Positions 1 through 53,640 of a stretch of DNA of 53,640 nucleotides are shown here, piece after piece. This DNA comes from a virus (taxonomy: Duplodnaviria; Caudoviricetes), in the IMG/VR virus record IMGVR_UViG_3300037962_000587, positions 1 to 53,640 of that record; one strand, written 5' to 3'. The notes beneath the pieces are model-generated. The model had not been told where the DNA came from. It did not search any database and saw only the letters and a program-made list of their open reading frames with translations. Numbering within the stretch: the stretch's first letter is position 1; each line of letters starts with the position of its first letter. The position numbers and the translations under genes are program-made.

Positions 1-32
1 TGTGTGTTGAAAATTTGTCCAAGATCATAAAC

Positions 33-689
33 TCATGACTCCTTATAAGTAATTGACTCTCTAAACAAGACGGGTGTTAATTCAAACACACGGCAGTCAA
101 AGTTACTCTCTATAGCATGCTTGACATCTATGGAGTGGAGCTTAATCTGTTTGAGCCACTCGACATAGCCTTGTTGATCTTGTTGCACTGGTTTAATGTT
201 ATCATAATAACCGTCTATCCAAGCCTTGCCTTGTATTTCACAGCAGTCATGACCACAGAGAAAAATATTTTTAGCACCCATGTATGCAGCTAAATGCATA
301 GCTGATGTGATTGTTGAGTAACTAACAACAATTTTATCGGAATCTTTACTAATGACACTTAAATCTGGAGAGTGGTATGGAGGCTTGTTATGCTCATGAC
401 AAAAGAAAAAATCAACGCTATGTTTAGTGTTTAATTCACCGAGGCTGTTCCCATGCGCATATTCCGAAGCAACTATTTTGCCAGAATGACTGGAATCACG
501 GACTTCTTTGAGTCCTTCAATGTCTTTCAAGATTGTATAATCGCATTTTATATATCCGCACACCCTATTTATACCTACAACAATCTTATTATTGAAAAAG
601 GCGTTGTTGAAATAGTTCATGCTGGGGCCAGACCCTAGTACATAAATATCCTCACCGTGATGGGTGTTTTTAAGTGCGGCGATATTCAT
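33..689 (-). CDS. Maf/DUF115 (MptE-like) family protein, putative nonulosonic acid (sialyl-type) transferase
   Basis: Motifs IYVLGSGPS, VGINRV and STITSAMHLAAYMGAKNIFLCGHD are typical of the Maf/CstII-like fold; neuA/neuB are nearby. Confidence 0.6.
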   Translation of the reverse strand: MNIAALKNTHHGEDIYVLGSGPSMNYFNNAFFNNKIVVGINRVCGYIKCDYTILKDIEGLKEVRDSSHSGKIVASEYAHGNSLGELNTKHSVDFFFCHEHNKPPYHSPDLSVISKDSDKIVVSYSTITSAMHLAAYMGAKNIFLCGHDCCEIQGKAWIDGYYDNIKPVQQDQQGYVEWLKQIKLHSIDVKHAIESNFDCRVFELTPVLFRESITYKES

Positions 690-1246
690 TTAATCGCCTC
701 TCTTATTTTGTAATCGAAATTCTGAAAATCTGGAAGCATTATATCATTAACTATTTTTATAGTTTCTTCATCAAAGTAACTCATAATATCGTTCTTAGTT
801 GTTGTATTAAGACACGGGAAATTATCTTTAAAATTAAAATTGTTCACGAAGTATTCTACAAAACCTTCAATATCCTCAAATTTAAAAATTTTGAACCTTT
901 CGCTTCTGATCCAGTAACTACATGGCATGTGGAATCTAAGTTGATACTTATGTAAGTGCTTGGGTTGTACAAAAAAATTGGGATTATTAAGATTCAATAT
1001 GTAGTCTTTAAAGGAAACCCCTTCTCTTAATCTCTTCAGATTGTCTCTCCAATGTACAAATTGAGAAACTATTCTCGAATAAGGGTTTCTGACGACAGTA
1101 AAATAGAACCCGCTGTCATCAAAATGCCTGATAATATCTTGGCAGGCGTCTTGCTTTGCACCAACTATAGGTGAATCATTTATATCAAACCATCGTTCTA
1201 TGGATTTACCGGCAGTTTTATTTATGTGCATAAAATAATATTGCAT
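686..1246 (-). CDS. Sulfotransferase family 2 protein
   Basis: 5'-PSB motif FMHINKTAGKSI and 3'-PB motif FTVVRNPYSRIVSQF. Confidence 0.85.
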   Translation of the reverse strand: MQYYFMHINKTAGKSIERWFDINDSPIVGAKQDACQDIIRHFDDSGFYFTVVRNPYSRIVSQFVHWRDNLKRLREGVSFKDYILNLNNPNFFVQPKHLHKYQLRFHMPCSYWIRSERFKIFKFEDIEGFVEYFVNNFNFKDNFPCLNTTTKNDIMSYFDEETIKIVNDIMLPDFQNFDYKIREAIK

Positions 1247-1995
1247 TAGTATAAAGACCTTGCTTTTATCATTGTTTGTTTCTTTGGGAAGCTTTTATAT
1301 CTTTTCCTATCATCTCCGAGTTTGTGTACTACAAACATTTCTTTGAATTTACACTCATCAATCCATTCTAATTTTTCTGGACCTTCTTTAAATTCATAAT
1401 GCTCCAGAAGTCTAGTATTTTCTAAATTATTTTCATCTATTTCCTCTTGAACTATTTCGCCGTATAGTAAGCACGCTGTTGCAGACCCTACATTCTGTAG
1501 TGGATCTTGTTTAAATCTTACAGATATCTCTGATATAATCTTATTTATTGTTTTATTATCTATGGAACAAGCAAAGAAAGCATTACATATATGGGGTGGT
1601 GTATATTCAAAGTTATACTGTTCATCAAACATGGGTCCGTATCTATATATAGGTCTTCTGATAACTAAATCGTAATTAAGCAGAGAATCTAATGGTCTTA
1701 AACATGTACAGTCGCTATCGGTCCAAACGCCTCCCATTTTGTTTAGAATGTATAGTCTAGAAGAATCCCACTTCTTTAGTATGCCTCGCTTTAAGCTTCC
1801 ACCTTGCACATTATGTGTCCAATCATGATAAAAATCTTTGCTATAATTACCTTTAATAAATCTATCTATCGAATCATCTGTCCAGTGTATTGGTTTTAGT
1901 TCTGGATTCTTTTTAGTAAATGATTCTATACATTTTTCTTGTTCGGCGTTCAGGGTTCCACTGCTTGACATGAAGTGTATAATTTTTGGTATCAT
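1246..1995 (-). CDS. Glycosyltransferase, GT32/OCH1-like
   Basis: N-terminal MIPKIIH, DxxRLxILxxxGGVWTDSD (DxD), and NAFFAC. Confidence 0.85.
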   Translation of the reverse strand: MIPKIIHFMSSSGTLNAEQEKCIESFTKKNPELKPIHWTDDSIDRFIKGNYSKDFYHDWTHNVQGGSLKRGILKKWDSSRLYILNKMGGVWTDSDCTCLRPLDSLLNYDLVIRRPIYRYGPMFDEQYNFEYTPPHICNAFFACSIDNKTINKIISEISVRFKQDPLQNVGSATACLLYGEIVQEEIDENNLENTRLLEHYEFKEGPEKLEWIDECKFKEMFVVHKLGDDRKRYKSFPKKQTMIKARSLY

Positions 1996-2561
1996 GCTAT
2001 TTCTCCAAACAGTTGATTACCTACAACAGATAACTCGTAATTATTTATTTTTAATATTTGCTCTTTAATTAAATCTAGTTTTATATTTTTACCCCAGTTG
2101 ACACATTTCCTTCCTTTAAACTCACCACCAACAGCAGTAATAGACTCTTGTGTACTGTTGATAATATTTACATCGTCAACAACAATGATATGGTTTTTAA
2201 TGTGATGTTTAGATATTGCTTCAAGTTCTTGAGCTATTGGACAATGAACTGAAGAATTCTCTCCATCAAGATTGCTATGATCGTTATGAGCATCAAGGAA
2301 AAATAGAATACGTTCATCTATATCTTTTATGTGGTCAAAAATATGTTGAGAGTCTCCATGTATGAGCGTCACTATTGAATCGTCGTACTTTTCTCTGCCT
2401 TCATCTATCCATCTTTTGCATACATCTATACTGTATATTTTATCAAAACCAGAAGACAATGCAGAGTCAACACCTCTACCTCTAGATAGACCTGTTTCAA
2501 AATAAGTTGATAGATTATATCTATTCTTTAACTCAGTAAGTATACTGTTATGAATTGGCAT
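1992..2561 (-). CDS. Class I SAM-dependent methyltransferase-like protein
   Basis: YFETG...IYSID...IHGDS...FFLDAH...IVVDD pattern. Confidence 0.7.
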   Translation of the reverse strand: MPIHNSILTELKNRYNLSTYFETGLSRGRGVDSALSSGFDKIYSIDVCKRWIDEGREKYDDSIVTLIHGDSQHIFDHIKDIDERILFFLDAHNDHSNLDGENSSVHCPIAQELEAISKHHIKNHIIVVDDVNIINSTQESITAVGGEFKGRKCVNWGKNIKLDLIKEQILKINNYELSVVGNQLFGEIA

Positions 2562-3222
2562 AAGTATTTCTCTGTTGTTCTTGTCTTTTTGTTGCCCCTA
2601 GCTTATGTAACTCTGAGTGCTTGTTGTTTAATCCATAACCATACGTGATGAGATATCTATTTTTATTGTAAAGTTTATGGTAAGGAACAGTATTAACCTG
2701 ACCCCTGTGTAATATTCTTTGGTCAAATATAATTAGGTCTGTTGATTGAGTATTTGCATGTATCTCCCTACTGTCTACTCCGAGGCGGTGAGTTCCCGGC
2801 TTGAACCACAAACCGTATTGATTATCCGTATGGTCTTGTAATAATAAGCAGGCTTTTACTATAAAGTAATCATCTGCCCAAGTATCTTGAGGATGACCAC
2901 CTCCACGTTCATAATCTTTAGTATCTCTGTGCCATCCCGTAGTCTTATTTTGATGCAGATCGGAGTGTTCTAAAAATATAAAGTCATCGGTTTGGAATAC
3001 ATTCCCAAGAATCCTCATGAGCGTATGATCTCTATGTAGGACATTCAAAGACTTAAGTTCAGGCGTATTCCCAGCAAATCCGGGTAGTATTTTAGAATCC
3101 CCTGTCTCATTATAGGATTTGTTGTGTTGTAAATATGAATCAATAGTATTCCTGAAATCTTCAACTTGGTCTTGGTCTAGGAAGTTCTTTATTGTTGTGT
3201 ATCCATCATTTGTAAAGCTCAT
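2548..3222 (-). CDS. PhyH-like Fe(II)/2-oxoglutarate dioxygenase
   Basis: N-terminal FTNDGY, HxD in GWHRD, PGTH, and distal His in ILHRG. Confidence 0.8.
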   Translation of the reverse strand: MSFTNDGYTTIKNFLDQDQVEDFRNTIDSYLQHNKSYNETGDSKILPGFAGNTPELKSLNVLHRDHTLMRILGNVFQTDDFIFLEHSDLHQNKTTGWHRDTKDYERGGGHPQDTWADDYFIVKACLLLQDHTDNQYGLWFKPGTHRLGVDSREIHANTQSTDLIIFDQRILHRGQVNTVPYHKLYNKNRYLITYGYGLNNKHSELHKLGATKRQEQQRNTYANS

Positions 3223-4034
3223 TTTCTCAAGCTCTCCTGTTTTAGTTTTTCTCCTCCCATGACTTTCCGTGGGCCTCCAATCCCTAGTGAAGATTCGATA
3301 TCCCTGATCCCCTTTACTAGCTTCATAAACCCTTGTGGTTCTACAGAAGCAAGATGATCACTTCCCCACATTGTTCTGTCAATCGTGAGATGTCTTTCAA
3401 CCCAAGAAGCTCCCATAGCAACGGCTGCAAAAGTAGAAACTAAACCATATTCATGCCCACTATAACCTATCTCTGCTGAGGGCCATCTAGATTTAAGATG
3501 GTGAATGTAGTTTAAGTTGAGTTCGTTAACTGGCGATGGATAGGTGGAGTTTGTGTGCATGATTACGTCTGGGCTACACGCTTCAACACACTTTACTATT
3601 TCTTCTTCTGTACTCATACCAGTGGATATAATTAGTGTCTGGAAATTTTCTCTAGCATAGCTGCACAACTCCAAGTCCGTAATTAAGGCTGATGGTATCT
3701 TGGCTATTCCAGTGTAGGGCGACATAAAATCCACTGAATCTTTGTCCCACACAGAGGCAAAGCAATGTATTCGCCCCTTACAATAGTTAAATATCTCATC
3801 GTACTCTTGTCTTCCAAACTCAATTCTCTTCTTGTAGTCTAAGTAAGTCATCTCTCCCCAAGGGGTCGATTTACGCTTATCTTTCTGGTGCTCTGGGACA
3901 CACAGGTCTGGGTTTCTTTTTTGCCACTTGATGTAGTCGCAGCCCGCAACTACCGCCGCATCAATCAAACCTCTGGCAACAGACATGTCTCCGTTGTGAT
4001 TTATGCCGCCCTCTGCTATGATTTTAGTATGCAT
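3219..4034 (-). CDS. neuB: N-acetylneuraminate (nonulosonic acid) synthase, lacking the C-terminal antifreeze-like domain
   Basis: IIAEGGINHNGD, KWQKR, KIPSA, ISTGMS, STYP, GYSGHE, VERHLTIDR and GSDH motifs. Confidence 0.92.
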   Translation of the reverse strand: MHTKIIAEGGINHNGDMSVARGLIDAAVVAGCDYIKWQKRNPDLCVPEHQKDKRKSTPWGEMTYLDYKKRIEFGRQEYDEIFNYCKGRIHCFASVWDKDSVDFMSPYTGIAKIPSALITDLELCSYARENFQTLIISTGMSTEEEIVKCVEACSPDVIMHTNSTYPSPVNELNLNYIHHLKSRWPSAEIGYSGHEYGLVSTFAAVAMGASWVERHLTIDRTMWGSDHLASVEPQGFMKLVKGIRDIESSLGIGGPRKVMGGEKLKQESLRK

Positions 4035-4675
4035 TCCATATCCTCCGGGGTGTCAACATCCACCGTTTCATTGATCTTCATAAAATAGGTGTGCTTATTG
4101 TATAGATTGCTGTTTAATTCGTCCAACTCTGATGGTAGAGTGATTGATATGTAATGGCAAAGCTCGAAACACTCCCTGTAATCCTGTCTTCTGGATAGGT
4201 TATGCTTGACAACCTGTTCTCCAAGCCCGTCACCAACGTCAAACATCATTAGGTAGGGGGTTTGCTTTGCAGGTTTTCTACATAATAGACTCCCCAGCTT
4301 GAGGCTTTTAAACTTATCTATGGCTATTTCTACATCTTCCCATGTACGTCTTGGGTATGTGAGATACAACATTACTATTGGCTCATTATCTGACGGGAAA
4401 TTAGAGCAGAAATCCTCCATCATATCCTTGGTTGTTGACTCATCAGAAGCGGAATCTGGATTTCTAATTATATTGGTGAACCCATACGATTCGACCTGCC
4501 CCTTAATCACCTCATCATCTGTAAAAACATAGACTGATTTTCTATACTGCCGAGGTATTATGTTAGCGGTATACTTAAACAGCTTCCTGTTTTTGAATGG
4601 CACGCCTTTGGAATTTCGTCTTGCAGGTATCAGTATTTTAACCGATAGTTCCGTGGTAAGACTACCTTCGTTCAT
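4016..4675 (-). CDS. neuA: CMP-N-acylneuraminate cytidylyltransferase
   Basis: LIPARRNSKGVPFKNR, LTYP, RRQD and DVDTPED motifs; start moved to ATG 4675 after a GGGGAG RBS. Confidence 0.85.
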   Translation of the reverse strand: MNEGSLTTELSVKILIPARRNSKGVPFKNRKLFKYTANIIPRQYRKSVYVFTDDEVIKGQVESYGFTNIIRNPDSASDESTTKDMMEDFCSNFPSDNEPIVMLYLTYPRRTWEDVEIAIDKFKSLKLGSLLCRKPAKQTPYLMMFDVGDGLGEQVVKHNLSRRQDYRECFELCHYISITLPSELDELNSNLYNKHTYFMKINETVDVDTPEDMECILKS

Positions 4676-4676
4676 T

Positions 4677-5423
4677 CTAGGCTCCCCATACACACGTTTG
4701 ATTTGCGAAAAAGGTGTTTCCAACATAATAGTCGCGTTTGAAACCCTCTGATTTTAGGTATGGGTTCAAAGTTGATCCTATATCTAAGTATGTGTTAGAG
4801 CTATTGAAGTTAGTTAGTTCGTGGCATAGTATATTTCCAAACGGCCCGCAACAAAAAAGAAAAACATGATCCTTTATGTTATTGTCATCTATATATCGCT
4901 TGCTTTCTTCTATCAAATGCCATTCATTTGCCCAAGCATTCTTACTGATGGGAAACACTTTCTCTGGTGTGAATGGCAGGCTATTTAAATCACCGTCTTT
5001 ATGGCAGTAGAGTACGGTCTTTCTTTTGCTATATAAAGGTACTATGCTAGATTGGTAGTATTTGTAGTTGTTGTTAACCCATAGGTTAGCCCAAGTAACC
5101 ATGTTCTGAGGTTGTCCAGATTCAGAAAGCATCTCATTGAAAGTATCTGGACCTTGGCAGCAAGGGCAAGATATTCCCACGTAGTATTGGGGGTGTTGAA
5201 ATCTAAAGGAGTTCCATAACATCTCTCGCTTCAACTGGTCAGACTCATCTTCTTTATCAAACCAAAACTCAGAGTTGTTTATTGTTGAATTTTTCATAAC
5301 GGCCCACTCGCCGTCAGCGTACTTAGAGAAGCTGAAGTTTACGCCGTACTCAATCTTACTCTTAAAGAATTTTATGTCTTCGTCGAAAGATTTATTCGGG
5401 GGTGTTGTTAGCGAAAAAAGCAT
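4677..5423 (-). CDS. GT-D fold (DUF1792-like) glycosyltransferase
   Basis: FSFSKYADGE (cf. SxxRxGDGE), CGPFGNIL and LDIGS motifs. Confidence 0.6.
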   Translation of the reverse strand: MLFSLTTPPNKSFDEDIKFFKSKIEYGVNFSFSKYADGEWAVMKNSTINNSEFWFDKEDESDQLKREMLWNSFRFQHPQYYVGISCPCCQGPDTFNEMLSESGQPQNMVTWANLWVNNNYKYYQSSIVPLYSKRKTVLYCHKDGDLNSLPFTPEKVFPISKNAWANEWHLIEESKRYIDDNNIKDHVFLFCCGPFGNILCHELTNFNSSNTYLDIGSTLNPYLKSEGFKRDYYVGNTFFANQTCVWGA

Positions 5424-6426
5424 TTAATATCTCCACTATCTTTGGTGTAGCTTGACCGTCACCGTAGGGGCAGGCGTGATCAATAAGGGAGTTCTTCTCC
5501 CTCTTTATTCTGTAAAATAACGACTTGAGGTCTTCAGGACTCTTACACAGCATTGCAAAATCTTCTAGTCCTTCAACTCTCTCCGTAAACTCCCGGCAGA
5601 CTATGCACTTCTTTCTTAGGAAGCAGGATTCTTCTTGTATTCCTCCACTATCTGTTATAACAAAGTTGCATCTATTTATTAGGTCGATACACTTGTCGTG
5701 AGATACTGCGGGAACCACAGTAACATCTGTTAGGAGGTCTTGGTGTTGTATTACGTTGGGATTTGGGTGTATAGGAAGCACAAAGCTGAGACCATCGTAG
5801 TCAAACTTTTCAGACTTTGCTAAATCGTTTATAACTTTGAACCATTCGTCCATATTATGATGGTTCTCTCTTCTATGCATTGTCACTAGAACAAAGTCCC
5901 CAAGACTAGGCTTAAGGCCAACCAAGTGGTCTAGAACCGTATTCCCAACTACGTATGTCTTAGCGTTAGGGTTTTCGTTCTTTACGTTTCGTTCCGCAGT
6001 CTCTGTTGGACAAAGGTGGATGTCTGCCAATGAGGTGATTGACGCTCTGTTGAACTCCTCTGGGTACGGGTGCTTATTGTTGAATGTTCTTAGGCCTGCT
6101 TCTAGGTGTATGACGGGAATGCTTCTGTGAAATGCCGCCAACGCCACCGCAAATGCCGAGGTTGTGTCACCCTGAACCATTACCGCCGAGTACTTACCGT
6201 CTGGAAAGTTTTTCAACGAGGAACAAACTATAGAATCTAACCTGTTGTCGCAACCATCGCTGCTTATAGTCATAGATTCATACTGGTAATTTTCTATACT
6301 GTCATCAATTAATGATGTGTGCTGCCCTGTAAAGAGAAGCTTATACGGTATTTCCCCGTGTATAGCATCTACTATTGGTCTTATCTTAATCCACTCAGGT
6401 CTTGTTCCAAATGCTATGAGTATCAT
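5392..6426 (-). CDS. wecB: UDP-N-acetylglucosamine 2-epimerase, non-hydrolysing type
   Basis: FGTRPEWIK, TGQH, VQGDTTS, HLEAGLRT, PYPEEFNR, TMHRREN, TDSGGIQEE and PYGDG motifs. Confidence 0.92.
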   Translation of the reverse strand: MILIAFGTRPEWIKIRPIVDAIHGEIPYKLLFTGQHTSLIDDSIENYQYESMTISSDGCDNRLDSIVCSSLKNFPDGKYSAVMVQGDTTSAFAVALAAFHRSIPVIHLEAGLRTFNNKHPYPEEFNRASITSLADIHLCPTETAERNVKNENPNAKTYVVGNTVLDHLVGLKPSLGDFVLVTMHRRENHHNMDEWFKVINDLAKSEKFDYDGLSFVLPIHPNPNVIQHQDLLTDVTVVPAVSHDKCIDLINRCNFVITDSGGIQEESCFLRKKCIVCREFTERVEGLEDFAMLCKSPEDLKSLFYRIKREKNSLIDHACPYGDGQATPKIVEILNAFFANNTPE

Positions 6427-6428
6427 TA

Positions 6429-7172
6429 CTACTGTCTATCCTTTACTAATTTATAACCCTGCGATACTATATAATTCCAGTATGAGTTGGCCTGCATGTG
6501 ACCTTCAGAAGTTCTGGATGTAGCAGCCATATCTTCCCCATACTTAGAGGGGTCTAAGGAACCCCACATTTCAGGTTCTTCTTTCGGTTGAGGGGGAACG
6601 TAGGTGTATAAACCAAAATGTTTCTGAAGTACGTATGAGAAATGCATGTCCTCACCACCTCTCGTCAGAGGAGTCCTAGGCATTTCAGCCCAATAAGCAC
6701 GTAGCCAATCTCTTTCAAAAAACCAACAATGCCCCATTATGTCTACAGGCTCAGGTTGCTCGTTTCCATATCCAGAGCTGATACTTTCATACGCACAACC
6801 CGGATACATATTATAGTCATCTCCGGTCATTCTGACACCCCTACAACCAAGTAAACCTCTATGAGTTTTAATAGTTTCCAGACAATTCTCTAGCCATCTT
6901 TTTCCGGGGATGGTGTCGTCGTCAAAAACACACACATATTCAGTGCCAGCGTTCAAGGCGTAGGCAAATCTGGCCCAAACACCTAGGTTCTTGTTGCAAA
7001 ATGCTGACGTGCATTTCTCTATCACGTCGCTAGGGAATGATTCCATGGAATCTTCGTGGTAGTTACCCCAGAACATGATGTCAACATCGTCTATTGTCTG
7101 TGATTTGATTGCCTCATACTGCTCAGGTAGGGTGTGAGGTCTTTTATATCCATTGAGAATTGCTGTAATCAT
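6429..7172 (-). CDS. GT-A fold glycosyltransferase (GT2/GT64-like)
   Basis: ILNGYKRP, YVCVFDDD and GGEDMHFSY motifs. Confidence 0.75.
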   Translation of the reverse strand: MITAILNGYKRPHTLPEQYEAIKSQTIDDVDIMFWGNYHEDSMESFPSDVIEKCTSAFCNKNLGVWARFAYALNAGTEYVCVFDDDTIPGKRWLENCLETIKTHRGLLGCRGVRMTGDDYNMYPGCAYESISSGYGNEQPEPVDIMGHCWFFERDWLRAYWAEMPRTPLTRGGEDMHFSYVLQKHFGLYTYVPPQPKEEPEMWGSLDPSKYGEDMAATSRTSEGHMQANSYWNYIVSQGYKLVKDRQ

Positions 7173-8095
7173 TTTGAGATGTTTCCAATGAGTTGTTTGG
7201 TTTGCGATTCGAGATCAGGCATGTTGATCTTAGAAAATATTCTAGCCAGTCTGTTGAGACATGTGTGTCTTTCTAGTACAGTGTCCTTAACCCTGTCAAA
7301 ATTACTATCGTCTTCAGCTATTTCCTTTTGGGTTCCGCAGACAAATCTGCCCACCTTTAAGACACCATCTAAAACGTCCTTCATCTTGTCTGTCTGAGCA
7401 TCATACTTACAATGATAGTATGTCTTGTTTCCGTATATCGTGGCATCAAAAAAGGCTTGCGGTATATAAGGATCTTCAACTGATACTACAAATTTGTTAT
7501 ATTTACCATAAAGCTCGTACATATCAAAGGCAGACATGTGTATATCCGAACCCTCTAGGGGTTGCGGGTTTTGTGTCAGGTAGTGGTATGTTTCCGCAGA
7601 AGACAGTAGCTCGTCCAATCTGTCGTCACTTTTGTAGTCTGTTAACAGGCCTAGCTCTATTTGGTATTCGGGAAACCTTCTACCCCTTCTACCAGAAAAC
7701 AAGTCAGCGCCGTGCATGACACTGATAAGCTTGATCCCTTTAGAGGATAACCTGTTGAGTCTCTTGGGCTGATTGGTAAACAGTAGCGGGCAGTTTATTT
7801 TGGTTTCTTTAACAACGTGGTTTATCAGGTCAACTGTTTCTTGGGAAGAACCTGTCACGTTAACGATTAATTTTATCCTCTGATTTCTACGTAAGTACTT
7901 AAGCGTGTCGTCGTTTAGGAGAGTTATATGCGTAATAAAGATGTCAGGCTTTACGATATCAAACATATCAAAGACGCTGACATTAGTGTCGCTCCAGAAA
8001 GCAGACTCTACACCATTGAGGCAGTTAAGTGATTCGTGCAGGTATGCTGCTTCTGTGCTGGTGCTAGTCGTGTAGTTTTGTACTAGTGCCTTCAT
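7169..8095 (-). CDS. Divergent GT-B/CgeB-like protein
   Basis: KPDIFI N-terminal segment, FFDA and C-terminal RHTCLNRLARIF resemble the CgeB/GT1_2 tail; weak similarity. Confidence 0.4.
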   Translation of the reverse strand: MKALVQNYTTSTSTEAAYLHESLNCLNGVESAFWSDTNVSVFDMFDIVKPDIFITHITLLNDDTLKYLRRNQRIKLIVNVTGSSQETVDLINHVVKETKINCPLLFTNQPKRLNRLSSKGIKLISVMHGADLFSGRRGRRFPEYQIELGLLTDYKSDDRLDELLSSAETYHYLTQNPQPLEGSDIHMSAFDMYELYGKYNKFVVSVEDPYIPQAFFDATIYGNKTYYHCKYDAQTDKMKDVLDGVLKVGRFVCGTQKEIAEDDSNFDRVKDTVLERHTCLNRLARIFSKINMPDLESQTKQLIGNISK

Positions 8096-8831
8096 AGTAT
8101 CTCCGTATCATGTGGTATGTTTTTATGTTATTGACATTTATAAGTTGTTTTGCGGTGTATGGGACAACTGATATTTCAACACTACGTATAAATCTATTTA
8201 ATCCCTCGAAAAGGAACCTGTTCTTGAAGTCAATTAAAGATATAATCTCTCTCAATGTCTCTATAGCTTTTACTGAGTTTAGATAAAGCATCTCTGACCA
8301 AACATTGTTTATCCCGTATGAAAAATTTTGTATCAACCCTTTGTTGTCAGCAGTAAACCCAACGTCTAAGTTTCTAGACCCCTCTAAAGCCGACACTATA
8401 TGTGTGTGTGATGGGTCTATTGATGACAAGATCTCAGGGTCTAGCATAAGTGAGCCGTTGGAAACTAGAACCTTACTGTTGTTGATGTTATTAAGGCAAA
8501 GCCTCAGACTCTCGCAACAGTTTGAGTGTTGGTATATCTGATTTTCAACCACCCTAATTCTGGTGTCAGGGTAATTCTTTCTTATATGCTTTATAACCTT
8601 CTCGGAGTCAAACCCGCAACAAACCACCACCTCGAAGTTGGAGAATACTGATTTGATTGCAGATATCTGCATGTCTATCAAACACTGCCCGCCCATCTTC
8701 AGTAGAGGGGTTGGCCCGTATGACTTCATGCGGTACCCAGACTTTTCAGAAAGGAGTACCACACTAACAAGCTCGTCCATTCTTCTCTGAGGAGTACTCG
8801 GAGAGGTTATGAAAGTGCTTTTTCTTCGCAT
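8064..8831 (-). CDS. Sugar/choline-phosphate nucleotidyltransferase family protein (divergent signature)
   Basis: VVLLSEKSGYRMKSYGPTPLL (cf. LAAGxGxRMKSxxPKxL), VCCGF, VENxxYxxSN and ESLRL. Confidence 0.7.
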   Translation of the reverse strand: MRRKSTFITSPSTPQRRMDELVSVVLLSEKSGYRMKSYGPTPLLKMGGQCLIDMQISAIKSVFSNFEVVVCCGFDSEKVIKHIRKNYPDTRIRVVENQIYQHSNCCESLRLCLNNINNSKVLVSNGSLMLDPEILSSIDPSHTHIVSALEGSRNLDVGFTADNKGLIQNFSYGINNVWSEMLYLNSVKAIETLREIISLIDFKNRFLFEGLNRFIRSVEISVVPYTAKQLINVNNIKTYHMIRRYYEGTSTKLHD

Positions 8832-8837
8832 AGAAAT

Positions 8838-9830
8838 CTAGCCTAGCCACCTATTGTTTTCTAGTGTCCACCGTATAGTCTTCTCTAAACTATCCTCAAA
8901 GTTAATAGGAAGAGACCATCCCAAGGACTCCATCTTTCCACCATCCAAAGCGTATCTGAGGTCATGTCCGGGTCGGCTGCTGTGAAAGTCTAACAGTTCA
9001 TAGTTCAGCGGCTTACCAACAACACCCGCTATAAATTGAGCCATCTGCAAGTTGTCAACTTCTTTTTCTCCTACTATATTATACTTCTCTCTCTGCTCCC
9101 ATTTTCCTTGCATTAAGAATAGTACTGCCGCCGAGGTATTTCTAGCATGTATATAATGCCTTCTGCCGGGTTGACCCTCTGGGCTGGCATGGATATAAAC
9201 CTTTTCTCCGGTTAGCGCCCTATTAACACACATTGGGATGAACTTTTCAGGATGTTGACGTTCCCCAAAGACGTTCATACAGTGGGTTATGACTAGCGGA
9301 AGTTTGTAGGTATTGGCAAACGCCAAACACATCTCCTCCGCCCCAGCCTTTGAGCCTGAGTATGGATTAGTCGAATCATACCGATCCCACTCTTTATACT
9401 TAACCCCTTCAGGAGCGGGGCCAAACACCTCATCAGTGGAAAAGTTCACAAACAGCTCCAACGAGTCCAGTGATCTTGCATAATTTAGCAGGTTAGTGGT
9501 TCCCACTACGTTGTCCATAACAAAAGACATTGGGTCTTCGATACTTCTATCTACGTGTGAGCCAGCAGCTAGGTGCAGGATGTAGTCAACACGCCCTATC
9601 TGAGAAGCTGTAAATGAATTTATTTCAGCCTTAAGATCGTGAAAGACAAAGCTTACTCGGGATTTCCAGTGGTTATGAGACTCTAAGACTTCGTGTAATC
9701 TGTGAAGAGTACCGGAGCAGTCCAGCCTATCCATGCACACAATTTCCCAATCAGTCTCTTTTAGTATATGTTCACAAAGGTGGTGTCCTATAAAGCCAGA
9801 ACCACCGGTCATCAGTACTTTTTTAACCAA
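8838..9830 (-). CDS. rmlB: dTDP-glucose 4,6-dehydratase-like NAD-dependent epimerase/dehydratase
   Basis: TGGSGFIG, HLAAGSHVDRSI, STDEVFG, YSGSK, GERQHPEKFIP and RPGHDLRY motifs; probable TTG start at 9830 after AAGGAG. Confidence 0.88.
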   Translation of the reverse strand: MVKKVLMTGGSGFIGHHLCEHILKETDWEIVCMDRLDCSGTLHRLHEVLESHNHWKSRVSFVFHDLKAEINSFTASQIGRVDYILHLAAGSHVDRSIEDPMSFVMDNVVGTTNLLNYARSLDSLELFVNFSTDEVFGPAPEGVKYKEWDRYDSTNPYSGSKAGAEEMCLAFANTYKLPLVITHCMNVFGERQHPEKFIPMCVNRALTGEKVYIHASPEGQPGRRHYIHARNTSAAVLFLMQGKWEQREKYNIVGEKEVDNLQMAQFIAGVVGKPLNYELLDFHSSRPGHDLRYALDGGKMESLGWSLPINFEDSLEKTIRWTLENNRWLG

Positions 9831-10587
9831 AACTTTTCTCCTTATAAAGGTCGAGCTTTTCAGCTTCTTCTTCCATTTCTTTCTCGAATTCTTTGTACTC
9901 TCCAATATGATTACCGTAGTTCATGAGGAAGGCGTATGATGAGATAAAGCCTATCTCATTAAGCCTGAAGAATACCACTTTGTCCATGTCTTCATTTAGA
10001 ACCTTATCAATGTACGGCAACATGCCTTCGTGTAAAGTGCTTTTAATCGAAAGAAAACTATAATAGCTAAAATTCTTTTCACATTTCTTAAAGACATCAT
10101 ACTCTCTCATGCTGCTTGCTATATTAAATACCACTTGAGCCTTGATTCCCAAATTCTTAATATCGCAAAGAAGTTTAGTGCCCAGCTTTCTCTGCTCCTT
10201 GGTAGCCTCAAACGGCTGAGACAAAACTATGGAAAGTTTATCGTTAGGGTAGTCTATGTTCTTCATTGTGTTGAAGAAATTATTAAAGTCCCCCTCTGTT
10301 GCATCATCAAGCTCCACAGAAATAAAAATCGAGGGTTTGATTGAGTCCCTAGCCTTTGCCACTTCAGAGTCTTCGGTGCTATGTTCTGTAGGCCTAGCGA
10401 GATTACACAGCCTCTTTACGACAAAGAACTCCTTCTCCTCGTCGTATGCCTCGAAGAGTTCCCCCCTCTCAAGGAACTTTTCAGTCCTACCAAACTTACA
10501 TCCTGTCTGTGTATTGCCTTCGTAGATTGCGAAAGCACACCCTTTACAGCTAGTTTGAAGGCGCTTCTCTTTTTGCTTCGACTTCAT
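9823..10587 (-). CDS. Hypothetical protein: N-terminal Cys motif (CKGC...GC...C) plus degenerate GT-A-like region
   Basis: ORF coupled to both neighbours; IDYPNDKLSIVL resembles the GT2 'LDYPxxxxEV' segment. Confidence 0.4.
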   Translation of the reverse strand: MKSKQKEKRLQTSCKGCAFAIYEGNTQTGCKFGRTEKFLERGELFEAYDEEKEFFVVKRLCNLARPTEHSTEDSEVAKARDSIKPSIFISVELDDATEGDFNNFFNTMKNIDYPNDKLSIVLSQPFEATKEQRKLGTKLLCDIKNLGIKAQVVFNIASSMREYDVFKKCEKNFSYYSFLSIKSTLHEGMLPYIDKVLNEDMDKVVFFRLNEIGFISSYAFLMNYGNHIGEYKEFEKEMEEEAEKLDLYKEKSFG

Positions 10588-10981
10588 AGTGAATACCTGC
10601 TATCCTTGTTGTTATTACTTTAAGGCCCATATCTTTAACTATGGACGATACTGTGTTTGTGTCTAACATAGACTTCTTTGTAAACAATACTTGGTTTGCT
10701 TCTTCTACGTTGACTTGATCTGCAACAATAGACCTTGCAAACAGCCTCATATCTGTCCCGCCTACTATTGCGGTGCCGCCAAGCCTAAGTTTCTGCCTAG
10801 CAGTCATAATAAATATCTTGGCTTGGTCATATCCCATAGAATCTAAAGCGTCTGTGGCTAATATAAAGGAGCATTCATTATCAGAGTACCCAGAAAGATT
10901 TGCGTCTCCATTCTCGGAGACTTCCACTCTCTCGTATCCCTCTATATGACCCTCGCTTCCGCTTACTACATGTATTTTCAC
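10550..10981 (-). CDS. Small methyltransferase-fold-like protein
   Basis: DNECSFILATDALD...QKLRLGGT resembles class I MTase motifs II/III; no clear motif I. Confidence 0.4.
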   Translation of the reverse strand: MKIHVVSGSEGHIEGYERVEVSENGDANLSGYSDNECSFILATDALDSMGYDQAKIFIMTARQKLRLGGTAIVGGTDMRLFARSIVADQVNVEEANQVLFTKKSMLDTNTVSSIVKDMGLKVITTRIAGIHYEVEAKREAPSN

Positions 10982-11961
10982 TTCATCACCTCGTCAAATT
11001 TATTGTTCCAGTTATCTATAAAAACCTTTTCCGAGAATCTTTCAACGACTGTCTTTCGTGCCTCATTCCCAACCTTGTTAGCAAGCTCTGGGTTTTTTAG
11101 AAGCTCATCTATGAAGCCTCTTAACTCAGACTCGTCATTAGAAATGAATCCGTTTTTGCCATTCTCTATAACCTCCGGTATCATACAAGTCGCCGTAGAT
11201 ACAACGGCACACCCGCAAGACATGGCCTCTAAGAGAGAGGTTGGTATTGGACTTAGGGTAGAGGTGTTAAGAAAAACACTTGCTGTATTGTACTCAGTAG
11301 CCAGTTCCTTTGTAGAGGATGCTGGCTTTGAAAGACCTTCAGTATCCCCGACAACCCTAACATCTAATCCCTCCGTTATTCTCTTCCAGCCACTGTAGTT
11401 TAAGCAGTAGTCTCTGTTTATGAAATCGTTTGCAACGCTCAGTACGTTGCCACTTTTCTCTACTTCGTGAGGTTTGAATGTCTCTGTGTCAACGCTGTGG
11501 TGTATAACATCAATATTATCGGCACTCATACCCCAAGCATCTCTTGAAAACTCCGATATGAATACATTATAGTCTCCAACCATTGAGGCCATTTGTTGAG
11601 CCTGTCCTTCTGGCCATTGAGGGATTGGCAGGGTGTGTTCTAGGGACACCACCGGAAGATCAAGCATTTCGTTTAATCTTTGAGCTAGATGGAATTGACC
11701 AAACTTGCTCTGCGAGAGTATAAAGTCGTATTCAATTGCTTGATAGATAGCATTTTCTGGAAGAACATAATAGTTACTAGGCCTAGGAGCGAAGTCTTCG
11801 TTCCACTTCTTCTGACCTTCCGCGCTGAATGCATAGAAATCGTGCCCAGTTTTCGCTAGCTGGGTTTCATATCGTTCATGCGTAGGAAAGGTTAGTATAT
11901 TATACTTCTTTCTCTTGCCGGAAACAGCTTCTTTTATAATGTTGATTGTGCTATTCGGCAT
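10978..11961 (-). CDS. Glycosyltransferase family 4 (GT-B)
   Basis: IHHSVDTETFKP, LLEAMSCGCAVVST and EVIENGKNGF motifs. Confidence 0.88.
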   Translation of the reverse strand: MPNSTINIIKEAVSGKRKKYNILTFPTHERYETQLAKTGHDFYAFSAEGQKKWNEDFAPRPSNYYVLPENAIYQAIEYDFILSQSKFGQFHLAQRLNEMLDLPVVSLEHTLPIPQWPEGQAQQMASMVGDYNVFISEFSRDAWGMSADNIDVIHHSVDTETFKPHEVEKSGNVLSVANDFINRDYCLNYSGWKRITEGLDVRVVGDTEGLSKPASSTKELATEYNTASVFLNTSTLSPIPTSLLEAMSCGCAVVSTATCMIPEVIENGKNGFISNDESELRGFIDELLKNPELANKVGNEARKTVVERFSEKVFIDNWNNKFDEVMK

Positions 11962-12970
11962 CTTTTACCTCATTAAAAAGTTGGTTAAGGTTCGATTCAA
12001 ATGTTTGGTATGGTACATCCTTGTAAGACGATGGTCCTTCAATTATTCTGTGGCCAATCAGATCTGCGACAGACGATATCGGAAACGCCGTAGCTTTTTG
12101 CATTGCACTAAACTTATCACAACTCTCGACTATTTTTTCACTAACTGTACCGTCTACGTCTACACGGACAACAACAATATCTTCAGCCGGAGGGCATGCT
12201 TTAATTATAGCTTGCTTCAAGTCTTCTCCATCAAGACCGCATTCATACATAAGAAATCTCATGGCGTCTCTATGACCTTGATACCTCAGAGTTTTATAGT
12301 AGCAGTTCTTAACCCCCCTATCCTGCATAGATGAAACACTATGAGCAGCACCTCCACTGGTATAGAAAGCTTCCAACACACCTAGGGAAGTCTCAACAAG
12401 TTCCAGACCCTCCATTCCCTGTACAATTGTCTGGAATCCATTTACAAGAACCTCGCAGGAGTCTTTATATTCGTTAATTAGCCCGTCGTATGACCAAGTG
12501 CAGTTATACTTCAGATAGTTATTGGGGTTTTTGGGAAGCCCTCCAACCATCATCTTAATTGATTCTGGGCATGATTGCTTAGCGCCATCTTCAGCAATGA
12601 TATTAACCCAGCCCGGAGCCAAACCTAGGTCTGTTATTACGGTTGCCCCCTTTTTCCGAGCAAGTTCGTTGATCTTACGGCTTGCAGGTACGCTACCACC
12701 AAGATCGCAGTAGGGAACGTTTGACTCAATACACTTTTCAGCTATGCTGAAATTCTGATGGTAGGGCATTGCGGAAATCACAATGTCGGCATTGTCGTTG
12801 AAGTAGTCCTCGGAGTATGCGTGTATCAAGGAAACCTTAGAGAAGTCATACTCAGTGTCAAATAAGTTTTTAGGGTTATTATCAACCAAAAATATTTCAT
12901 ACCCAAATTTATCCATAGACCAAGCTATGGCTTGCCCCATACGTCCAGCTCCCATCACTACAGCCTTCAT
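11951..12970 (-). CDS. Saccharopine dehydrogenase family enzyme, lysine 6-dehydrogenase-like
   Basis: GAGRMG, DLGG, LGLAPG, VGGLP...WSxxGLINEY, EAFYTSGG and YKTLRYQGH motifs. Confidence 0.85.
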   Translation of the reverse strand: MKAVVMGAGRMGQAIAWSMDKFGYEIFLVDNNPKNLFDTEYDFSKVSLIHAYSEDYFNDNADIVISAMPYHQNFSIAEKCIESNVPYCDLGGSVPASRKINELARKKGATVITDLGLAPGWVNIIAEDGAKQSCPESIKMMVGGLPKNPNNYLKYNCTWSYDGLINEYKDSCEVLVNGFQTIVQGMEGLELVETSLGVLEAFYTSGGAAHSVSSMQDRGVKNCYYKTLRYQGHRDAMRFLMYECGLDGEDLKQAIIKACPPAEDIVVVRVDVDGTVSEKIVESCDKFSAMQKATAFPISSVADLIGHRIIEGPSSYKDVPYQTFESNLNQLFNEVKDAE

Positions 12971-13131
12971 GAGCTTCCTCCTTTAAGATAATCGCCTACC
13001 CATATGTATGCTAAATTTGCTACAGCGTAACACAGGAACACTACAGCTAAGGCGTAGTTCTTTTTATACCATAAATCTATTGATACCACTAGGTATAATA
13101 AAAAGGCTAATACTAAAGCCCAGACACCCAT
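12967..13131 (-). CDS. 54-aa two-TM membrane protein (not in ORF track)
   Basis: Read by hand: MGVWALVLAFLLYLVVSIDLWYKKNYALAVVFLCYAVANLAYIWVGDYLKGGSS; TAATG overlap upstream and ATGA overlap downstream. Confidence 0.75.
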   Translation of the reverse strand: MGVWALVLAFLLYLVVSIDLWYKKNYALAVVFLCYAVANLAYIWVGDYLKGGSS

Positions 13132-14699
13132 TACTCCATCCCCTGCGGAAAGCTAAGTTTTTCGTCGTGGTTAACAGTCCAAGCTACCTCGTGTGTAACT
13201 GCCCTTACGGTTCTCGCCGCTGATGGGAAACCATTTCCTGATTTCTTGACTCCACCAAATCCAAGATGCGACTCAGCAGCAATACTACCACCGTTCCAAT
13301 AACACATACCATAGTCACAGTTATCACGGCAGATCCTCGCTTTCTTAAAGTCTTCTGTAATTACTCCAACAGCCAATCCATAATCAGTGTCATTATAAAT
13401 GCGGACAGCATCACTAACGGTATCAAAAGGAATAATAGCAACATGGGGTCCGAATACCTCCTGTTTTAGGTAGGGAGCGTCTCTCCATTCCGTCTTATAT
13501 ACCATTGGTGATACATAGTTTCCCGGACCTTTATAGGTAGGAGCAACGAGAACCTCTGCCATATCATCCTCAATTACAAGTTGGTTAAACCTCTTAACTC
13601 TCTCAAGCTGCTGCTTATTAATTAGAGGCCCCATGTAAGCTAAGCTGTTTGCTACAGGACTTACAAATGAAGATTTACCCTCACCAAAGGCAAAGAAGTT
13701 AGAGCTATCTTTTGCTTCAGTAGCTTGCTCATCAAACGGTTGACCCGCAACTACCTGACTTGCATACTTAGTAAAGCTTTCACAAAATTTATCATAAATT
13801 CCTCTCTGTACTATAAGTCTCCCAGCAGACACGCATCGTTGCCCTGAAAGCTTAAATGCACTTGCTATACTGGCTGATACTGCTAGATCGAAATTAGCAT
13901 CATCGAAAACTATTACAGCCGATTTGCTACCAAGCTCGCAAGAGCATGTCTTATTCCAGCTATCAGCACAGACCCTGCGTATATGCTGTCCAACTTCGGC
14001 ACTGCCAGTAAAACAAATATGGTCTACCTCTGGATGCTTCGCTAACTCATCACCTACTTCACCGTCACCATGAATGAGGTTTAGAACTCCCGGTGGTATG
14101 CCAGCCTCTACGTAAGCCTTAACAGCCAGTTCTGTACTAAGTGGGGCATCTTCACTTGGTTTGATTACAACCGTATTTCCCTCTACTAGAGCTGGGGCAG
14201 CACACCAGAATGCACCAATAGCCAAAGGAAAATTCCAAGGGCTTATAATAGCCACAACACCCTTCGGCTTCCTTAGCATGTAAGCATCCTTCTCTGGTAT
14301 CTCAGAGGACAACGCTTCTCCATGAGGCATCCTGCCAGTACCAAACGCATACTGAGCCATGTGTAGGGCTTCGTTAACCTCTGCGATTGACTCGTTATAA
14401 CTCTTACCTGTTTCTAGAGAGATAGCTGTAGCAAACTGATCTAAATCTCTTTCTAAGATCTTAGCAACTCTGAACAGGTACTCCGCTCTGTTGACCCTGC
14501 TAAGGTCTCTCCAGTCATCAGAAGCACTTCTAGCTGCCTCACATGCTTCGTTAATTTGCTGTGATGGTGTCTGCGGGAAGGTTCCTATTTCAGAACCATC
14601 GCAGGGGTTAGTGTTCTTCACATCGCCACCCGAGTTCCACCAAGTTCCGTCGATTAAATTTTTCCCAACGTAGTCTGTAAAATACATATTAACCTCCAA
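13131..14699 (-). CDS. NAD-dependent aldehyde dehydrogenase (possible alpha-aminoadipic semialdehyde dehydrogenase)
   Basis: ISPWNFP, IKPSE, FTGSAEVG, catalytic ELG, SGQRC (nucleophile), QEVFGP and FGGVKKSG motifs. Confidence 0.92.
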   Translation of the reverse strand: MEVNMYFTDYVGKNLIDGTWWNSGGDVKNTNPCDGSEIGTFPQTPSQQINEACEAARSASDDWRDLSRVNRAEYLFRVAKILERDLDQFATAISLETGKSYNESIAEVNEALHMAQYAFGTGRMPHGEALSSEIPEKDAYMLRKPKGVVAIISPWNFPLAIGAFWCAAPALVEGNTVVIKPSEDAPLSTELAVKAYVEAGIPPGVLNLIHGDGEVGDELAKHPEVDHICFTGSAEVGQHIRRVCADSWNKTCSCELGSKSAVIVFDDANFDLAVSASIASAFKLSGQRCVSAGRLIVQRGIYDKFCESFTKYASQVVAGQPFDEQATEAKDSSNFFAFGEGKSSFVSPVANSLAYMGPLINKQQLERVKRFNQLVIEDDMAEVLVAPTYKGPGNYVSPMVYKTEWRDAPYLKQEVFGPHVAIIPFDTVSDAVRIYNDTDYGLAVGVITEDFKKARICRDNCDYGMCYWNGGSIAAESHLGFGGVKKSGNGFPSAARTVRAVTHEVAWTVNHDEKLSFPQGME

Positions 14700-15822
14700 G
14701 ATGACCTTTCATTAAGTTTCCTACGGATTCATAAGAAAACCTTTCCGCACTTTCAATACCTACCTGCCTATCTATCTTGTCTCTTTGTTCGTAATAGTAA
14801 CGCATAGCGCTTTTAACCCCTCCCTCGCTAGGATCAAACCATTGCTCCCTACCAGTAAACAGTGTGGGGAATGGCGAATCAGAGCAGTCGCAAATATCGA
14901 AGGAGCCTTTAACAAGCGTCCCTCTGTTCAGGTTAAGGTCTGTGCCTATGAAATCTCTGGGGCCTCCAAAGTCACTGCATATCGGGGTTTTGCCATAGCA
15001 CATCGCATCAAAAGACGGTATAGACCAAGCTTCGCCATGAGAAGGGCAGACAAAGCAATCGCAATACTGGTGCAACGCCCTAATCCCTTCCTCTGGAATT
15101 TGCTCTGATATAATAGATTCTGTATGGTAAGACTCAATCGACTGATACATCCTTAACTCTTGCTTGACTTGGTTGCACATATTGACAGCCAGATCACGCA
15201 CCTGTTGTGGGGAGTGGCCGAACTTCCAAAGCTTGAGCACTAGTCCTACCGGTTCGGATCTATCAAATTCGCTGTGAAAGCACCTAACGAGTGAGCGTAG
15301 GTTCTTCCTGTCGTTCATGTCTCCTATATAATAGAATTTGAACTTGTCATCCAAACCCTCTATGGAGACTGGTTTAGCGGGGGTCTTGTATTTTCTTAGA
15401 TCACAGGTGTGAGGAACAGTCTTAATACGTTTACTGTCTTTAAATAGTCCGTCCCTTATGAGTGCATTTTGAAGGTCGCTGTTCGGAACCCATACTTCGT
15501 CCATTTGCTGTAAGTAGTTGAACCAAGCGTTATCTTTGATGCTTAGACTTTCGCTTTCAAGGAGGGCTATATTTTTCTTGAAGCCAGAAGTTCCAACTAA
15601 GTGATGAGGGAGAACGTGCTGAATACAGACATCACAGTCCTCAAGGCTCTTTCCTTCAAACTGTTCTATTTTCTTGGGGATATCCCCTCTGGGGGATTGG
15701 GTCAAAGGTATATTTCTTGCGACCACATCAATACCAACTGTGTCCATAGCAAGCATGTGTCCGATGGCTGCATCAGACCAACCGCCAAACTCCCTGTAGT
15801 GGCCTATGTATAAAGCTTTCAT
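14689..15822 (-). CDS. Glycosyltransferase family 4 (GT-B)
   Basis: DRKNL and DCFVCPSHGEAWSIPSFDAMCYGKTPI motifs. Confidence 0.85.
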   Translation of the reverse strand: MKALYIGHYREFGGWSDAAIGHMLAMDTVGIDVVARNIPLTQSPRGDIPKKIEQFEGKSLEDCDVCIQHVLPHHLVGTSGFKKNIALLESESLSIKDNAWFNYLQQMDEVWVPNSDLQNALIRDGLFKDSKRIKTVPHTCDLRKYKTPAKPVSIEGLDDKFKFYYIGDMNDRKNLRSLVRCFHSEFDRSEPVGLVLKLWKFGHSPQQVRDLAVNMCNQVKQELRMYQSIESYHTESIISEQIPEEGIRALHQYCDCFVCPSHGEAWSIPSFDAMCYGKTPICSDFGGPRDFIGTDLNLNRGTLVKGSFDICDCSDSPFPTLFTGREQWFDPSEGGVKSAMRYYYEQRDKIDRQVGIESAERFSYESVGNLMKGHLGG

Positions 15823-15844
15823 TAACCAACTCCTCGATTGTTCA

Positions 15845-15982
15845 TCAACATCTTATTTTATTCCTAATGGTAATTACAAAATTCCACATAACAGGGTAGA
15901 CTAAAAATACTTCATTGTAGGCAAATATTATATATGAAAATACTATTGCAGATATAATTTTACCGGGAATTGTTGAGATCAT
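15845..15982 (-). CDS. Putative 45-aa membrane peptide
   Basis: MISTIPGKIISAIVFSYIIFAYNEVFLVYPVMWNFVITIRNKIRC fills the gap between two GT genes and is hydrophobic. Confidence 0.45.
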   Translation of the reverse strand: MISTIPGKIISAIVFSYIIFAYNEVFLVYPVMWNFVITIRNKIRC

Positions 15983-17630
15983 GCCTTCTTTGTTCCCACA
16001 TATTCCTCCTGTTGCAGAGGTTTGACATGTGGTTGTGGGCAATCTCAAGGTTGTATGGGTTTCTAACATTCTTACCCTCAAAAGCTGCCGAACTTTCGTT
16101 AAAGTACATACCTCCAGTTGTTTGCGTAGTACTGTGATACGTAAGGTCTCTAATCAGCCTAGATTCAAAGTATGTATTTAACCGCTCAGGCTCACAGAGA
16201 ACATCTGTTATTAACCATCTGCTCAACTGTGCTGGGGTGGCATTGTCTGGAACAGGATCTGGCATGGGCGCTGGGTTTTTAATCCTTGGAGGAGATTTCC
16301 AAGTCATCTCTTCGGGGATAATCTCAACGCTATCAAAATAGTTTTCCCACTTCTTTCCGCTGATATCCCACTGGTAGTACTTCTCAAAAGCCTGCCTACA
16401 GTTGAAGCCCATTTTCCTGCGAACACTCTTGGGTTGCTCAAAGAACTCTGAAAACTTTTGTGCCGCCAAGTCGTTGTCTGGAACTGCTCTCAAGCATCCC
16501 GTTTCCAGTTCCTTATATAAAGCCTTTGGTTTGATCGGAACCCCTCCCAGTTTCCTGAGAACGCTTTCCATGGCTGAGTAGTCTGTACCCATGACAGGCA
16601 CACCGCAAGCTGCTGCTTCAACCTGTGGAAGCCCAAACCCTTCGCAGTTTGCGTATTGTACATACACATCAAAAAGATTCATTATGGCAGCTAAGTCTTC
16701 GTATTCAACACCATTCTTTACGCTAGTGAGTGTAGAGCCAAACTGACCCGTAAAGGGTGACTGAGCTACTGCCCCTTTGAACAGGGACGGGAATGGTTTT
16801 CCTGTCTGTCTACATACATATGTAAACAATACGTGTGAGGAAAGCTCATACTCTTGTAGTAACTCTGGAATATCCCAACCCAAATCTGGGTAGCTTGTGT
16901 GGCAATACAGTTTATAGTTCTTGTCTTCCGAATTGTCTAAGAATTTCTTGAACGCCTCGAATAGGTCTGGGTAAAGCTTACGCCTCTGGTTGCGCATCAC
17001 AGTTCCAATAATTTTGGTATCTGGGTCGATGCCAACAGTGGCCTTGTGCGCGTCTTTATCTTCTACCGGAGCGTATGCTGGATGGGCAGAGGGTGGGGAA
17101 GATCCAAGGTAGTTAATTCTACCACCAGACTGATCCTCTAATACGCCACCGGCCCAATCAGAGTAAGTGAAGCAGGCGTCTGCTGAGCTGTATGTGGCTA
17201 TCCACTGACGAGCTTGGGGTCTAGCGTCAACCGTTGGCATAATAGCCCACCTAAAGAAACCTCTATAGGGGGATCTCTCAACAAAGTCGAGCATCCAAAA
17301 GTCTCGAATGTCGCAAACAACATCTGGCTTGAAATCTAAACACACATGCTCAAAGATGTGTTCGCCAAACTGCATCGTGGGGCTTGAGTTATACTGGTCG
17401 TGCTCCTCTTGCGTACCCTTTGGTTCGTTTTCCGTGTTTGGTTGCACACCGTAATACTTCCAAGGTAGAGAGAGTCCTCTGGGGTCGCTCCGTTCACCGT
17501 AACTAGCCAGCTCTGCTAGTTCATATTTACCTGTAGAATGCAGGTATTTAAGAGTTTCTCTGGCATATGTAGCGTATCCCGTATTCAGGAACGTAGCTTC
17601 GCTACAGAAGAGTATCCGTTTTTTTCGCAT
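15960..17630 (-). CDS. Large glycosyltransferase family 4 (GT-B) with C-terminal extension
   Basis: NTGYA, MRNQRRK and DVYVQYANCEGFGLPQVEAAACGVPV motifs. Confidence 0.88.
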   Translation of the reverse strand: MRKKRILFCSEATFLNTGYATYARETLKYLHSTGKYELAELASYGERSDPRGLSLPWKYYGVQPNTENEPKGTQEEHDQYNSSPTMQFGEHIFEHVCLDFKPDVVCDIRDFWMLDFVERSPYRGFFRWAIMPTVDARPQARQWIATYSSADACFTYSDWAGGVLEDQSGGRINYLGSSPPSAHPAYAPVEDKDAHKATVGIDPDTKIIGTVMRNQRRKLYPDLFEAFKKFLDNSEDKNYKLYCHTSYPDLGWDIPELLQEYELSSHVLFTYVCRQTGKPFPSLFKGAVAQSPFTGQFGSTLTSVKNGVEYEDLAAIMNLFDVYVQYANCEGFGLPQVEAAACGVPVMGTDYSAMESVLRKLGGVPIKPKALYKELETGCLRAVPDNDLAAQKFSEFFEQPKSVRRKMGFNCRQAFEKYYQWDISGKKWENYFDSVEIIPEEMTWKSPPRIKNPAPMPDPVPDNATPAQLSRWLITDVLCEPERLNTYFESRLIRDLTYHSTTQTTGGMYFNESSAAFEGKNVRNPYNLEIAHNHMSNLCNRRNMWEQRRHDLNNSR

Positions 17631-17633
17631 TAT

Positions 17634-17951
17634 TTATTCCTGATCAAAGGGTTCGGTAGTGTCAAATTCGTTAACTCTGAATATTACATCCCTACTACCC
17701 TTTGCGGAATTCTTCGCTGTCGCATGAACATGTATCTTTGAACCTTTGCTGAATAGACTACCTATGGTTTCAGCTCCGGTGTGCCAAGCTTCACATCTTA
17801 TGTATGTTGGTATCCTGCTTTTTTCGCCGGTGCTTTTGGTGGTTCTGTATGTATATGTAACGAGAGTAAATTCTGCACGACTGACACCACTGTCAGCCTT
17901 GGATAGCTTGGGATCTTCGACGAGATACCCTGTAAAAGAACATAGATTCAT
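17634..17951 (-). CDS. ssb: Single-stranded DNA-binding protein
   Basis: MNxxxFTGYLVEDP, IRCEAW, AETI and KGSKIHV OB-fold pattern. Confidence 0.85.
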   Translation of the reverse strand: MNLCSFTGYLVEDPKLSKADSGVSRAEFTLVTYTYRTTKSTGEKSRIPTYIRCEAWHTGAETIGSLFSKGSKIHVHATAKNSAKGSRDVIFRVNEFDTTEPFDQE

Positions 17952-18039
17952 AAAATTTAAGCCTCTCTAATGTAGACGGTCAGAATTTGTGTGAAAAAGC
18001 TATCTTAATATTTTAGCCACGACAGGTGTATAAAACACA

Positions 18040-19632
18040 TTAAATTTCATATATTTTATCAACAATAAAAGAATTGTCGTTTCTTGCTACGGACCCGCAT
18101 AGCACTAGATTGTTGCCTTCATATAATATATACTTATGTTTATCTCTGGTGTCTGGAAATGCTATTACGCTGTCGAGTGAGCATGTGTCATCCTCTACCG
18201 TGAGAAACGCCATTTGCCTACCCTTTGAGTCACCTTTAGTTATACGGTAATCTGAAACCCTCTTGACGTGTACGCATATGCATAGGCCCGATCCAGTCTT
18301 GCCATTAACTATTTCCTTACACGTTGTGTTAGCTGCTGACGTGTCCGAACTCTCCACCTTAGACATACTTATGGGGCATCCAAGTAGTTTAGTTTCTTGG
18401 TCAATGACCCAGCCCGGATCGTCGTTTAGGTCGTAAGGAGGATTTTGCAGTAAGCTTAACTCATTGAGTATGAGTTGGCTTCTGTCTACACGATGTGTGC
18501 CGCCACCTTCCTTTTTTAAGGGTGCCAGATCTTTAAGGCAGTCTTCTAGAGTCTTCCATCTTTTCTTTGGGTAGTTCTCAACAACCCATTTGACTTCTGC
18601 CTTCGTCAGGGTTCTGTATATATTGTATTGATACAGAGCTTGGTTTCTGGTAATCTTATCGCTGAATCCTCTGAAGAATCCTACTGAGCAGAGGGCTTTG
18701 AATGCTGTAGAGTTTACAGTTGGCGAGAAATGTACAAGTATCTCCATCCAGCTCAAGTCTTTTAGCGGTTTTCCTAGATTGTCTTTCAGTGCCTGTACCG
18801 CCACAAGCACCTTGTCTCCAGTCTTTCCTGCGAGTGACTTGATATCTTTGATACCAAAGTAGATTTTACCATTTCTTATGTTGAATTTCTCAGCAAAGTT
18901 GGTGATGTTCGGAGCTTTGGTCTCTAGGTCAAATAGCTTGGCTTCGGATACAAGTTCGTATATCTCTTCATGCGGGTTCTGCTTCTCGTTGGCATAGTAC
19001 ATGTAGGATAGGAAGAACTCACTGGTGTTTGTGGCCTTGTAATATGCGCTCCAGTAAGAACACATTGCATAAGCAACAGCGTGTGACTTATTAAAAGAGT
19101 ATCTGGAGGACTTCTCAATCCAACTAAAGATTTCCTCAGCGACTTCGCTGGTAACTAACCCTTTACTTTCAGCGCCCTCTAGGAAAGACTTCTTTACTTG
19201 AGCCATGAGGCCAGCCTTCTTTTTACCGATAGCTTTTCGTAGAACATCTGCCTCTTGCAGATTGAAGCCAGCAATTTTCTGGGCTATACGCATGGATTGT
19301 TCTTGGTATACAAGCACTCCATAGGTTGGCTTAAGTATTTCCTCAAGAGACTCATCTAAATAAGTTACCTCTTCTATACCCCTCTTGCGATCAATGTACC
19401 TCTGGGTCATAGACTTACCGTCCTGAATAGCCTTTAAGCATCCGGGTCGGATGAGGGCTATCAATGCTGCTAGCTCCTCTATGTTTGTGGGCTTAAGCTT
19501 CTTCGACCAAGATCTACCTAGATTGCTCTCAAGCTGGAAAATTCCTTTTGTCTTTCCCTCACTAAAGAGACTCCAAGTTTCTGGAGAGTTATAGTCTATC
19601 CCAGCTCTTTCTTTAGATATAAGAGTTTCCAT
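18040..19632 (-). CDS. dnaE: DNA polymerase III alpha subunit, C-terminal half (fingers, HhH, OB)
   Basis: GIFQLES, ALIRPG, TYGVLVYQEQ, ADVLRKAIGKKK, YSFNKSHAVAY and MAFLTVED motifs; ATG at 19632 (or TTG 19638). Confidence 0.92.
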   Translation of the reverse strand: METLISKERAGIDYNSPETWSLFSEGKTKGIFQLESNLGRSWSKKLKPTNIEELAALIALIRPGCLKAIQDGKSMTQRYIDRKRGIEEVTYLDESLEEILKPTYGVLVYQEQSMRIAQKIAGFNLQEADVLRKAIGKKKAGLMAQVKKSFLEGAESKGLVTSEVAEEIFSWIEKSSRYSFNKSHAVAYAMCSYWSAYYKATNTSEFFLSYMYYANEKQNPHEEIYELVSEAKLFDLETKAPNITNFAEKFNIRNGKIYFGIKDIKSLAGKTGDKVLVAVQALKDNLGKPLKDLSWMEILVHFSPTVNSTAFKALCSVGFFRGFSDKITRNQALYQYNIYRTLTKAEVKWVVENYPKKRWKTLEDCLKDLAPLKKEGGGTHRVDRSQLILNELSLLQNPPYDLNDDPGWVIDQETKLLGCPISMSKVESSDTSAANTTCKEIVNGKTGSGLCICVHVKRVSDYRITKGDSKGRQMAFLTVEDDTCSLDSVIAFPDTRDKHKYILYEGNNLVLCGSVARNDNSFIVDKIYEI

Positions 19633-20290
19633 TTGCAAATGCCTTATCTAAGCTCAAATTTTGGTATACCGCTCTATGTGTTTTCATGAATTTAATCATG
19701 ATATTAGCAGTATCCTTAACATCCTGAAGCGCGTCATGCGCATTCTCCTTACTCATCCCCATCCTGTCACGAAGAGAATCCATGCTAATAGATCTGATAG
19801 ATGGGTCTCCCTCAGTCCACATGAATACATTATCCATAACATCTATTTTGAAGATAGGGTTAAACAGCTTTTGCTGACACCTGTCGTTATCATAAGGTCC
19901 GTACTCTTTACATAACCTGTTGATGATAACCATATCAAACCCAATGATATTAAACCCAGCAGGGATTGGGGCAAACCATGAGGTTCCCTTCCAGTTATGC
20001 TGCTCAACAAACTGCACAAACTTCTTCCACACAGACCTTATGGTAGGAGCTTTTTTCAGAGCCTCTCTGGTCTTGCCTGTGATGCGAAGAGCCTCGTCTT
20101 CAACAGGGTCTACCCCCGCTTCAATCGCCTTCTTCTCACTGAGAATTGGTCTAATCTCGCTGTTGAACGTACCCTTTAGGCGCAAGTTCCTGCCGTCTAA
20201 GGCTATGGCGGCTAGCTGGGTTGGTTGGGTTTTGTGTGGGTTTCTAGAACCGGTTTCAAAGTCAAATACAATTATGTCTTTATTAGACAT
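19613..20290 (-). CDS. dnaQ: DEDDh 3'-5' exonuclease (DnaQ/epsilon-like)
   Basis: ExoI VFDFETG, ExoII GFNIIGFD and ExoIII AHDALQDV; AGGAG RBS. Confidence 0.9.
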   Translation of the reverse strand: MSNKDIIVFDFETGSRNPHKTQPTQLAAIALDGRNLRLKGTFNSEIRPILSEKKAIEAGVDPVEDEALRITGKTREALKKAPTIRSVWKKFVQFVEQHNWKGTSWFAPIPAGFNIIGFDMVIINRLCKEYGPYDNDRCQQKLFNPIFKIDVMDNVFMWTEGDPSIRSISMDSLRDRMGMSKENAHDALQDVKDTANIMIKFMKTHRAVYQNLSLDKAFANGNSYI

Positions 20291-20316
20291 TTCAAAGTCT
20301 CCTGTTAGTTACAAAA

Positions 20317-21960
20317 TTAGGTTTGGTTTATGAGATCCTTAACTTTCATGATCTTATCGAGAAGGTTGATACCAAGAACGTCGAATTTAACGTGGCCCAA
20401 GCTTTCTAGATCAGACATTTCCAGACCCGCTAATTTTTCATCCTTGTTCCTTTGTTTAACCATGGGGCATACCAACTTAAGCTTGTCTCTGGAAATAACT
20501 ACGCCTGCTGGATGCTTACCCTGCGACTTGAAGGTTCCCTCCATTCTGATTGCTTGGTCAAAGAACTCTGCATAGTCTCCATCTAGGTCTCCGTTGTCGT
20601 TTATGAAACAGAAATCTCTGAGTTCTTCTGGGTTGTTGATTAGTGCCCAACGAATGATAGATCTATCTTCTTCATCCATCTCTTGCAGTTGGTCTGAGAT
20701 GTCTGCCTCGTTGGGGAGGCTCTTGGTGATCTCGTTCATCTCTCCAAATGAGCATGCCTCGTTTATTCTAAGAACTTCCTTCAGCGCGCTACGCCCCTGT
20801 AGTCTTCCAAAGGTAATCATTTGACTAACATTCTCATGTCCGTACTTGTCTTTTAGGTAATCTATGATTTCGTCTCTCTTCTTTCCGGGTACGTCTATGT
20901 CAATGTCGGGAAGCGAGATATGACCTTCTGTATTTCTTCCGCTGTTGTAGAACCTTTCAAATAGAAGATCGTATTCGATGGGATCAATCTTAGTGATCCC
21001 CATTAGATAAGATATTAGACATCCGGCTGCTGACCCTCTACCCGGACCAGAAAGCCATCCCTCGCTGTTTACGAAGCGTATTATATCCCACACAATAAGA
21101 AAGTATCCGAAGAGGTTGGCATCTTTAATGACACCTAGTTCTTCACGAAACCTTTCAGCGTAGTGAGCTTCGGATTCCTCAGAGTCTAACTTGCCAGAGT
21201 CAAGCAAGTCCCGTTTCCAACCCTCTCGGCAAAGACTCTTCAGTAGATCTTCCTCGGTTTCGCCTGTAGGTATTGGAAACTCCGGCAGCATAGGTTTACT
21301 GAGTATATCATACTCTTCACATTTCTCAACTATTTCTATGACGGAATTTATCTGTTCATCTGAACATTCGTCTAATAGTATTTCTGTCACCTCACGTCTA
21401 TCCGGCAAGTGAAAAGTTTCATGACCGAAGAACTTCTCGAATGCTGGGTCGAAATCGCCAGACTTCAGGCTTTTCTTCGCCTTTGGGAGGGTTGTCTTCA
21501 GGTGTGAACACAGTAGCACTCTATGCAGAGGAGCATCCCCTTTGTCGCAGTAGTAAGTTGGACTTAGTGCTGGGGATGTAACATAGGAGTCTTTGCCTAG
21601 AATGGGGTAATACTTATCCGCTATGCAGATAAGATTTCCCTCTTGAAAGACTTTGTAAGAAAGCTCTGATGGGATGTTGCCATCTTCATCAAGCAGTGAC
21701 ACTATCTCGATTAAGTTCAGCCAGCCGTCTTTATTCTTGGCAATCAATGTATAGTTGTCAAAGGAACAACCAATAATCGGCTTGATATTGTGCTTCTTGC
21801 AGGCCTGATAGAAAGACACTGCTCCTGAGATAGATTTATAATCGGCTATACCGCAAGCCTTGTACCCGTTTTCTGAGCACTTCTTTGCGAGCTGTTCTGG
21901 TTTAGAGAAACCTTTTAGTAAACTATAATGCGTATAGTTATGAATGGGGGACCATTCCAT
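20317..21960 (-). CDS. dnaE: DNA polymerase III alpha subunit, N-terminal half (degenerate PHP, palm, thumb)
   Basis: YSLLxG, IKPIIG, GPGRGSAAG, LLFERF, PDIDID, HPAGVVIS and KFDVLG motifs; ATG 21960 (or TTG 21981). Confidence 0.92.
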   Translation of the reverse strand: MEWSPIHNYTHYSLLKGFSKPEQLAKKCSENGYKACGIADYKSISGAVSFYQACKKHNIKPIIGCSFDNYTLIAKNKDGWLNLIEIVSLLDEDGNIPSELSYKVFQEGNLICIADKYYPILGKDSYVTSPALSPTYYCDKGDAPLHRVLLCSHLKTTLPKAKKSLKSGDFDPAFEKFFGHETFHLPDRREVTEILLDECSDEQINSVIEIVEKCEEYDILSKPMLPEFPIPTGETEEDLLKSLCREGWKRDLLDSGKLDSEESEAHYAERFREELGVIKDANLFGYFLIVWDIIRFVNSEGWLSGPGRGSAAGCLISYLMGITKIDPIEYDLLFERFYNSGRNTEGHISLPDIDIDVPGKKRDEIIDYLKDKYGHENVSQMITFGRLQGRSALKEVLRINEACSFGEMNEITKSLPNEADISDQLQEMDEEDRSIIRWALINNPEELRDFCFINDNGDLDGDYAEFFDQAIRMEGTFKSQGKHPAGVVISRDKLKLVCPMVKQRNKDEKLAGLEMSDLESLGHVKFDVLGINLLDKIMKVKDLINQT

Positions 21961-22000
21961 TTGCAACTTTTCCTTTTTCAAATCATTTTGTCCTCACTCT

Positions 22001-22009
22001 ATTATAGCA
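22001..22009 (-). promoter_or_regulatory. Extended -10 promoter element TGCTATAAT upstream of dnaE-N
   Basis: Exact TGnTATAAT in an intergenic gap, followed by GAGGA. Confidence 0.55.
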
Positions 22010-22031
22010 AGTGACGACGTTCAAAGCACTT

Positions 22032-22352
22032 TTATTTTGCGAGAGTTACGCTTTCTCTCTGAGTTTCTGACTCTCTGCGTTTGTTTGCTCGGCACCCTTC
22101 GCACATTTCTATGTGATTCCCTGCGTGCATACCATGTATGTGCTCAAGACCAAGAACTCTTTCCATTAGAATGGTTCTCTCCTGATGCCCCTGAAAGTGC
22201 ATGGCATTAAGTTGTGACATGATGCCCATCTCTACATCTGAAGGGTCTTCTGTCTGGTGCCTGATGTGATCAATTGTGCGCAAGTTCAGTCCTATATTTG
22301 TACCAAGAGCAGCAAGGACGATAATTGCAAACCATGTTTTTACTGATTTCAT
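22032..22352 (-). CDS. Membrane-anchored/secreted His-Cys-rich hypothetical protein
   Basis: Hydrophobic N-terminus; EHIHGMHAGNHIEMCEGC. Confidence 0.6.
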   Translation of the reverse strand: MKSVKTWFAIIVLAALGTNIGLNLRTIDHIRHQTEDPSDVEMGIMSQLNAMHFQGHQERTILMERVLGLEHIHGMHAGNHIEMCEGCRANKRRESETQRESVTLAK

Positions 22353-22365
22353 GGCTATTTCTCCA

Positions 22366-23577
22366 TTAGAATAATTGGTTGATTACACGTCCTGAGTTTG
22401 CTATCCTCATTGGTCTTCCGTTATTGCTTGTGAATGTAGTGTTCAGGGATATACCTAAGCATTGACATACAGAAGCCATAATGTCCTGTGAATTATACGG
22501 GTGAGTCTCTACTGTTGTTCCATTCTTGTCAGTCTCACCTATTGCTAAGCCGCCATTGATGCCCCCACCGCCCAGAGCCACGCTCCAGCTTCTTGCCCAG
22601 TGGTCTCTACCGGTATTCTGGTTGATTCTGGGGGTTCTACTAAACTCCCCCATCCATAGAACAACTGTATCTTCTAGCATGCCCCTCTGTTCTAAATCTT
22701 CAAACAAAGCGCTCATGGCTCTGTCCAGTATAGGGAGCTTGTTATCACGTAGTGTACTGAAAATATTCTGGTGATTATCCCAGCCGCCAAAGCCAACCTC
22801 TATAAATGGAACTCCAGCCTCTACAAGTCTCCTAGCCATTAGACAACCCTTACCAAAGCTGTTGTCTCCGTACCTTTCAAGAACTTCGCTAGGCTCCTGA
22901 GAAACTTTTAGAGCGTCCATCTGTTGACTGGTAAGTACATCAAACGCTTTCCTCAATACCTTCTGATGCTCTTTTGGTAGAGACCCTCTATTGGAATTGA
23001 TGAAATTATTTTCTATGAGGTCTAGAGTGTACATCCTTTGGTAGAATCTTTCGTCTACTTTTATATCTAGATTTCTGACCCTACCATCACTGTTTACAAC
23101 AAAGGGGGAATATTGAGAACCCAAGAACCCAGCTCCAACGCTAGCTCCGTTCACTGAAATGAACTGAGGAATCTTAAGGTCGTCTCTCTGAATCTGTTTA
23201 GATATTACTGACCCATAGCTTGGGTGTTCTATGCGTGGATTGGGAACGTAACCTGTATGCATGTAATATCTACCACGCATGTGGTCAGCTTCGCGTGTAC
23301 TCATGCTTCTAACTACAGATACATTATGCATCTGCTTGGCCATCATAGGCATGTGTTCGCATATCTGCAAATCGCCAGTGGTGGATATGGGCCTGAAAGG
23401 ACCGCCGGTTGTTGCTCCGGGCTTTAAGTCCCAGATGTCCATAGTAGAAGGACCACCGCCCATCCATAGCAGGATGGCAGACTTCCTCTTCTTTTTAATC
23501 TCCTCAGACCTAGCTTCCAGTATGTCCACAAAGGGAAGCGAGGCAAGTCCTGAAACAAATCCACGTCTAGAAATCAT
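22366..23577 (-). CDS. DUF1501 family protein with twin-arginine signal (copy 4)
   Basis: SRRGFV, LLWMGGGPSTMDIWDLKP, ARRLVEAGV, GGWDNH and GEFSRTPRIN...GRDHW. Confidence 0.9.
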   Translation of the reverse strand: MISRRGFVSGLASLPFVDILEARSEEIKKKRKSAILLWMGGGPSTMDIWDLKPGATTGGPFRPISTTGDLQICEHMPMMAKQMHNVSVVRSMSTREADHMRGRYYMHTGYVPNPRIEHPSYGSVISKQIQRDDLKIPQFISVNGASVGAGFLGSQYSPFVVNSDGRVRNLDIKVDERFYQRMYTLDLIENNFINSNRGSLPKEHQKVLRKAFDVLTSQQMDALKVSQEPSEVLERYGDNSFGKGCLMARRLVEAGVPFIEVGFGGWDNHQNIFSTLRDNKLPILDRAMSALFEDLEQRGMLEDTVVLWMGEFSRTPRINQNTGRDHWARSWSVALGGGGINGGLAIGETDKNGTTVETHPYNSQDIMASVCQCLGISLNTTFTSNNGRPMRIANSGRVINQLF

Positions 23578-23942
23578 GCTTCGTCAGCCCTACCTTTATA
23601 AACTAGAGAAACCCCGTCCTTCTTGTAGTTGCCCATTCTGCGGTAGGTAAAAACCTCACCAGTTCTAGGGTTTTCGTATTTGAATGCAGCTTCTGCACTA
23701 TGCTCTTCGTACCAATCTTGAAATTCTTTCATGTCTTTACCCGGCATATATAGAGTCACACCGTCGCCACTCTTGTGGGAGTGACTGCCGGAAAGACCAA
23801 TTTTTTTAGCCATCTTCTCGGCTTCTTCCTTTGATGTGAATACATAGTCCTCCATTGAGCCAGCTTCGTGTGACTTACTCTTATGTTTTTGGACATGATC
23901 CTCTATAGCATCAAGGTATTTTTGCTTTTTGTTAGGTCTCAT
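23574..23942 (-). CDS. Small modular phage protein (DUF3721-like module)
   Basis: FTSKEEAEKMAKKIGLSGSHSH...YMPG resembles the EAE..A..IGC.G.H...MPC module. Confidence 0.5.
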   Translation of the reverse strand: MRPNKKQKYLDAIEDHVQKHKSKSHEAGSMEDYVFTSKEEAEKMAKKIGLSGSHSHKSGDGVTLYMPGKDMKEFQDWYEEHSAEAAFKYENPRTGEVFTYRRMGNYKKDGVSLVYKGRADEA

Positions 23943-23972
23943 TGGTGTTGTAACCTTCCTGCTGTTATATTT

Positions 23973-25259
23973 TTAACTGACAAGTTCCTTGATTGGCTCT
24001 CTGTGATCCAATAGGTACTGAGGCCTTCCGGTTCTGTCTAATAAAGTGGTTGACATTGTGTCAATACCAAGGGCGCGATACATTGTGGAACACACTTCTT
24101 GGATATGTACAGGTCTTGATTCTGGAACTTCACCAAGCCTGTTTGTTTCTCCAATGACTTGCCCGTGTTTAAATCCTCCTCCGGCGAGAAGGGCGCATGA
24201 TACTTGAGGCCAGTGGTCTCGTCCACCGCCCTTGTTGATCTTAGGTGTTCTTCCAAACTCTCCCCAAACAACAACCAGTGTGTCGTCTAACATTCCACGG
24301 TTGTCAAGATCTGTTACTAGGGCTGAAACGCATTGGTCTAGCTTTGCACCATGATCTCTTACGAGGTCGAAGTTTGATCCGTGGCTATCCCAGCGACCAT
24401 AAGATAACGTAACAGACCTAGCGCCAGCTTCAACAAGCCTGCGGGCCATGAGGACATGCTCATTAACAGTGGGTGCGCCGTCATACTGAAATTTAAAAGG
24501 CTTTCCATCGCCATACATTTCCCTTATCTTTGAGCTTTCTTTGGAGATATCTAAGGCATCAACTAAAGCGCTTGATGTTAATACCCCAAAAGCTTCTTCT
24601 GTGAATGTATCGGCAGCTATTGACTTATCTATAGCTTCCCTTACTCCAGAAAAACCGGCGAGTAAATCTTTGCGGCTTCTAAATCTATCTACGTCAAGGT
24701 TAAGCTTGAGATCTTTCATCATTTCGCCGTTGGGCTTGAAGGGTTTGTGAGTTTCCCCTAAGTATCCAGCTCCTCCAGCTTCAGACCAAGGTCCGTGCTG
24801 AGTCTTGTCTGCTAAGCCAACAGCTACTGGCACAGCGGGATCAACTGGGCCTAAAATTTTAGATGCACATGCCCCAATAGCCGGATAGCTTGTACCAGAA
24901 ACCATCTCTTTTCTGCTCCAGCCAGTAACACATTGGTGTCCATCATGACTACCATCAGATCCAACTATAGATCTAATGGCTGTAAACTTATCAAACATAG
25001 ACGCAATCTTAGGAAAGCATTCTCCTATCTGAATCCCGTTTACGGCGGTTGAGATTGGCTTGAAAGGCCCTCTTATCTCTGATGGAGCTTTTGTTTTAAT
25101 ATCCCACATGTCTTGATGTGGTGGGCCTCCACCTAGAAAGATGTTAATCACGGCTTTGTGTGATGTTCCCAGTCTATCTTGCGCATACATAAGTTGAGGC
25201 ATTGATAACATGCCAAGACCACCAACTGTCAAAAAGCTTCTTCGGGACAAGGTTAGCAT
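23973..25259 (-). CDS. DUF1501 family protein with twin-arginine signal (copy 3)
   Basis: LSRRSFL, FLGGGPPHQDMWDIK, IRGPFKPIST, ARRLVEAG, WDSH and GEFGRTPKIN...GRDHWP. Confidence 0.9.
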   Translation of the reverse strand: MLTLSRRSFLTVGGLGMLSMPQLMYAQDRLGTSHKAVINIFLGGGPPHQDMWDIKTKAPSEIRGPFKPISTAVNGIQIGECFPKIASMFDKFTAIRSIVGSDGSHDGHQCVTGWSRKEMVSGTSYPAIGACASKILGPVDPAVPVAVGLADKTQHGPWSEAGGAGYLGETHKPFKPNGEMMKDLKLNLDVDRFRSRKDLLAGFSGVREAIDKSIAADTFTEEAFGVLTSSALVDALDISKESSKIREMYGDGKPFKFQYDGAPTVNEHVLMARRLVEAGARSVTLSYGRWDSHGSNFDLVRDHGAKLDQCVSALVTDLDNRGMLDDTLVVVWGEFGRTPKINKGGGRDHWPQVSCALLAGGGFKHGQVIGETNRLGEVPESRPVHIQEVCSTMYRALGIDTMSTTLLDRTGRPQYLLDHREPIKELVS

Positions 25260-25272
25260 GGTTATATTCCTT

Positions 25273-26574
25273 TTATATAATTAAATCTTCTATGACTTTT
25301 CCACCGTCCACAATCTCTATCGGTCTGTCACCGGGAGCCATTAACTCCTTGTCGGAAACTATACCAAGTCTGTCGTAAATGGTAGATGCCCAGTCTTCTA
25401 TGTTGACTGGGTTTTCTTCTGGCTCACTAGCGGTTGCGTTGGATGTACCGTATGTCATCCCGCCTTTAATTCCACCGCCAGCAATAATTGTGCTGAATAC
25501 TTTAGGCCAATGGTCTCTGCCAGCATTGGCGTTGATCTTTGGAGTTCGTCCAAACTCAGAAACAACACATACTAATGTGGAGTCAAGCATACCTCTATCG
25601 CTTAAGTCCTCTATAAGTGTCGAGAAACCCTTGTCAAAAGCTGGCAACTGGCTCCTCATGCTTCCTGCTATATTGTTGTGCATGTCCCAGCCACCATACG
25701 TTAAGGTTACAAATCTAGTGCCAGCCTCTACTAATCTTCTTGCTAGTATCATTCTGGCTCCAGCGGTATTTCTTCCGTACTTGTCTCGCAACTGATCTGG
25801 TTCTTTATTGAGATCAAACGCCTCACTAGCTTTGACATCACCTATCAGGCTGTACGCTCTTTGGTAGAATGAGTTGACCGCATCAATAGAGTCTGCGGAT
25901 TGCTTAGAGTTAAAGTCTGTATTAACTATATCAAGAACTCTTTGCCTACGGCTGAATCTCGGGGCAGGCACTGGAGTCTTTAAATCACGGACTTGGAAAT
26001 TTGAGCTAGCTGGATCAGAGCCTAAACCGAAACCTGCGTAAGAGCTACTTAGGTAGCCTGTGCCAGCATATTCGTTTGGCTGATTAGGTATGCATACATA
26101 CGGTGGAAGGTTATGCCTAGGCCCGAACTCATGTGAGACAACGGAACCCATAGATGGGTACTGAAGTGCTGGGCTGGGGCGATAACCCGTGAACATGTTG
26201 TGTGTTCCACGCTCATGAGCAGCTTCTCCATGAGTCATGCTGCGGATAATTGATATCTTATCAGCAACCTTAGATGTATTAACAAGCAGCTCGCCAAGCC
26301 TAGTGCCGGGAACGTTAGTTTCAATACTACCTAAAGGTCCACGATACTCAAGGGGCGCAAACGGTTTTGGGTCTAGCGTCTCTTGGTGAGCCATTCCTCC
26401 GGGCAAGTATATAAAGATTACACTCTTGGCTGGCCCCTCCTTGCTTTCGTAAAACTTTTGGTCAGCCTGAGCTTGCTCCATACGGAAGTAATCCGATAGA
26501 GTCAAGCCTAAGCCGCCTAGAAATCCAACGTTCAGAAAAGATCTGCGCCCAATATTATTTCCTTTACAATTCAT
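25273..26574 (-). CDS. DUF1501 family protein with twin-arginine signal (copy 2)
   Basis: GRRSFL...AQA, YLPGGMAHQETLDPKP, ARRLVEAG, GGWDMH and SEFGRTPKIN...GRDHWP; start at ATG 26574 after GAGG. Confidence 0.9.
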   Translation of the reverse strand: MNCKGNNIGRRSFLNVGFLGGLGLTLSDYFRMEQAQADQKFYESKEGPAKSVIFIYLPGGMAHQETLDPKPFAPLEYRGPLGSIETNVPGTRLGELLVNTSKVADKISIIRSMTHGEAAHERGTHNMFTGYRPSPALQYPSMGSVVSHEFGPRHNLPPYVCIPNQPNEYAGTGYLSSSYAGFGLGSDPASSNFQVRDLKTPVPAPRFSRRQRVLDIVNTDFNSKQSADSIDAVNSFYQRAYSLIGDVKASEAFDLNKEPDQLRDKYGRNTAGARMILARRLVEAGTRFVTLTYGGWDMHNNIAGSMRSQLPAFDKGFSTLIEDLSDRGMLDSTLVCVVSEFGRTPKINANAGRDHWPKVFSTIIAGGGIKGGMTYGTSNATASEPEENPVNIEDWASTIYDRLGIVSDKELMAPGDRPIEIVDGGKVIEDLII

Positions 26575-26585
26575 GATCTTCCTCT

Positions 26586-27128
26586 TTACCATTTTTTGCA
26601 AGACCAGTATCGAGCTTTCCATTTTGGTCCCGGAGTGTCACATCTGTGCCTAGCTCTGAAACTTTTACGTCTAGCAGGATCGTCTCTTTTAATTTCCATG
26701 TTAGGGTCGCCAAAGTTTACCTTGACTACATTACCCTTTTCATTTTTAACATAAACAGAAAACTTCTTTGGGCCATCAGGAGTCCTAAAAGGCTTATTAA
26801 GTTTTACTTTTCTACCTTGGTACTCAGAGCCTTTAGATTTATCATCATCTTTAGGTTTTTGAGCTTTCTTCCAAGACTTTGGATCTGGTCGATCAGGATC
26901 TCCCCGTTTAGCGGGCTTGTAATCGTCACCTTCCCTCTCCTTTTTCTTTCTGATGTTTTCCCAAAGTCCCGGCTTTGCTTCCGCAATATCCCAGTCTTCA
27001 GTATCTTCACCAAAATCCTCATAGTCTGCTTCCGCAGGTATTACAAAGTTATCTTCAGTAATTTCTTCTGTGTATCCACCTTCAGCACAAAATTGATTTA
27101 GGTGTTCTACATATTCTTCTTTTCTCAT
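26586..27128 (-). CDS. Modular phage protein with C-terminal DUF6321-like domain
   Basis: Acidic N-terminus, KPGLWENIRKK module, and EYQGRKVKLNKPF...FGDP...RRKSFRARHRC...RYWSC. Confidence 0.65.
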   Translation of the reverse strand: MRKEEYVEHLNQFCAEGGYTEEITEDNFVIPAEADYEDFGEDTEDWDIAEAKPGLWENIRKKKEREGDDYKPAKRGDPDRPDPKSWKKAQKPKDDDKSKGSEYQGRKVKLNKPFRTPDGPKKFSVYVKNEKGNVVKVNFGDPNMEIKRDDPARRKSFRARHRCDTPGPKWKARYWSCKKW

Positions 27129-28378
27129 AGGATTACCTTTCCTTCTCCCTCTAATAGGTATCTAGGCCTTCCGCCTTGATCTGTCCTCTGGATTCCCTTC
27201 GGAATACCGAAGTGATCAAACATCGTGGCCGCTAAATCAATAGGTGCTACCTTAGACTCTGTTGGGTAATAAGCCTTGTCTGATTTGCCGATAACCCTAC
27301 CATGGCTATACTTACCTCCTGATAGTAGCATGGGGGTGATAGATGGCCAATGGTCTCTGCCAGCATTCTGGTTCAGTCTAGTTCTACCAAACTCCCCGGT
27401 TACAACTAGCAAGACCTTTTCAGACAGTCCACTTTGATAGATGTCTTGCACAAATGCTGCAAGAGCTTTGTCGAGTGGTGGAACCCTACCTTCAAGAGCC
27501 TTCTTGATATTTCCGTGCATGTCCCAGCCACCGTAGTGAACTGTTACAAACTTGGTTCCGAATTGAGCCAGCCTTCTAGCCAGTAGCATCTGATCACCAA
27601 TGCCACCCTTGCCATACATTTCACGCATAGATTCTGGCTCTTTGTCTAGGTCAAAAGCTTCTTTAGCATTTCCTAAAATAACGTTATAGGCTTGGTTGCC
27701 AATCTTAGTAAATGAGGAAGCTTGAGCAGAAGCGTTTGGATCAAACAAGTCAAATGCAGCGAGTAAGTCTTTACGCTCCTTGAATCTACCAACTTCAATC
27801 CTAGGCGTGAGGTTATCCTTATTGGACGGATCAAACGGCTTGTGCGCTCCACCTAAAAATGCAGGTTGCTCGCCCTCAATCTTGCCTTGCTTGACATATG
27901 CTGGCATGCCGTTTGTTGGATGGTTGGAGCCAAAAACTGCTGACACAACAGCACCGTGTCCGGGATACTCAGAGTTTGCAGTGTTCTCCCTCTTGGGGTT
28001 ATGATGCCCTGTCATCATCCAGTGAGTTGCTTGGCGATGCGAGGAATCTCCGTGTGAGAAGGAGTTTATTGCAGTGAGGTTGTCCCCTTGCTTGATTAGC
28101 TCTTGAAACAAGCCTCCAAAGGCAAGACCATTAGTATGGGTTACGGGGGAAGTTACCGGCTTGTATGGGTCTGGAACTGATTCAGTTGGGGCGTGGAAGG
28201 TTTCAAACTGTGTCGGGCCACCTCCAAGCCAAACCCATACCACTGACTTGTCGTTGGAGCCAACATTCAAGTCTTCTTCTTGCGAAAAAGCAATGTCGGA
28301 AAAGGGGGTCATTCCTAATCCTGCGCCAATACCACCCACTCTAAGAAAATCTCTTCTGTTGAAACCTAGATCCAGCAT
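27125..28378 (-). CDS. DUF1501 family protein with twin-arginine signal (copy 1)
   Basis: NRRDFL, WLGGGPTQFETF, ARRL, GGWDMH and GEFGRT...GRDHWP; AGGAG RBS. Confidence 0.9.
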   Translation of the reverse strand: MLDLGFNRRDFLRVGGIGAGLGMTPFSDIAFSQEEDLNVGSNDKSVVWVWLGGGPTQFETFHAPTESVPDPYKPVTSPVTHTNGLAFGGLFQELIKQGDNLTAINSFSHGDSSHRQATHWMMTGHHNPKRENTANSEYPGHGAVVSAVFGSNHPTNGMPAYVKQGKIEGEQPAFLGGAHKPFDPSNKDNLTPRIEVGRFKERKDLLAAFDLFDPNASAQASSFTKIGNQAYNVILGNAKEAFDLDKEPESMREMYGKGGIGDQMLLARRLAQFGTKFVTVHYGGWDMHGNIKKALEGRVPPLDKALAAFVQDIYQSGLSEKVLLVVTGEFGRTRLNQNAGRDHWPSITPMLLSGGKYSHGRVIGKSDKAYYPTESKVAPIDLAATMFDHFGIPKGIQRTDQGGRPRYLLEGEGKVIL

Positions 28379-28408
28379 GTCAGACTCCTAATACTATACT
28401 AATTTTTA

Positions 28409-29431
28409 TTAACCCGGAGCGTTATAATAACCTATACTAAATCCTTCTTTAGTACATTCTTTTACGGTCTTCTCCATACCGTGTTTCTTAAGGTGCTCCT
28501 CTATATATATACACATATTCTTGTCTGAACCCTCCCAGTTATTTTTATAATAATGGCAGAGCTTTGTACACTTCCAGTGTTCCCTCCTTGTGGACAGTGG
28601 TCTGGGGGTGTTGTTTCTTTTAATTGACTCGAAAGTTTCTCTGAGCATCTCTTTGAACTTTGCCCTGTCCTTACTATCAAAGCACATAGAGAATGGCCCG
28701 CCATCTTTTATGTAAAAAATAGTCATTATGGACTGTTCGTACTCTGGAAAAAGCTTGGATATAGCATAATTATACAGGAGCAACTGCGGATCTTTACAAA
28801 GCTTTTCGTAAGTCTTCTCTTCCCCAGTGGCCCAATCAAGTCTACGTCCAGTTTTCCAGTCGATGACCTCTATTATACCATCTTCCGCTTCAGTTACAAG
28901 GTCTATCGTGCCCTTTATGGCAAGATTTCCTTTGATTATCTCACCATTAGGCATCTCGTACTCATACTTGGCCCAGTCTTCATCTATCTCTATGTCAAAA
29001 TGAGGCTCTGAAGCCACTACGTTTCTAGTTCTTGGGTCAAACTGCCCATCATTATATTCAAATACCACCCACACTAAGTCTAAGCAGTTCTTTCTGTCCT
29101 TGTCTGTAAATTTATTCTTGGAGTTTTTGATATAATAATCAAAGCTACGGTCCAACAATTCAACCACAAAGAAGTCGTCCATAAACTTATCTTTATGTAT
29201 TTTAACTTCCCCTAGGGCATCATCATCTGACTTGAGGAATTTTCTTTGGGGGTTATCTTGCTTGAACTTTTTTAGGTCTGCAAGTACCTCCATTACTTTA
29301 TGAACTATGGTTCCTAGTTCTGCCTTCTTTCCGCTATCGGTTTGATAGCCAAGTACATATGTCAGAAAATACTGCATCTGACAAAATGAATAATTATTAT
29401 AACTCGAACTTCTTATGTAGGTGACTAACAT
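28409..29431 (-). CDS. PD-(D/E)xK nuclease, Cas4/AddB-like exonuclease
   Basis: GTIVHKVME, KGTIDLV, VIDWKTG and QLLLY motifs; one N-terminal and three C-terminal Cys (Fe-S staple). Confidence 0.85.
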   Translation of the reverse strand: MLVTYIRSSSYNNYSFCQMQYFLTYVLGYQTDSGKKAELGTIVHKVMEVLADLKKFKQDNPQRKFLKSDDDALGEVKIHKDKFMDDFFVVELLDRSFDYYIKNSKNKFTDKDRKNCLDLVWVVFEYNDGQFDPRTRNVVASEPHFDIEIDEDWAKYEYEMPNGEIIKGNLAIKGTIDLVTEAEDGIIEVIDWKTGRRLDWATGEEKTYEKLCKDPQLLLYNYAISKLFPEYEQSIMTIFYIKDGGPFSMCFDSKDRAKFKEMLRETFESIKRNNTPRPLSTRREHWKCTKLCHYYKNNWEGSDKNMCIYIEEHLKKHGMEKTVKECTKEGFSIGYYNAPG

Positions 29432-29433
29432 AT

Positions 29434-30198
29434 TTACCTCAAAAACAAATTATTGTAAACTTCATCGTACATTGTTAAGCATTCATTGAGAGGCTTGTCA
29501 TTTTCCACAACCGCATCAAAGTTACTCCAATCAAAATTTTCTTTATCGAGTCCACACTCGCTGGCATGGCAGTCGTCAGATGTTTGCCTTGTTAGCCTAA
29601 TAACCTTACCGCCAGCTTCCTGAATAGACTTTACCTCATTTGGGAATCTGACATCAGCTATAATTGAAAGCGCTGAACCCTCAGCTTTAATCCTGCTGAT
29701 TGCATGATCAACATGAACTGTTCCATGCATACTACGCATGATATCTGTACCAAAGAATTGCATGAACTCACGGGCTGTCATGGGGCCTTTTTTATTTTTG
29801 CCTGAAGGCATGTTTTCCCACAGCAGGTGGGGTATCTTCTCGTTCTTTCTTTCGTCTGTACCGTAAACCTGATCCGGCTTAAGGCCAAAAAATTCAACGC
29901 ACAGATTTTTAAGCCCATCGGCAAAGCTGTACATTTTTACGTATGGCCATATCTCTCTCTCAGCGTACTGAACAAAAGAGGTGTCCTTCCTACAAACGTC
30001 AAACTCTCCCCACCCATATCTACCGGTTGAATCTCGCGTTTCAATAACAAGAGTCCCTGTGTCCTCCTCAATATAGAAATCTCTAGCTAGGTTGAGTTCT
30101 TTTAGGATGTTCCCATGTATGTAATTAGCAGTTGTGTTTTTACCCGACTGCTTCTTGCCCGATATGCCTAGTATCCTAGCCATACAAATTACCTCCAA
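29434..30198 (-). CDS. Deoxynucleoside monophosphate kinase (T4 gp1-like)
   Basis: GISGKKQSGKNT, SFADGLK, REFMQFFGTD and DVRFPNE motifs. Confidence 0.85.
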   Translation of the reverse strand: MEVICMARILGISGKKQSGKNTTANYIHGNILKELNLARDFYIEEDTGTLVIETRDSTGRYGWGEFDVCRKDTSFVQYAEREIWPYVKMYSFADGLKNLCVEFFGLKPDQVYGTDERKNEKIPHLLWENMPSGKNKKGPMTAREFMQFFGTDIMRSMHGTVHVDHAISRIKAEGSALSIIADVRFPNEVKSIQEAGGKVIRLTRQTSDDCHASECGLDKENFDWSNFDAVVENDKPLNECLTMYDEVYNNLFLR

Positions 30199-31213
30199 TT
30201 TGAGTCAATATCTTAGATTCAATCAATTCAACTGGCATGTCGCCTATGTCTTTGCTTGTCATTCTTGGGAAGATCAAGTTGAACATTCTTCCCAGCCTTC
30301 TCTGTATATCAGTCTTCGCTTCTCTACCCGCCTGATCGTTATCGGTGAGTACTACGAGTGTTGTAACTTCGCTACTTGTCAGCTTGTGTATCTGTTGTTC
30401 TGTTAGGGTCTTGCCGAATATGCTAACGGCATTGTTAACACCGGCTTCATAAAGCCTCCATACATCCCCCTGCCCTTCAGTCACAAAGAGGCATGAGGTT
30501 GATGTTGCCACGTCTATAGCCCTGTGGTAGTTGTAGAGGAACATCCTCTTATCAAAGCCTTTTGTGAATAAAAACTTAGGCTTCATGTAGTGCTTAGTTG
30601 TTCTGCCTATGTGGGCTACAATCTCTGACCCATCGTCGTTGTGTATCGGTATGAGAGATCTGTTATGCATAGGTGAAGATTTGTCAACACAGTCACCAAC
30701 TTCAAAGTGTAGTAATGTTGACTCAGCAAAACCTCTTGTTTGAAAGTATGGCGAAGGGTGTATTACATTATACCTGACACCGGTGCTTTCTGACAACTTA
30801 TTATTTTGGTGCTCGGTATTATTTCTAAATATGTTTACCAGCTTTACAAAATCATCCGGCTCCTCAACCTTTTCCACTTTGATGTCATGGCTGTCTATGT
30901 TTAACACCTTGCACACCCAAAGCAAGGCTTCTTTAAAGCCGACAGGCTCACCCGTTGATTGAGACAAGACTCCTTGTATTAATCCAAAAATGTCATTGCC
31001 GTAGTCTTCTTGACAGCCTCTAGTCCAACATGTCCATATTCTCTTGTCTTTGGAAAGAGAGAAGGCTCGGCAGTTGTCGCTACCTTCGTGTATTGGGCAC
31101 GTTGAGTATATATTGTCACCAAGAATCTCATATGACATATCTAGGTTGCTTAGTACTAATTCAATATCTTTAAAGATAATTGATTTAACCTTCTTCAAGT
31201 CCATCATCTGCAA
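30176..31213 (-). CDS. dnaG: DNA primase (CHC2 Zn finger plus TOPRIM)
   Basis: CPIH...CWTRGC, VTEGQGD and DNDQAG motifs. Confidence 0.9.
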   Translation of the reverse strand: MQMMDLKKVKSIIFKDIELVLSNLDMSYEILGDNIYSTCPIHEGSDNCRAFSLSKDKRIWTCWTRGCQEDYGNDIFGLIQGVLSQSTGEPVGFKEALLWVCKVLNIDSHDIKVEKVEEPDDFVKLVNIFRNNTEHQNNKLSESTGVRYNVIHPSPYFQTRGFAESTLLHFEVGDCVDKSSPMHNRSLIPIHNDDGSEIVAHIGRTTKHYMKPKFLFTKGFDKRMFLYNYHRAIDVATSTSCLFVTEGQGDVWRLYEAGVNNAVSIFGKTLTEQQIHKLTSSEVTTLVVLTDNDQAGREAKTDIQRRLGRMFNLIFPRMTSKDIGDMPVELIESKILTQIGGNLYG

Positions 31214-32645
31214 TATTTTCCAACGCTTCTTGACTTATCAAACCAGTGTCTCCAGATGGCTGGTTGTTGAATTCATTTCTAGTTTTTAGCTCCAGTAGCT
31301 TGGCATGCTCACCAACCATATTCATATTTATATAGTCGCCGTCGCTTAAGCCTGCCCCGTGTCTGGATACAATGGGGACAAGTTTCCTATTTCCAGCCTT
31401 GACGCCATCTTCAGCAAGCTCTTCGGCAGACTTTAGTTTGAATATACTGAAGGATGTACACAGCCATATGAGTCTGTCTGAACCACTAACGGTTGCAGTG
31501 GTCTCGGAAGTAATCCCGTCTCTGTTTAGCTGGACAAACGACAAGCATGGGAAGTCGTATTTAACGCACAGGTTATGTAAAGATGTTATTTGGAAACCTA
31601 GAGCTTGGTACTCTTGAACATTGTGCGTTATGGAGTTGGATGTCATTAGCTTAAGGTAGTCATAGATAACAACGCACTCGTTTGTTCTTCCATATTCGTC
31701 TGTGCCAACCTCCTGCATTATCCACCTTTTAATAATATTCAATATTTGTTCAAAAGGTTTACCAGCTACTGATGTGTAACTGTACGGTATGGACTCTATA
31801 TGTTCTACAGCTTCACTAACTTTCTCAAGCTTTTCATCGTCATCGGAAAACTTTCCGGTTGCTATTTCGTTGATGGGTATGCCGCTAAGATTAGCAATGA
31901 TTCTATTTAGATGGTCTTCTTTCGACATTTCTGTGTCTAACATTAGCACTGGCACCCCGTTGGACGCAACGTTCAATGCTACATTGTCAGCGAAAACACT
32001 CTTGCCAACCTTTGGTCTTGCCGATACAAGGTCAACACATTTTCTTCTAAGGCCTCCACCTATAGACATGTCGAACCTAGGAAATCCTGTTGATATACCA
32101 ACTAGGTCGCACTTGTTATCCTTAAGGAACTCTATGTAGTCGTCAGCGCCTTCACCAATTCTTTCAGGCCTTTCACCGCCATCATCCTCTCTGAGAAAGT
32201 CCATGATAGGAGTTTCTACCATGGCCATAATCTGGTCAACGCTCTCGCTACCGTCAACCTTGTCAGCATCCTTAGATATTTTAGATACTAGCGACTTGAT
32301 TTTTCTAGCAATCTCAAACTTCTTGATTTGAGAAGCAAACCTTGGTACGTTCTCAACCTTGATAGGGAAATCAAAAAGAGATTTGATGTACTCAAGCTCT
32401 TGCTTGCTGTTTATAATATCTGAGAAGTTAAGTTGTTCTGCCGCAGATAGAATAGAGGGTAGGTCAACTTCCGCCCCACCCTCAATCACCCTAGAAAGGC
32501 ACTTGTAGAGAACTTGATTGTTGGTGTTACCAAAAGTTTGGTGATCTATTATGTCGGATATTTCAACGTAAGCTTCGGTTCCATATCTAAGCAAGCCCGC
32601 AAGGACAGCTCTCTCGGAACCAATGTCTGTCAAATTTGAACTCAT
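31185..32645 (-). CDS. dnaB: Replicative DNA helicase
   Basis: SERAVLAGL, GISTGF, ARPKVGKS, DTEM, YDYLKL and QLNR motifs. Confidence 0.93.
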   Translation of the reverse strand: MSSNLTDIGSERAVLAGLLRYGTEAYVEISDIIDHQTFGNTNNQVLYKCLSRVIEGGAEVDLPSILSAAEQLNFSDIINSKQELEYIKSLFDFPIKVENVPRFASQIKKFEIARKIKSLVSKISKDADKVDGSESVDQIMAMVETPIMDFLREDDGGERPERIGEGADDYIEFLKDNKCDLVGISTGFPRFDMSIGGGLRRKCVDLVSARPKVGKSVFADNVALNVASNGVPVLMLDTEMSKEDHLNRIIANLSGIPINEIATGKFSDDDEKLEKVSEAVEHIESIPYSYTSVAGKPFEQILNIIKRWIMQEVGTDEYGRTNECVVIYDYLKLMTSNSITHNVQEYQALGFQITSLHNLCVKYDFPCLSFVQLNRDGITSETTATVSGSDRLIWLCTSFSIFKLKSAEELAEDGVKAGNRKLVPIVSRHGAGLSDGDYINMNMVGEHAKLLELKTRNEFNNQPSGDTGLISQEALENIADDGLEEG

Positions 32646-32669
32646 TACTTGGTAGACTCCCGGTCTTGT

Positions 32670-33044
32670 TTACCTTCCGGTACATTTATTGCATCTGTAA
32701 TATTCCCCGTATGTATATCTGGGGTCAATCTTATATGTCTTGCCACATACGTGACATTCTATATCCACCTTCTTTGGTGCTCCTCTTCTTCTTGGGGTTC
32801 TGGAAACGTCTGGCGTCTCAACGTCCCTAAATTCACCTGTATCTACCCACTTATTTTCACGGGCTGTCACTTTTGTTCTCCTCGTATTAGTAGTTTGGTC
32901 ATTTCTGGTTACTTTAAAATCTTCACTGACAGGCTCTTCCCCTGCTTCCGCTTCTATTTCTTCGGTCTCGCTAGCGCCCAGAGCCTGAAGTAGTTTTTTC
33001 TTCTGCTCGGGTGATAGTGAACCAACAAAATCATCCATACTCAT
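32670..33044 (-). CDS. Zinc-ribbon protein
   Basis: CHVC...CNKC at the C-terminus. Confidence 0.6.
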   Translation of the reverse strand: MSMDDFVGSLSPEQKKKLLQALGASETEEIEAEAGEEPVSEDFKVTRNDQTTNTRRTKVTARENKWVDTGEFRDVETPDVSRTPRRRGAPKKVDIECHVCGKTYKIDPRYTYGEYYRCNKCTGR

Positions 33045-33520
33045 AGTCTTTTACCTTTTTCTAAAAGAATGTCTCCCTTTCTCTTTAGCTCAAAAACCTT
33101 GCCTTCCAGAGACTGAAGTCTGGCTTCAGCAACAACTCTCATCTGGTCGCACTTTGCGGCATAGCTGTTATCTCTAACAATGCTTTGACGCTTTACTTCA
33201 TGTTTGGTATACTGATCAAAGCTGGCAAGGTTGGCAACGACCATCTTCTCTATCTGGTCATTGCACCAACTAAGCACGACCTTATTCTTGTTGATCTCGT
33301 CCTGAATATACGAAGCATAACCATACAGTAAGTATGCGTGGTCGAAGTGCTCTTGCTGTGTGAGTGAGGATATTGCAGAGATAGACATGTCGGCAGAGAT
33401 CAGGTATTCCTCATGGAAGTTTGAAAACCTGACATTGGAAAGGTCTAAGTAGTCGTCTATTTGCTCTATGTGCTTTGACAGTCTGTCAGCCGCTTTTAAT
33501 TGCATTTCGCCATTCATCAT
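33041..33520 (-). CDS. Helical hypothetical protein, possible UvsY-like recombination mediator
   Basis: Coiled-coil character, size, and position between recA and dnaB. Confidence 0.4.
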   Translation of the reverse strand: MMNGEMQLKAADRLSKHIEQIDDYLDLSNVRFSNFHEEYLISADMSISAISSLTQQEHFDHAYLLYGYASYIQDEINKNKVVLSWCNDQIEKMVVANLASFDQYTKHEVKRQSIVRDNSYAAKCDQMRVVAEARLQSLEGKVFELKRKGDILLEKGKRL

Positions 33521-33908
33521 CGGTATCCGAATATTTAAGTGTTATCAATTCTATCCCATTCAGCTCACACCAGTCAGCCTTGTCTTCATCTCTGGCTTTC
33601 GCTAACAGGAAATCTCTCTTAGTCTTATGGAAGAACGGTATGTGTTCATAATGTTGTCTACCGTGAACCTCTACCCCAAGCATTAAATTAGGTATAAAGA
33701 AATCAAGATAGAGAACCGATCTTCTGTGGGAAGCAGTGCTGCCGGGGAGTTTGACTTCCTCTAGAATCCGGTAGCTGCTATAAATCTCCTTGATTATTTT
33801 TCTGGCTCTAAGGTGGTGCTTGGATCTTCTCTTTGTGTCATTGTTATACACATCGTATTTGGAAAGGTTCCAAACATACTCTCTACCATTAAAGCCTTTA
33901 GCTTTCAA
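33486..33908 (-). CDS. Vsr/DUF559-like endonuclease
   Basis: LYLDFFIP...VEVHGRQHY...RDEDKADWC...GIELI. Confidence 0.75.
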   Translation of the reverse strand: MKAKGFNGREYVWNLSKYDVYNNDTKRRSKHHLRARKIIKEIYSSYRILEEVKLPGSTASHRRSVLYLDFFIPNLMLGVEVHGRQHYEHIPFFHKTKRDFLLAKARDEDKADWCELNGIELITLKYSDTDDEWRNAIKSG

Positions 33909-35007
33909 TTAGAAGTTCCTTGATTTGTCTATAAACAAAATCGCAAACACCTCGGTTGGCATTCAGAAATTCCGAGAGATTATTTACACCCTGAAACTTG
34001 AAAAACTTCTCAACACTTTCATCACTAAGGTCAACATCGTTGTCGGCTAGTACTTTGGAGATCGCTGGATCTTCTTGATTTTCTAGGGCGCAGGAAATAG
34101 TGTACCAAGCTCCGGCAGCTTTGATTAACCTGAACTCACAAGCTATCTGAACTACTTCCTGAACTTCATCTATGCCAACACCGTACTTAATCCAGCTCTC
34201 TGCTGTAGAGTTGGGGGTACCGCCTGCGTTAGATGTTAAAACTTTCCAGTTAGCTATCTGTCCTACGTGTGGGCCTGTATCTTTAGGTACTTGCCACCTG
34301 CCTCTATGGGTGATGGCTATGTTTGTTCCAGCTTGATACTGAATCATATTGCCGCCATCGGTCATCTTAGCTGGTGCCCACCTGCTACCACCAGTATTAG
34401 CGATGTTGTGTAGGATGAATAATGCAATGGTCTTATTCTTCGTTACCTGACCTCCAATTCTCTTTAGAAACATTGATAGCAGACGAGGTAGTGCATTTCT
34501 AACACCTGTTCTGATCAGTCCTTCCAGTTCGTCTTTAGGAACCATGCTGGAGACGGAATCAACGATGATAACACACTCTGGGTCATTGTTTATGTACATC
34601 TCAATGATGTTTAAGAAGTCTTCCGCTGAGAGAACTCTATCGTCTGTTGACTCAACGACTATAATATCATCCTTGTTCAGGCTTTCTATCCCCTCAAAAT
34701 TCTGAACTGCTAGGCGACCTTCTGTATTTACGTAGATAACCTTTTTGCCTTCCTGCTGACATTTTCCTGCAAAGTGCAAGGCTGTTGTTGTCTTTCCCGT
34801 CTTGGGGTCGCCAGACATCACTACGCAACTACCTTCTCTGATGCCTCCACCTAAAGCTAAGTCAAGGGCTGGTGACACGCTTAGCACTGAAAGACTGTTA
34901 AGGTTTTCCAGAACCTCAGTTCCCGGTCTTACGACATCGCCGTAAGTGGAGAACACGTTGTTGCTAGTCGGATCGTTATCAAATTTATTGGTCTTCTTCT
35001 TTGCCAT
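33898..35007 (-). CDS. recA: RecA/UvsX-like recombinase (divergent, phage type)
   Basis: LDLALGGGI, GDPKTGKTT, IIVDSVSSMVPKDELEG, YGVGID and AGAWY motifs. Confidence 0.9.
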   Translation of the reverse strand: MAKKKTNKFDNDPTSNNVFSTYGDVVRPGTEVLENLNSLSVLSVSPALDLALGGGIREGSCVVMSGDPKTGKTTTALHFAGKCQQEGKKVIYVNTEGRLAVQNFEGIESLNKDDIIVVESTDDRVLSAEDFLNIIEMYINNDPECVIIVDSVSSMVPKDELEGLIRTGVRNALPRLLSMFLKRIGGQVTKNKTIALFILHNIANTGGSRWAPAKMTDGGNMIQYQAGTNIAITHRGRWQVPKDTGPHVGQIANWKVLTSNAGGTPNSTAESWIKYGVGIDEVQEVVQIACEFRLIKAAGAWYTISCALENQEDPAISKVLADNDVDLSDESVEKFFKFQGVNNLSEFLNANRGVCDFVYRQIKELLIES

Positions 35008-35437
35008 CTAATTCCCTCAACTTTTGTAATCGTGTTTTCTTTCCGTAGCCACGTCTTGTTTTTGGCTTGGAGGTTTCCTCTACCCTTATAGTAGCGGACT
35101 GAGACGTTTGTTGCTTAATGATTTTTTCATATTTCTCAATGATTTTCGGTAAAGCTGGGTACCGAAGCGAATAAACCCTTTTGCACTCGGGTGAATTGAT
35201 AGCTTTAACTATTGCGGCTTCGCTATATTTTTTAACTAATCTGTTTGCTAGCACTACTTGATGCTGATAGTGCTTCTTCCACTTCGGCAGGTTCCAGAAT
35301 TTGTGCGCCTGAGATCCTATGTTCTCTTTCTCAGCCATTCTGTTGCACATAACTTCTGCAACATATTGGGCGCATGTTATAAAGTCTCCAGTAGAGGGAG
35401 ACTTGTACCTGCTGTTATTCGTCGGTTCTTTCGGCAT
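34985..35437 (-). CDS. Hypothetical basic protein
   Basis: Coupled ORF within the operon. Confidence 0.6.
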   Translation of the reverse strand: MPKEPTNNSRYKSPSTGDFITCAQYVAEVMCNRMAEKENIGSQAHKFWNLPKWKKHYQHQVVLANRLVKKYSEAAIVKAINSPECKRVYSLRYPALPKIIEKYEKIIKQQTSQSATIRVEETSKPKTRRGYGKKTRLQKLRELDGKEEDQ

Positions 35438-35849
35438 GATGGTATATTATAGCTTCCTCAAAGCAATTGTCAAGTGTGTCTTCTGATTTTTCCTCTTCAA
35501 CCAGCTCAGGGATGAGCCATCTTGTTTTATGAACTACATCCCCTTTGAGCTTTCCAACGGTATAATAATTTCTAGTCCATGATCCTACTTCTCCTAAGAC
35601 CGATCTCACTAAATAAGAACCCTCGCAATCATTCATGTCTACGGTTATCTTGTGAGATTTAAATTGCAAATTAATAGCGCTTACTGACAAGTCTTCTTGC
35701 TGGCACTTTCTTTTTATATCAAGCCACTCCTTATGGTTGTTGAAATATATATCAGTACCATTGGATAGGTTTACAGTTACCCATATGCACTCGCTATCAC
35801 CTCTGTAGGCTTCTATAAAACCTTTGTATGTTGTTATGAAATCAGTCAT
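35415..35849 (-). CDS. Hypothetical protein
   Basis: Coupled ORF. Confidence 0.6.
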   Translation of the reverse strand: MTDFITTYKGFIEAYRGDSECIWVTVNLSNGTDIYFNNHKEWLDIKRKCQQEDLSVSAINLQFKSHKITVDMNDCEGSYLVRSVLGEVGSWTRNYYTVGKLKGDVVHKTRWLIPELVEEEKSEDTLDNCFEEAIIYHHAERTDE

Positions 35850-36145
35850 TTTTTAATCCGTGTAACGCAGTCCCTTTTGCTAGACTTTTTCTTGGCTGTC
35901 TTCTTATCGTCGGCCATAGAGGAAGCATTTTCTGTCATCAGCACAATACCTTCTCTTCTGGCCATCTGACTTCCAGCGGTAATCGTTGATGAAACGGGGT
36001 CTTCTTTATCTAGTTTGCTAACAAGATTCTTTACGGTGACAAGAGGCCTATCAAGAGCTTTTGCTATATCCTCAATGGATGTCGTCTTGTAGTGGCCTTT
36101 AACGTAATATTTTTCCGCAGTTCCTAATGGTCCTTTTTTAGTCAT
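35846..36145 (-). CDS. Hypothetical protein with possible HTH
   Basis: SIEDIAKALDRPLVTVKNLV. Confidence 0.5.
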   Translation of the reverse strand: MTKKGPLGTAEKYYVKGHYKTTSIEDIAKALDRPLVTVKNLVSKLDKEDPVSSTITAGSQMARREGIVLMTENASSMADDKKTAKKKSSKRDCVTRIKK

Positions 36146-36497
36146 TGATAAAACTCCTTTGAGATCTAGTTAAGTATAACGAGTTACGTGTTTTTAGATA
36201 CAGCATATAAAAATCAAAAGTCTCCTTGCTGACTCTTCTCATCTTCGCATCTACATAATCCTCTCTGTGGCTATGCATACCCCAAGGATCGTAGACAACA
36301 CCGTTGTACACTTTGATGTAGTGAGACTCAGTAATGCCTGACCGAGTGGTGTTCTTGACAATTTTAGCGTAAGATTTTTCCTTTTCATTATCCACGAGAT
36401 CCCCCGTGCTATTAAAGGTTTTTTCTGTTGTGTGGTCATCTAAACCACCCTTTTTAATTTTACTTATGTACTTCATTTTCCCTCCGGGGTTAACCAA
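36138..36497 (-). CDS. Hypothetical protein
   Basis: Coupled ORF. Confidence 0.6.
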   Translation of the reverse strand: MVNPGGKMKYISKIKKGGLDDHTTEKTFNSTGDLVDNEKEKSYAKIVKNTTRSGITESHYIKVYNGVVYDPWGMHSHREDYVDAKMRRVSKETFDFYMLYLKTRNSLYLTRSQRSFIND

Positions 36498-36831
36498 AAA
36501 CTAAATATAGTAGGAGTAATATCTGAAACATAAAAACTCCTAAGCATACAAAGAAGCCCTTCTTCTTGTTCTTCCTGTAGATCATAATAATTGTCATGAC
36601 AGACAGGAGGGTTCCAAATATTTTGCAGGGTATTACAACAGACCAGTCACCTGTGATTAATGCCATTTTTACTATTACTGGATTCTTTTCTGTTAGCCTT
36701 AATGTAAGTTCGTTAGATGGATCTATCAGCCAGATCGCCAAGAAGAGGTCGATGGCTGATATAAGACATATAATCAACAGCATGCACGCGATGCTCAAAT
36801 TGCGACCATTCTTGGAATCCATTTTGGGCAC
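36490..36831 (-). CDS. Three-TM membrane protein, DUF5658-like
   Basis: Hydrophobic helices with D in TM1, an ExNP motif (EKNP) and K in TM2. Confidence 0.55.
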   Translation of the reverse strand: MPKMDSKNGRNLSIACMLLIICLISAIDLFLAIWLIDPSNELTLRLTEKNPVIVKMALITGDWSVVIPCKIFGTLLSVMTIIMIYRKNKKKGFFVCLGVFMFQILLLLYLVFG

Positions 36832-37494
36832 CTACTCGTCTAAAGCTTGTAATATCTCACCGATGATCGAGTGTCTCTGGATGTCTTCATAGTCTAGCTC
36901 TACTGTACCTACGCCATCTATATATTCTATCTTATCCATGCAAACATGTAAACCGCTTCTGTCTCGCAGGTCTGTTTGCTTGAGGTCGCCATTGATTATA
37001 CACTTAGAATGCTCACCCATCCTAGTGAGGAACATTTTTATTTGCTCCAATGTGCAGTTTTGAGCTTCATCTAGAATCATATATGAATCATGAAACGTAG
37101 CACCCCTCATGGTTTCTAGAGGCTCAAACCTTATTTGACCTCTATTCATATAGTGTCCATATAAAGCCTGTCCAAGAAAGAACTTTAGATTCTCTTCCAT
37201 CGGCAGCAGGTAGGGTTTGATCTTTTCATCAACATATCCGGGCATAGCTCCTATTTCTCTGCCAGCACAAACTAGCGGTCTTGTTACCACAATTTGTTCT
37301 ATCTTGCCGTGATGCAAGTGCTCAGAAGCTATACCGGCAGCTACAAAAGACTTACCAGTGCCTGCTGGCCCCACACAAAACGTCACATCGTTGTCTATGA
37401 TTGATCTTATGTATTCCCGCTGGTTGTACGTCTTAGCTTCTATCGGCTTTAACTTCTGGGGTTGTTTATTGTTTTTCTTTTGTTTTCTGTGCAT
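36832..37494 (-). CDS. phoH: PhoH family ATPase
   Basis: GPAGTGKS, VTRP, MRGATF, LDEAQN and GDLKQTDL motifs. Confidence 0.93.
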   Translation of the reverse strand: MHRKQKKNNKQPQKLKPIEAKTYNQREYIRSIIDNDVTFCVGPAGTGKSFVAAGIASEHLHHGKIEQIVVTRPLVCAGREIGAMPGYVDEKIKPYLLPMEENLKFFLGQALYGHYMNRGQIRFEPLETMRGATFHDSYMILDEAQNCTLEQIKMFLTRMGEHSKCIINGDLKQTDLRDRSGLHVCMDKIEYIDGVGTVELDYEDIQRHSIIGEILQALDE

Positions 37495-37504
37495 GTTTAC
37501 CTTT

Positions 37505-38044
37505 TCATCTGCCCGAACTACCGAATCCGTCTTCTCCTCTTTCGCTAGAAGAGAGTTCGCTAACTTCGGTTAGTTGGAAATAAGGAACTGGTTGGAATAA
37601 TATTTGGGCAATCCTGTCGCCCTTTTTGACATTAACAGCTTCAGATGACGAGTTGTAGAGACATACGCCAACATCTCCTCTGTATCCAGAGTCAACAACC
37701 CCTGCGAATACGTCAATACCGCTCTTTACAGCCAGTCCAGATCGAGGCCATATCAACCCAACAAAACCTTTAGGTATCTGTAAAGAGATTCCAGTCTTTA
37801 TCAGAGATCTTGAAACTGGTGGTATTTCCACATCCTCAAGCGAATACAAGTCCCATCCGGCGTCTGATAGATTTGCTTTTGTGGGTGTTGTGGCACCTTC
37901 ATCTAGCTTTGTAAACTTCAGAGACCTTATTGAGAGAGGTTCTTCTTGTTTACTATTCTTATTACTTTGTAGCTGATTCCTCCTATGAATGTGGTCATCG
38001 CACCCTGAGTTAGTAGACCTTCCATCGTAATTAATCGTATTCAT
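37505..38044 (-). CDS. dut: Trimeric dUTPase with N-terminal extension
   Basis: AGWDL, PRSGLA, GVVDSGYRG, GDRIAQ and RGEDGFGSSG motifs. Confidence 0.95.
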   Translation of the reverse strand: MNTINYDGRSTNSGCDDHIHRRNQLQSNKNSKQEEPLSIRSLKFTKLDEGATTPTKANLSDAGWDLYSLEDVEIPPVSRSLIKTGISLQIPKGFVGLIWPRSGLAVKSGIDVFAGVVDSGYRGDVGVCLYNSSSEAVNVKKGDRIAQILFQPVPYFQLTEVSELSSSERGEDGFGSSGR

Positions 38045-38056
38045 ACGTACTTTCCT

Positions 38057-40258
38057 TTACACTAGTTCACATTGACCGCCAGAACAAGCCCACTCCTGCT
38101 CCGGTTTAACATTGTTTTCTTCCTCTATGACTTGAGTATAGTCAACATCTTGGTATTCCCTATTTAGGTCAACCCACTCTTTCCAGTTGTATACGTCCTT
38201 CATACAGTAGGTTAGCTGTCTAAGATCTCCTTCAAAATACTTATCGGCAAACTTCTTACATCTATCAGACCACTCTTTCTTTCCGTTACCTTTTATTTTC
38301 GCTCCCACTCCTAGAAGTGAGTCGCAAGCGGCCCATAAGTTGTCCTCCCACAGGTTTAAGGCTACCTCTATAAGACCGCTTACAAATAGAGACGCATCAC
38401 CATAATGCCTTACCTGCTCCGTTGGTAGGTAAATTGCCGTGAACGGGGCTTGTGGGTAATCTTTATCTCCCGTGATTGGCAGGAGTGAAATTCCACAGAA
38501 AAACTTTCTATTCTTGTAGATAAACTTCTCAACCTCGTCCCACTCGTCTGGCTTGATATTTATCGTGTTGGAAACATTGTGTACCAGCCAAGGCTGCGTG
38601 CAAAGAGACTTGTTGGTTCCTGTAATTACCCAGTTTTGCTGGGTACTCTTAACATCAGACAGAAGGTCGATTGCCCCCATCTGGTTTTTTGTCTTTGCTC
38701 CCGCAGGAACCTCGATACAGAAAGCAACTACATCGTCGCTATCATTGTTTGACCAGACAGATTCTTCACATGCCCTCGGATTTATTTCTCTGAAGTAGTT
38801 GTAAATTGGTTCCATCTTGTTGGCCTGCACTCTTCTTATGTAACGCTTAGCGTGGTGAGGGTGTATGCCAGATGAAGTTCCCAGAACACAGCTACTGGTA
38901 CCTTCAGGTTTAATGCAGGTGGTTCTAGCTGCTTGATTAATGCCTATAATTTTAGCAATTCTTTTGTTCTCTGACTTGACCACCTTGGCACCCGACCTCT
39001 GTGTTTCTGGGTCTAGACATATTTCATGGTTCTCCATTATGCCGGTCATGGAGACCCCCAAGAGGGCTTCTCTGGATACGATACGTTCACTTGCTTCACC
39101 TAAATACGCGAAGCTGGCAAAACCGGCTTGAAGCGTACCTATAATCGAAGCGGCCTTGCACGCATCATAGAAGTCTTCTTCAGTCTTAACCTTGGCGCAG
39201 TTAATGGTACTTAGATTGCACGCTTGCCAACCACTCTCTCCTGTAGTCTCATCTACTGGCCACATTCCAATCTCCACGCAGGGATTGACTATTAGCTCTG
39301 TGGAGTCAGACCAAACAAAGCCCGGCTCACCAAATTCTTGTACAGATTTCATAAGCTCCGCAAACTGTTGGGCTGTAGTCTTATCTCGCAGCAATAAGGC
39401 TGAATTGTTAGACCTTCCTCTTTGAGGGTTCTCTACAAACCAAGAGCCAGTCTTAGCCTTTGCCATTTCGTCATCATCTGGGCTAAATAAACAGATGGTA
39501 GCACTTCTTCGCACACCACCTGAAATAACAGCGTCTGCACTGTGCATCACTATATCATATGCCTGAATAGGACTTAGCTTCCTTGTACCCTTTGACGCAA
39601 ACTCCATATCCTTGAGGGCTTTGTCTAGTATTTTTCTTATGTTTGATAAAGCGTTCTTTAGTGGTTCTGGGCCGGGAGCCTTGCCTCCGCTTGATCTTAG
39701 ATATGAACCAGCAGGGCGTATCTGAGAGTAATCAAAATTTACATTCTTGCCAACATACTCAGGGAATAATTCGCTTTGATCGAAATAGCTTGCCACTAAT
39801 ATTCCAACAGCATCCGACCACCCCTCTATGGTGTCGGGAATGACGTACTTTTTTGTTCCGTTCTTGTTTCTTACGAGAGGGGGTAGCTTACTTATGTGGT
39901 GCTTCTGCACAGAGAAGCCTGTTCCACAGCCGCAAAGCAGCAGGTACATACATTCTTGAAAGAATCTGAGACGGTCACAGAAAGATGTAATGCAATTGTA
40001 TATCCTTGCGTTATGTTTAAAGATTGGTTTGCCTCCAAACTGCAAGGCTCTCTGTGACCCTAAGACTTTTTTCTTACGCATCATTTCGTATGCCCACTCT
40101 ATATCCTCATGCACCTCTGGGATATCGTAGTACTTATTTAACATCATCTCTTTAACTCGGCTAACTGCCTCGTTCCAAGTTTCCCTCCTCTTCTTTTCTG
40201 GTATCCATCTAGCGTATTTAGAAACAAAGCTGTAGCTCATCAAAGATTTTATAGACAT
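38057..40258 (-). CDS. nrdJ: Class II (adenosylcobalamin-dependent) ribonucleotide reductase, monomeric RTPR type
   Basis: RRETW, YNC, GGVRRSA, NPCVEI, CNL, TCIKPEGT and C-terminal ACSGGQCEL; no nrdB in the window. Confidence 0.9.
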   Translation of the reverse strand: MSIKSLMSYSFVSKYARWIPEKKRRETWNEAVSRVKEMMLNKYYDIPEVHEDIEWAYEMMRKKKVLGSQRALQFGGKPIFKHNARIYNCITSFCDRLRFFQECMYLLLCGCGTGFSVQKHHISKLPPLVRNKNGTKKYVIPDTIEGWSDAVGILVASYFDQSELFPEYVGKNVNFDYSQIRPAGSYLRSSGGKAPGPEPLKNALSNIRKILDKALKDMEFASKGTRKLSPIQAYDIVMHSADAVISGGVRRSATICLFSPDDDEMAKAKTGSWFVENPQRGRSNNSALLLRDKTTAQQFAELMKSVQEFGEPGFVWSDSTELIVNPCVEIGMWPVDETTGESGWQACNLSTINCAKVKTEEDFYDACKAASIIGTLQAGFASFAYLGEASERIVSREALLGVSMTGIMENHEICLDPETQRSGAKVVKSENKRIAKIIGINQAARTTCIKPEGTSSCVLGTSSGIHPHHAKRYIRRVQANKMEPIYNYFREINPRACEESVWSNNDSDDVVAFCIEVPAGAKTKNQMGAIDLLSDVKSTQQNWVITGTNKSLCTQPWLVHNVSNTINIKPDEWDEVEKFIYKNRKFFCGISLLPITGDKDYPQAPFTAIYLPTEQVRHYGDASLFVSGLIEVALNLWEDNLWAACDSLLGVGAKIKGNGKKEWSDRCKKFADKYFEGDLRQLTYCMKDVYNWKEWVDLNREYQDVDYTQVIEEENNVKPEQEWACSGGQCELV

Positions 40259-40315
40259 GCAAAAATTCTTTCTTATTATCCATTATTAGTATAATTAATG
40301 TAAGTGCTACCAATA

Positions 40316-40351
40316 CAAAAAGCCACGCCCCAATCGAGTTGGTGACGTGGC
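40316..40351 (-). terminator. Rho-independent terminator
   Basis: Minus strand GCCACGTCACCAA-CTCGA-TTGGGGCGTGGC followed by TTTTT. Confidence 0.75.
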
Positions 40352-40373
40352 ATAAGTGGCAGGCATCTAGATA

Positions 40374-40760
40374 TTATTCTTCTTCATCTTTTTCAAATAT
40401 GTTATCAAATAATTTTCTTACTATCCAGTTTATGACTGCTGAAAGCAGCACTTGTAAAATAAATGGAAAGACCCAGACGGGGAAAAATCCTTTAGCGTCT
40501 TCAGGGTCTAGTCCATCCTTGATATATTGTTTGCACTCATCCTTGAGTTGCTGTTGCCATTCCTTTGCGTTGGCTCCTGCGGGAACCCTAAAGCGATCAA
40601 CGCTTTCAAAACCCCCGCTTACTATTCTAGTCCATTCGTGCCCAAGTTGCAGACACTTTTCGGCAATTTTCCGTTCTTTGTCTTTTTTATATTTAAGAGG
40701 GATTTCTGACCTTACTTTATCTACCCCTCTTACGAAAAGCGAAGCGTGTTTTCCTGTCAT
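40374..40760 (-). CDS. Hypothetical protein with C-terminal TM helix
   Basis: FFPVWVFPFILQVLLSAVINWIV. Confidence 0.6.
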   Translation of the reverse strand: MTGKHASLFVRGVDKVRSEIPLKYKKDKERKIAEKCLQLGHEWTRIVSGGFESVDRFRVPAGANAKEWQQQLKDECKQYIKDGLDPEDAKGFFPVWVFPFILQVLLSAVINWIVRKLFDNIFEKDEEE

Positions 40761-40763
40761 AGG

Positions 40764-41051
40764 CTATAGCTCCTCATAGTCAAAGGGTACGTCTGGAAAA
40801 CCGTCTAGCTTTACTATACCTCTGTTCTGTTTAAGTGTTAGCCCCAGAACGTCAAGGGTTATGGTAAAGATTTTCTTGACTTTCACAACAGGCTTGTTGT
40901 CTATGAAGTCTACCTCGATGGTGTCTCTGTCTGGTGAGGATACTTTAATTACTGCTGGGTATTTACCTTTTATCGTATACTTATCGACTTTTAATCCATC
41001 TTCTGAGGCTAGTTTTTGCAGAACCTCAAACGCTTGAGCGAGATTATCCAT
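40764..41051 (-). CDS. Hypothetical beta-rich protein
   Basis: GGAG RBS; fills the operon. Confidence 0.6.
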   Translation of the reverse strand: MDNLAQAFEVLQKLASEDGLKVDKYTIKGKYPAVIKVSSPDRDTIEVDFIDNKPVVKVKKIFTITLDVLGLTLKQNRGIVKLDGFPDVPFDYEEL

Positions 41052-41072
41052 TGGAGGTCTCCCTTACTGTGT

Positions 41073-41477
41073 TTAACGTTTTTTACATTGACACTTTCCA
41101 TAGGCATTTTTGCAATTACAGTATGTAGTTGCTGTATCGCACCGGCACCTATGCTTATCCTCCTCGTCATTATCGTCTTCGTCTTCTTCTGGCTCTTCGT
41201 GATATGGGCATTTGGTTTGATGTCCATCCCCATGCCATATGTACCCAGTACCCTTACATGCACATTTTTCTACATCGGGGTGGGGCTTGGGTGCTATGGG
41301 TTGAGCCTCAGTCTCGTTCACCACGAAGGCTACAAAGCCCTCGTTTCTTTTTTCATCTATATTTATTTTGTTTTCTTTGATATCTGTGATACCGGATGAT
41401 ATTTTACCATATGTAAATAGAAAAATCAAGGCGCATGCGGGCACAAATAGTAAAAAATACTTGGTTTTCTGCATCAT
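41073..41477 (-). CDS. Exported/membrane-anchored Cys-rich protein
   Basis: Signal/TM N-terminus, CACKGTG...GDG...CPYH, an acidic linker and a CRC...CNC...CQC tail. Confidence 0.65.
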   Translation of the reverse strand: MMQKTKYFLLFVPACALIFLFTYGKISSGITDIKENKINIDEKRNEGFVAFVVNETEAQPIAPKPHPDVEKCACKGTGYIWHGDGHQTKCPYHEEPEEDEDDNDEEDKHRCRCDTATTYCNCKNAYGKCQCKKR

Positions 41478-42380
41478 CTATATGATCCTTGTGTTTAGCT
41501 TTCTGGGTTTAAAGCCCTCGTACCCACTAAAAGCCCAGCAGTCACCCTGACTGAGCATACGTTTTTCCACCACATCTGCATCAATCCAGAACGAACCCGT
41601 TGGCTGCTCAAGTCTTTTGGGGCCTGCGTTCCAGCTCCCCCAAGAATTAACGCATAAAACTCCGGGTCTCTTATATCCATCATCAATACCTAATAAACAC
41701 ATCTGGTGTGCCCATTCTCCTTTGGGCTTGGCGAATCCCTCCGAATCTCTTTGGGATGAGAACCCTTGGTTGCTTGCGACTGTTATGGCATACCCATTTG
41801 CTAGTAGGTCTCTCGCCTGCTCGTAGTTATCGACCCTAGATACAGTTTGTATGGGGTGTTGCTTTGATATATCTAGTAGAGTTTTTGGCACTCCGCCAGA
41901 AGGCCTGCCCCAACTTTTAGCTTTAGACCCACTGTAAGTCGTGAGGTCTACATTGCCATACTTACCTCTAGGAATAGCTCCATATTCATTGCAGTACCTA
42001 GCCGCCCATACACCATAAGCTCCATCTCCCCTTAATGTTCCGCCACCTATGATAACTCTACAGCCACCATATATATCCTCAGTTGCTGTTTCAGCTACCC
42101 ACTCCTCAAACTCTTTGTTTATGTGTATATCCACACACTTAGCAGCATCTACTGCATACGCAGCACCCTGTGATACGCAATCTCCTATTGTTTGGATTCT
42201 GTTTGGGAATTTTCCAGCAACTCTCTTGATTATATCATACAGGAGAACGGTCTTGCCTTTGCCGGAATTTTTAATAACACCCCAAGAATCTTGGAAGACT
42301 GGATGGGGCAGGGACTTCATTGCTTCCTCAACACCCTGCTCGTCTCTAACCCAACCTCCTAAGTGAGATAGGTTTTTCAT
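41478..42380 (-). CDS. Papain-like (C1/clan CA) cysteine peptidase
   Basis: QTIGDCVSQG (oxyanion Q, nucleophile C), WAHQM (His) and VNSWG (Asn); start ATG 42380 overlaps the upstream TGA. Confidence 0.85.
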   Translation of the reverse strand: MKNLSHLGGWVRDEQGVEEAMKSLPHPVFQDSWGVIKNSGKGKTVLLYDIIKRVAGKFPNRIQTIGDCVSQGAAYAVDAAKCVDIHINKEFEEWVAETATEDIYGGCRVIIGGGTLRGDGAYGVWAARYCNEYGAIPRGKYGNVDLTTYSGSKAKSWGRPSGGVPKTLLDISKQHPIQTVSRVDNYEQARDLLANGYAITVASNQGFSSQRDSEGFAKPKGEWAHQMCLLGIDDGYKRPGVLCVNSWGSWNAGPKRLEQPTGSFWIDADVVEKRMLSQGDCWAFSGYEGFKPRKLNTRII

Positions 42381-42895
42381 AGCTTTACAGCTCCAGATAG
42401 GGACTCGAATATACCTTGAAACCAATCTCGATCCTGTTGGCTATCGAGTTTTCTGGGTTCATCATATCCAGCCGCCACTAGATAACTAGAAATAGCGTCT
42501 GTAAATTCGGGGTACCGCTCACGATTCCAACCATAAGAAGTCTGAACCCTAGCTAGTATTGGATCAAACTGTGAGGTATTGTTTAGATTCTTTGCGTGCT
42601 TTAGATATTCAGCGGCACCTGATAGAAGTTTATATATTAGAATTCTGTCATCTTCGTTTTCTATTTTGTTGAATTCGCTCTCAACAAAAGCTAGAGATTC
42701 AGCGACTTCATCCACCTCGACTTCAGCCTCTTCTTCACCACTGTCTCCCCCTGTGTTAACAACTTGGTCAACACTAGGGGGTGAAAGCGGTGGATGGGTG
42801 AACTCTGATACTTTCAGCGTTCCCAATACCAAAACCAAAGCCCAAGGGATCAAAGCAGCTAAACTTACCTTTGTATCCGATAGTTTAGCCATCAT
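42377..42895 (-). CDS. N-terminally membrane-anchored helical protein
   Basis: TM SLAALIPWALVLVLGTL, a Pro/acidic linker, then a helical domain. Confidence 0.6.
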   Translation of the reverse strand: MMAKLSDTKVSLAALIPWALVLVLGTLKVSEFTHPPLSPPSVDQVVNTGGDSGEEEAEVEVDEVAESLAFVESEFNKIENEDDRILIYKLLSGAAEYLKHAKNLNNTSQFDPILARVQTSYGWNRERYPEFTDAISSYLVAAGYDEPRKLDSQQDRDWFQGIFESLSGAVKL

Positions 42896-42916
42896 TAATA
42901 GATCCTTTTTAATGGG

Positions 42917-43150
42917 TTATGCAGGCGTATCCGGCTGGTCTACAACATGGTTGTTTTTAGCCCATTTAACAGCAGCATCTAAGAGAATGCTAACGATTGG
43001 AACTACAACCATACTGGAAGCCCCAAGATCAAGTGAGGATAAGTTTCCTCCGATGTAGGTGAGACCTGCGGCTAGTCCAACTAGTAAACCGTTGATACCA
43101 ACACGTCTGAGGTCGCCCAAGTTTAAACTAAAAGCTTTTGATGGTTCCAT
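42917..43150 (-). CDS. Putative holin (2 TM, 77 aa)
   Basis: Two hydrophobic segments and a short charged C-tail (KWAKNN); start ATG 43150; context. Confidence 0.6.
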   Translation of the reverse strand: MEPSKAFSLNLGDLRRVGINGLLVGLAAGLTYIGGNLSSLDLGASSMVVVPIVSILLDAAVKWAKNNHVVDQPDTPA

Positions 43151-43154
43151 TGAC

Positions 43155-43739
43155 TTAACCTTTCTGAGAAATTTCTGACACACTTATTAAGAAACCGCCT
43201 TGTTCGTCCTCGTTGAGTTTGTAGGGAAACCCTACTATTCTCACATCCATATCATCTGATGTTTTAGTTTCCTTGTCTAATCTCCTGTTCATACTCAGGC
43301 AAGAATTCAACTCATGTATGAACTCTTCCCTTTCGTCTTCGTGAACATATGTTATCCAGTCTCTACCCTCTAGATTATTTGTAGACTGACCGGTTAATTC
43401 ATTGAAAGATTCATTTGTCCAGACTAACCTTCCTGCATTATCTGTCTCGAAGAGTGCTGTGGAATTGTAGTGCAATGCGGCTTTAGACCTTTGCTCTATT
43501 ATCTTTTGACTTTCTTCTATCCTACCACAAGTGTCTCCAAGTTTGCAGACAACATCCTTCAGGCTTCCACCACCATTCGTGGTTATCTCTTTCTTGATCG
43601 TATCTATAGATTCTGACAAATCTTCGTGTTTGTCTATAAATTTCAAAGTTGGTTTAACTACCTTAAAAAATATCCAAGAAAGAAAACCTCCCGCAAAGCT
43701 CAAGAGTGTTGTTGTTATTACTACGGTATCTGGCTCCAT
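43155..43739 (-). CDS. Membrane protein: TM, DUF2746-like NGGGSLKD coiled segment, PAS domain
   Basis: TM1, EITTNGGGSLKDVV, and PAS signature LFETDNAGRLVWTNESFNELTG...GRDWITYVHEDERE. Confidence 0.75.
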   Translation of the reverse strand: MEPDTVVITTTLLSFAGGFLSWIFFKVVKPTLKFIDKHEDLSESIDTIKKEITTNGGGSLKDVVCKLGDTCGRIEESQKIIEQRSKAALHYNSTALFETDNAGRLVWTNESFNELTGQSTNNLEGRDWITYVHEDEREEFIHELNSCLSMNRRLDKETKTSDDMDVRIVGFPYKLNEDEQGGFLISVSEISQKG

Positions 43740-43754
43740 AACCTACCCCTTCTG

Positions 43755-43790
43755 AAAAAAAACGAGAGTCCTCCCGGAGGAGGAACTCTC
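43755..43790 (-). terminator. Rho-independent terminator
   Basis: Minus strand GAGAGTTCCTCC-TCCG-GGAGGACTCTC-G followed by T8. Confidence 0.85.
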
Positions 43791-43805
43791 TCTGTAGTTG
43801 GTAGG

Positions 43806-44555
43806 TTAGTTATTTTCGCCTTCTCTGTGGTCTCTACGTTTGTAATCATCCTGCTTTGGATTCTTGCCACCGAACATGTAAGTGAGTTCGCCGGGAATAC
43901 CAAACTGTGCAGCGCCACTAGGAATAGCAGCATGATCAGTAGAGGCAGATTGGCTAATAGCGTTAGTGAAGTTAGATGCTGCGGTAGGCTCGCCACTAGC
44001 TCCAGAAATAGTTCTACCCGGAACACGGTCAGTACTTGGTACTGCCAACATATTGTATGTCATTGTTCCGTGGTTGTAGACGCTATCTACATTATGAACG
44101 CCATCATAGGTCGTGGTGGAGCTGTGCTCTCTACCGGTGCTATTTAGAAGGCTGGAGCTGTCATTGTTGACTTTTCCAGCTCCGGTAGTTCCCGCAGCTC
44201 GAAGGAGGAAGTTTCTGTCGCCAGCTCTAGCGTCTGGGAAGTAAGCGAGGCCTCCAGTGCCACCACTTTTTGCTTTTACGATACCGTCAGGATTGTCGGT
44301 TTTTTCATCGCCGTTAGCTCGATTGGTGGCCGTTTTTGCTACTACGATAGATCCGTAGTCATAGCTCTTAGCGCCATTAATGTCGTTGACATCAATGTTT
44401 TTTGTGATCTTAGAAGCGTCTCCCATACCGCCGACGTTTCCACCCTTGACCATAGAACCGCCGTCATTTGTTACGGGTGCTCCGTCGTCAGATCCGACTC
44501 TGCCGCTGTTTCCGGTGATGACTCTGAAGTCACCTGATGCTGATTGTGTAGCCAT
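43806..44555 (-). CDS. Gly/Ser/Thr/Asn-rich protein, probable virion structural protein
   Basis: Composition, strong GGGAG RBS, own promoter-like motif and terminator. Confidence 0.5.
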   Translation of the reverse strand: MATQSASGDFRVITGNSGRVGSDDGAPVTNDGGSMVKGGNVGGMGDASKITKNIDVNDINGAKSYDYGSIVVAKTATNRANGDEKTDNPDGIVKAKSGGTGGLAYFPDARAGDRNFLLRAAGTTGAGKVNNDSSSLLNSTGREHSSTTTYDGVHNVDSVYNHGTMTYNMLAVPSTDRVPGRTISGASGEPTAASNFTNAISQSASTDHAAIPSGAAQFGIPGELTYMFGGKNPKQDDYKRRDHREGENN

Positions 44556-44627
44556 AATAGACTCCCTATATAAAAAGTTAGATGTTCAAATTCCGGCTCC
44601 ACAATTTATTCCTATTTTCCTAACATT

Positions 44628-44636
44628 ATTATACAC
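44628..44636 (-). promoter_or_regulatory. GTGTATAAT promoter-like motif
   Basis: Intergenic; identical 9-mer in the 50586-50655 gap. Confidence 0.5.
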
Positions 44637-44637
44637 C

Positions 44638-45093
44638 TTATTCCATACGTTTTGCCAATTGCTGTACGGATTTTTTCACTTTTCTTCGTATTGTTTCTCT
44701 GTTGCAGCCATGCTTCTTGGCTATTTCCTTGATGGTCATGTTGTCCATTCTGTCTAGAATGAGGTCGCTGTTAGAACATTTGTCTATTTCGTCCATCAAT
44801 TCTATGGAAAAAAAGTGATCTGATTCGTCTGGGAGATTGGAATGTAGAGGTTGGTGCTTTCTTTTGTTAAACTTAACCTCTCTTATGCATTCTATCCTAA
44901 CCCCGCTATAGAGGTAAGTTGTAAACTTAGAACCCTTCTTTTCATCCCAATTAGTAAATGCTTTCCAAAGAGCATTCAACTTACAGGTGTGGATCTCGTC
45001 GTCATTAAGTTGACTTCTGAAAGATCCAGCCGCCTTGTTCATTATATTTTGTATATCCTGATTTTGCAAAGCTTCTTCAATTTGTTTATCCAT
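44638..45093 (-). CDS. Minimal sigma-70 family RNA polymerase sigma factor (regions 2 and 4)
   Basis: ALWKAFTNWDEKKGSKFTTYLY (region 2) and MTIKEIAKKHGCNRETIRRK (region 4 HTH). Confidence 0.85.
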   Translation of the reverse strand: MDKQIEEALQNQDIQNIMNKAAGSFRSQLNDDEIHTCKLNALWKAFTNWDEKKGSKFTTYLYSGVRIECIREVKFNKRKHQPLHSNLPDESDHFFSIELMDEIDKCSNSDLILDRMDNMTIKEIAKKHGCNRETIRRKVKKSVQQLAKRME

Positions 45094-45107
45094 GATATCT
45101 CCTATGG

Positions 45108-45536
45108 TTATTTAAGTTTATTTTCAAGGTTTTTTCTCACGTTTTTAAAATCAAACATCCTTCCAACCCCTATAAAGAATCGGTATCTGCTTACTAACCT
45201 AAGAACCTCAATCCCCTCTGTCTCGTCAAGTTTTTTGAGAATTGAGGGTGTTATATCAAAGTTTGTGTGCCCTACCCAGCAATCAAAGTTGGATACTAGT
45301 GCTGCGTCTTGAGCAAACTCGTCTGATATTGGAAGTATCGGCAGCATTAAGTCCTCTTCTTTAGAGTTACTGCCTTTTTCTTGGTCAAAATACGATTCTT
45401 CTTGGTTGTCGTCTGCTTGACTATATTGTTGTGCCTCGATGATTTGATTGAGAAAGATTCTCATCATAGGGGATCTGAGCTGGCGTTCCAGAACGTCTTC
45501 GTACTTCTGCCAGCCTATTTTTCGTTTACTTGTCAT
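45108..45536 (-). CDS. Hypothetical protein
   Basis: GGGAG RBS and a clean ORF. Confidence 0.6.
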   Translation of the reverse strand: MTSKRKIGWQKYEDVLERQLRSPMMRIFLNQIIEAQQYSQADDNQEESYFDQEKGSNSKEEDLMLPILPISDEFAQDAALVSNFDCWVGHTNFDITPSILKKLDETEGIEVLRLVSRYRFFIGVGRMFDFKNVRKNLENKLK

Positions 45537-45550
45537 TTGATGACTCCCAT

Positions 45551-45559
45551 ATTATAACA
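45551..45559 (-). promoter_or_regulatory. Extended -10 element TGTTATAAT
   Basis: TGnTATAAT overlapping the stop codon of the upstream gene, just before the RBS of 45536. Confidence 0.35.
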
Positions 45560-45908
45560 CATCGGAAGGTCGAATGCAAGGTTCTTCTTTCAAAAATTCG
45601 TCTTCATTTATTTTACTGGCCAGCCTTATGGCTAGCTCTAGGAATATGTCCTCCTTCCCGCTGTCTAATAGTCCCTTTTTGGCAATCTCCAAAAGCTCTA
45701 AAAAAGAACCTTCGCTGTTAAGTGTTTCGATGAGTGTGAAGAAGTTGTTTACCGTAGATTGCTCATAATCCCTCATTTCCACATCTACATAAACTTCTCC
45801 ATCCTCCTTAACGTAATAAACAACACATGCGTCTATTAAATCTTCCTTATGCCAATCGCTTTTCTGCTCTACTGGTTCAGGCTTTTTCTTCTTGAAAAAA
45901 TTAAACAT
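45552..45908 (-). CDS. Hypothetical protein
   Basis: Coupled ORF. Confidence 0.6.
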   Translation of the reverse strand: MFNFFKKKKPEPVEQKSDWHKEDLIDACVVYYVKEDGEVYVDVEMRDYEQSTVNNFFTLIETLNSEGSFLELLEIAKKGLLDSGKEDIFLELAIRLASKINEDEFLKEEPCIRPSDVL

Positions 45909-46962
45909 TATTGATTACCTCTAATATTTTTCTAGCTGCATTTTCCCAAGTGTATTGATGGGCAGTTTCTATGCCAGCCTGATTTTTTTTCTTGTTCTTA
46001 TGCACTTCCCTCATAGCTAGGGCTATTGATGATATTTCCTCGTCGCCTATCTCAGCCCAGTTTCCGCAATTACCATGGAACCACTTGCCGTCATAGGCAA
46101 GTTCTTTGTTCTTTATTTGTACGAGTAGGGAGTTATCAGCGTTGCAGAATTCAGTGTGAGCTGAATAGTCTGTGGCTATTACCTGCTTTCCACAAGACAT
46201 CATCTCAAGAAGCTCAAGGTTCCAGCCCTCACCCCTTGATGGGAATACTCCGCAATCAGTTTGTGACATAATATTATACACCTCTTGCTGTGTCTCCTTC
46301 CTCCCTATAAATTTTATTTTTTTAGAGAGGTTGGAGCGATTGTACAAGCCAATCCATTCCGATTGTTCAGATTCACTATAGAATGGGTTATCGCACATCA
46401 TCCAGAGTTCAACATCATCTTCTTCAGTGAAAGCTTCCTCAAATGCTTTGTATAGTATGTCATGACCTTTTCTTACTTCCCATTTGCCACAATTAAAAAA
46501 GATTGTTTTGTCTGTATGTTCTTTTTCCACATATTTGAATATGTCAGAGTCAACTCCTAGTGGTATGACATCAATTCTATCTTCATCAAAATCTATGTTA
46601 CTTAGGCATACATCCTTTGCCCACTGGGAGCACACAAAGATTCTGTCGAGTGAACTTAGGTGATGTTTTTCCAGATCGTTAAAGGTGTCAAGTTCAAAAA
46701 TGGGAAATCCTATTCTTAGACCATGCCCCGCAAAACTAGACATGTCATGCTGATGCCAGATTTTTATTTGAGGTGCTTCAAAGACAGGCATCTTGCTCAT
46801 GGATATGAGTTCAGTTATGCAGCGAGCATCTTCTTCGTTGGTTACTGTTGGTTGACCTATTGGCCAAAGAGATACATCTGTAATCTGGCTTACAGACTTG
46901 CATATATTAAGACCTGTAATTCCATAGCCAAGTTGGTTGATAGGTGATATAATATTTATCAT
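45901..46962 (-). CDS. Glycosyltransferase family 4 (GT-B)
   Basis: IPLGVD, GKWEVRKGHD and GVFPSRGEGWNLELLEMMSCGKQVIAT motifs. Confidence 0.88.
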   Translation of the reverse strand: MINIISPINQLGYGITGLNICKSVSQITDVSLWPIGQPTVTNEEDARCITELISMSKMPVFEAPQIKIWHQHDMSSFAGHGLRIGFPIFELDTFNDLEKHHLSSLDRIFVCSQWAKDVCLSNIDFDEDRIDVIPLGVDSDIFKYVEKEHTDKTIFFNCGKWEVRKGHDILYKAFEEAFTEEDDVELWMMCDNPFYSESEQSEWIGLYNRSNLSKKIKFIGRKETQQEVYNIMSQTDCGVFPSRGEGWNLELLEMMSCGKQVIATDYSAHTEFCNADNSLLVQIKNKELAYDGKWFHGNCGNWAEIGDEEISSIALAMREVHKNKKKNQAGIETAHQYTWENAARKILEVINNV

Positions 46963-47777
46963 TGAACCGCCCTTCCTTTAAGTTTTTCCCAATCCCTCTC
47001 GGGTCTCACATCTATATTTGTAGACCAAGCTCCCTCTAGAGTGTTTAAGTTTAGTCCCAGCTTTTTTGCGAAGTGTATTATTCCATTTAAGTCTTTGGGA
47101 AAACAGCTACCTCCAAAGCCTAGTCTACCATCAGGGCCGGGAACGGCAAAGTGTGTGTTTCCGAGTCTATCATCGTAGGTGGCATACTCTATTACCTTAT
47201 CGTAGTCTACCCCAACAGCATCACATAGCATACAGAACTCGTTAGCTATTGATACCTTTGCTGCCAAAAAACAGTTTGTCAGATATTTTACAAACTCCGC
47301 CGTCTCTGATGTTGTCTGTACAATACTAGCTTTAGGGAAGACTTTGAGGTAGAACTGCTTCATTACTTTTGTTGCTGATGGAGTTCCGCCAAGAATGATT
47401 CTGCTGGTATTTTTGAAGTCTTCAGTAGCATTTCTCTCTAGGAGGAATTCAGGGTTGAAGACAACCCTTTGTTGGTTTTCTGAGGAAATTCTGGATGTCG
47501 TTCCCGGTGTTACGGTGGACTTAATGGCTACTATAGAGTTAGTATCTATTTCTTTACACACACTCTCAACTATTGATGTATCACACTCCCCATCTGGAGC
47601 CATAGGTGTGGGTACACATACAAAAGTTATGTCGCATCCACTAGAAGCGTCGGATATACTACTGAACTCACCGTCCTTGAACTTGTCATAAGTGTGGACA
47701 TTGTAATGCTTTGAAAAAGCCTTCCTTAACGCAGTCCCAACAAACCCTTGTCCTATTATGCATACGTTACCTGTCAT
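46959..47777 (-). CDS. ugd: UDP-glucose/GDP-mannose dehydrogenase family protein (short form)
   Basis: IGQGFVG, CVPTP, IKSTVTPGT, FNPEFL, AEFVKY and GFGGSCFPKD motifs. Confidence 0.88.
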   Translation of the reverse strand: MTGNVCIIGQGFVGTALRKAFSKHYNVHTYDKFKDGEFSSISDASSGCDITFVCVPTPMAPDGECDTSIVESVCKEIDTNSIVAIKSTVTPGTTSRISSENQQRVVFNPEFLLERNATEDFKNTSRIILGGTPSATKVMKQFYLKVFPKASIVQTTSETAEFVKYLTNCFLAAKVSIANEFCMLCDAVGVDYDKVIEYATYDDRLGNTHFAVPGPDGRLGFGGSCFPKDLNGIIHFAKKLGLNLNTLEGAWSTNIDVRPERDWEKLKGRAVQ

Positions 47778-48503
47778 CTACTTATTCCACTCCATTCTTA
47801 TGGTTTTCCTTGCCTTGCTTCCGTATAATTCTTCCATAGCGGCCTCATTCTGCTCTCCATGAAACCCGAATGAGTTATAGGTTTCCAGTTCAAGCCTGTT
47901 GTAATATTTTTCTTCCCTAGCCCATTCAACAGAAAAGCTCAAAGCTGTTCTTGGGTCTGGAAAATTGATGCCCTTGGAAAGCATGTAGCTGAAGTGGTGG
48001 ACGCATGAAAACCAGTCCTCTGGGACGGGTCTATCTGGGGGAAGTTGAGGTTCTTTATGTTGTTCGTTTGGGTTATACTTTTCAATTAGCTCCGAGGTTG
48101 CGTGTAAAAACTTCTGGCTCCGTAGGGAGAATCCTCCGTTACCAACCCTGTTTTCCCAGCCATGCCCCCAAGCCGCACCTATATAATCATAGTTAAGAAA
48201 TTTGTCGTCCCACAGGTGTGGGTTTATGACAAAGCCGTCCCACTGTACTACCAAGCAGTGCTCTGTCGATACATAATCCTTAAGTTTGGATAGGCAAAAT
48301 CTGTTGTATCCTTCCTCGTCCATTTCTGGTATATCTATCACCTCTATGCCATCCAGCACCTCGTCGGTTGGGCATAATAATTTCTTTTCAGCAAAGTCAA
48401 TACCCTCGCAGCATTTAACCATTGCCTTGAGAGCGTTGTTTGCCAGAGATCTTAAACCTGTTACTGATATGAGCGTAACCGTCTCTAGTTTTTTCATTTG
48501 CAA
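47778..48503 (-). CDS. DUF5672 family putative glycosyltransferase
   Basis: LVVQWDG, FLNYDYIGAAW, VGNGGFSLRS, PED, FSVE and FGFHG motifs. Confidence 0.8.
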   Translation of the reverse strand: MQMKKLETVTLISVTGLRSLANNALKAMVKCCEGIDFAEKKLLCPTDEVLDGIEVIDIPEMDEEGYNRFCLSKLKDYVSTEHCLVVQWDGFVINPHLWDDKFLNYDYIGAAWGHGWENRVGNGGFSLRSQKFLHATSELIEKYNPNEQHKEPQLPPDRPVPEDWFSCVHHFSYMLSKGINFPDPRTALSFSVEWAREEKYYNRLELETYNSFGFHGEQNEAAMEELYGSKARKTIRMEWNK

Positions 48504-49390
48504 TACCTGTGTGTTGAATACGACGTTATCATTGATGGGTTAAGCAGTATACTGTATCCATTCTCAACCATCTGCTTATGTAAACAGGGGTGGTCACAAT
48601 TTACAGTATATCCAGCACCCGGAGAATTGGCTGAGTACCTAAACTTCAAAAACGGCTCTCTCTTATATATAGCGAGGCCGTTAAAGTTTGAGTTGACAAG
48701 TAGAGGGGGTTCTCCCCTTACTGTTTTAAGGTGGTTGAATCCAGAGACCTCGTTAATCCTGAGATCAAAAACCTCTAGGGGTCGCATGGCCCAAGAGTCG
48801 AACATCATGTAGTATTGTTGCTCTACTTCCTCTAGACTCTTTGTGTTGGTGTACTCAGTGAGTATGCCGTAGGATGTAACACAGTCGGCAACTTCTAGAT
48901 AAGCAAAAGAATTGAGAAAGCCTTCATAAGACCACCCGCCTTTAAGGTCTAAATCTATAACAACCACATAGTCAAACTTATCAACATCTTCCATGGAAGA
49001 TATATAATCCATATAGACATTGCGACATTCTGCCAGCTCTGTGGCTCGTATTAGTTGGTCTGGGTCGTCTTTTTCTCTGTAGTTTGAGGACTCTCTTGAA
49101 TTTGATATGAGATGCAGGTTGTCATCATCCACTGATAGCTCAGCAACCGTGTTGTCGGTAGAATCGTTTTCGTATATGACTATCCTGTGTTCTTTGAAGA
49201 ACTCCGCAGTTTTATATATTCTTTCAAGGTTGAGTCTGGCAACAGGCTCTATGTTTCTGCATATACCACAAAATATAACAGAACTTTCTCCGCACAGCTC
49301 TTTTCCTTGGAGTACATACTTTTCGTATTGCTCAGAGTACTCTTCAGGTGCAGGAAAAAGATCTTCAGGAAATCTCGTATCTATTAACAT
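48494..49390 (-). CDS. CAP59/GT69-like (cryptococcal mannosyltransferase-like) glycosyltransferase
   Basis: IYENDSTDNT, RATELAECRN, VIDLDL, FDSWAMR and VNSNFNGLAIYK motifs. Confidence 0.7.
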   Translation of the reverse strand: MLIDTRFPEDLFPAPEEYSEQYEKYVLQGKELCGESSVIFCGICRNIEPVARLNLERIYKTAEFFKEHRIVIYENDSTDNTVAELSVDDDNLHLISNSRESSNYREKDDPDQLIRATELAECRNVYMDYISSMEDVDKFDYVVVIDLDLKGGWSYEGFLNSFAYLEVADCVTSYGILTEYTNTKSLEEVEQQYYMMFDSWAMRPLEVFDLRINEVSGFNHLKTVRGEPPLLVNSNFNGLAIYKREPFLKFRYSANSPGAGYTVNCDHPCLHKQMVENGYSILLNPSMITSYSTHRYCK

Positions 49391-49643
49391 ATATGGGTGT
49401 ATTCCTTCCTACGTATGCAGATATAGTATTAAACTCTATCCACTCTACAGAGTCCTCGTATGTCATTCCGGCTTCCTTCATGCAGGCCTCGATCATTTTT
49501 TCGTAATCGTATACCACCCTTCCTGAATCATGGCCATCAGCAACGCCAATAATAGCACTGTCAAAGCCATCGGCAAAAAGAAGATCATTACCAAAAACGT
49601 TAGAAAGGTGCTCTCTGACATCCTCGCTTGTTTGTCCATCCAT
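49365..49643 (-). CDS. Small conserved phage protein
   Basis: LFADGFDSAIIG...VVYD...EWIEFN..AYVG..TPI pattern commonly seen in phage genomes. Confidence 0.65.
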   Translation of the reverse strand: MDGQTSEDVREHLSNVFGNDLLFADGFDSAIIGVADGHDSGRVVYDYEKMIEACMKEAGMTYEDSVEWIEFNTISAYVGRNTPIYVNRYEIS

Positions 49644-49655
49644 AAAGGCCTCACT

Positions 49656-50585
49656 TTAAACTCCAATATAATTTTCGTAAATAAGTCCAGCCAACGCTAC
49701 GTCCTCTATAGCTAGGCCTGTCGAATCAAAAAAACTAATTCCTGTTTCGTGGTCGAAACCAAGGGGTAATCCATTTTTAACAATATGAAATAGATCCAGC
49801 ATTGATTCCTTGTTTTCGCTATGCTGTGATTCACCAGAGTGAAAAGCTTGAACCTTATCGTCAACTACAAACAGTGAACACACGTTGGCCACATTGTCCT
49901 CAAACTCTTGTTTGCCTTCAGCGTCAGCCCCTATCGCGTTTACGTGCATACCCGGCTCGATCCATGCAGCCTTAACAAAAGGTGATCTTGAAGGTGTTAG
50001 GGTTGTTAATATGTCACTGCCCCTTACGCAATCTTCAATTGTATCACATACTTCGCAGTTGTCAACATTAATATTTGAACAAAGTTCTCTAGCTTTGTCT
50101 TTATCTAGGTCAAACAGTTTTATTGTCTTGATATTTCTAACATTACAGATAGCTTCAATTTGAAAGTTGGTCTGGAAACCGCAACCTATGAATGCTGCCG
50201 TTTCAGCGTTACTATTAGAAAGATACTTAGTAGCCACGGCTGTTACTGCCGCTGTGCGGTAGGAAGTGATAAGCATTCCATCCATAACTGCCAGTGGGCG
50301 TCCATTTTCTAGGCTATTGACTATTATAGTGGCAGATACGCTTGGGCCGTGTCCACGGGCACCATTTTGCGGGAACAGAGCCGCCCATTTAATCCCAGAA
50401 TACTTCCCATGTCTGGCTGGCATTGCCCTGAAGTCGTTTCCTTCTAAACCCTCCTCTAGGTATATTTTAGGTACCATATCCCCTTTTTCGGGGTGCTTGA
50501 ATACATCCTCCATTAGCTCTATAACTTGGGGCATGTGGAGATTGTCAGCTATTTCCTTTTCCGGTATAAAGATTGGGTTGGACAT
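49656..50585 (-). CDS. Ornithine cyclodeaminase/mu-crystallin family enzyme
   Basis: FRAMPA, GIKW, ITSYRTAA, IGCGFQ, HVNAIGAD..GKQE and FDSTGLAIED motifs. Confidence 0.92.
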   Translation of the reverse strand: MSNPIFIPEKEIADNLHMPQVIELMEDVFKHPEKGDMVPKIYLEEGLEGNDFRAMPARHGKYSGIKWAALFPQNGARGHGPSVSATIIVNSLENGRPLAVMDGMLITSYRTAAVTAVATKYLSNSNAETAAFIGCGFQTNFQIEAICNVRNIKTIKLFDLDKDKARELCSNINVDNCEVCDTIEDCVRGSDILTTLTPSRSPFVKAAWIEPGMHVNAIGADAEGKQEFEDNVANVCSLFVVDDKVQAFHSGESQHSENKESMLDLFHIVKNGLPLGFDHETGISFFDSTGLAIEDVALAGLIYENYIGV

Positions 50586-50626
50586 GTCTGGCTCCTTTTG
50601 TGGTTAGAGGAATTGTAAACCTCTTA

Positions 50627-50635
50627 ATTATACAC
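50627..50635 (-). promoter_or_regulatory. GTGTATAAT promoter-like motif
   Basis: Intergenic, about 40 nt upstream of the OCD start with an AAGGAG RBS. Confidence 0.5.
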
Positions 50636-50655
50636 TATGAAGCAACTTAAATACT

Positions 50656-51573
50656 CTAAGTTACGGAAAAAGAAAACTCGTGAGGGGAGTATAGGGTTAT
50701 CAGGTTAGGGTTTAAGAATATGCTCTTTCCAGCCTTTCTCATTTCCTTGTGATAATATGCCCATTCGTTGGTTACTGTTCCGTCTTCGTTTTCTTCTGCT
50801 CCAAATTTGCACCCAATAATATCTTCAAGTTTGTATATACCCAACCCATTGAAGTTTGAGAATACTCCAAACGGTTTTTCTCCCCTTTCAAATCTGAGCA
50901 GGTTAGTAACTTCACATTTTTCTAAATTATTGTCTCCAAACTTTCTATAAGCCCAAGTGTCGTGGAACAACCTTTCAATCTCCACCTCTTTTTCTTGAGT
51001 TTCTTTGCATGACACTGTTTTTTCCCTGAAAAATAACCCGTTGGCAGTCATTGCTGACCATGCGTTTAAATCATAGGAGAAGCTGTTGAGAATTCCGTCG
51101 TAAGACCATCCCCCTTCAAGGTCTAGATCTATTACTATTACGTAATCAATCTTGTGGAAGGTGCTAAGTTTTTCAATGGCTTCTTGGCATCTGTTTCTCA
51201 ACTGTCCTAGGTATAGAGGCCTTGCAATTTCTCTAGAAATAGAGTCAAATCCCATATGCCCCGTTGGTTCCTGCATGAGAATAAAGTTGATATCTTCGGC
51301 GGCATATTTACGAAGTCTTTCTGCTGTCCCGTCGCTTGAGTCATTTTCATAAACTAGTAATTTGTACCCACCAAATAGTTGAGCGGTTTGATAGAGCCTT
51401 GATATCGTATGATCGAGGACTGGAGCTATGTTTTTGCAAAGACCTGTTATCACCACATTAAGTTCAGACGCTACCTTCATGCCAGCATAAAGACTGTTAA
51501 TGTAATCGTTTGCGTTGAGGGCGGAAAACAGAGATTCTGGAAAACGTGACCGTAGAAAGTTACTGGTTATCAT
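50656..51573 (-). CDS. CAP59/GT69-like glycosyltransferase (paralog of 48494-49390)
   Basis: VYENDSSDGT, LGQLRN, VIDLDLEGGWSYDGILNSF, FHDTWAYR and SNFNGLGIYK motifs. Confidence 0.7.
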   Translation of the reverse strand: MITSNFLRSRFPESLFSALNANDYINSLYAGMKVASELNVVITGLCKNIAPVLDHTISRLYQTAQLFGGYKLLVYENDSSDGTAERLRKYAAEDINFILMQEPTGHMGFDSISREIARPLYLGQLRNRCQEAIEKLSTFHKIDYVIVIDLDLEGGWSYDGILNSFSYDLNAWSAMTANGLFFREKTVSCKETQEKEVEIERLFHDTWAYRKFGDNNLEKCEVTNLLRFERGEKPFGVFSNFNGLGIYKLEDIIGCKFGAEENEDGTVTNEWAYYHKEMRKAGKSIFLNPNLITLYSPHEFSFSVT

Positions 51574-51661
51574 TCAACACCTCGTCGCAATAAAAGTCTA
51601 TAGTTTTCATGCCGTGGCCTCCAGCCCGAGATTTTCTATTAGGATTTGTTGTATGTTTCAT
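51560..51661 (-). pseudogene. 33-aa ORF, possible gene remnant
   Basis: MKHTTNPNRKSRAGGHGMKTIDFYCDEVLNDNQ; shares DFYC(D/E) and a 16/19-nt repeat with the end of the upstream gene. Confidence 0.3.
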
Positions 51662-52566
51662 TACACACCCATTCCCTTCTCACAATAAAAGTCGGTATTT
51701 TCTAGATTGTAATCATCAGCCCAAAAGTGGGCGTGATGTGAGTCGTAGCTTGGGGAGTGCCTTGTTCTAACGTAGTTATCGTTCAGTTTTATTACTTCTT
51801 CTCCAGAGGATTTGGTGTATATGCTATCTTCTTCGGGTTTTGTGGCGAGGTAGATGCCTCCGCACTGAACAAAACTTGTGCCTTTCAAATCTTCTCTAGG
51901 GTACTCTATATTCTCACCCCCAAGGGTTGTTTTGATTTTGTCGAGATCTTTTCTGGTTTGGCTCGATGAATATTCACCCCCTAGAGCACCAATATTTTGG
52001 ACTCTAGAAAGAATTGGATAAGCCTCAAAACGTTCCCCTCTAAAAGTATCATTTAAAGACGTGTCTTGCCCGCTCCAGTTGCTGCAAAAAGTTTTCCATC
52101 TGTCAAACCAAGTAGCAAATCCCCAAGGGGTATACCACTGTCGCATGTCTACTTTCCTCTTAGCGTCATCAGTGAGCCATTCTTCTGGGCGAGGCTGATT
52201 ACCCCTGTTGAATCCGCACACACTGAATAGCCTTTCGTCATATTTTAGTTGTTTGCAAAATTCAAAAAACCTTAACCCATCCTGTGATAGAAGTATGTCG
52301 TCCTCTACGTGTATGACGTAATCTGACTCATTGAAGCCCAGACTGAGAGCCTTTTTTTTGTTTTCCCACAGTCCTAAAAGCCTTTCGTTTATGACAAGTT
52401 CGGTATTTAATGGGTGAGACTCAATTAGATCTGGTATGATATTGTTTACTGGCTCAACGCAGCAAATTACCCTGTAGTCTTCTATACCTTCACATTTAGC
52501 TAGGTGATCTAGCATTAACTTAGTGCAGGTTGGCCTGTTGTAGTGTGTACTTGTTATGATTTTCAT
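51661..52566 (-). CDS. GT-A fold glycosyltransferase
   Basis: HYNRP, VIHVEDD, PWGFATWFDRW and SRVQNIG motifs; start ATG 52566 overlaps the upstream TGA. Confidence 0.8.
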   Translation of the reverse strand: MKIITSTHYNRPTCTKLMLDHLAKCEGIEDYRVICCVEPVNNIIPDLIESHPLNTELVINERLLGLWENKKKALSLGFNESDYVIHVEDDILLSQDGLRFFEFCKQLKYDERLFSVCGFNRGNQPRPEEWLTDDAKRKVDMRQWYTPWGFATWFDRWKTFCSNWSGQDTSLNDTFRGERFEAYPILSRVQNIGALGGEYSSSQTRKDLDKIKTTLGGENIEYPREDLKGTSFVQCGGIYLATKPEEDSIYTKSSGEEVIKLNDNYVRTRHSPSYDSHHAHFWADDYNLENTDFYCEKGMGV

Positions 52567-53414
52567 GGTGAAAATTTCTCTATCTGGTGCAGCAGTGTTC
52601 TCCACGGGGTGTGGGTGATGGGTTCGAGACCAGCCGCCGTTTTCTTCTTTGGGGGTGGGTCTGGGCTGTGTCCATGCTGAACAGTACATCTATCACATGG
52701 ATAATATTTTTTCCTTTTCCCTAGCATGAGATCGTCTCTCATGGATAAAAAGTTGCTGCTTTTCAAAATCTCAATCAAGCTGTGTTCCTTAATGTTTCCA
52801 AATTTATTTTTCTTTAGCCAGTCCCAGCAACACAATTGAATATCACCGCTGCTTGTTATTACTAGTTGGTCTGTTATTCTGGGGCACCCAACCGTAATGT
52901 CGTTAGGCTCATCTGTATAAATTGACATACGCGAGTCTAAGTTGCCGCCAAATATATCGTATACCACATCGGGCCATGATTTCCTCAAGTTGTCGGCTAA
53001 TTCTCTGTACTTTATAAGTTCTTCGTCAGTATATGCGGTTATGTGAAGGTGGGTTAAGCCCAAGCCTAGTAGCCTCTTGGCCTTTTCCTCGCTTAAAAGC
53101 CTTCCATTAGTCCAAATTTGAGTTTGAGCTTGGGGGCATAGTTTAATGTGCATCTCCACTATGTCGAATATTCTTTTGTCAACCATTGGGTCAGAATAGT
53201 GATGAAATCCAGTTCGCCCCTTGTAGCCGTGCTCGCTTAGCTCTTTTACTAGATTTGTTATTACGTCAAAAGGGAGTACGAAGTTGCCAAAAACTTCGCT
53301 CCTCGCTACGATAGGACATTCGTTGCAATGGTCTTTTTCCATATTGCATCGACTGATAGTTTCGATGTTTATAGACTTAAGTTCACTAATATATTGTTCT
53401 GGGGTAGTTTTCAT
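52563..53414 (-). CDS. Radical SAM protein with SPASM/twitch domain
   Basis: ETISRCNMEKDHCNECP, TNG, and C...GDIQLCCWD...GNI...CDRC. Confidence 0.85.
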   Translation of the reverse strand: MKTTPEQYISELKSINIETISRCNMEKDHCNECPIVARSEVFGNFVLPFDVITNLVKELSEHGYKGRTGFHHYSDPMVDKRIFDIVEMHIKLCPQAQTQIWTNGRLLSEEKAKRLLGLGLTHLHITAYTDEELIKYRELADNLRKSWPDVVYDIFGGNLDSRMSIYTDEPNDITVGCPRITDQLVITSSGDIQLCCWDWLKKNKFGNIKEHSLIEILKSSNFLSMRDDLMLGKRKKYYPCDRCTVQHGHSPDPPPKKKTAAGLEPITHTPWRTLLHQIEKFSP

Positions 53415-53640
53415 TTTTTCTCTTTTTTTGTAAAAATACAGAAGCCCTTACCTTTGCGATTCCATTCCTGTCTTAATAAAGATGGTTGAGATGAAGAGAT
53501 GAATTCACAGGCTTGATCAACACCATTAATAGAACATCCATTTGGGGGACCAGATTTGTAATCATCAATTAAAATAATGCCACCTTCGTTGATGTGTGGT
53601 AGTACTGAAAGAATATCTTTCAAGCACCCATCGTAAGAGT
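53411..53640 (-). CDS. Class I methyltransferase (Methyltransf_24-like), C-terminal part; runs off the window
   Basis: SYDGCLKD...GGIILIDDY...GVDQAC. Confidence 0.7.
   Translation of the reverse strand, partial: SYDGCLKDILSVLPHINEGGIILIDDYKSGPPNGCSINGVDQACEFISSSQPSLLRQEWNRKGKGFCIFTKKEKK

What the first reader, a model, noticed from the sequence alone, without database searches (positions are those of the whole stretch)
22032..28378. Phage-encoded cassette of four divergent Tat-exported DUF1501 proteins
Seen: four ~400-435 aa paralogs (27125-28378, 25273-26574, 23973-25259, 22366-23577). Each starts with a twin-arginine motif (NRRDFL, GRRSFL, SRRSFL, SRRGFV) and keeps GG(P/M), ARRL, WDxH and EF(G/S)RT...GRDHW. 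They are clearly divergent from each other, so this is not a recent tandem duplication. They sit between the Cas4-like nuclease and dnaE, interleaved with phage-type small genes and coupled to them by ATGA overlaps. Known: DUF1501 is a function-unknown family with an alkaline-phosphatase/sulfatase-like core, strongly expanded in Planctomycetota and usually paired with DUF1549/DUF1553 genes. No such partner is present in this window. Inference: the virus keeps a set of several host subfamilies and sends them through the host Tat pathway. They could act as periplasmic auxiliary enzymes, as a hetero-oligomer, or as decoys that hijack host DUF1553 partners. I know of no described phage system of this kind, and it is the best candidate here for a new system.
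Basis: partly seen in the sequence, partly recalled or inferred. Interest (0 to 1): 0.88.

Follow-up and report, generated by a model that had tools for sequence, protein, structure and literature searches.

The report
Phage cassette of partner-less DUF1501 enzymes
A widespread group of large uncultured marine phages, probably infecting Planctomycetota, carries one to four exported enzyme genes of unknown function (DUF1501) copied from host modules without the hosts' cytochrome-like partner genes, which marks this mysterious host system as something phages need during infection.

Summary
Four ORFs (27125-28378, 25273-26574, 23973-25259, 22366-23577, all minus strand) are full-length PF07394 (DUF1501) proteins with twin-arginine signals and are only 29-35% identical to each other. 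The record is a genuine phage fragment. Relatives of 139-184 kb (two rated 100% complete, one with terminal repeats) carry a terminase, and contigs from three independent studies bridge both cassette junctions. The cassette recurs across about 150 IMG/VR loci under strong purifying selection (median dN/dS 0.03-0.06). D2, D3 and D4 are orthologs (59-77% identity) of three distinct conserved Pirellulales/PVC modules. In cells each sits beside a DUF1549/DUF1553 (PSCyt2/PSD1) heme-motif partner; the five long phage genomes tested have none. D1 belongs to a virus-associated clade with altered conserved residues. A single phage-internal origin is rejected (AU p 1.8e-5). The fold is alkaline-phosphatase superfamily, nearest NPP/PafA. 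A complex model supports docking of phage D4 on the host partner (0.78 against control 0.01). Best reading: auxiliary genes supplying exchangeable catalytic subunits to host periplasmic modules. The chemistry is unknown. No print report was found.

The parts
27125..28378 (-). D1: DUF1501 protein, 417 aa, Tat motif NRRDFL. Virus-associated subfamily with derived residues at family-conserved sites.
   Evidence: PF07394 E 5.7e-66. D68->H in 55 of 55 orthologs, R111->N in 54 of 55, and P345 deleted. Best cellular identity is 44% in five PVC genomes. 120 listed orthologs lie on contigs of at most 140 kb, and none is named Planctomycetota. dN/dS 0.056.
26586..27128 (-). 180-aa small phage gene (C-terminal domain phrog_7595, unknown function). 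Mobile insert inside the cassette, not a functional partner.
   Evidence: phrog_7595 E 1.7e-14. A contig in run X7 joins 26464 to 27127 without it, and depth is in excess over 26619-27019. It is often present in two copies in related loci. ATGA overlap with the D1 stop.
25273..26574 (-). D2: DUF1501 protein, 433 aa, Tat motif GRRSFL. Ortholog of the DUF1501 subunit of the conserved PVC four-gene module.
   Evidence: PF07394 E 6.5e-111. 50-77% identity to about 39 of 80 GTDB loci, mostly Planctomycetota. Cellular neighbours are a PPC protein, a Big_2-PSCyt2-PSD1 protein and a PSCyt1-WD40 protein. AF2 model pLDDT 91.3. dN/dS 0.050.
23973..25259 (-). D3: DUF1501 protein, 428 aa, Tat motif SRRSFL. 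Variably present in related phages.
   Evidence: PF07394 E 2.5e-83. 59-61% identity to Pirellulales genes that lie next to Big_2-PSCyt2-PSD1 proteins. Nearest clusters are Tautonia, Pirellulales and Blastopirellula. dN/dS 0.034.
23574..23942 (-). 122-aa small gene with sub-threshold DUF3721 and DUF7659 matches. Function unknown.
   Evidence: Pfam matches below cut-off. No PHROG match. ATGA overlap with the D4 start. Found in few related loci.
22366..23577 (-). D4: DUF1501 protein, 403 aa, Tat motif SRRGFV. Ortholog of a single-copy Pirellulales module.
   Evidence: PF07394 E 5.2e-106. 62-69% identity to one gene in each of four Pirellulales genomes, with the next paralog at 41%. Host neighbours are a PSCyt2-PSD1 protein upstream and an ECF sigma factor downstream. 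Complex model with the host partner scores 0.78 against 0.01 for controls. dN/dS 0.035.
22032..22352 (-). 106-aa His-rich protein with an N-terminal hydrophobic segment. Possibly membrane-anchored or periplasmic; role unknown.
   Evidence: Hydrophobic stretch at residues 4-24. No Pfam or PHROG family. Found in L001 (93%) and L210 (42%) only.
28409..29431 (-). Upstream flank: Cas4-like PD-(D/E)XK nuclease of the phage replication module.
   Evidence: PF12705 E 2.5e-22. Synteny kept in related phages.
20317..21981 (-). Downstream flank: N-terminal half of a split DnaE (PHP and Pol III alpha domains).
   Evidence: PF07733 E 9.7e-70 and PF02811 E 8.7e-20. Synteny kept in related phages.

Best explanation
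This is an auxiliary-gene cassette of a lineage of large (about 140-185 kb) uncultured marine phages whose hosts are most likely Pirellulales (Planctomycetota). The phages captured the Tat-exported DUF1501 subunit of three different conserved host periplasmic modules (D2, D3, D4). They also keep a virus-evolved fourth type (D1). They did not capture the hosts' large cytochrome-c-motif partners (PSCyt2/PSD1, i.e. DUF1549/DUF1553). Proposed mechanism: the genes are expressed with the replication module. The folded proteins are exported by the host Tat system. In the periplasm each docks on its pre-existing host partner, supplementing or replacing the host's own subunit. DUF1501 is an alkaline-phosphatase-superfamily metalloenzyme nearest to two-metal NPP/PafA phosphoesterases, so the process being sustained is most likely cleavage of phospho- or sulfo-ester substrates in the cell envelope. 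Shown here: family membership, phage context, lineage-wide conservation, purifying selection, separate host origins and absence of partners. Inferred: Tat export (motifs only), docking (model only), timing of expression, the chemistry and the benefit to the phage.
For: Family and signals. Phage nature: replication genes; Terminase_6N in 4 of 5 long relatives, two rated 100% complete, one with terminal repeats. No chimera: contigs of X2, X3 and X7 bridge DnaE to D4, and contigs of X2 and X3 bridge D1 to Cas4. Spread: 77 loci found with D2 and 80 with P0004. Among 154 loci, D1 is in 110, D2 in 100, D4 in 62 and D3 in 35. Selection: median dN/dS 0.034-0.056. Median identity to the window is D2 77%, D3 86% and D4 73%, against primase 48%, dNMP kinase 54% and Cas4 65%. 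Host origin: D2 50-77% in Planctomycetota and Verrucomicrobiota; D3 59-61% and D4 62-69% in Pirellulales; viral clades nest in cellular ones. One phage-only clade is rejected (delta lnL 1118, p-AU 1.8e-5). Partners: cellular D2 orthologs have module neighbours in 12 of 13 loci, D4 orthologs in 4 of 4 and D3 orthologs in 3 of 3. PSD1 and PSCyt2 are each found in 0 of 5 long phage records, against 5 of 5 PVC genomes for PSD1. Docking: ipSAE 0.78 (runs 0.79, 0.77, 0.78) against a best control of 0.01; at least 85% of contacts agree between runs; partner pLDDT at least 88. The mark was reached by 58 of 80 solved complexes and 2 of 110 mismatched pairs, and these counts hold only roughly because own alignments were used. 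No solved relative of either chain exists. Host-matched D2 types: L066 groups with Verrucomicrobiota and L059 with Stieleria-type Pirellulaceae. TatC is found in 2 of 2 hosts and 0 of 3 phages. Fold: ENPP6 Z 19.7 (rmsd 3.0, 244 aligned), PafA Z 19.4, sulfatases Z 16-17.7. D2-D4 keep nearly all 59 family-conserved positions.
Against: No experiment bears on any step. The predicted D4 interface residues are less conserved between phage and host D4 (50-60%) than the rest of the protein (65-72%), so there is no sign of selection to keep the interface. The complex pass may only show that D4-type DUF1501 proteins bind this partner in general, because the phage copy is 67-69% identical to the host's own. 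D1, the most constant member, has no identified host module. It also has changed putative active-site residues, which the replacement model does not explain. The host assignment rests on gene phylogeny alone: no tRNA is present and no CRISPR or prophage link was sought. Fold similarity does not fix the substrate, and a heme-motif partner does not fit a plain phosphatase. Foldseek TM-scores to solved structures are low (0.3-0.45).
Confidence: 0.5

Rival explanations
1. Stand-alone nutrient-scavenging enzymes. The phage DUF1501 proteins act on their own in the periplasm as phosphoesterases (or sulfatases). They release phosphate or sulfate for phage DNA synthesis, as Pho-regulon auxiliary genes of marine phages do, and need no host partner.
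For: The nearest folds are the NPP and PafA phosphoesterases (Z 19.3-19.7). D2-D4 keep nearly all family-conserved residues. The cassette lies inside the nucleotide and replication module beside dNMP kinase, RNR and DnaE. No partner is found in the phage genomes. That marine phages carry Pho-regulon genes is recalled knowledge, not a call.
Against: In cells, the inspected orthologs of D2, D3 and D4 are nearly always adjacent to a PSCyt2/PSD1 gene, and a complex is confidently modelled. Keeping up to four different subfamilies, and host-matched D2 types in different phages, is hard to explain for a generic phosphatase. No NCBIfam or PDB sequence relative with known activity exists.
Confidence: 0.2
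2. Takeover or decoy. The phage copies, above all the virus-specific D1 with altered conserved residues, occupy host PSCyt2/PSD1 proteins. This blocks or rewires a host envelope system. One candidate target is the ECF-sigma-linked module beside the host D4 ortholog. Possible outcomes are suppression of an envelope stress or defence response, or exclusion of superinfecting phages.
For: D1 replaces D68, R111 and other family-conserved residues in 54-55 of 55 orthologs, yet it is under purifying selection. D1 or D1b is present in 18 of 21 Cas4-DnaE intervals. The host D4 module in G009 includes an ECF sigma factor followed by a second PSCyt2-PSD1 protein. Docking on the partner is supported in silico.
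Against: D2-D4 keep essentially all putative catalytic residues, which suggests activity and not mere binding. D1's binding to any partner was not tested. The ECF sigma factor was Pfam-confirmed in one genome only.
Confidence: 0.2
3. Not a phage feature: a cellular fragment, a mis-assembled chimera, or recently captured passenger genes without function.
For: IMG/VR rates the record linear and 34% complete. The window holds no structural gene. DUF1501 is absent from PHROGs and, apart from one weak partial hit, from 50,697 deposited phage records.
Against: Near-complete relatives carry both a terminase and the cassette. Independent assemblies bridge both junctions. There are about 150 viral loci. 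dN/dS is 0.03-0.06. Cellular orthologs lie in quite different, phage-free contexts.
Confidence: 0.03

Closest known systems
PVC DUF1501 / PSCyt / PSD gene modules (Kamneva et al. 2012, PMC3542564; passages read)
   Same: D2 is an ortholog of the DUF1501 member of that paper's 'most complex' four-gene cluster: Tat-DUF1501, a PPC protein, a PSCyt1/Big_2/PSCyt2/PSD1 protein and a PSCyt1/WD40 protein. D3 and D4 are orthologs of DUF1501 members of two-gene DUF1501 + PSCyt2/PSD1 modules.
   Different: The phage has only the DUF1501 halves, gathered side by side from different modules, plus a virus-specific type (D1). The function of the cellular modules is itself unknown.
Subunit-replacement auxiliary genes of cyanophages (psbA/psbD; recalled, no call)
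   Same: A phage carries host-derived copies of the exchangeable core subunit of a multi-protein host machine and relies on the host for the rest. The copies are under purifying selection and track the host lineage.
   Different: The family, compartment (periplasm through Tat) and chemistry are different, several modules are targeted at once, and replacement has not been shown here.
NPP / PafA two-metal phosphoesterases and S1 sulfatases (alkaline-phosphatase superfamily)
   Same: Same core fold: ENPP6 Z 19.7, ENPP7 Z 19.5, PafA Z 19.4, sulfatases Z 16-17.7. Conserved D-x-H and D-H pairs resemble the metal ligands of NPPs; that resemblance is recalled, and residue-level superposition was not available.
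   Different: Sequence identity is only 10-17% and there is no significant sequence match to any solved chain. The canonical Asp after strand 1 and the Ser/Thr/formylglycine nucleophile could not be identified. An invariant His (H120 in D2) lies where motif spacing would place the nucleophile; this is inference only.
Phage Pho-regulon auxiliary genes (pstS, phoA, phoH; recalled, no call)
   Same: Marine phages carry periplasmic or phosphate-related host genes next to DNA-metabolism genes.
   Different: No sequence relationship, and DUF1501 has no demonstrated phosphatase activity.

Membership tests
Pfam PF07394 (DUF1501) | Full-length match above the gathering score (27 bits) | tested here: met
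   224-372 bits, covering profile positions 1-2 to 386-390 of 390, for all four proteins (six-frame search).
Pfam PF07394 (DUF1501) | Family-wide conserved residues (59 positions conserved in at least 85% of 150 representatives) | tested here: met
   D2, D3 and D4 keep nearly all of them. D1 departs at D68, K70, P71, T86, G90, R111 and P345.
Tat (twin-arginine) substrates | N-terminal S/T-R-R-x-F-L-type motif followed by a mildly hydrophobic h-region | tested here: met
   NRRDFL, GRRSFL, SRRSFL and SRRGFV with Gly-rich h-regions. RR is conserved in 98-99% of family representatives.
Tat (twin-arginine) substrates | Actual export by TatABC | not testable with these tools
   Only the presence of TatC could be checked: found in 2 of 2 candidate host genomes and 0 of 3 phage genomes.
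Alkaline-phosphatase superfamily | Core alpha/beta fold shared with AP, NPP and sulfatases | tested here: met
   AF2 model pLDDT 91.3. VIA-align Z 19.7-14.6 over 227-277 aligned residues to 50 superfamily entries. Foldseek probability 1.00, TM 0.3-0.45.
Alkaline-phosphatase superfamily | Identified metal ligands and catalytic nucleophile | tested here: inconclusive
   The invariant D297-x-H299, D354-H355 and H120 are candidates. No coordinates or residue-level superposition were available.
PVC DUF1501 + PSCyt2/PSD1 module | DUF1501 gene adjacent to a DUF1549/DUF1553 gene | tested here: not met
   There is none in the window. PSD1 and PSCyt2 are each found in 0 of 5 long phage records, with a positive control of 5 of 5 PVC genomes for PSD1. 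The phage genes are orthologs of module members but do not form a module.
Viral auxiliary metabolic gene (AMG) | Flanked by viral genes on both sides on a verified viral genome | tested here: met
Viral auxiliary metabolic gene (AMG) | Host-derived, conserved in a viral lineage, under purifying selection | tested here: met
   D1 has no identified host source.
Viral auxiliary metabolic gene (AMG) | Known metabolic function that is expressed during infection | not testable with these tools
   The function of the family is unknown. No usable RNA holder was found.

The most novel reading that the evidence does not exclude
DUF1501 is the exchangeable, Tat-delivered catalytic subunit of heme-protein (PSCyt2/PSD1) complexes that form a PVC-specific periplasmic system. 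These phages exploit that modularity. They inject their own subunits into several host complexes at once, and they have evolved a phage-only subunit (D1) with a remodelled active site that reprogrammes or disables a host complex. One candidate target is an ECF-sigma-linked sensor. This would be a new mode of phage takeover of the cell envelope, and the first functional handle on a gene system with roughly 60-105 candidate copies per planctomycete genome.
Probability: 0.2. Interest if true: 0.85.

Novelty: new variant of a known kind. Interest (0 to 1): 0.68.

Why it matters
DUF1501/PSCyt/PSD modules are among the largest unexplained gene families of Planctomycetota and Verrucomicrobiota. The first-look search found 60-105 DUF1501 candidates per Pirellulales genome, and two papers state that their function is unknown. 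Phages keep only genes that pay during infection. They repeatedly retain three particular orthogroups out of this many paralogs, matched to the host lineage and without partners. That singles out which modules matter and suggests that DUF1501 is the limiting or labile subunit. It also gives a testable structural hypothesis: DUF1501's helical insert binds the conserved C-terminus of PSD1. In addition, the finding defines a large, globally recurring and so far uncultured phage lineage with probable Planctomycetota hosts, and a phage-specific DUF1501 clade. If the enzymes release phosphate or sulfate from marine organic matter, the cassette would also bear on viral effects on nutrient cycling.

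Tried and rejected
- **Deposited phage genomes:** tblastn with D2 gave one weak partial hit (24% coverage, 32.5% identity, Ralstonia phage) in 50,697 records. DnaE has no relative above 30% identity there, so there is no cultured relative.
- **tRNA:** none in the window.
- **PDB by sequence:** nothing significant for D2, the DUF1501 profile or the partner profile.
- **NCBIfam and PHROGs:** 0 of 4 DUF1501 proteins matched in NCBIfam and 0 of 4 in PHROGs.
- **D1 against Planctomycetota:** D1 against 301 Planctomycetota genomes at E <= 1e-110 gave 0 matches, but only about 6 candidates per genome were scored and nothing rang, so this shows little. It was replaced.
- **Interface conservation:** the test for extra conservation of the predicted D4 interface was negative.
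- **Expression:** no RNA holder was listed. The one metatranscriptome laid (X21) gave only pieces of 21-106 bases, two of them exact in the D1 5' region. That cannot separate RNA from carried-over DNA.
- **Chimera or cellular-fragment reading:** rejected.
- **Recent tandem duplication:** rejected.
- **The 180-aa gene as a functional partner:** rejected. It is absent in a natural variant and has excess depth.
- **Literature:** 'DUF1501' with 'phage' gave 2 papers, both irrelevant (passage read). 'DUF1501' alone gave 12 papers. DUF1553/DUF1549/PSCyt2/'PSD1 domain' gave 5 papers. 'Planctomycetota' with 'phage' and 'auxiliary metabolic genes' gave 66 papers, of which 15 titles and abstract openings were seen and none is on this subject. 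Supplementary figures S13/S14 of PMC3542564 (the DUF1501 tree) could not be seen and might already place some of these subfamilies.

Full report
OBSERVATION. The region 22032-28378 holds seven minus-strand ORFs. Four of them are end-to-end members of Pfam PF07394 (DUF1501): D1 27125-28378, D2 25273-26574, D3 23973-25259 and D4 22366-23577, with E-values of 5.7e-66 to 6.5e-111. A six-frame family search confirms them. They are 29-35% identical pairwise. Each begins with a twin-arginine motif followed by a glycine-rich, mildly hydrophobic stretch. The two ATGA overlaps with small genes are real. GC content across the cassette (0.44-0.45) lies within the range of the surrounding window.

IS IT A PHAGE? 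The window is an IMG/VR record rated 34% complete. All large ORFs are on one strand. The neighbours are a phage replication and nucleotide module: ribonucleotide reductase, UvsX-like recombinase, DnaB, primase, dNMP kinase, a Cas4-like nuclease and a split DnaE. The window holds no structural gene, so I looked at relatives.
- A scan of IMG/VR with D2 returned 77 distinct loci at 55-96% identity, plus one at 33%.
- Five long records were checked: 166.8, 145.0, 138.5, 158.5 and 184.5 kb, rated 100, 94, 88, 100 and 94% complete, one with direct terminal repeats.
- All five hold 2-4 DUF1501 genes clustered in one region, and four of the five hold a Terminase_6N gene.
- Near-identical DNA occurs in 20 runs from 10 studies of marine or estuary metagenomes.
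- Contigs from three different studies bridge the DnaE-D4 side (X2, X3, X7), and two bridge the D1-Cas4 side (X2, X3).

The chimera and cellular-fragment readings are therefore rejected.

CONSERVATION AND SELECTION. The order D1-D2-(D3)-D4 recurs in two genomic contexts: between Cas4 and DnaE, as here, and next to a distant UvsX-like gene in another group of contigs. Among 21 distinct Cas4-to-DnaE intervals the content is:
- D1-D2-D3-D4 in 4
- D1-D2-D4 in 4
- D1 alone in 4
- D2-D4 in 3
- D1-D4 in 3
- a D1-like type (D1b) alone in 2
- D1-D3 in 1

Over 154 viral loci, D1 occurs in 110, D2 in 100, D4 in 62, D3 in 35 and D1b in 22. Some contigs are represented by two loci, and many loci are truncated. 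Median identity to the window is D2 77%, D3 86%, D4 73% and D1 59%, against primase 48%, dNMP kinase 54%, Cas4 65% and DnaE-N 64.5% in the same set of loci. Nei-Gojobori dN/dS for pairs with dS 0.1-1.5 has medians of 0.056 (D1, 88 pairs), 0.050 (D2, 162), 0.034 (D3, 24) and 0.035 (D4, 57). Those values are like the replication genes (0.01-0.085, from 1-6 pairs each).

ORIGINS. A profile of the four copies found 34,963 clusters at E <= 0.001 in 1.84 billion representatives. In trees built with the best 150 representatives, the four phage groups fall in four separate, well-supported places.

D2:
- A scan of GTDB species genomes returned 80 loci. About 39 have 50-77% identity to D2.
- Almost all of those are Planctomycetota (Pirellulaceae, Planctomycetaceae, Gemmataceae, and the isolate Stieleria sedimenti at 64%). 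A few are Verrucomicrobiota at 57-63%.
- These cellular loci have no phage genes and no adjacent D1, D3 or D4 ortholog.

In five named PVC genomes:
- D4 has one clear ortholog in each of the four Pirellulales genomes (69, 65, 62 and 63%), with the next paralog at 41%.
- D3 reaches 61, 61, 59 and 54%.
- D1 reaches only 44% in one genome and 35-39% in the others.

In trees with named sequences:
- The main viral D2 clade includes the D2 ortholog of a Pirellulaceae MAG (G009) with support 99.
- Viral D4 is sister to G009's ortholog inside a Pirellulales clade (100 in the IQ-TREE run).
- Viral D3 groups with Pirellulales genes (99).
- Two other phages carry D2 types that group elsewhere: L066 with Verrucomicrobiota (97) and L059 with Stieleria-type Pirellulaceae (81).

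Forcing all phage copies into one clade costs 1118 log-likelihood units (p-AU 1.8e-5).

D1 is different:
- Its nearest representative, P0004, is itself viral. It occurs at 51-98% identity on about two dozen further IMG/VR contigs, and in L183 it is the only DUF1501 gene between Cas4 and DnaE.
- A search of 5.8 billion proteins listed 120 D1 relatives at 59-100% identity. None is named Planctomycetota. One is named as a Pacearchaeota MAG on a 10-kb contig. The longest contig is 139,888 bases.
- By contrast, relatives of the host partner protein lie on contigs of up to 389 kb and are named Pirellulaceae or Planctomycetaceae.

PARTNERS.
- Cellular D2 orthologs head a conserved operon in 12 of 13 loci inspected. 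In the two loci scanned with Pfam it encodes a PPC-domain protein, a Big_2-PSCyt2-PSD1 protein and a PSCyt1-WD40 protein. This is the four-gene cluster described in PMC3542564 (passages read).
- D4 orthologs are preceded by a 575-602-aa PSCyt2-PSD1 protein in 4 of 4 genomes (Pfam-confirmed in one). In G009 they are followed by an ECF sigma factor and a second PSCyt2-PSD1 protein.
- D3 orthologs lie next to PSCyt2-PSD1 proteins in 3 of 3 genomes.
- The alignment of 46 D4-type partners has an invariant C-x-x-C-H motif.
- The five long phage records have no PSD1 and no PSCyt2. The PSD1 search finds 9-74 copies in each of five PVC genomes.
- TatC is present in 2 of 2 host genomes tested and absent from 3 of 3 phage genomes tested.

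STRUCTURE.
- An AlphaFold2 model of D2 is confident (pLDDT 91.3, pTM 0.88).
- Foldseek finds only remote alkaline-phosphatase-superfamily matches (E about 1e-6, TM 0.3-0.45).
- The full VIA-align scan ranks NPP-type phosphodiesterases and PafA first: ENPP6 Z 19.7 (rmsd 3.0, 244 aligned), ENPP7 19.5, PafA 19.4, Xanthomonas NPP 19.3 and ENPP4 19.3. S1 sulfatases follow at Z 16-17.7.
- Of 59 positions conserved in at least 85% of 150 family representatives, D2, D3 and D4 keep nearly all.
- D1 has D68->H (55 of 55 orthologs), R111->N (54 of 55), T86->D (45 of 55), G90->N (48 of 55) and a deletion at P345 (55 of 55).
- The catalytic residues cannot be assigned without coordinates.

DOCKING TEST. 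Mature phage D4 (residues 31-403) and the G009 PSCyt2-PSD1 partner (residues 41-580) were folded together with alignments.
- The score was 0.78 (runs 0.79, 0.77, 0.78) against a best control of 0.01.
- At least 85% of contacts agree between runs, and the partner's pLDDT is at least 88.
- The mark was reached by 58 of 80 solved complexes and 2 of 110 mismatched pairs. These counts hold only roughly, because own alignments were used.
- The interface joins D4 residues 114-215 (mostly the helical insert) to partner residues 360-580, including its conserved C-terminus.
- Neither family has a solved relative, so the pass is not a recalled complex.
- The pass may still reflect only the likeness of phage D4 to the host's own subunit. 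The interface residues are not better conserved between phage and host (50-60%) than the rest of the protein (65-72%).

INTERPRETATION. The best-supported reading is an auxiliary-gene cassette. Phages of Pirellulales-like hosts, and some of Verrucomicrobiota-like hosts, repeatedly took up the Tat-exported DUF1501 subunit of specific conserved host modules. They keep these copies under strong selection and rely on the host for export and for the heme-motif partners. I put 0.5 on this subunit-supply model, 0.2 on stand-alone scavenging enzymes, 0.2 on a decoy or takeover role (most plausible for D1) and 0.03 on an artefact. The chemistry remains open. The fold favours phospho- or sulfo-ester cleavage, and the heme-motif partner hints at something more complex.

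NOVELTY. No paper in the searchable library links DUF1501 to phages. PHROGs and NCBIfam have no model that matches these proteins. Host-derived auxiliary genes are a known kind. New here are the family, the gathering of partner-less subunits from several modules, and a phage-specific clade with a remodelled conserved site.

Noticed in passing
window 18040-21981: The DnaE polymerase is split into an N-terminal half (20317-21981: PHP and Pol III alpha domains) and a C-terminal half (18040-19638: phrog_405 positions 625-1066). A 225-aa ORF (19613-20290) lies between them; from its sequence it looks like a DnaQ-type exonuclease, but this was not scanned. The arrangement is conserved in related phages (Exo 68-99% identity).
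   Followed up: partly
window 33-17630 and 45901-47777: There is a large glycan-biosynthesis island. It includes NeuB (3219-4034), a UDP-GlcNAc 2-epimerase (5392-6426), a cytidylyltransferase-like gene (4016-4726), a sulfotransferase (686-1246), a PhyH-type dioxygenase (2548-3222), several glycosyltransferases and a UDP-glucose dehydrogenase-like gene (46959-47777). This suggests the phage makes or modifies a nonulosonic-acid-containing, possibly sulfated, glycan. A link to the sulfatase-like DUF1501 cassette is conceivable but untested.
   Followed up: partly
window 26586-27128: The 180-aa gene (C-terminal domain phrog_7595) behaves like a small mobile element. It is often duplicated in related loci, is missing from a natural variant (joint 26464 to 27127 in run X7), and shows 2- to 17-fold excess contig depth in metagenomes.
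   Followed up: partly
window 22032-22352: A 106-aa protein with an N-terminal hydrophobic segment and a His- and Cys-rich tail lies directly downstream of D4. It could be a metal-handling helper for the exported metalloenzymes. It was found only in the closest relatives.
   Followed up: no
L066 11275-12636; L065 5753-7117; also L061, L063, L064: A fifth, very divergent phage DUF1501 type (29-30% identity to D2 or D4, long branch) sits next to the D2 ortholog in a separate group of phages. One of these is a 184-kb record whose D2 groups with Verrucomicrobiota.
   Followed up: partly
L173 7371-13262 (G009), with the same arrangement in L174 and L176: The host D4-type module reads PSCyt2-PSD1, DUF1501, ECF sigma factor, then a second PSCyt2-PSD1 protein. 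This hints that some DUF1501/PSD modules feed an extracytoplasmic-function sigma signalling pathway. The D4-type partner alignment has an invariant CxxCH motif.
   Followed up: partly
L089 (contig labelled Alcaligenaceae MAG); protein P0393 (labelled Candidatus Pacearchaeota): Both taxonomic labels look like binning errors. L089 carries the complete PVC-type four-gene module, with a D2 ortholog at 65-66% identity. P0393 is a D1 ortholog (65%) on a 10-kb contig.
   Followed up: no
L078 (G009 contig of 327 kb): The D2 ortholog of this Pirellulaceae MAG sits inside the main viral D2 clade (support 99), yet it lies in the normal cellular four-gene module. Either this lineage is the donor, or a phage copy has replaced the host gene.
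   Followed up: partly

Follow-up and report, generated by a model that had tools for sequence, protein, structure and literature searches.

A seven-gene block with a papain-type peptidase is a candidate lysis cassette of an uncultured marine phage

How would a phage burst its host when no wall-cutting enzyme can be recognised among its genes? To our knowledge, every well-studied tailed phage of walled bacteria exits via a peptidoglycan hydrolase, and we know of no C1 peptidase that acts as an endolysin. The question is raised by a 53,640-nt stretch of viral DNA (the window; the phage record is about 34% complete), in which seven co-directional genes, g1 to g7, occupy positions 40374-43739 of the minus strand between two hairpin-plus-T-run terminators (Table 1). 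The source of the block is a large uncultured marine phage. We consider it somewhat probable that the block serves phage lysis, in the sense of opening the envelope, and that the papain-type peptidase g4, and not a peptidoglycan hydrolase, is its lytic enzyme.

Table 1. Genes and predicted terminators of the block (positions in the window)
Feature	Position	Strand	Description
Upstream intrinsic terminator (predicted)	43755..43790	-	end of monocistronic 249-aa gene
g1, membrane-anchored PAS protein	43155-43739	-	194 aa; N-terminal TM 6-24, linker, PAS 85-191
g2, small holin-like membrane protein	42917-43183	-	88 aa from GTG
g3, exported helical partner of g4	42377-42895	-	172 aa; N-terminal signal anchor, acidic linker, five-helix domain ~55-170
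g4, papain-family (C1-like) cysteine peptidase	41478-42380	-	300 aa; without signal sequence
g5, exported/anchored Cys-rich protein	41073-41477	-	134 aa; 10 Cys; hydrophobic segment 8-26
g6, soluble protein	40764-41051	-	95 aa; conserved C-terminal PDIPF-type motif
g7, C-terminal TM protein	40374-40760	-	128 aa; TM 92-118
Downstream intrinsic terminator (predicted)	40316..40351	-	precedes class II ribonucleotide reductase gene

The original prediction placed the seven genes between two intrinsic terminators, and hairpin folding, shuffled controls and a scan of the whole strand agree with it. At both borders a G+C-rich hairpin lies directly 5' of a T-run on the transcribed strand, as in the definition of an intrinsic terminator. 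The upstream hairpin (-19.6 kcal/mol) is followed by T8 (z -2.70; 3 of 200 shuffles folded as well), and the downstream hairpin (-18.8 kcal/mol) is followed by T5 (z -3.59; 0 of 200 shuffles were as good). When the entire coding strand (53,640 nt) was scanned for T-runs of at least 5 with a hairpin of -12 kcal/mol or lower within the preceding 42 nt, closing at most 4 nt from the run, two matches were obtained, which are exactly the two borders of the block. The ATG of g1 (43739) is 15 nt past the final T of the upstream T-run, the distance originally given as about 15 nt. No promoter was identified for the block, and its expression by read-through at a late, low level, as first suggested, is conjectural. 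The position of the upstream terminator is kept, with differing stems, in all eight scanned relatives with g1, and the downstream terminator is kept in loci L002-L005 and absent from L007 and contig C7. Within the block, g3 and g4 overlap as ATGA, g4 abuts g5, and the remaining gaps are 3-21 nt. Kyte-Doolittle hydrophobic segments were found in five of the seven proteins (g1, g2, g3, g5 and g7; none in g4 and g6), matching the number of proteins for which TM or signal segments had been proposed. The block is located in a replication/nucleotide region, with a sigma-factor gene on one side and the ribonucleotide reductase gene on the other, and structural genes are not adjacent.

The assignment of g4 as a papain-like peptidase is confirmed by its catalytic residues, its AF2 fold and its structural matches. 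The longest ORF begins at TTG 42425, and relatives align from residue 16 of that ORF. In an alignment of 36 sequences, Cys68, His225 and Trp247 are invariant, and Gln63, Asn245 and Ser246 each reach at least 90% conservation. The AF2 model (pLDDT 91.6, pTM 0.91) has a helix at 68-86 that begins at Cys68. Foldseek placed xylellain (3OIS, E 4.7e-11) first, followed by procathepsin B (E 1e-8), cathepsin K and papain, all with a probability of 1.00, and a profile of the 36 sequences also matched 3OIS in the PDB (E 2.3e-4). The first ~60 residues overlay zymogen prosegments, and the alignment with procathepsin B1 covers 305 columns (TM 0.63). No Pfam family, Peptidase_C1 included, was matched by g4 at E ≤ 0.1. 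g4 would best be described as a distant C1-like family with predicted proteolytic activity; C1 peptidases cleave ordinary L-peptide bonds in proteins. In metagenomes the family comprises 1,638 clusters at 50% identity; none of 50,697 deposited phage records matches it, and PHROG contains no corresponding family. Of 150 family representatives, 17 have a hydrophobic segment at the N-terminus, some with a twin-arginine-like signal, which indicates action outside the cytoplasm.

The proteins encoded around g4 were largely as first described. g1 had been called a membrane PAS protein, and besides its TM segment it matches Pfam PAS_9 (E 5.1e-7, 30.4 bits; cut-off 27), with PAS (26.9; cut-off 22.6), PAS_4 (25.4; cut-off 23.1) and PAS_3 also above their curated cut-offs. 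The start of g2 is probably the ATG at 43150, for a product of 77 aa, and the alignments of relatives begin near this codon. Of its description as a 2-TM holin-like protein, the size and one strong TM segment (54-72) stand, whereas the preceding Gly/Ala-rich hydrophobic stretch is weaker, and neither Pfam nor PHROG returned a family, holin included; the protein also has a charged C-terminal tail. Going by size and hydrophobicity alone, g2 may be a holin. For g3, said to be an N-anchored helical protein, we found a hydrophobic segment at 9-27 (Kyte-Doolittle) and an AF2 model with five helices, with 10-residue block means of ~88-95 at 61-110 and 131-170, 85 at 171-172 and 62-75 at 111-130. In hhalign, g3 is recognised as a homologue of the gene that precedes g4 in planctomycete proviruses (probability 90%, E 1.6e-6, 93 columns). 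The hydrophobic segment and ten cysteines of g5 fit the exported Cys-rich protein first proposed, and g5 carries a CxCxGxG...HGDGH...C knuckle and a Cys-rich C-terminal tail. Over 32 residues the knuckle shares 59% identity (E 2e-10) with a small exported protein beside g4 in a 67%-GC siphovirus. g5 has no Pfam match and lacks the thioredoxin domain of most relatives; its homologues in L007, L012-L017 and C7 have a CxxC-type site (WC[GAL]PC in all except L016), and that of L007 matches Pfam Thioredoxin (E 6.8e-9). No family was found for g6 in Pfam or PHROG, and g5 and g6 form a single stop-free ORF in L004 and L005. The C-terminal membrane anchor claimed for g7 is present.

Synteny in relatives, a check proposed with the original prediction, was found for the core of the block. 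Among 16 marine-lineage loci, g5 is present in 15, g3 and g6 in 14 each, g2 in 12, g1 in 9 and g7 in only 8 (3 of these weakly), and the missing genes are mostly at locus ends. Contig C7 keeps the order g1-g2-g4-g5 at 38-52% identity (g4, 38%), with the g3 position empty and different small membrane genes after g5. A wider comparison covered 38 further viral loci of 52-73% GC. Of these, 33 have at least 400 nt of sequence upstream of g4, and in 32 of the 33 the gene immediately before g4 is g3-like. A hydrophobic segment is present at the N-terminus of g4 in 32 of 37 loci, and g4 is followed by a knuckle protein of the g5 type or by a thioredoxin that is exported. The g3-g4-g5 core is kept across phages of 42-73% GC, and g6 and g7 are conserved in nearer relatives only. 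These results show that the block is a conserved unit, with g3-g4-g5 conservation spanning very distant phages. In L042, a provirus carried on a Planctomycetota contig of 1.8 Mb, about 2 kb separate the end of the cassette from the large terminase and portal genes downstream, and the L061 cassette is situated between the portal and major head genes. Among the neighbours of 13 loci (145 ORFs, 113 families), head/packaging families dominate the 25 families listed, and these 25 of the 113 include no family of endolysins, holins or spanins. One Bacteroidota chromosome carries a single, isolated homologue of g4 (46% identity) in a metabolic gene neighbourhood without the cassette; the g4 family is therefore not exclusively lytic.

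We found no amidase, muramidase or M15/M23 domain in g1-g7 with Pfam and PHROG, as had been noted, and no peptidoglycan-hydrolase domain is among the Pfam matches of 57 scanned window ORFs. Thirteen Pfam wall-hydrolase families (lysozyme, Amidase_2, Amidase_3, SLT, M15_3, M15_4, M23, NlpC/P60, CHAP, GH19, GH108, Hydrolase_2 and PG_binding_1) were sought in genomes G000-G003, and none was found at E ≤ 0.01, with silent controls in 2 of the 13 family searches. G001 is a relative of 162,690 bp that is 98% complete, encodes g4 at 72% identity and is not the same phage as the window. A search for a canonical endolysin outside the block, also part of the original proposal, thus yielded none in the scanned window ORFs or in this relative. 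Likewise, G1240, a complete phage of 35,575 bp that has terminal repeats and carries the core, showed no wall hydrolase among its 119 ORFs and 23 Pfam families. The missing Pfam matches may also be compatible with a divergent or novel wall hydrolase. G1240 encodes its own S78 prohead protease, which excludes that role for its g4.

A planctomycete host had been suggested. For the g4 family this is supported by strong members inside the chromosomes of 6 of 401 Planctomycetota genomes, compared with 1-2 of 401 in two other groups; for this phage itself such a host is conjectural, and the MAG labels of its lineage are SAR202, Crocinitomicaceae and Aureispira. SAR202 is peptidoglycan-free and has an S-layer. 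Planctomycetes are described in one report as possessing lysozyme-sensitive peptidoglycan sacculi (PMC4432640), and another describes YTV proteins from planctomycete wall preparations (PMC12673574). Given such sacculi, a wall-cutting activity would still be required if planctomycetes are the hosts.

In the course that we propose for lysis, g4 would build up in the cytoplasm, possibly in a latent form, as its first ~60 residues overlay a procathepsin-type prosegment. At the end of infection g2, perhaps gated by g1 as a membrane-anchored cytoplasmic PAS protein, would permeabilise the inner membrane and release g4. Outside, g4 together with g3 and g5 would cut a load-bearing component of the envelope, which would be wall or tether proteins or else the peptide moiety of peptidoglycan. 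In the many other phages in which the g4 enzyme is signal-anchored, a large-hole holin would be unnecessary. A more specific version, which we regard as rather unlikely, is a reductive and proteolytic lysis of a protein wall layer instead of peptidoglycan; the cassette as a whole would then represent a novel type of phage lysis system that is common in uncultured phages of aquatic habitats. Here g5 (thioredoxin/Cys-knuckle) would open disulfide-linked Cys-rich wall proteins, such as the YTV proteins or the SAR202 S-layer, for subsequent digestion by g4, which g3 would position or activate, and g1 would set the moment of release according to the redox or energy state that it senses in the dying cell.

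We infer lysis from the recurrent core, the signal-anchored g4 homologues, the head/packaging context, the lack of any wall hydrolase in the genomes searched, and a unit bordered by the only two coding-strand terminators of the window that the scan criteria class as strong. Against it stand the ordinary protein bonds to which C1 peptidases are directed, the window g4 without a signal sequence, a g2 without a holin family match, the location in a replication/nucleotide region, the lack of g3 in C7 and the lone Bacteroidota homologue. An alternative is a cassette that acts on the envelope for a purpose other than lysis, in which an exported or released protease and redox helpers remodel or strip surface proteins; superinfection exclusion, receptor destruction that frees progeny and early envelope conditioning are possible purposes. 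The block is among early/middle-type genes (sigma factor, ribonucleotide reductase, replication module), the cassette occurs in integrated proviruses, where an exported protease expressed by the lysogen could exclude other phages, and envelope homeostasis or sensing is a more usual setting than lysis for an exported thioredoxin and PAS proteins. However, no second candidate for the lytic enzyme emerged from the complete or near-complete genomes that bear the cassette, small phages place it among late head/packaging genes, and the dichotomy between a soluble enzyme with a small membrane protein and a signal-anchored enzyme mirrors endolysin systems, and we consider such a non-lytic role unlikely.

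It is decidedly improbable, in our view, that g4 works as a protease inside the cell, where it would degrade host proteins to supply amino acids, take part in host takeover or process phage proteins, and that its membrane-protein neighbours are functionally unrelated. The exported g3 is coupled to g4 through the ATGA overlap and is directly upstream in nearly all distant loci, most of which also have a signal-anchored g4; these observations oppose the missing signal sequence of the window g4, the cytoplasmic-type homologue in Bacteroidota, the high conservation of g4 (59-96% identity among the 120 listed relatives) and the inteins inserted at catalytic residues in the g4 family, a placement typical of core enzymes. 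That the seven genes do not work together as a unit, and that the terminators merely border unrelated accessory genes, is highly improbable: although g7 and g1 are absent from part of the relatives, the downstream terminator is not kept in L007 or C7, and C7 has other small membrane genes after g5, the tight spacing with overlaps, the gene order kept in C7, the core kept across phages of very different GC content and the fusion of g5 with g6 into one ORF in two relatives all argue for a unit.

If lysis is the function, the block may represent an undescribed way in which phages burst their hosts, with a papain-family protease from a very large protein family taking the place of the peptidoglycan hydrolase that cuts the cell wall. 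This would explain why automatic annotation finds no lysis genes here. The peptidase would then define a new endolysin class with built-in redox partners and would mark phages whose hosts are poorly cultured (Planctomycetota, perhaps others), and the long-argued make-up of planctomycete-type envelopes would become testable with a defined set of enzymes.

Among known enzymes, g4 is most like the C1A peptidases of the xylellain/cathepsin B type, with which it shares the fold, the catalytic Gln, Cys, His and Asn-Ser-Trp and the prosegment overlay; it differs from them in an identity of only 12-18%, in being phage-encoded and in its pairing with g3 and g5. The reference for the block as a whole is the holin-endolysin(-spanin) cassette of tailed phages, of the lambda S-R-Rz/Rz1 type. 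Both place a small membrane protein beside a soluble, signal-less hydrolase with tightly packed small exported or anchored proteins, and the planctomycete provirus cassette ends close to the terminase gene; the lysis genes of lambda adjoin its packaging genes. In contrast, the enzyme of the block is of the C1 papain type and not a glycosidase, amidase or known wall endopeptidase, a PAS protein belongs to the set, and relatives include a thioredoxin domain. The ectodomain of g3 is a compact five-helix bundle in the AF2 model, unlike an i-spanin (N-terminal TM and extended coiled coil), and g5 has no conserved lipobox, unlike an o-spanin; the window proteins have no lipobox Cys, and a lipobox-like Cys occurs in just a few homologues of g3 or g5. 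The SAR-endolysin/pinholin systems (phage 21, P1 Lyz) resemble the family in the signal anchor of most distant g4 homologues, in the Gly/Ala-rich first hydrophobic stretch of g2, which is like a SAR or pinholin helix, and in a thiol-dependent enzyme (predicted for g4) beside thiol-redox partners; P1 Lyz is activated by thiol-disulfide exchange. The window g4, however, has no anchor and belongs to another enzyme family, and the split between soluble and signal-anchored g4 mirrors that between canonical and SAR endolysins. Finally, the CHAP and NlpC/P60 endolysin domains and PeiW/PeiP are, like g4, viral thiol peptidases, although the cutting of wall peptides by g4 is a proposal; CHAP and NlpC/P60 have no match in G000-G003, and the nearest structures to g4 are true C1 proteases. 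The pseudomurein endoisopeptidases PeiW/PeiP of methanogen phages are a precedent for the lysis of a non-murein wall.

The block, made up of seven closely spaced minus-strand genes (g1 to g7), is bracketed by two intrinsic terminators, each a hairpin followed by a T-run, and five of the seven genes encode hydrophobic segments; in both respects it agrees with the original prediction of a terminator-bounded lysis unit. A scan with fixed criteria, run over the entire coding strand of the window, returned only these two terminator sites. The ATG of g1, which encodes a membrane PAS protein, lies 15 nt past the upstream T-run, as had been stated, and no sigma-70-like promoter site was found between the two. 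A terminator is present just upstream of g1 in all eight scanned relatives having g1, and the stem sequences are unrelated, which indicates that its position is selected and not due to chance. The downstream terminator is conserved, among the relatives scanned, in loci L002-L005 only. An apparent fusion of g1 with g2, the small holin-like membrane protein gene, in L003 and L010 was rejected as an alignment artefact in which a stop codon had been dropped; the two genes are separate, with a stop codon between them.

The synteny check called for by the original prediction was made on 16 marine-lineage loci (L002-L017), several of which are near-duplicates. The block was conserved across them with counts per gene below 16: g5 in 15, g3 and g6 in 14 each, g2 in 12, g1 in 9 and g7 in 8, the missing genes lying mostly at locus ends. 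In C7, a related phage contig of 152,655 bp binned in a SAR202 MAG, the gene order is a 220-aa Gly/Ala/Thr-rich gene, g1, g2, g4 and g5, and downstream of g5 lie three different small membrane genes. Next in C7, at the position corresponding to the reductase downstream of the block, are apparent class I reductase large and small subunits (by-eye reading of the sequences). That reductase is of class II (B12-type) here and in L002-L009 (78-99% identity) and is only 42% identical in L011 and L012. The 249-aa protein next to the block is Gly/Ser/Thr/Asn-rich, has no Cys and no family. Its gene stops at a strong terminator whose position is conserved; the relatives and C7 share the C-terminal end of the protein, which is probably expressed at a high level.

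Features of the window and of two compared sequences
Feature	Position (nt)	Strand	Basis or detail
Glycan / nonulosonic-acid gene set (large)	1-17630 and 45901-53414	-	Pfam
DnaE-type polymerase, two ORFs	20317-21981 and 18040-19638	-	
225-aa ORF	19613-20290	-	between the two DnaE ORFs
428-aa ORF	23973-25259	-	no PHROG family
449-aa ORF	25273-26622	-	no PHROG family
Reductase downstream of block	38057-40258		
Downstream terminator			hairpin -18.8 kcal/mol, z -3.59; T-run
Seven-gene block	43739 down to 40374	-	
Upstream terminator			hairpin -19.6 kcal/mol, z -2.70; T-run
249-aa protein	43806-44555	-	
DnaB-like helicase; UvsX-like recombinase	window		
Class II ribonucleotide reductase; small sigma-70-like factor	window		Pfam/PHROG
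SSB, primase-type Toprim, PhoH, dUTPase	window		Pfam
Apparent class I reductase subunits	41324-45023 of C7		by eye
ORF matching the 428- and 449-aa ORFs	57265-58527 of C7		
Lone g4 homologue (L049/L050)	about 2,740,299-2,741,201 of G1004:C1		Bacteroidota chromosome

The window, 53,640 bp long, takes in an entire IMG/VR virus record, whose completeness is estimated at 34%, and nearly all genes of the window lie on the minus strand. Since relatives of the window phage reach 121,807-162,690 bp (the marine-lineage genome G001 is 98% complete), the window represents a fragment of a phage of about 160 kb. A tRNA search of the window found none, and a DNA similarity search against deposited phages gave no match; the DNA stretch is present in marine and estuary metagenomes from several studies, and no RNA data set is listed as containing it. 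The glycan set includes NeuB, UDP-GlcNAc 2-epimerase, a GDP-mannose-dehydratase-type epimerase, UDP-glucose dehydrogenase and several glycosyltransferases, annotated as family counts with most matches not placed on individual ORFs. The glycan regions further contain one gene of the ornithine cyclodeaminase family and another with a SPASM domain. The two DnaE ORFs and the 225-aa ORF are kept in order in C7 at 65-69% identity. The adjacent 428- and 449-aa ORFs both match a single C7 ORF, at 35% and 82% identity, which suggests a tandem duplication in the window phage.

The g4 protein matched nothing in Pfam or PHROG. In an alignment of 36 g4 homologues, Cys68, His225 and Trp247 were invariant and Gln63, Asn245 and Ser246 were at least 90% conserved; together these residues make up the papain catalytic set with its Asn-Ser-Trp motif. 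The family profile matched xylellain (3OIS, E 2.3e-4) and, more weakly, cathepsins. The AlphaFold model of g4 is confident (pLDDT 91.6), and a Foldseek search with it returned xylellain (E 4.7e-11), then procathepsin B zymogens, Legionella Lpg2622, cathepsin K and papain. Because the zymogen alignments cover almost all of g4, its first ~60 residues may act as a prosegment. Clustering of near-length candidates at 90% identity gives 383 clusters for the family, and the 50% library contains 1,638 representatives with E <= 0.001. None of 50,697 deposited phage records matches the family; a related-locus search with the g4 homologue P0145 gave no result. For the g4 homologues (proteins P0121-P0258), lengths of at least 420 aa occur in 42 of the best 150 representatives, and 9 of 10 scanned long homologues contain intein, Hint or LAGLIDADG domains. 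Of the 21 mapped intein junctions, 13 fall at Cys68, where the intein immediately precedes the Cys, 6 at His225 and 2 near Asn245; it is unusual for a putative lysis enzyme to have inteins at each of its three catalytic residues.

The core g3-g4-g5 also occurs in more distant phages. In L018, on a 62%-GC contig, the N-terminus of the g4 homologue is hydrophobic, the gene upstream encodes an N-anchored helical protein, and small membrane or Cys-rich proteins are encoded around g4. Among 38 further viral loci, a g3-like gene lies directly upstream of g4 in 32 of the 33 assessable, and in 32 of 37 the N-terminus of g4 includes a hydrophobic segment. The genes upstream of distant g4 are homologues of g3 according to hhalign (probability 90%, E 1.6e-6), and a small exported protein with a g5-type knuckle adjoins distant g4 (59% identity to g5 over 32 residues, E 2e-10); in the provirus type, a signal-bearing thioredoxin (E 1.6e-7) takes the place of the knuckle protein. 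The neighbours of the core in the distant phages are head and packaging genes. The Planctomycetota provirus L042 encodes, in order, a 217-aa protein, a signal protein resembling g3, a g4 that has an N-terminal TM segment, and two TM proteins; large terminase and portal genes lie ~2 kb beyond the cassette.

In most relatives g5 is longer than in the window and consists of a signal peptide, a Cys knuckle and a thioredoxin domain (Pfam match of a homologue, E 6.8e-9) with a CxxC-type site, which reads WC[GAL]PC in all long homologues but that of L016; the window g5 has a Cys-rich tail in place of the domain. In L004 and L005, g5 and g6 form a single ORF. For g3, the best Foldseek match had E 0.2, and the best VIA match was the Cmr5 helical bundle (Z 6.1, rmsd 3.4 A over 94 residues); a Cmr5-type fold was rejected because such scores are within noise for helical bundles. 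An ESM Atlas search with g3 gave no usable match. The predicted g3-g4 complex scored 0.02 against a mark of 0.32, which weighs neither for nor against an interaction.

Chromosomal proviruses tie the g4 family to Planctomycetota: with the family profile as query, 8 matches were found in 401 genomes of this phylum, of which 6 had E <= 1.4e-59 and 4 lay on contigs of 63,808 to 6,125,480 bp. The same profile gave 2 strong matches and 6 at E about 1e-6 in 401 Bacteroidota genomes, and 1 in 401 genomes from the class of the SAR202 MAG, namely the MAG itself. The Bacteroidota chromosomal homologue L049/L050 is signal-less and 46% identical; by eye, the genes beside it look like dehydrogenase, agmatine-deiminase-like and nitrilase-like ones, and neither cassette nor phage genes occur within 40 kb. 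Near the window phage lineage, MAG labels include SAR202, Crocinitomicaceae, Aureispira and Pirellulaceae, and no host was accepted from them because they conflict. The SAR202-labelled MAG (G004, 1.4 Mb; loci L019 and L023-L032) contains a 64,029-bp contig (C13) ~98% identical to the window in g4, as well as C7, a pairing explained by co-binning on composition or else by a true host signal. FtsW/RodA was found in none of 31 relatives of this MAG, and an excerpt of PMC11994032 describes SAR202 as lacking peptidoglycan. SAR202 would be a peptidoglycan-free host, the phage-host link resting on one bin.

A canonical endolysin elsewhere in the genome, the other check called for originally, was found neither in the scanned window ORFs nor in the marine-lineage genomes G000-G003. 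No wall hydrolase was detected in the window by Pfam (57 ORFs) or PHROGs (20 ORFs, ten of them without a Pfam scan), and 13 wall-hydrolase or wall-binding Pfam families gave nothing in G000-G003, the controls for GH19 and GH108 being silent. Neither lysozyme nor Amidase_2 was present in any of five small core-bearing phages, of which four are 100% complete. In G1240 (35,575 bp, terminal repeats, 100% complete), 119 scanned ORFs gave 23 Pfam families, which include terminase, portal, S78 prohead protease, capsid and integrase, with no wall hydrolase among them. Pfam silence cannot exclude a novel hydrolase. A role of g4 as the prohead protease was rejected, since G1240 has its own S78 protease and the g4 homologues are signal-anchored; g3 and g5 were also rejected as i- and o-spanins.

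Taken together, the simplest account of the block is a lysis cassette with a papain-type peptidase as its enzyme, which we consider slightly better than an even bet. Against it we count the position of the block among replication genes in the window phage, the lack of a match between g2 and holin families, and the lone cellular g4 homologue in a Bacteroidota chromosome. The recurring thiol-redox partner lends appeal to the idea that wall proteins would be attacked reductively and proteolytically. Excerpts from the literature describe lysozyme-sensitive sacculi in planctomycetes (PMC4432640) and report Cys-rich YTV wall proteins from them (PMC12673574); among the literature entries listed, no published description of a papain-type phage lysis enzyme was found. 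The proposed lysis cassette would exist in two forms. In one, as in the window, a soluble enzyme would act beside a small holin-like membrane protein; in the other, as in most small phages, the enzyme itself would be signal-anchored. Canonical and SAR endolysins are likewise soluble and signal-anchored enzymes, respectively, and the split between the g4 forms follows the same pattern.

Follow-up and report, generated by a model that had tools for sequence, protein, structure and literature searches.

The window analyzed here, a 53,640-nucleotide stretch of phage DNA, contains at positions 43155..43739 an open reading frame for a 194-aa membrane-anchored PAS protein. The frame lies on the minus strand, which the first-pass annotation had left unstated, as do all the neighboring features described below. 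That annotation had proposed an N-terminal transmembrane segment, a helical stretch and a complete C-terminal PAS fold, and Pfam, an AF2 model and Foldseek confirm this architecture. The hydrophobic helix spans residues ~6-28 (43656..43724), the conserved NGGGSLKD motif occupies residues 55-62 (43554..43577) within EITTNGGGSLKDVV at residues 51-64, and the PAS domain extends over residues 95-191 (43167..43457), with the protein ending 3 residues past the PAS match. In the AF2 model (mean pLDDT 82) one helix runs from residue 3 to 54 and, after a break at 55-58, a second from 59 to 90, the motif forming the turn that joins them; the five-stranded PAS fold follows at 95-189. No kinase, GGDEF or HTH model matches the protein at E ≤ 1, in line with the earlier statement that it has no such output domain.

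The protein belongs to a family of 261 homologues, mostly of ~190-200 aa (176-255 aa among the best 120 of the 261), from aquatic phages of ~130-170 kb. The window DNA itself is present in marine metagenome runs from several studies, and a tblastn search of 50,697 GenBank phage records with the PAS protein gave no match. A T4-like origin for the window was rejected because the polymerase it encodes is a DnaE-type Pol III alpha in split form. Across 46 aligned family members the motif residues N55, G57, S59, K61 and D62 are invariant. Lysine and arginine are more numerous in the 15 residues after the hydrophobic helix than in the 15 before it in 45 of the 46 sequences, and the hydropathy count finds a second hydrophobic segment in none of them. 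From hydropathy and charge we therefore predict a single N-terminal transmembrane domain with N-out/C-in topology, which would place the PAS domain in the cytoplasm.

The PAS assignment rests on several models. PAS_9 covers residues 95-191 at 30.4 bits against a cut-off of 27 (E 5.1e-7) and matches 46 of the 46 aligned family members, while PAS (26.9 bits against 22.6), PAS_3 (25.7 against 25.6) and PAS_4 (25.4 against 23.1) also exceed their curated cut-offs, the last two being the models that the first-pass annotation had suggested as a check. The modeled strands lie at 95-99, 105-108, 154-160, 165-174 and 180-189, with intervening helices. Foldseek returns 422 PDB matches for the model at E ≤ 1e-3, all PAS/LOV-type among the matches listed. 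The best of these are the flavin-containing redox and light sensors MmoS (3ewk), NifL (2gj3) and LOV domains, with E values from 1.5e-6 to 1e-5 and TM-scores by target of up to 0.80. These structural neighbors bind FAD, FMN or heme, but their identity to the window domain is only 13-21%, no LOV-type cysteine motif is seen in that domain, and the family profile finds nothing among PDB sequences at E ≤ 0.01; for these reasons the structural likeness does not imply flavin binding. Nor is any cofactor signature detectable in the window domain. The presumed pocket is nevertheless strongly conserved, with W107, N109, F112, W128, E134, R137, S146, C147, R152 and Y173 invariant among the 46 sequences, which share ~50% identity.

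The N-terminal module also occurs on its own. A profile built from it recovers 191 proteins at E ≤ 1e-3 among 1.84 billion representatives, and the N-terminus of the PAS family aligns to 35 stand-alone members at 99.7% in hhalign (E 5.8e-27). On sequence grounds the module is thus clearly homologous to stand-alone, single-pass NGGxSLKD phage proteins, which have the same transmembrane helix, linker, motif and following helix. Unlike the window protein with its PAS domain, these relatives are only 41-139 aa long and end in a short coiled-coil tail with no sensor. Two scans of viral contigs with degenerate DNA motif patterns gave 149 in-frame cases, 144 of them stand-alone and 5 PAS-fused; searches for related loci with the single proteins P0228 and P0225 gave no match. 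The first-pass annotation had allowed that the N-terminus might instead be that of a truncated sensor kinase; this is not seen, since 148 of the 150 listed profile matches are no longer than 257 aa, and the two that exceed this length are artefacts of repeat motifs. The PHROG matches of the two groups overlap: phrog_1009 is matched by the window protein (E 4.5e-4, residues 10-86), by 25 of the 46 PAS-family members and by 10 of the 35 stand-alone members, and phrog_9869 by 16 and 31, respectively. Stand-alone members also match phrog_404 (5), phrog_3534 (2) and phrog_15431 (5 of the 35, best E 1.1e-16), the last of which is annotated 'holin'. Independent, very divergent PAS fusions to the module account for 80 of the 150 representatives listed, and further ones are found in L042, L098, L127, L137 and L149; four divergent PAS-fused relatives have no obvious lysin or two-helix neighbor.

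These relatives bear on whether the PAS domain senses anything. The protein could be a lysis-cassette component in which the domain acts only as a dimerization element or scaffold, lysis timing being set by expression level. PAS domains commonly dimerize, and the short tails of the stand-alone relatives put a coiled coil at the position of the PAS domain. The 134-aa representative P0122 shows the same substitution, its N-terminus fitting the family profile (E 5.4e-33) and a coiled-coil-like tail standing in for the PAS domain. The missing cofactor signature and the lack of a solved PAS sequence at E ≤ 0.01 would also suit a domain that binds nothing. However, the many invariant pocket positions go beyond what a pure dimer interface usually needs, and very divergent PAS domains have been fused to the same module independently, so that we regard a purely structural role as unlikely.

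Directly downstream of the PAS gene, with its ATG 4 nt past the PAS stop codon, lies a gene for a 77-aa protein (42917..43150). It contains two hydrophobic segments, and hydropathy and charge counts predict an N-in/C-in arrangement. The pairing is fixed: in each of the 17 related loci a gene for such a two-helix protein of 70-77 aa stands directly 3' of the PAS gene, at a distance of 1-16 nt. A 185-nt contig from a metatranscriptome library, 100% alike to the window, spans the junction of the two genes (43090-43274) and is compatible with their co-transcription, with the proviso that it is no proof of RNA, as such libraries may contain DNA; coverage by the contigs of each RNA library is limited to three bins, so that the uncovered stretches carry no weight. 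The 77-aa protein has 1096 homologues, and the word 'holin' does not occur among the names of the best 120 of them. It has no Pfam or PHROG match, holin models match 0 of 9 members, and comparison with r1t holins in hhalign gives 0.2%. Profile similarity to the small membrane neighbors of the stand-alone relatives reaches at most 3.7%. The sole hint of a holin is an Atlas r1t-holin cluster at 0.89, which is below that tool's threshold.

Further downstream follow a 172-aa protein that combines a hydrophobic segment at its N-terminus with an acidic stretch (42377..42895), which has no family match and among the 17 loci occurs only in the window and in L002, then a 300-aa cysteine peptidase (41478..42380) and a 134-aa protein that likewise begins with a hydrophobic segment and has an acidic tail rich in Cys (41073..41477). 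The peptidase, which has 1799 homologues, is assigned a papain (C1-like) fold from its AF2 model (pTM 0.81), from Foldseek, where xylellain and cathepsin B lead 186 matches at E ≤ 1e-3, and from an alignment of 35 sequences in which Q63, C68, H225 and N245-S-W-G are invariant. We take Q63, C68, H225 and N245 to correspond to the catalytic Gln-Cys-His-Asn set of papain. No Pfam model matches the protein, that of C1 papain included, and its profile finds only chance-level matches among PDB sequences. The only enzyme near the pair, it is a possible candidate for a lytic enzyme; the fold is that of papains and cathepsins in general and not a known cell-wall hydrolase fold. The peptidase gene adjoins the PAS/two-helix pair in 6 of the 17 loci, and in two of the loci (L013 and L016) the genes for the PAS protein, the two-helix protein and the peptidase are followed, in this order, by those for tail-fibre-like proteins of 748-1441 aa, a setting typical of a late region; in the other 11 loci ribonucleotide reductase genes follow the pair. 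Searches of the window and of four relatives, the most complete at 86% or more of its genome aside, detect none of the canonical endolysin families Phage_lysozyme, Amidase_2, Peptidase_M15_4, SLT and Peptidase_M23.

Upstream of the PAS gene lies a 249-aa Gly/Ser/Thr-rich protein (43806..44555), and beyond it a conserved 151-aa sigma-factor-like protein (44638..45093). The latter gives weak matches to Sigma70_r4/r2 and matches to phrog_351 and phrog_1740 at E ~1e-9, and its gene occurs in every one of the 15 loci whose flank extends far enough. A consensus scan and reading of the sequence identify a terminator-like hairpin with a T-run (43763..43784) between the 249-aa gene and the PAS gene.

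This neighborhood allows the protein to be read as a membrane-tethered cytoplasmic sensor that has no part in lysis and modulates, for example, the sigma-like factor or a host signaling or energy pathway. The hairpin sets the PAS gene apart from the upstream genes, which speaks against this, yet the block of sigma-like, 249-aa, PAS and two-helix genes is kept in all 15 loci that reach the sigma gene. The absence of a recognized holin or endolysin from the neighborhood and the nucleotide-metabolism genes that follow the pair in 11 of the 17 loci would also sit well with a function outside lysis. On the other hand, the PAS protein contains neither an anti-sigma nor a DNA-binding domain, and we rank an anti-sigma role low because the former is absent. 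Its N-terminal module, moreover, is common to proteins that have no sensor, several of which are encoded beside lysins or holins. A sensor unconnected with lysis is in our judgment improbable, as is the corollary that the two-helix protein serves as the membrane partner of such a sensor.

The first-pass annotation had likened the N-terminus to DUF2746 and had connected that family with actinophage lysis cassettes. The connection is borne out by published accounts, in which DUF2746 is the type represented by LysF1b, a holin-like protein with one transmembrane domain that is encoded beside a protein with two such domains in mycobacteriophage lysis cassettes (PMC13056207, PMC9339283). Proteins of this type are reported to be 92-150 aa long, and LysF1b to have a single N-out/C-in transmembrane domain followed by a highly charged, cytoplasmic C-terminal tail; premature triggering by energy poisons and lysis defects upon deletion are described there as indicating a holin-type function (PMC13056207). 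Its companion LysF1a is given as an 88-aa protein with two transmembrane domains in N-in/C-in topology. The NBJ lysF1b work refers to gene gp33 of NormanBulbieJr (PMC13056207), to which Che8 gp35 is 98.4% identical.

The likeness itself survives only in part. Pfam DUF2746 (PF10874) matches neither the window at E ≤ 10 nor the 194-aa protein at E ≤ 1, the criterion being 23 bits and the positive control Che8 gp35 scoring 49.6 bits, and the family is absent from the 25 listed for the 46 PAS-family members. Against an alignment of six DUF2746 proteins the PAS-family N-terminus reaches 0.5% in hhalign, but the stand-alone group reaches 62.5% against the same six (E 7.3e-5), in an alignment that is colinear from the transmembrane helix through the motif. 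Che8 gp35 belongs to phrog_404, the PHROG shared with the five stand-alone members; its one marginal phmmer match among the 150 representatives comes from a tiny database and is given no weight. The window protein's link to DUF2746 and LysF1b, which runs through the stand-alone group and the PHROG cross-matches, thus appears to be only distant.

The view of the module as one of lysis cassettes is supported by the stand-alone homologues, several of which occur beside lysins and holins, but not by the window's two-helix partner, which fits no holin family. Next to a stand-alone gene we find CHAP (L054, 1.8e-13), Phage_holin_9 (L055, 2.3e-7) and Phage_r1t_holin (L035, 5.6e-24), to which the holin adjoining Che8 gp35 also belongs, each as the following gene, and GH25 with PG_binding_1 (L025, 3.3e-39) as the preceding one. 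Of the 32 records taken as representative, 8 contain a match to a lysin family no more than 1 kb from the motif gene, above the curated cut-off in two (CHAP in G032, GH25 in G025) and below it in six (G040, G041, G026, G018, G014 and G010); 7 have such matches more than 3 kb away, and 17 have no match to the five lysin families searched. A 161-aa gene adjoins the motif gene in 23 loci; its Peptidase_M15_4 matches are all sub-threshold, and we presume from its zinc-site pattern that it encodes an M15 peptidase. Two further presumed lysins (170 aa in L048, 149 aa in L061) found nothing in the PDB with phmmer. Four tblastn queries of the same 50,697 GenBank phage records returned no annotated copy of a stand-alone relative in a cultivated phage: P0226, P0261 and the L105 protein matched nothing, and the L063 protein matched two unannotated records only. 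The literature searched contained no experimental study of these proteins. The NGGxSLKD single-pass proteins, defined here, are a very common small phage family that is almost unannotated, and one that could be tested in simpler phages, where the gene adjoins CHAP or GH25 lysins.

A different envelope function for the NGGxSLKD module, with or without PAS (for instance in excluding superinfection, in a step like that of spanins or in freeing a membrane-tethered enzyme), which the PAS domain would regulate where present, would agree with the 17 records that have no lysin-family match, with the 'unknown function' annotation of most matching PHROGs and with the reported comparison of LysF1b to Mu releasin in predicted structure and topology (PMC13056207), but is the least probable of the alternatives, as the predicted N-out/C-in topology leaves nearly the whole protein in the cytoplasm, unlike spanins, and the experiments reported for the distant relative LysF1b point to a holin-type function (PMC13056207).

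We favor the reading that the window protein is a lysis-timing protein of the LysF1b kind to which a PAS sensor was added, with a probability of roughly 0.45. Since a LysF1b-like membrane half is joined to a cytoplasmic PAS half, the protein may tie the timing of host lysis to a signal. It would be a single-pass inner-membrane protein with a LysF1b-like N-terminal module, in which the PAS domain replaces the short, charged coiled-coil tail. Made together with the downstream two-helix protein, it could form with it a pair of holin and holin regulator. The signaling state or dimerization of the PAS domain would reach the membrane helix by way of the rigid helix 59-90 and the NGGxSLKD turn, and would thereby alter how readily the pair oligomerizes and permeabilizes the membrane. 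The timing of lysis would then track a cue from inside the cell, for example a metabolite or the redox or energy state. What we infer, as distinct from what is observed, is a lysis role in the window phage, physical contact between the PAS protein and the two-helix protein, and that the PAS domain has a ligand and of what kind. More speculative, and to our minds rather doubtful, is the extension to a widespread, undescribed class of phage lysis-timing proteins in which a LysF1b-like module with a cytoplasmic PAS domain gates lysis and the two-helix protein forms or controls the pore. If it were true, large phages that abound in marine and fresh waters would gate lysis directly on the redox state, energy, oxygen or light status of the infected cell.

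The moment of lysis determines burst size, and its timing ranks among the main life-history traits of a phage. To our knowledge few routes adjust it to a signal, namely antiholins of the T4 type and transcriptional switches such as VqmA, and a sensor fused directly to a membrane module of the holin type would add a new route, in which a single protein links a signal inside the cell to lysis. Given the 261 PAS and 1096 two-helix homologues and the presence of the window in marine metagenomes, a confirmed function would bear on the timing of marine host lysis.

The closest known system is the LysF1b/LysF1a pair of cluster F1 mycobacteriophages (Ms6 gp5-type; Che8 gp35 with the r1t-type holin gp34). 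LysF1b and the window protein have in common a single N-terminal transmembrane domain with N-out/C-in topology, predicted in the window protein, and a cytoplasmic helical region with an N-x(3)-[ST/N]-[LM]-[KR]-D motif. Both adjoin a protein of ~77-88 aa with two transmembrane domains, the predicted N-in/C-in layout of the 70-77 aa partners being that reported for LysF1a. The gene order is reversed, the gene for the single-pass protein coming first in the window. Where LysF1b has a charged C-terminal tail, reported to be needed for complementation, the window protein has its PAS domain, and its 194 aa put it outside the size range of the LysF1b type. In contrast to the LysF1 locus, neither lysin A nor lysin B adjoins the pair in the window, the host is apparently not an actinobacterium, and the two-helix partner, unlike Che8 gp34, is not detectably an r1t holin.

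Holin T of T4 with its antiholins RI (periplasmic) and RIII (cytoplasmic), and TeaA/ArrA of ICP1, are described as the known systems in which an accessory protein bound to the holin adjusts its triggering to a sensed signal (PMC11413866, PMC8385771, PMC7182436). Neither system has a sequence relation to the window protein, and the T4 signal is reported to be superinfection, sensed in the periplasm, whereas in the window the membrane protein would itself carry the sensor, as a fused PAS domain in the cytoplasm. A reported precedent for a phage-encoded PAS receptor that influences the timing of host lysis is VqmA of vibriophage VP882 (PMC8284805). VqmA is a soluble PAS-HTH transcription factor acting on the switch from lysogeny to lysis, whereas the window protein is membrane-anchored and has no DNA-binding domain.

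The ORF at window positions 43155-43739 (-) encodes a 194-residue protein, the PAS protein, which we read, with a probability of roughly 45%, as a LysF1b-like single-pass lysis protein that would have acquired a cytoplasmic PAS domain and would act together with a conserved two-helix membrane protein (the 2-TM partner, 42917-43150, -) to time lysis. The record (53,640 bases, completeness estimate 34%) carries all its long ORFs on the minus strand. The PAS protein has a hydrophobic stretch at residues 6-28, the sequence EITTNGGGSLKDVV at residues 51-64, and matches above curated cut-offs to four Pfam PAS models at residues 95-191, the best being PAS_9 (E 5.1e-7, 30.4 bits against a cut-off of 27). 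The Pfam search returned no other domain, and the chain ends only 3 residues past the PAS match. An AlphaFold2 model built from 46 family sequences (mean pLDDT 82) has two long helices, 3-54 and 59-90, separated by a break at NGGG (55-58) and followed by a canonical PAS fold; Foldseek returned 422 PDB matches to it at E<=1e-3, headed by MmoS, a Colwellia PAS domain, Brucella LOV and NifL. ORF, Pfam, AlphaFold2 and Foldseek thus bear out the architecture proposed in the first-pass annotation: a TM helix, the motif and a terminal PAS domain, with no output domain.

Across the PAS family, Lys plus Arg average 3.24 in the 15 residues after the helix versus 0.22 in the short acidic N-terminus. This excess is present in 45 of 46 members, and a second hydrophobic segment is absent from all 46. 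By the positive-inside rule the protein is predicted to be N-out/C-in, which would place the linker and PAS domain in the cytoplasm. The family is large, 261 of 587 candidates being homologues at E<=1e-3; the 120 listed range from 176 to 255 aa, are 47-97% identical and covered over their full length, and lie on contigs of up to 170 kb. All 46 aligned sequences share N55, G57, S59, K61 and D62 together with many PAS-domain positions, C147 among them; conservation of G56 and C71 is 90% or more. Alongside this conservation, the PAS-family profile matches none of the solved PAS structures by sequence, and so points to no particular cofactor; that the same lysis protein carries a PAS domain which does not sense we regard as unlikely.

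The N-terminal module also exists on its own. PHROG family phrog_1009 matches PAS protein residues 10-86 (E 4.5e-4) and 25 of 46 family members. Searching 1.84 billion representatives with a profile of residues 1-87, made from 8 sequences, gave 191 proteins at E<=1e-3. In the 150 listed of these 191, 80 have a PAS domain by the family HMM, two more of >200 aa each (P0170 and P0239) resemble PAS proteins by eye, two long ones are artefacts of a repeat motif and many short ones are truncated copies. From the same 150 we picked 35 as complete stand-alone proteins (~90-180 aa), all of which combine a TM helix and the NGGxSLKD motif with a tail that is coiled-coil or charged. Aligned with the PAS-family N-terminus by hhalign, this group scores 99.7% (E 5.8e-27, 77 columns). 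Its PHROG matches are to phrog_9869 (31/35), phrog_1009 (10/35), phrog_404 (5/35), phrog_3534 (2/35) and phrog_15431, annotated as holin (5/35, best E 1.1e-16). One protein found by the profile, P0122 (134 aa), matches it over its first 87 residues (E 5.4e-33) and continues with coiled-coil-like sequence where the PAS domain would stand; a natural domain swap is one possible explanation, faulty assembly another.

Viral contigs were scanned with two degenerate DNA patterns for the motif. Of the 73 stretches matched by the first, 71 read in frame within an ORF, encoding 70 small proteins (41-115 aa) and a single PAS fusion; the second gave at least 120, in frame in 78 of the 79 loci taken further, among which were 74 small proteins and 4 PAS fusions. 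Since small proteins far outnumber PAS fusions in both scans, the module is, as a small phage protein, very common, and its fusion to PAS is the rarer, derived form.

Several stand-alone motif genes lie beside lysis genes: the next gene encodes CHAP (L054, 1.8e-13), Phage_holin_9 (L055, 2.3e-7) or Phage_r1t_holin (L035, 5.6e-24), and at L025 a GH25 gene with PG_binding_1 precedes the motif gene (3.3e-39). For a wider sample, 48 clusters of motif proteins from 149 loci were reduced to 32 representative records, one per cluster with flanks of at least 1.5 kb; the motif gene was located in 32/32, and the records were searched for five lysin families. Eight have a match within 1 kb of the motif gene, above the curated cut-off in G032 (CHAP, 53.2 bits) and G025 (GH25) and below it in G040, G041 and G026 (CHAP) and G018, G014 and G010 (M15_4). 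Seven have matches solely beyond 3 kb, and 17 match none of the five families. Lysins near stand-alone motif genes are thus an enrichment over chance, not a rule.

The 2-TM gene lies directly 3' of the PAS gene in 17 of 17 viral loci, in the window with its ATG 4 nt past the PAS stop codon. Its product (70-77 aa) carries two hydrophobic segments; the ends are basic and the loop acidic. This partner has no Pfam or PHROG match, no holin appears among the names of the 120 listed of its 1096 homologues, and neither r1t holins nor the small membrane proteins next to the stand-alone motif genes are detectably related to it; the Atlas r1t-holin cluster scores 0.89 for it, under the tool's bar. Phage_lysozyme, Amidase_2, Peptidase_M15_4, SLT, Peptidase_M23 and Peptidase_C1 have no match in the window or in any of four relatives, of which one is 86% complete, nor is there an obvious lytic gene next to four divergent PAS fusions. 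In the divergent PAS-fused locus L042, an 84-aa ORF (7735-7989) carrying a lipoprotein-like signal (LAAC) runs into the start of the fusion gene (7968-8603), an arrangement reminiscent of spanin genes. That the PAS protein is a membrane sensor with no part in lysis we hold to be improbable. Some other envelope function of the PAS protein is the least probable reading.

Upstream of the pair, the loci with a long enough flank share a sigma-like gene and a 249-aa Gly-rich gene. Right behind the latter, before the PAS gene, stands a terminator-like G+C-rich hairpin followed by eight T (43763-43784, -), which suggests that the Gly-rich gene may end a strongly expressed unit. The downstream order varies among the 17 loci: a 305-aa protein immediately follows the 2-TM gene in L013 and L015-L018, a 172-aa membrane protein is placed before the ~300-aa protein in the window and L002, and ribonucleotide reductase genes lie behind the pair in the remaining 11. 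The window has a class II (B12-type) reductase nearby (38057-40258), and L003, L004, L007, L008 and L012 have nrdA/nrdB-like genes, judged by eye, right behind the 2-TM gene (~6900-10300); the sequences suggest that one reductase type may have been replaced by another. The window's 300-aa protein (41478-42380, -) has a predicted papain/cathepsin fold and is not recognised by Pfam. Its family keeps an invariant Gln, Cys, His and Asn-Ser-Trp-Gly, and its 1799 homologues of ~305 aa on large phage contigs make it a core gene of the phage group. As modelled, it is a protease-type fold and no known cell-wall hydrolase. The adjoining 134-aa product (41073-41477, -) has a hydrophobic N-terminus with V-P-A-C, which may be lipobox-like and may mark a lipoprotein, and an acidic Cys-rich tail.

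The phage has a split DnaE-type DNA polymerase III alpha, its two ORFs (20317-21981, 554 aa; 18040-19638, 532 aa; both -) matching successive parts of one PHROG model with a 225-aa ORF between them (19613-20290, -); no close cultivated relative was found in the phage collection. Metagenome runs from several studies, of marine and estuary origin, contain the window stretch. An identical 185-nt contig from a metatranscriptome library spans the PAS/2-TM junction and a second, of 218 nt, lies within the peptidase gene; such libraries can contain DNA, so the contigs are at most compatible with transcription. The PAS protein recurs with 100% identity on a 64-kb contig (L217) in a MAG titled SAR202 cluster bacterium; this is a possible host lead at most, or a mis-binned phage contig, since phage contigs are not reliably binned. 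Long contigs of the window phage, at 99+% likeness on both sides of the PAS pair, also occur in a run whose label names one organism and not a metagenome.

The closest known parallel is the lysis pair of cluster F1 mycobacteriophages. LysF1b is reported to be N-out/C-in with one TMD and to have a high-probability HHpred match to DUF2746 (PF10874), and it adjoins the 2-TMD, N-in/C-in LysF1a; its deletion causes severe lysis defects, and phages with LysF1b alone can be triggered early by energy poisons (PMC13056207). Waterfoul gp32, a TMD plus DUF2746 protein, is described as encoded right behind a putative holin (PMC9339283). Che8 gp35, 98.4% identical to NormanBulbieJr gene 33, matches DUF2746 (E 5.8e-13), phrog_404 and phrog_3534 and lies beside gp34, an r1t-type holin. 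The first-pass annotation had taken NGGSSL(R/K)D as a sign of the DUF2746 type, a placement that the profiles do not support: Pfam DUF2746 matches neither the window nor the PAS protein, and a six-member DUF2746 alignment gives hhalign probabilities of 62.5% against the stand-alone group (E 7.3e-5, 65 columns, TM helix through motif) and 0.5% against the PAS-family N-terminus, whose alignment is shallow. A distant common origin of the NGGxSLKD module and DUF2746 is plausible from these comparisons. Our literature search (phage, holin and lysis with PAS) found no paper in which a lysis membrane protein is fused to a PAS domain or paired with one; the nearest case it gave is VqmA, a PAS-HTH receptor encoded by phage VP882.
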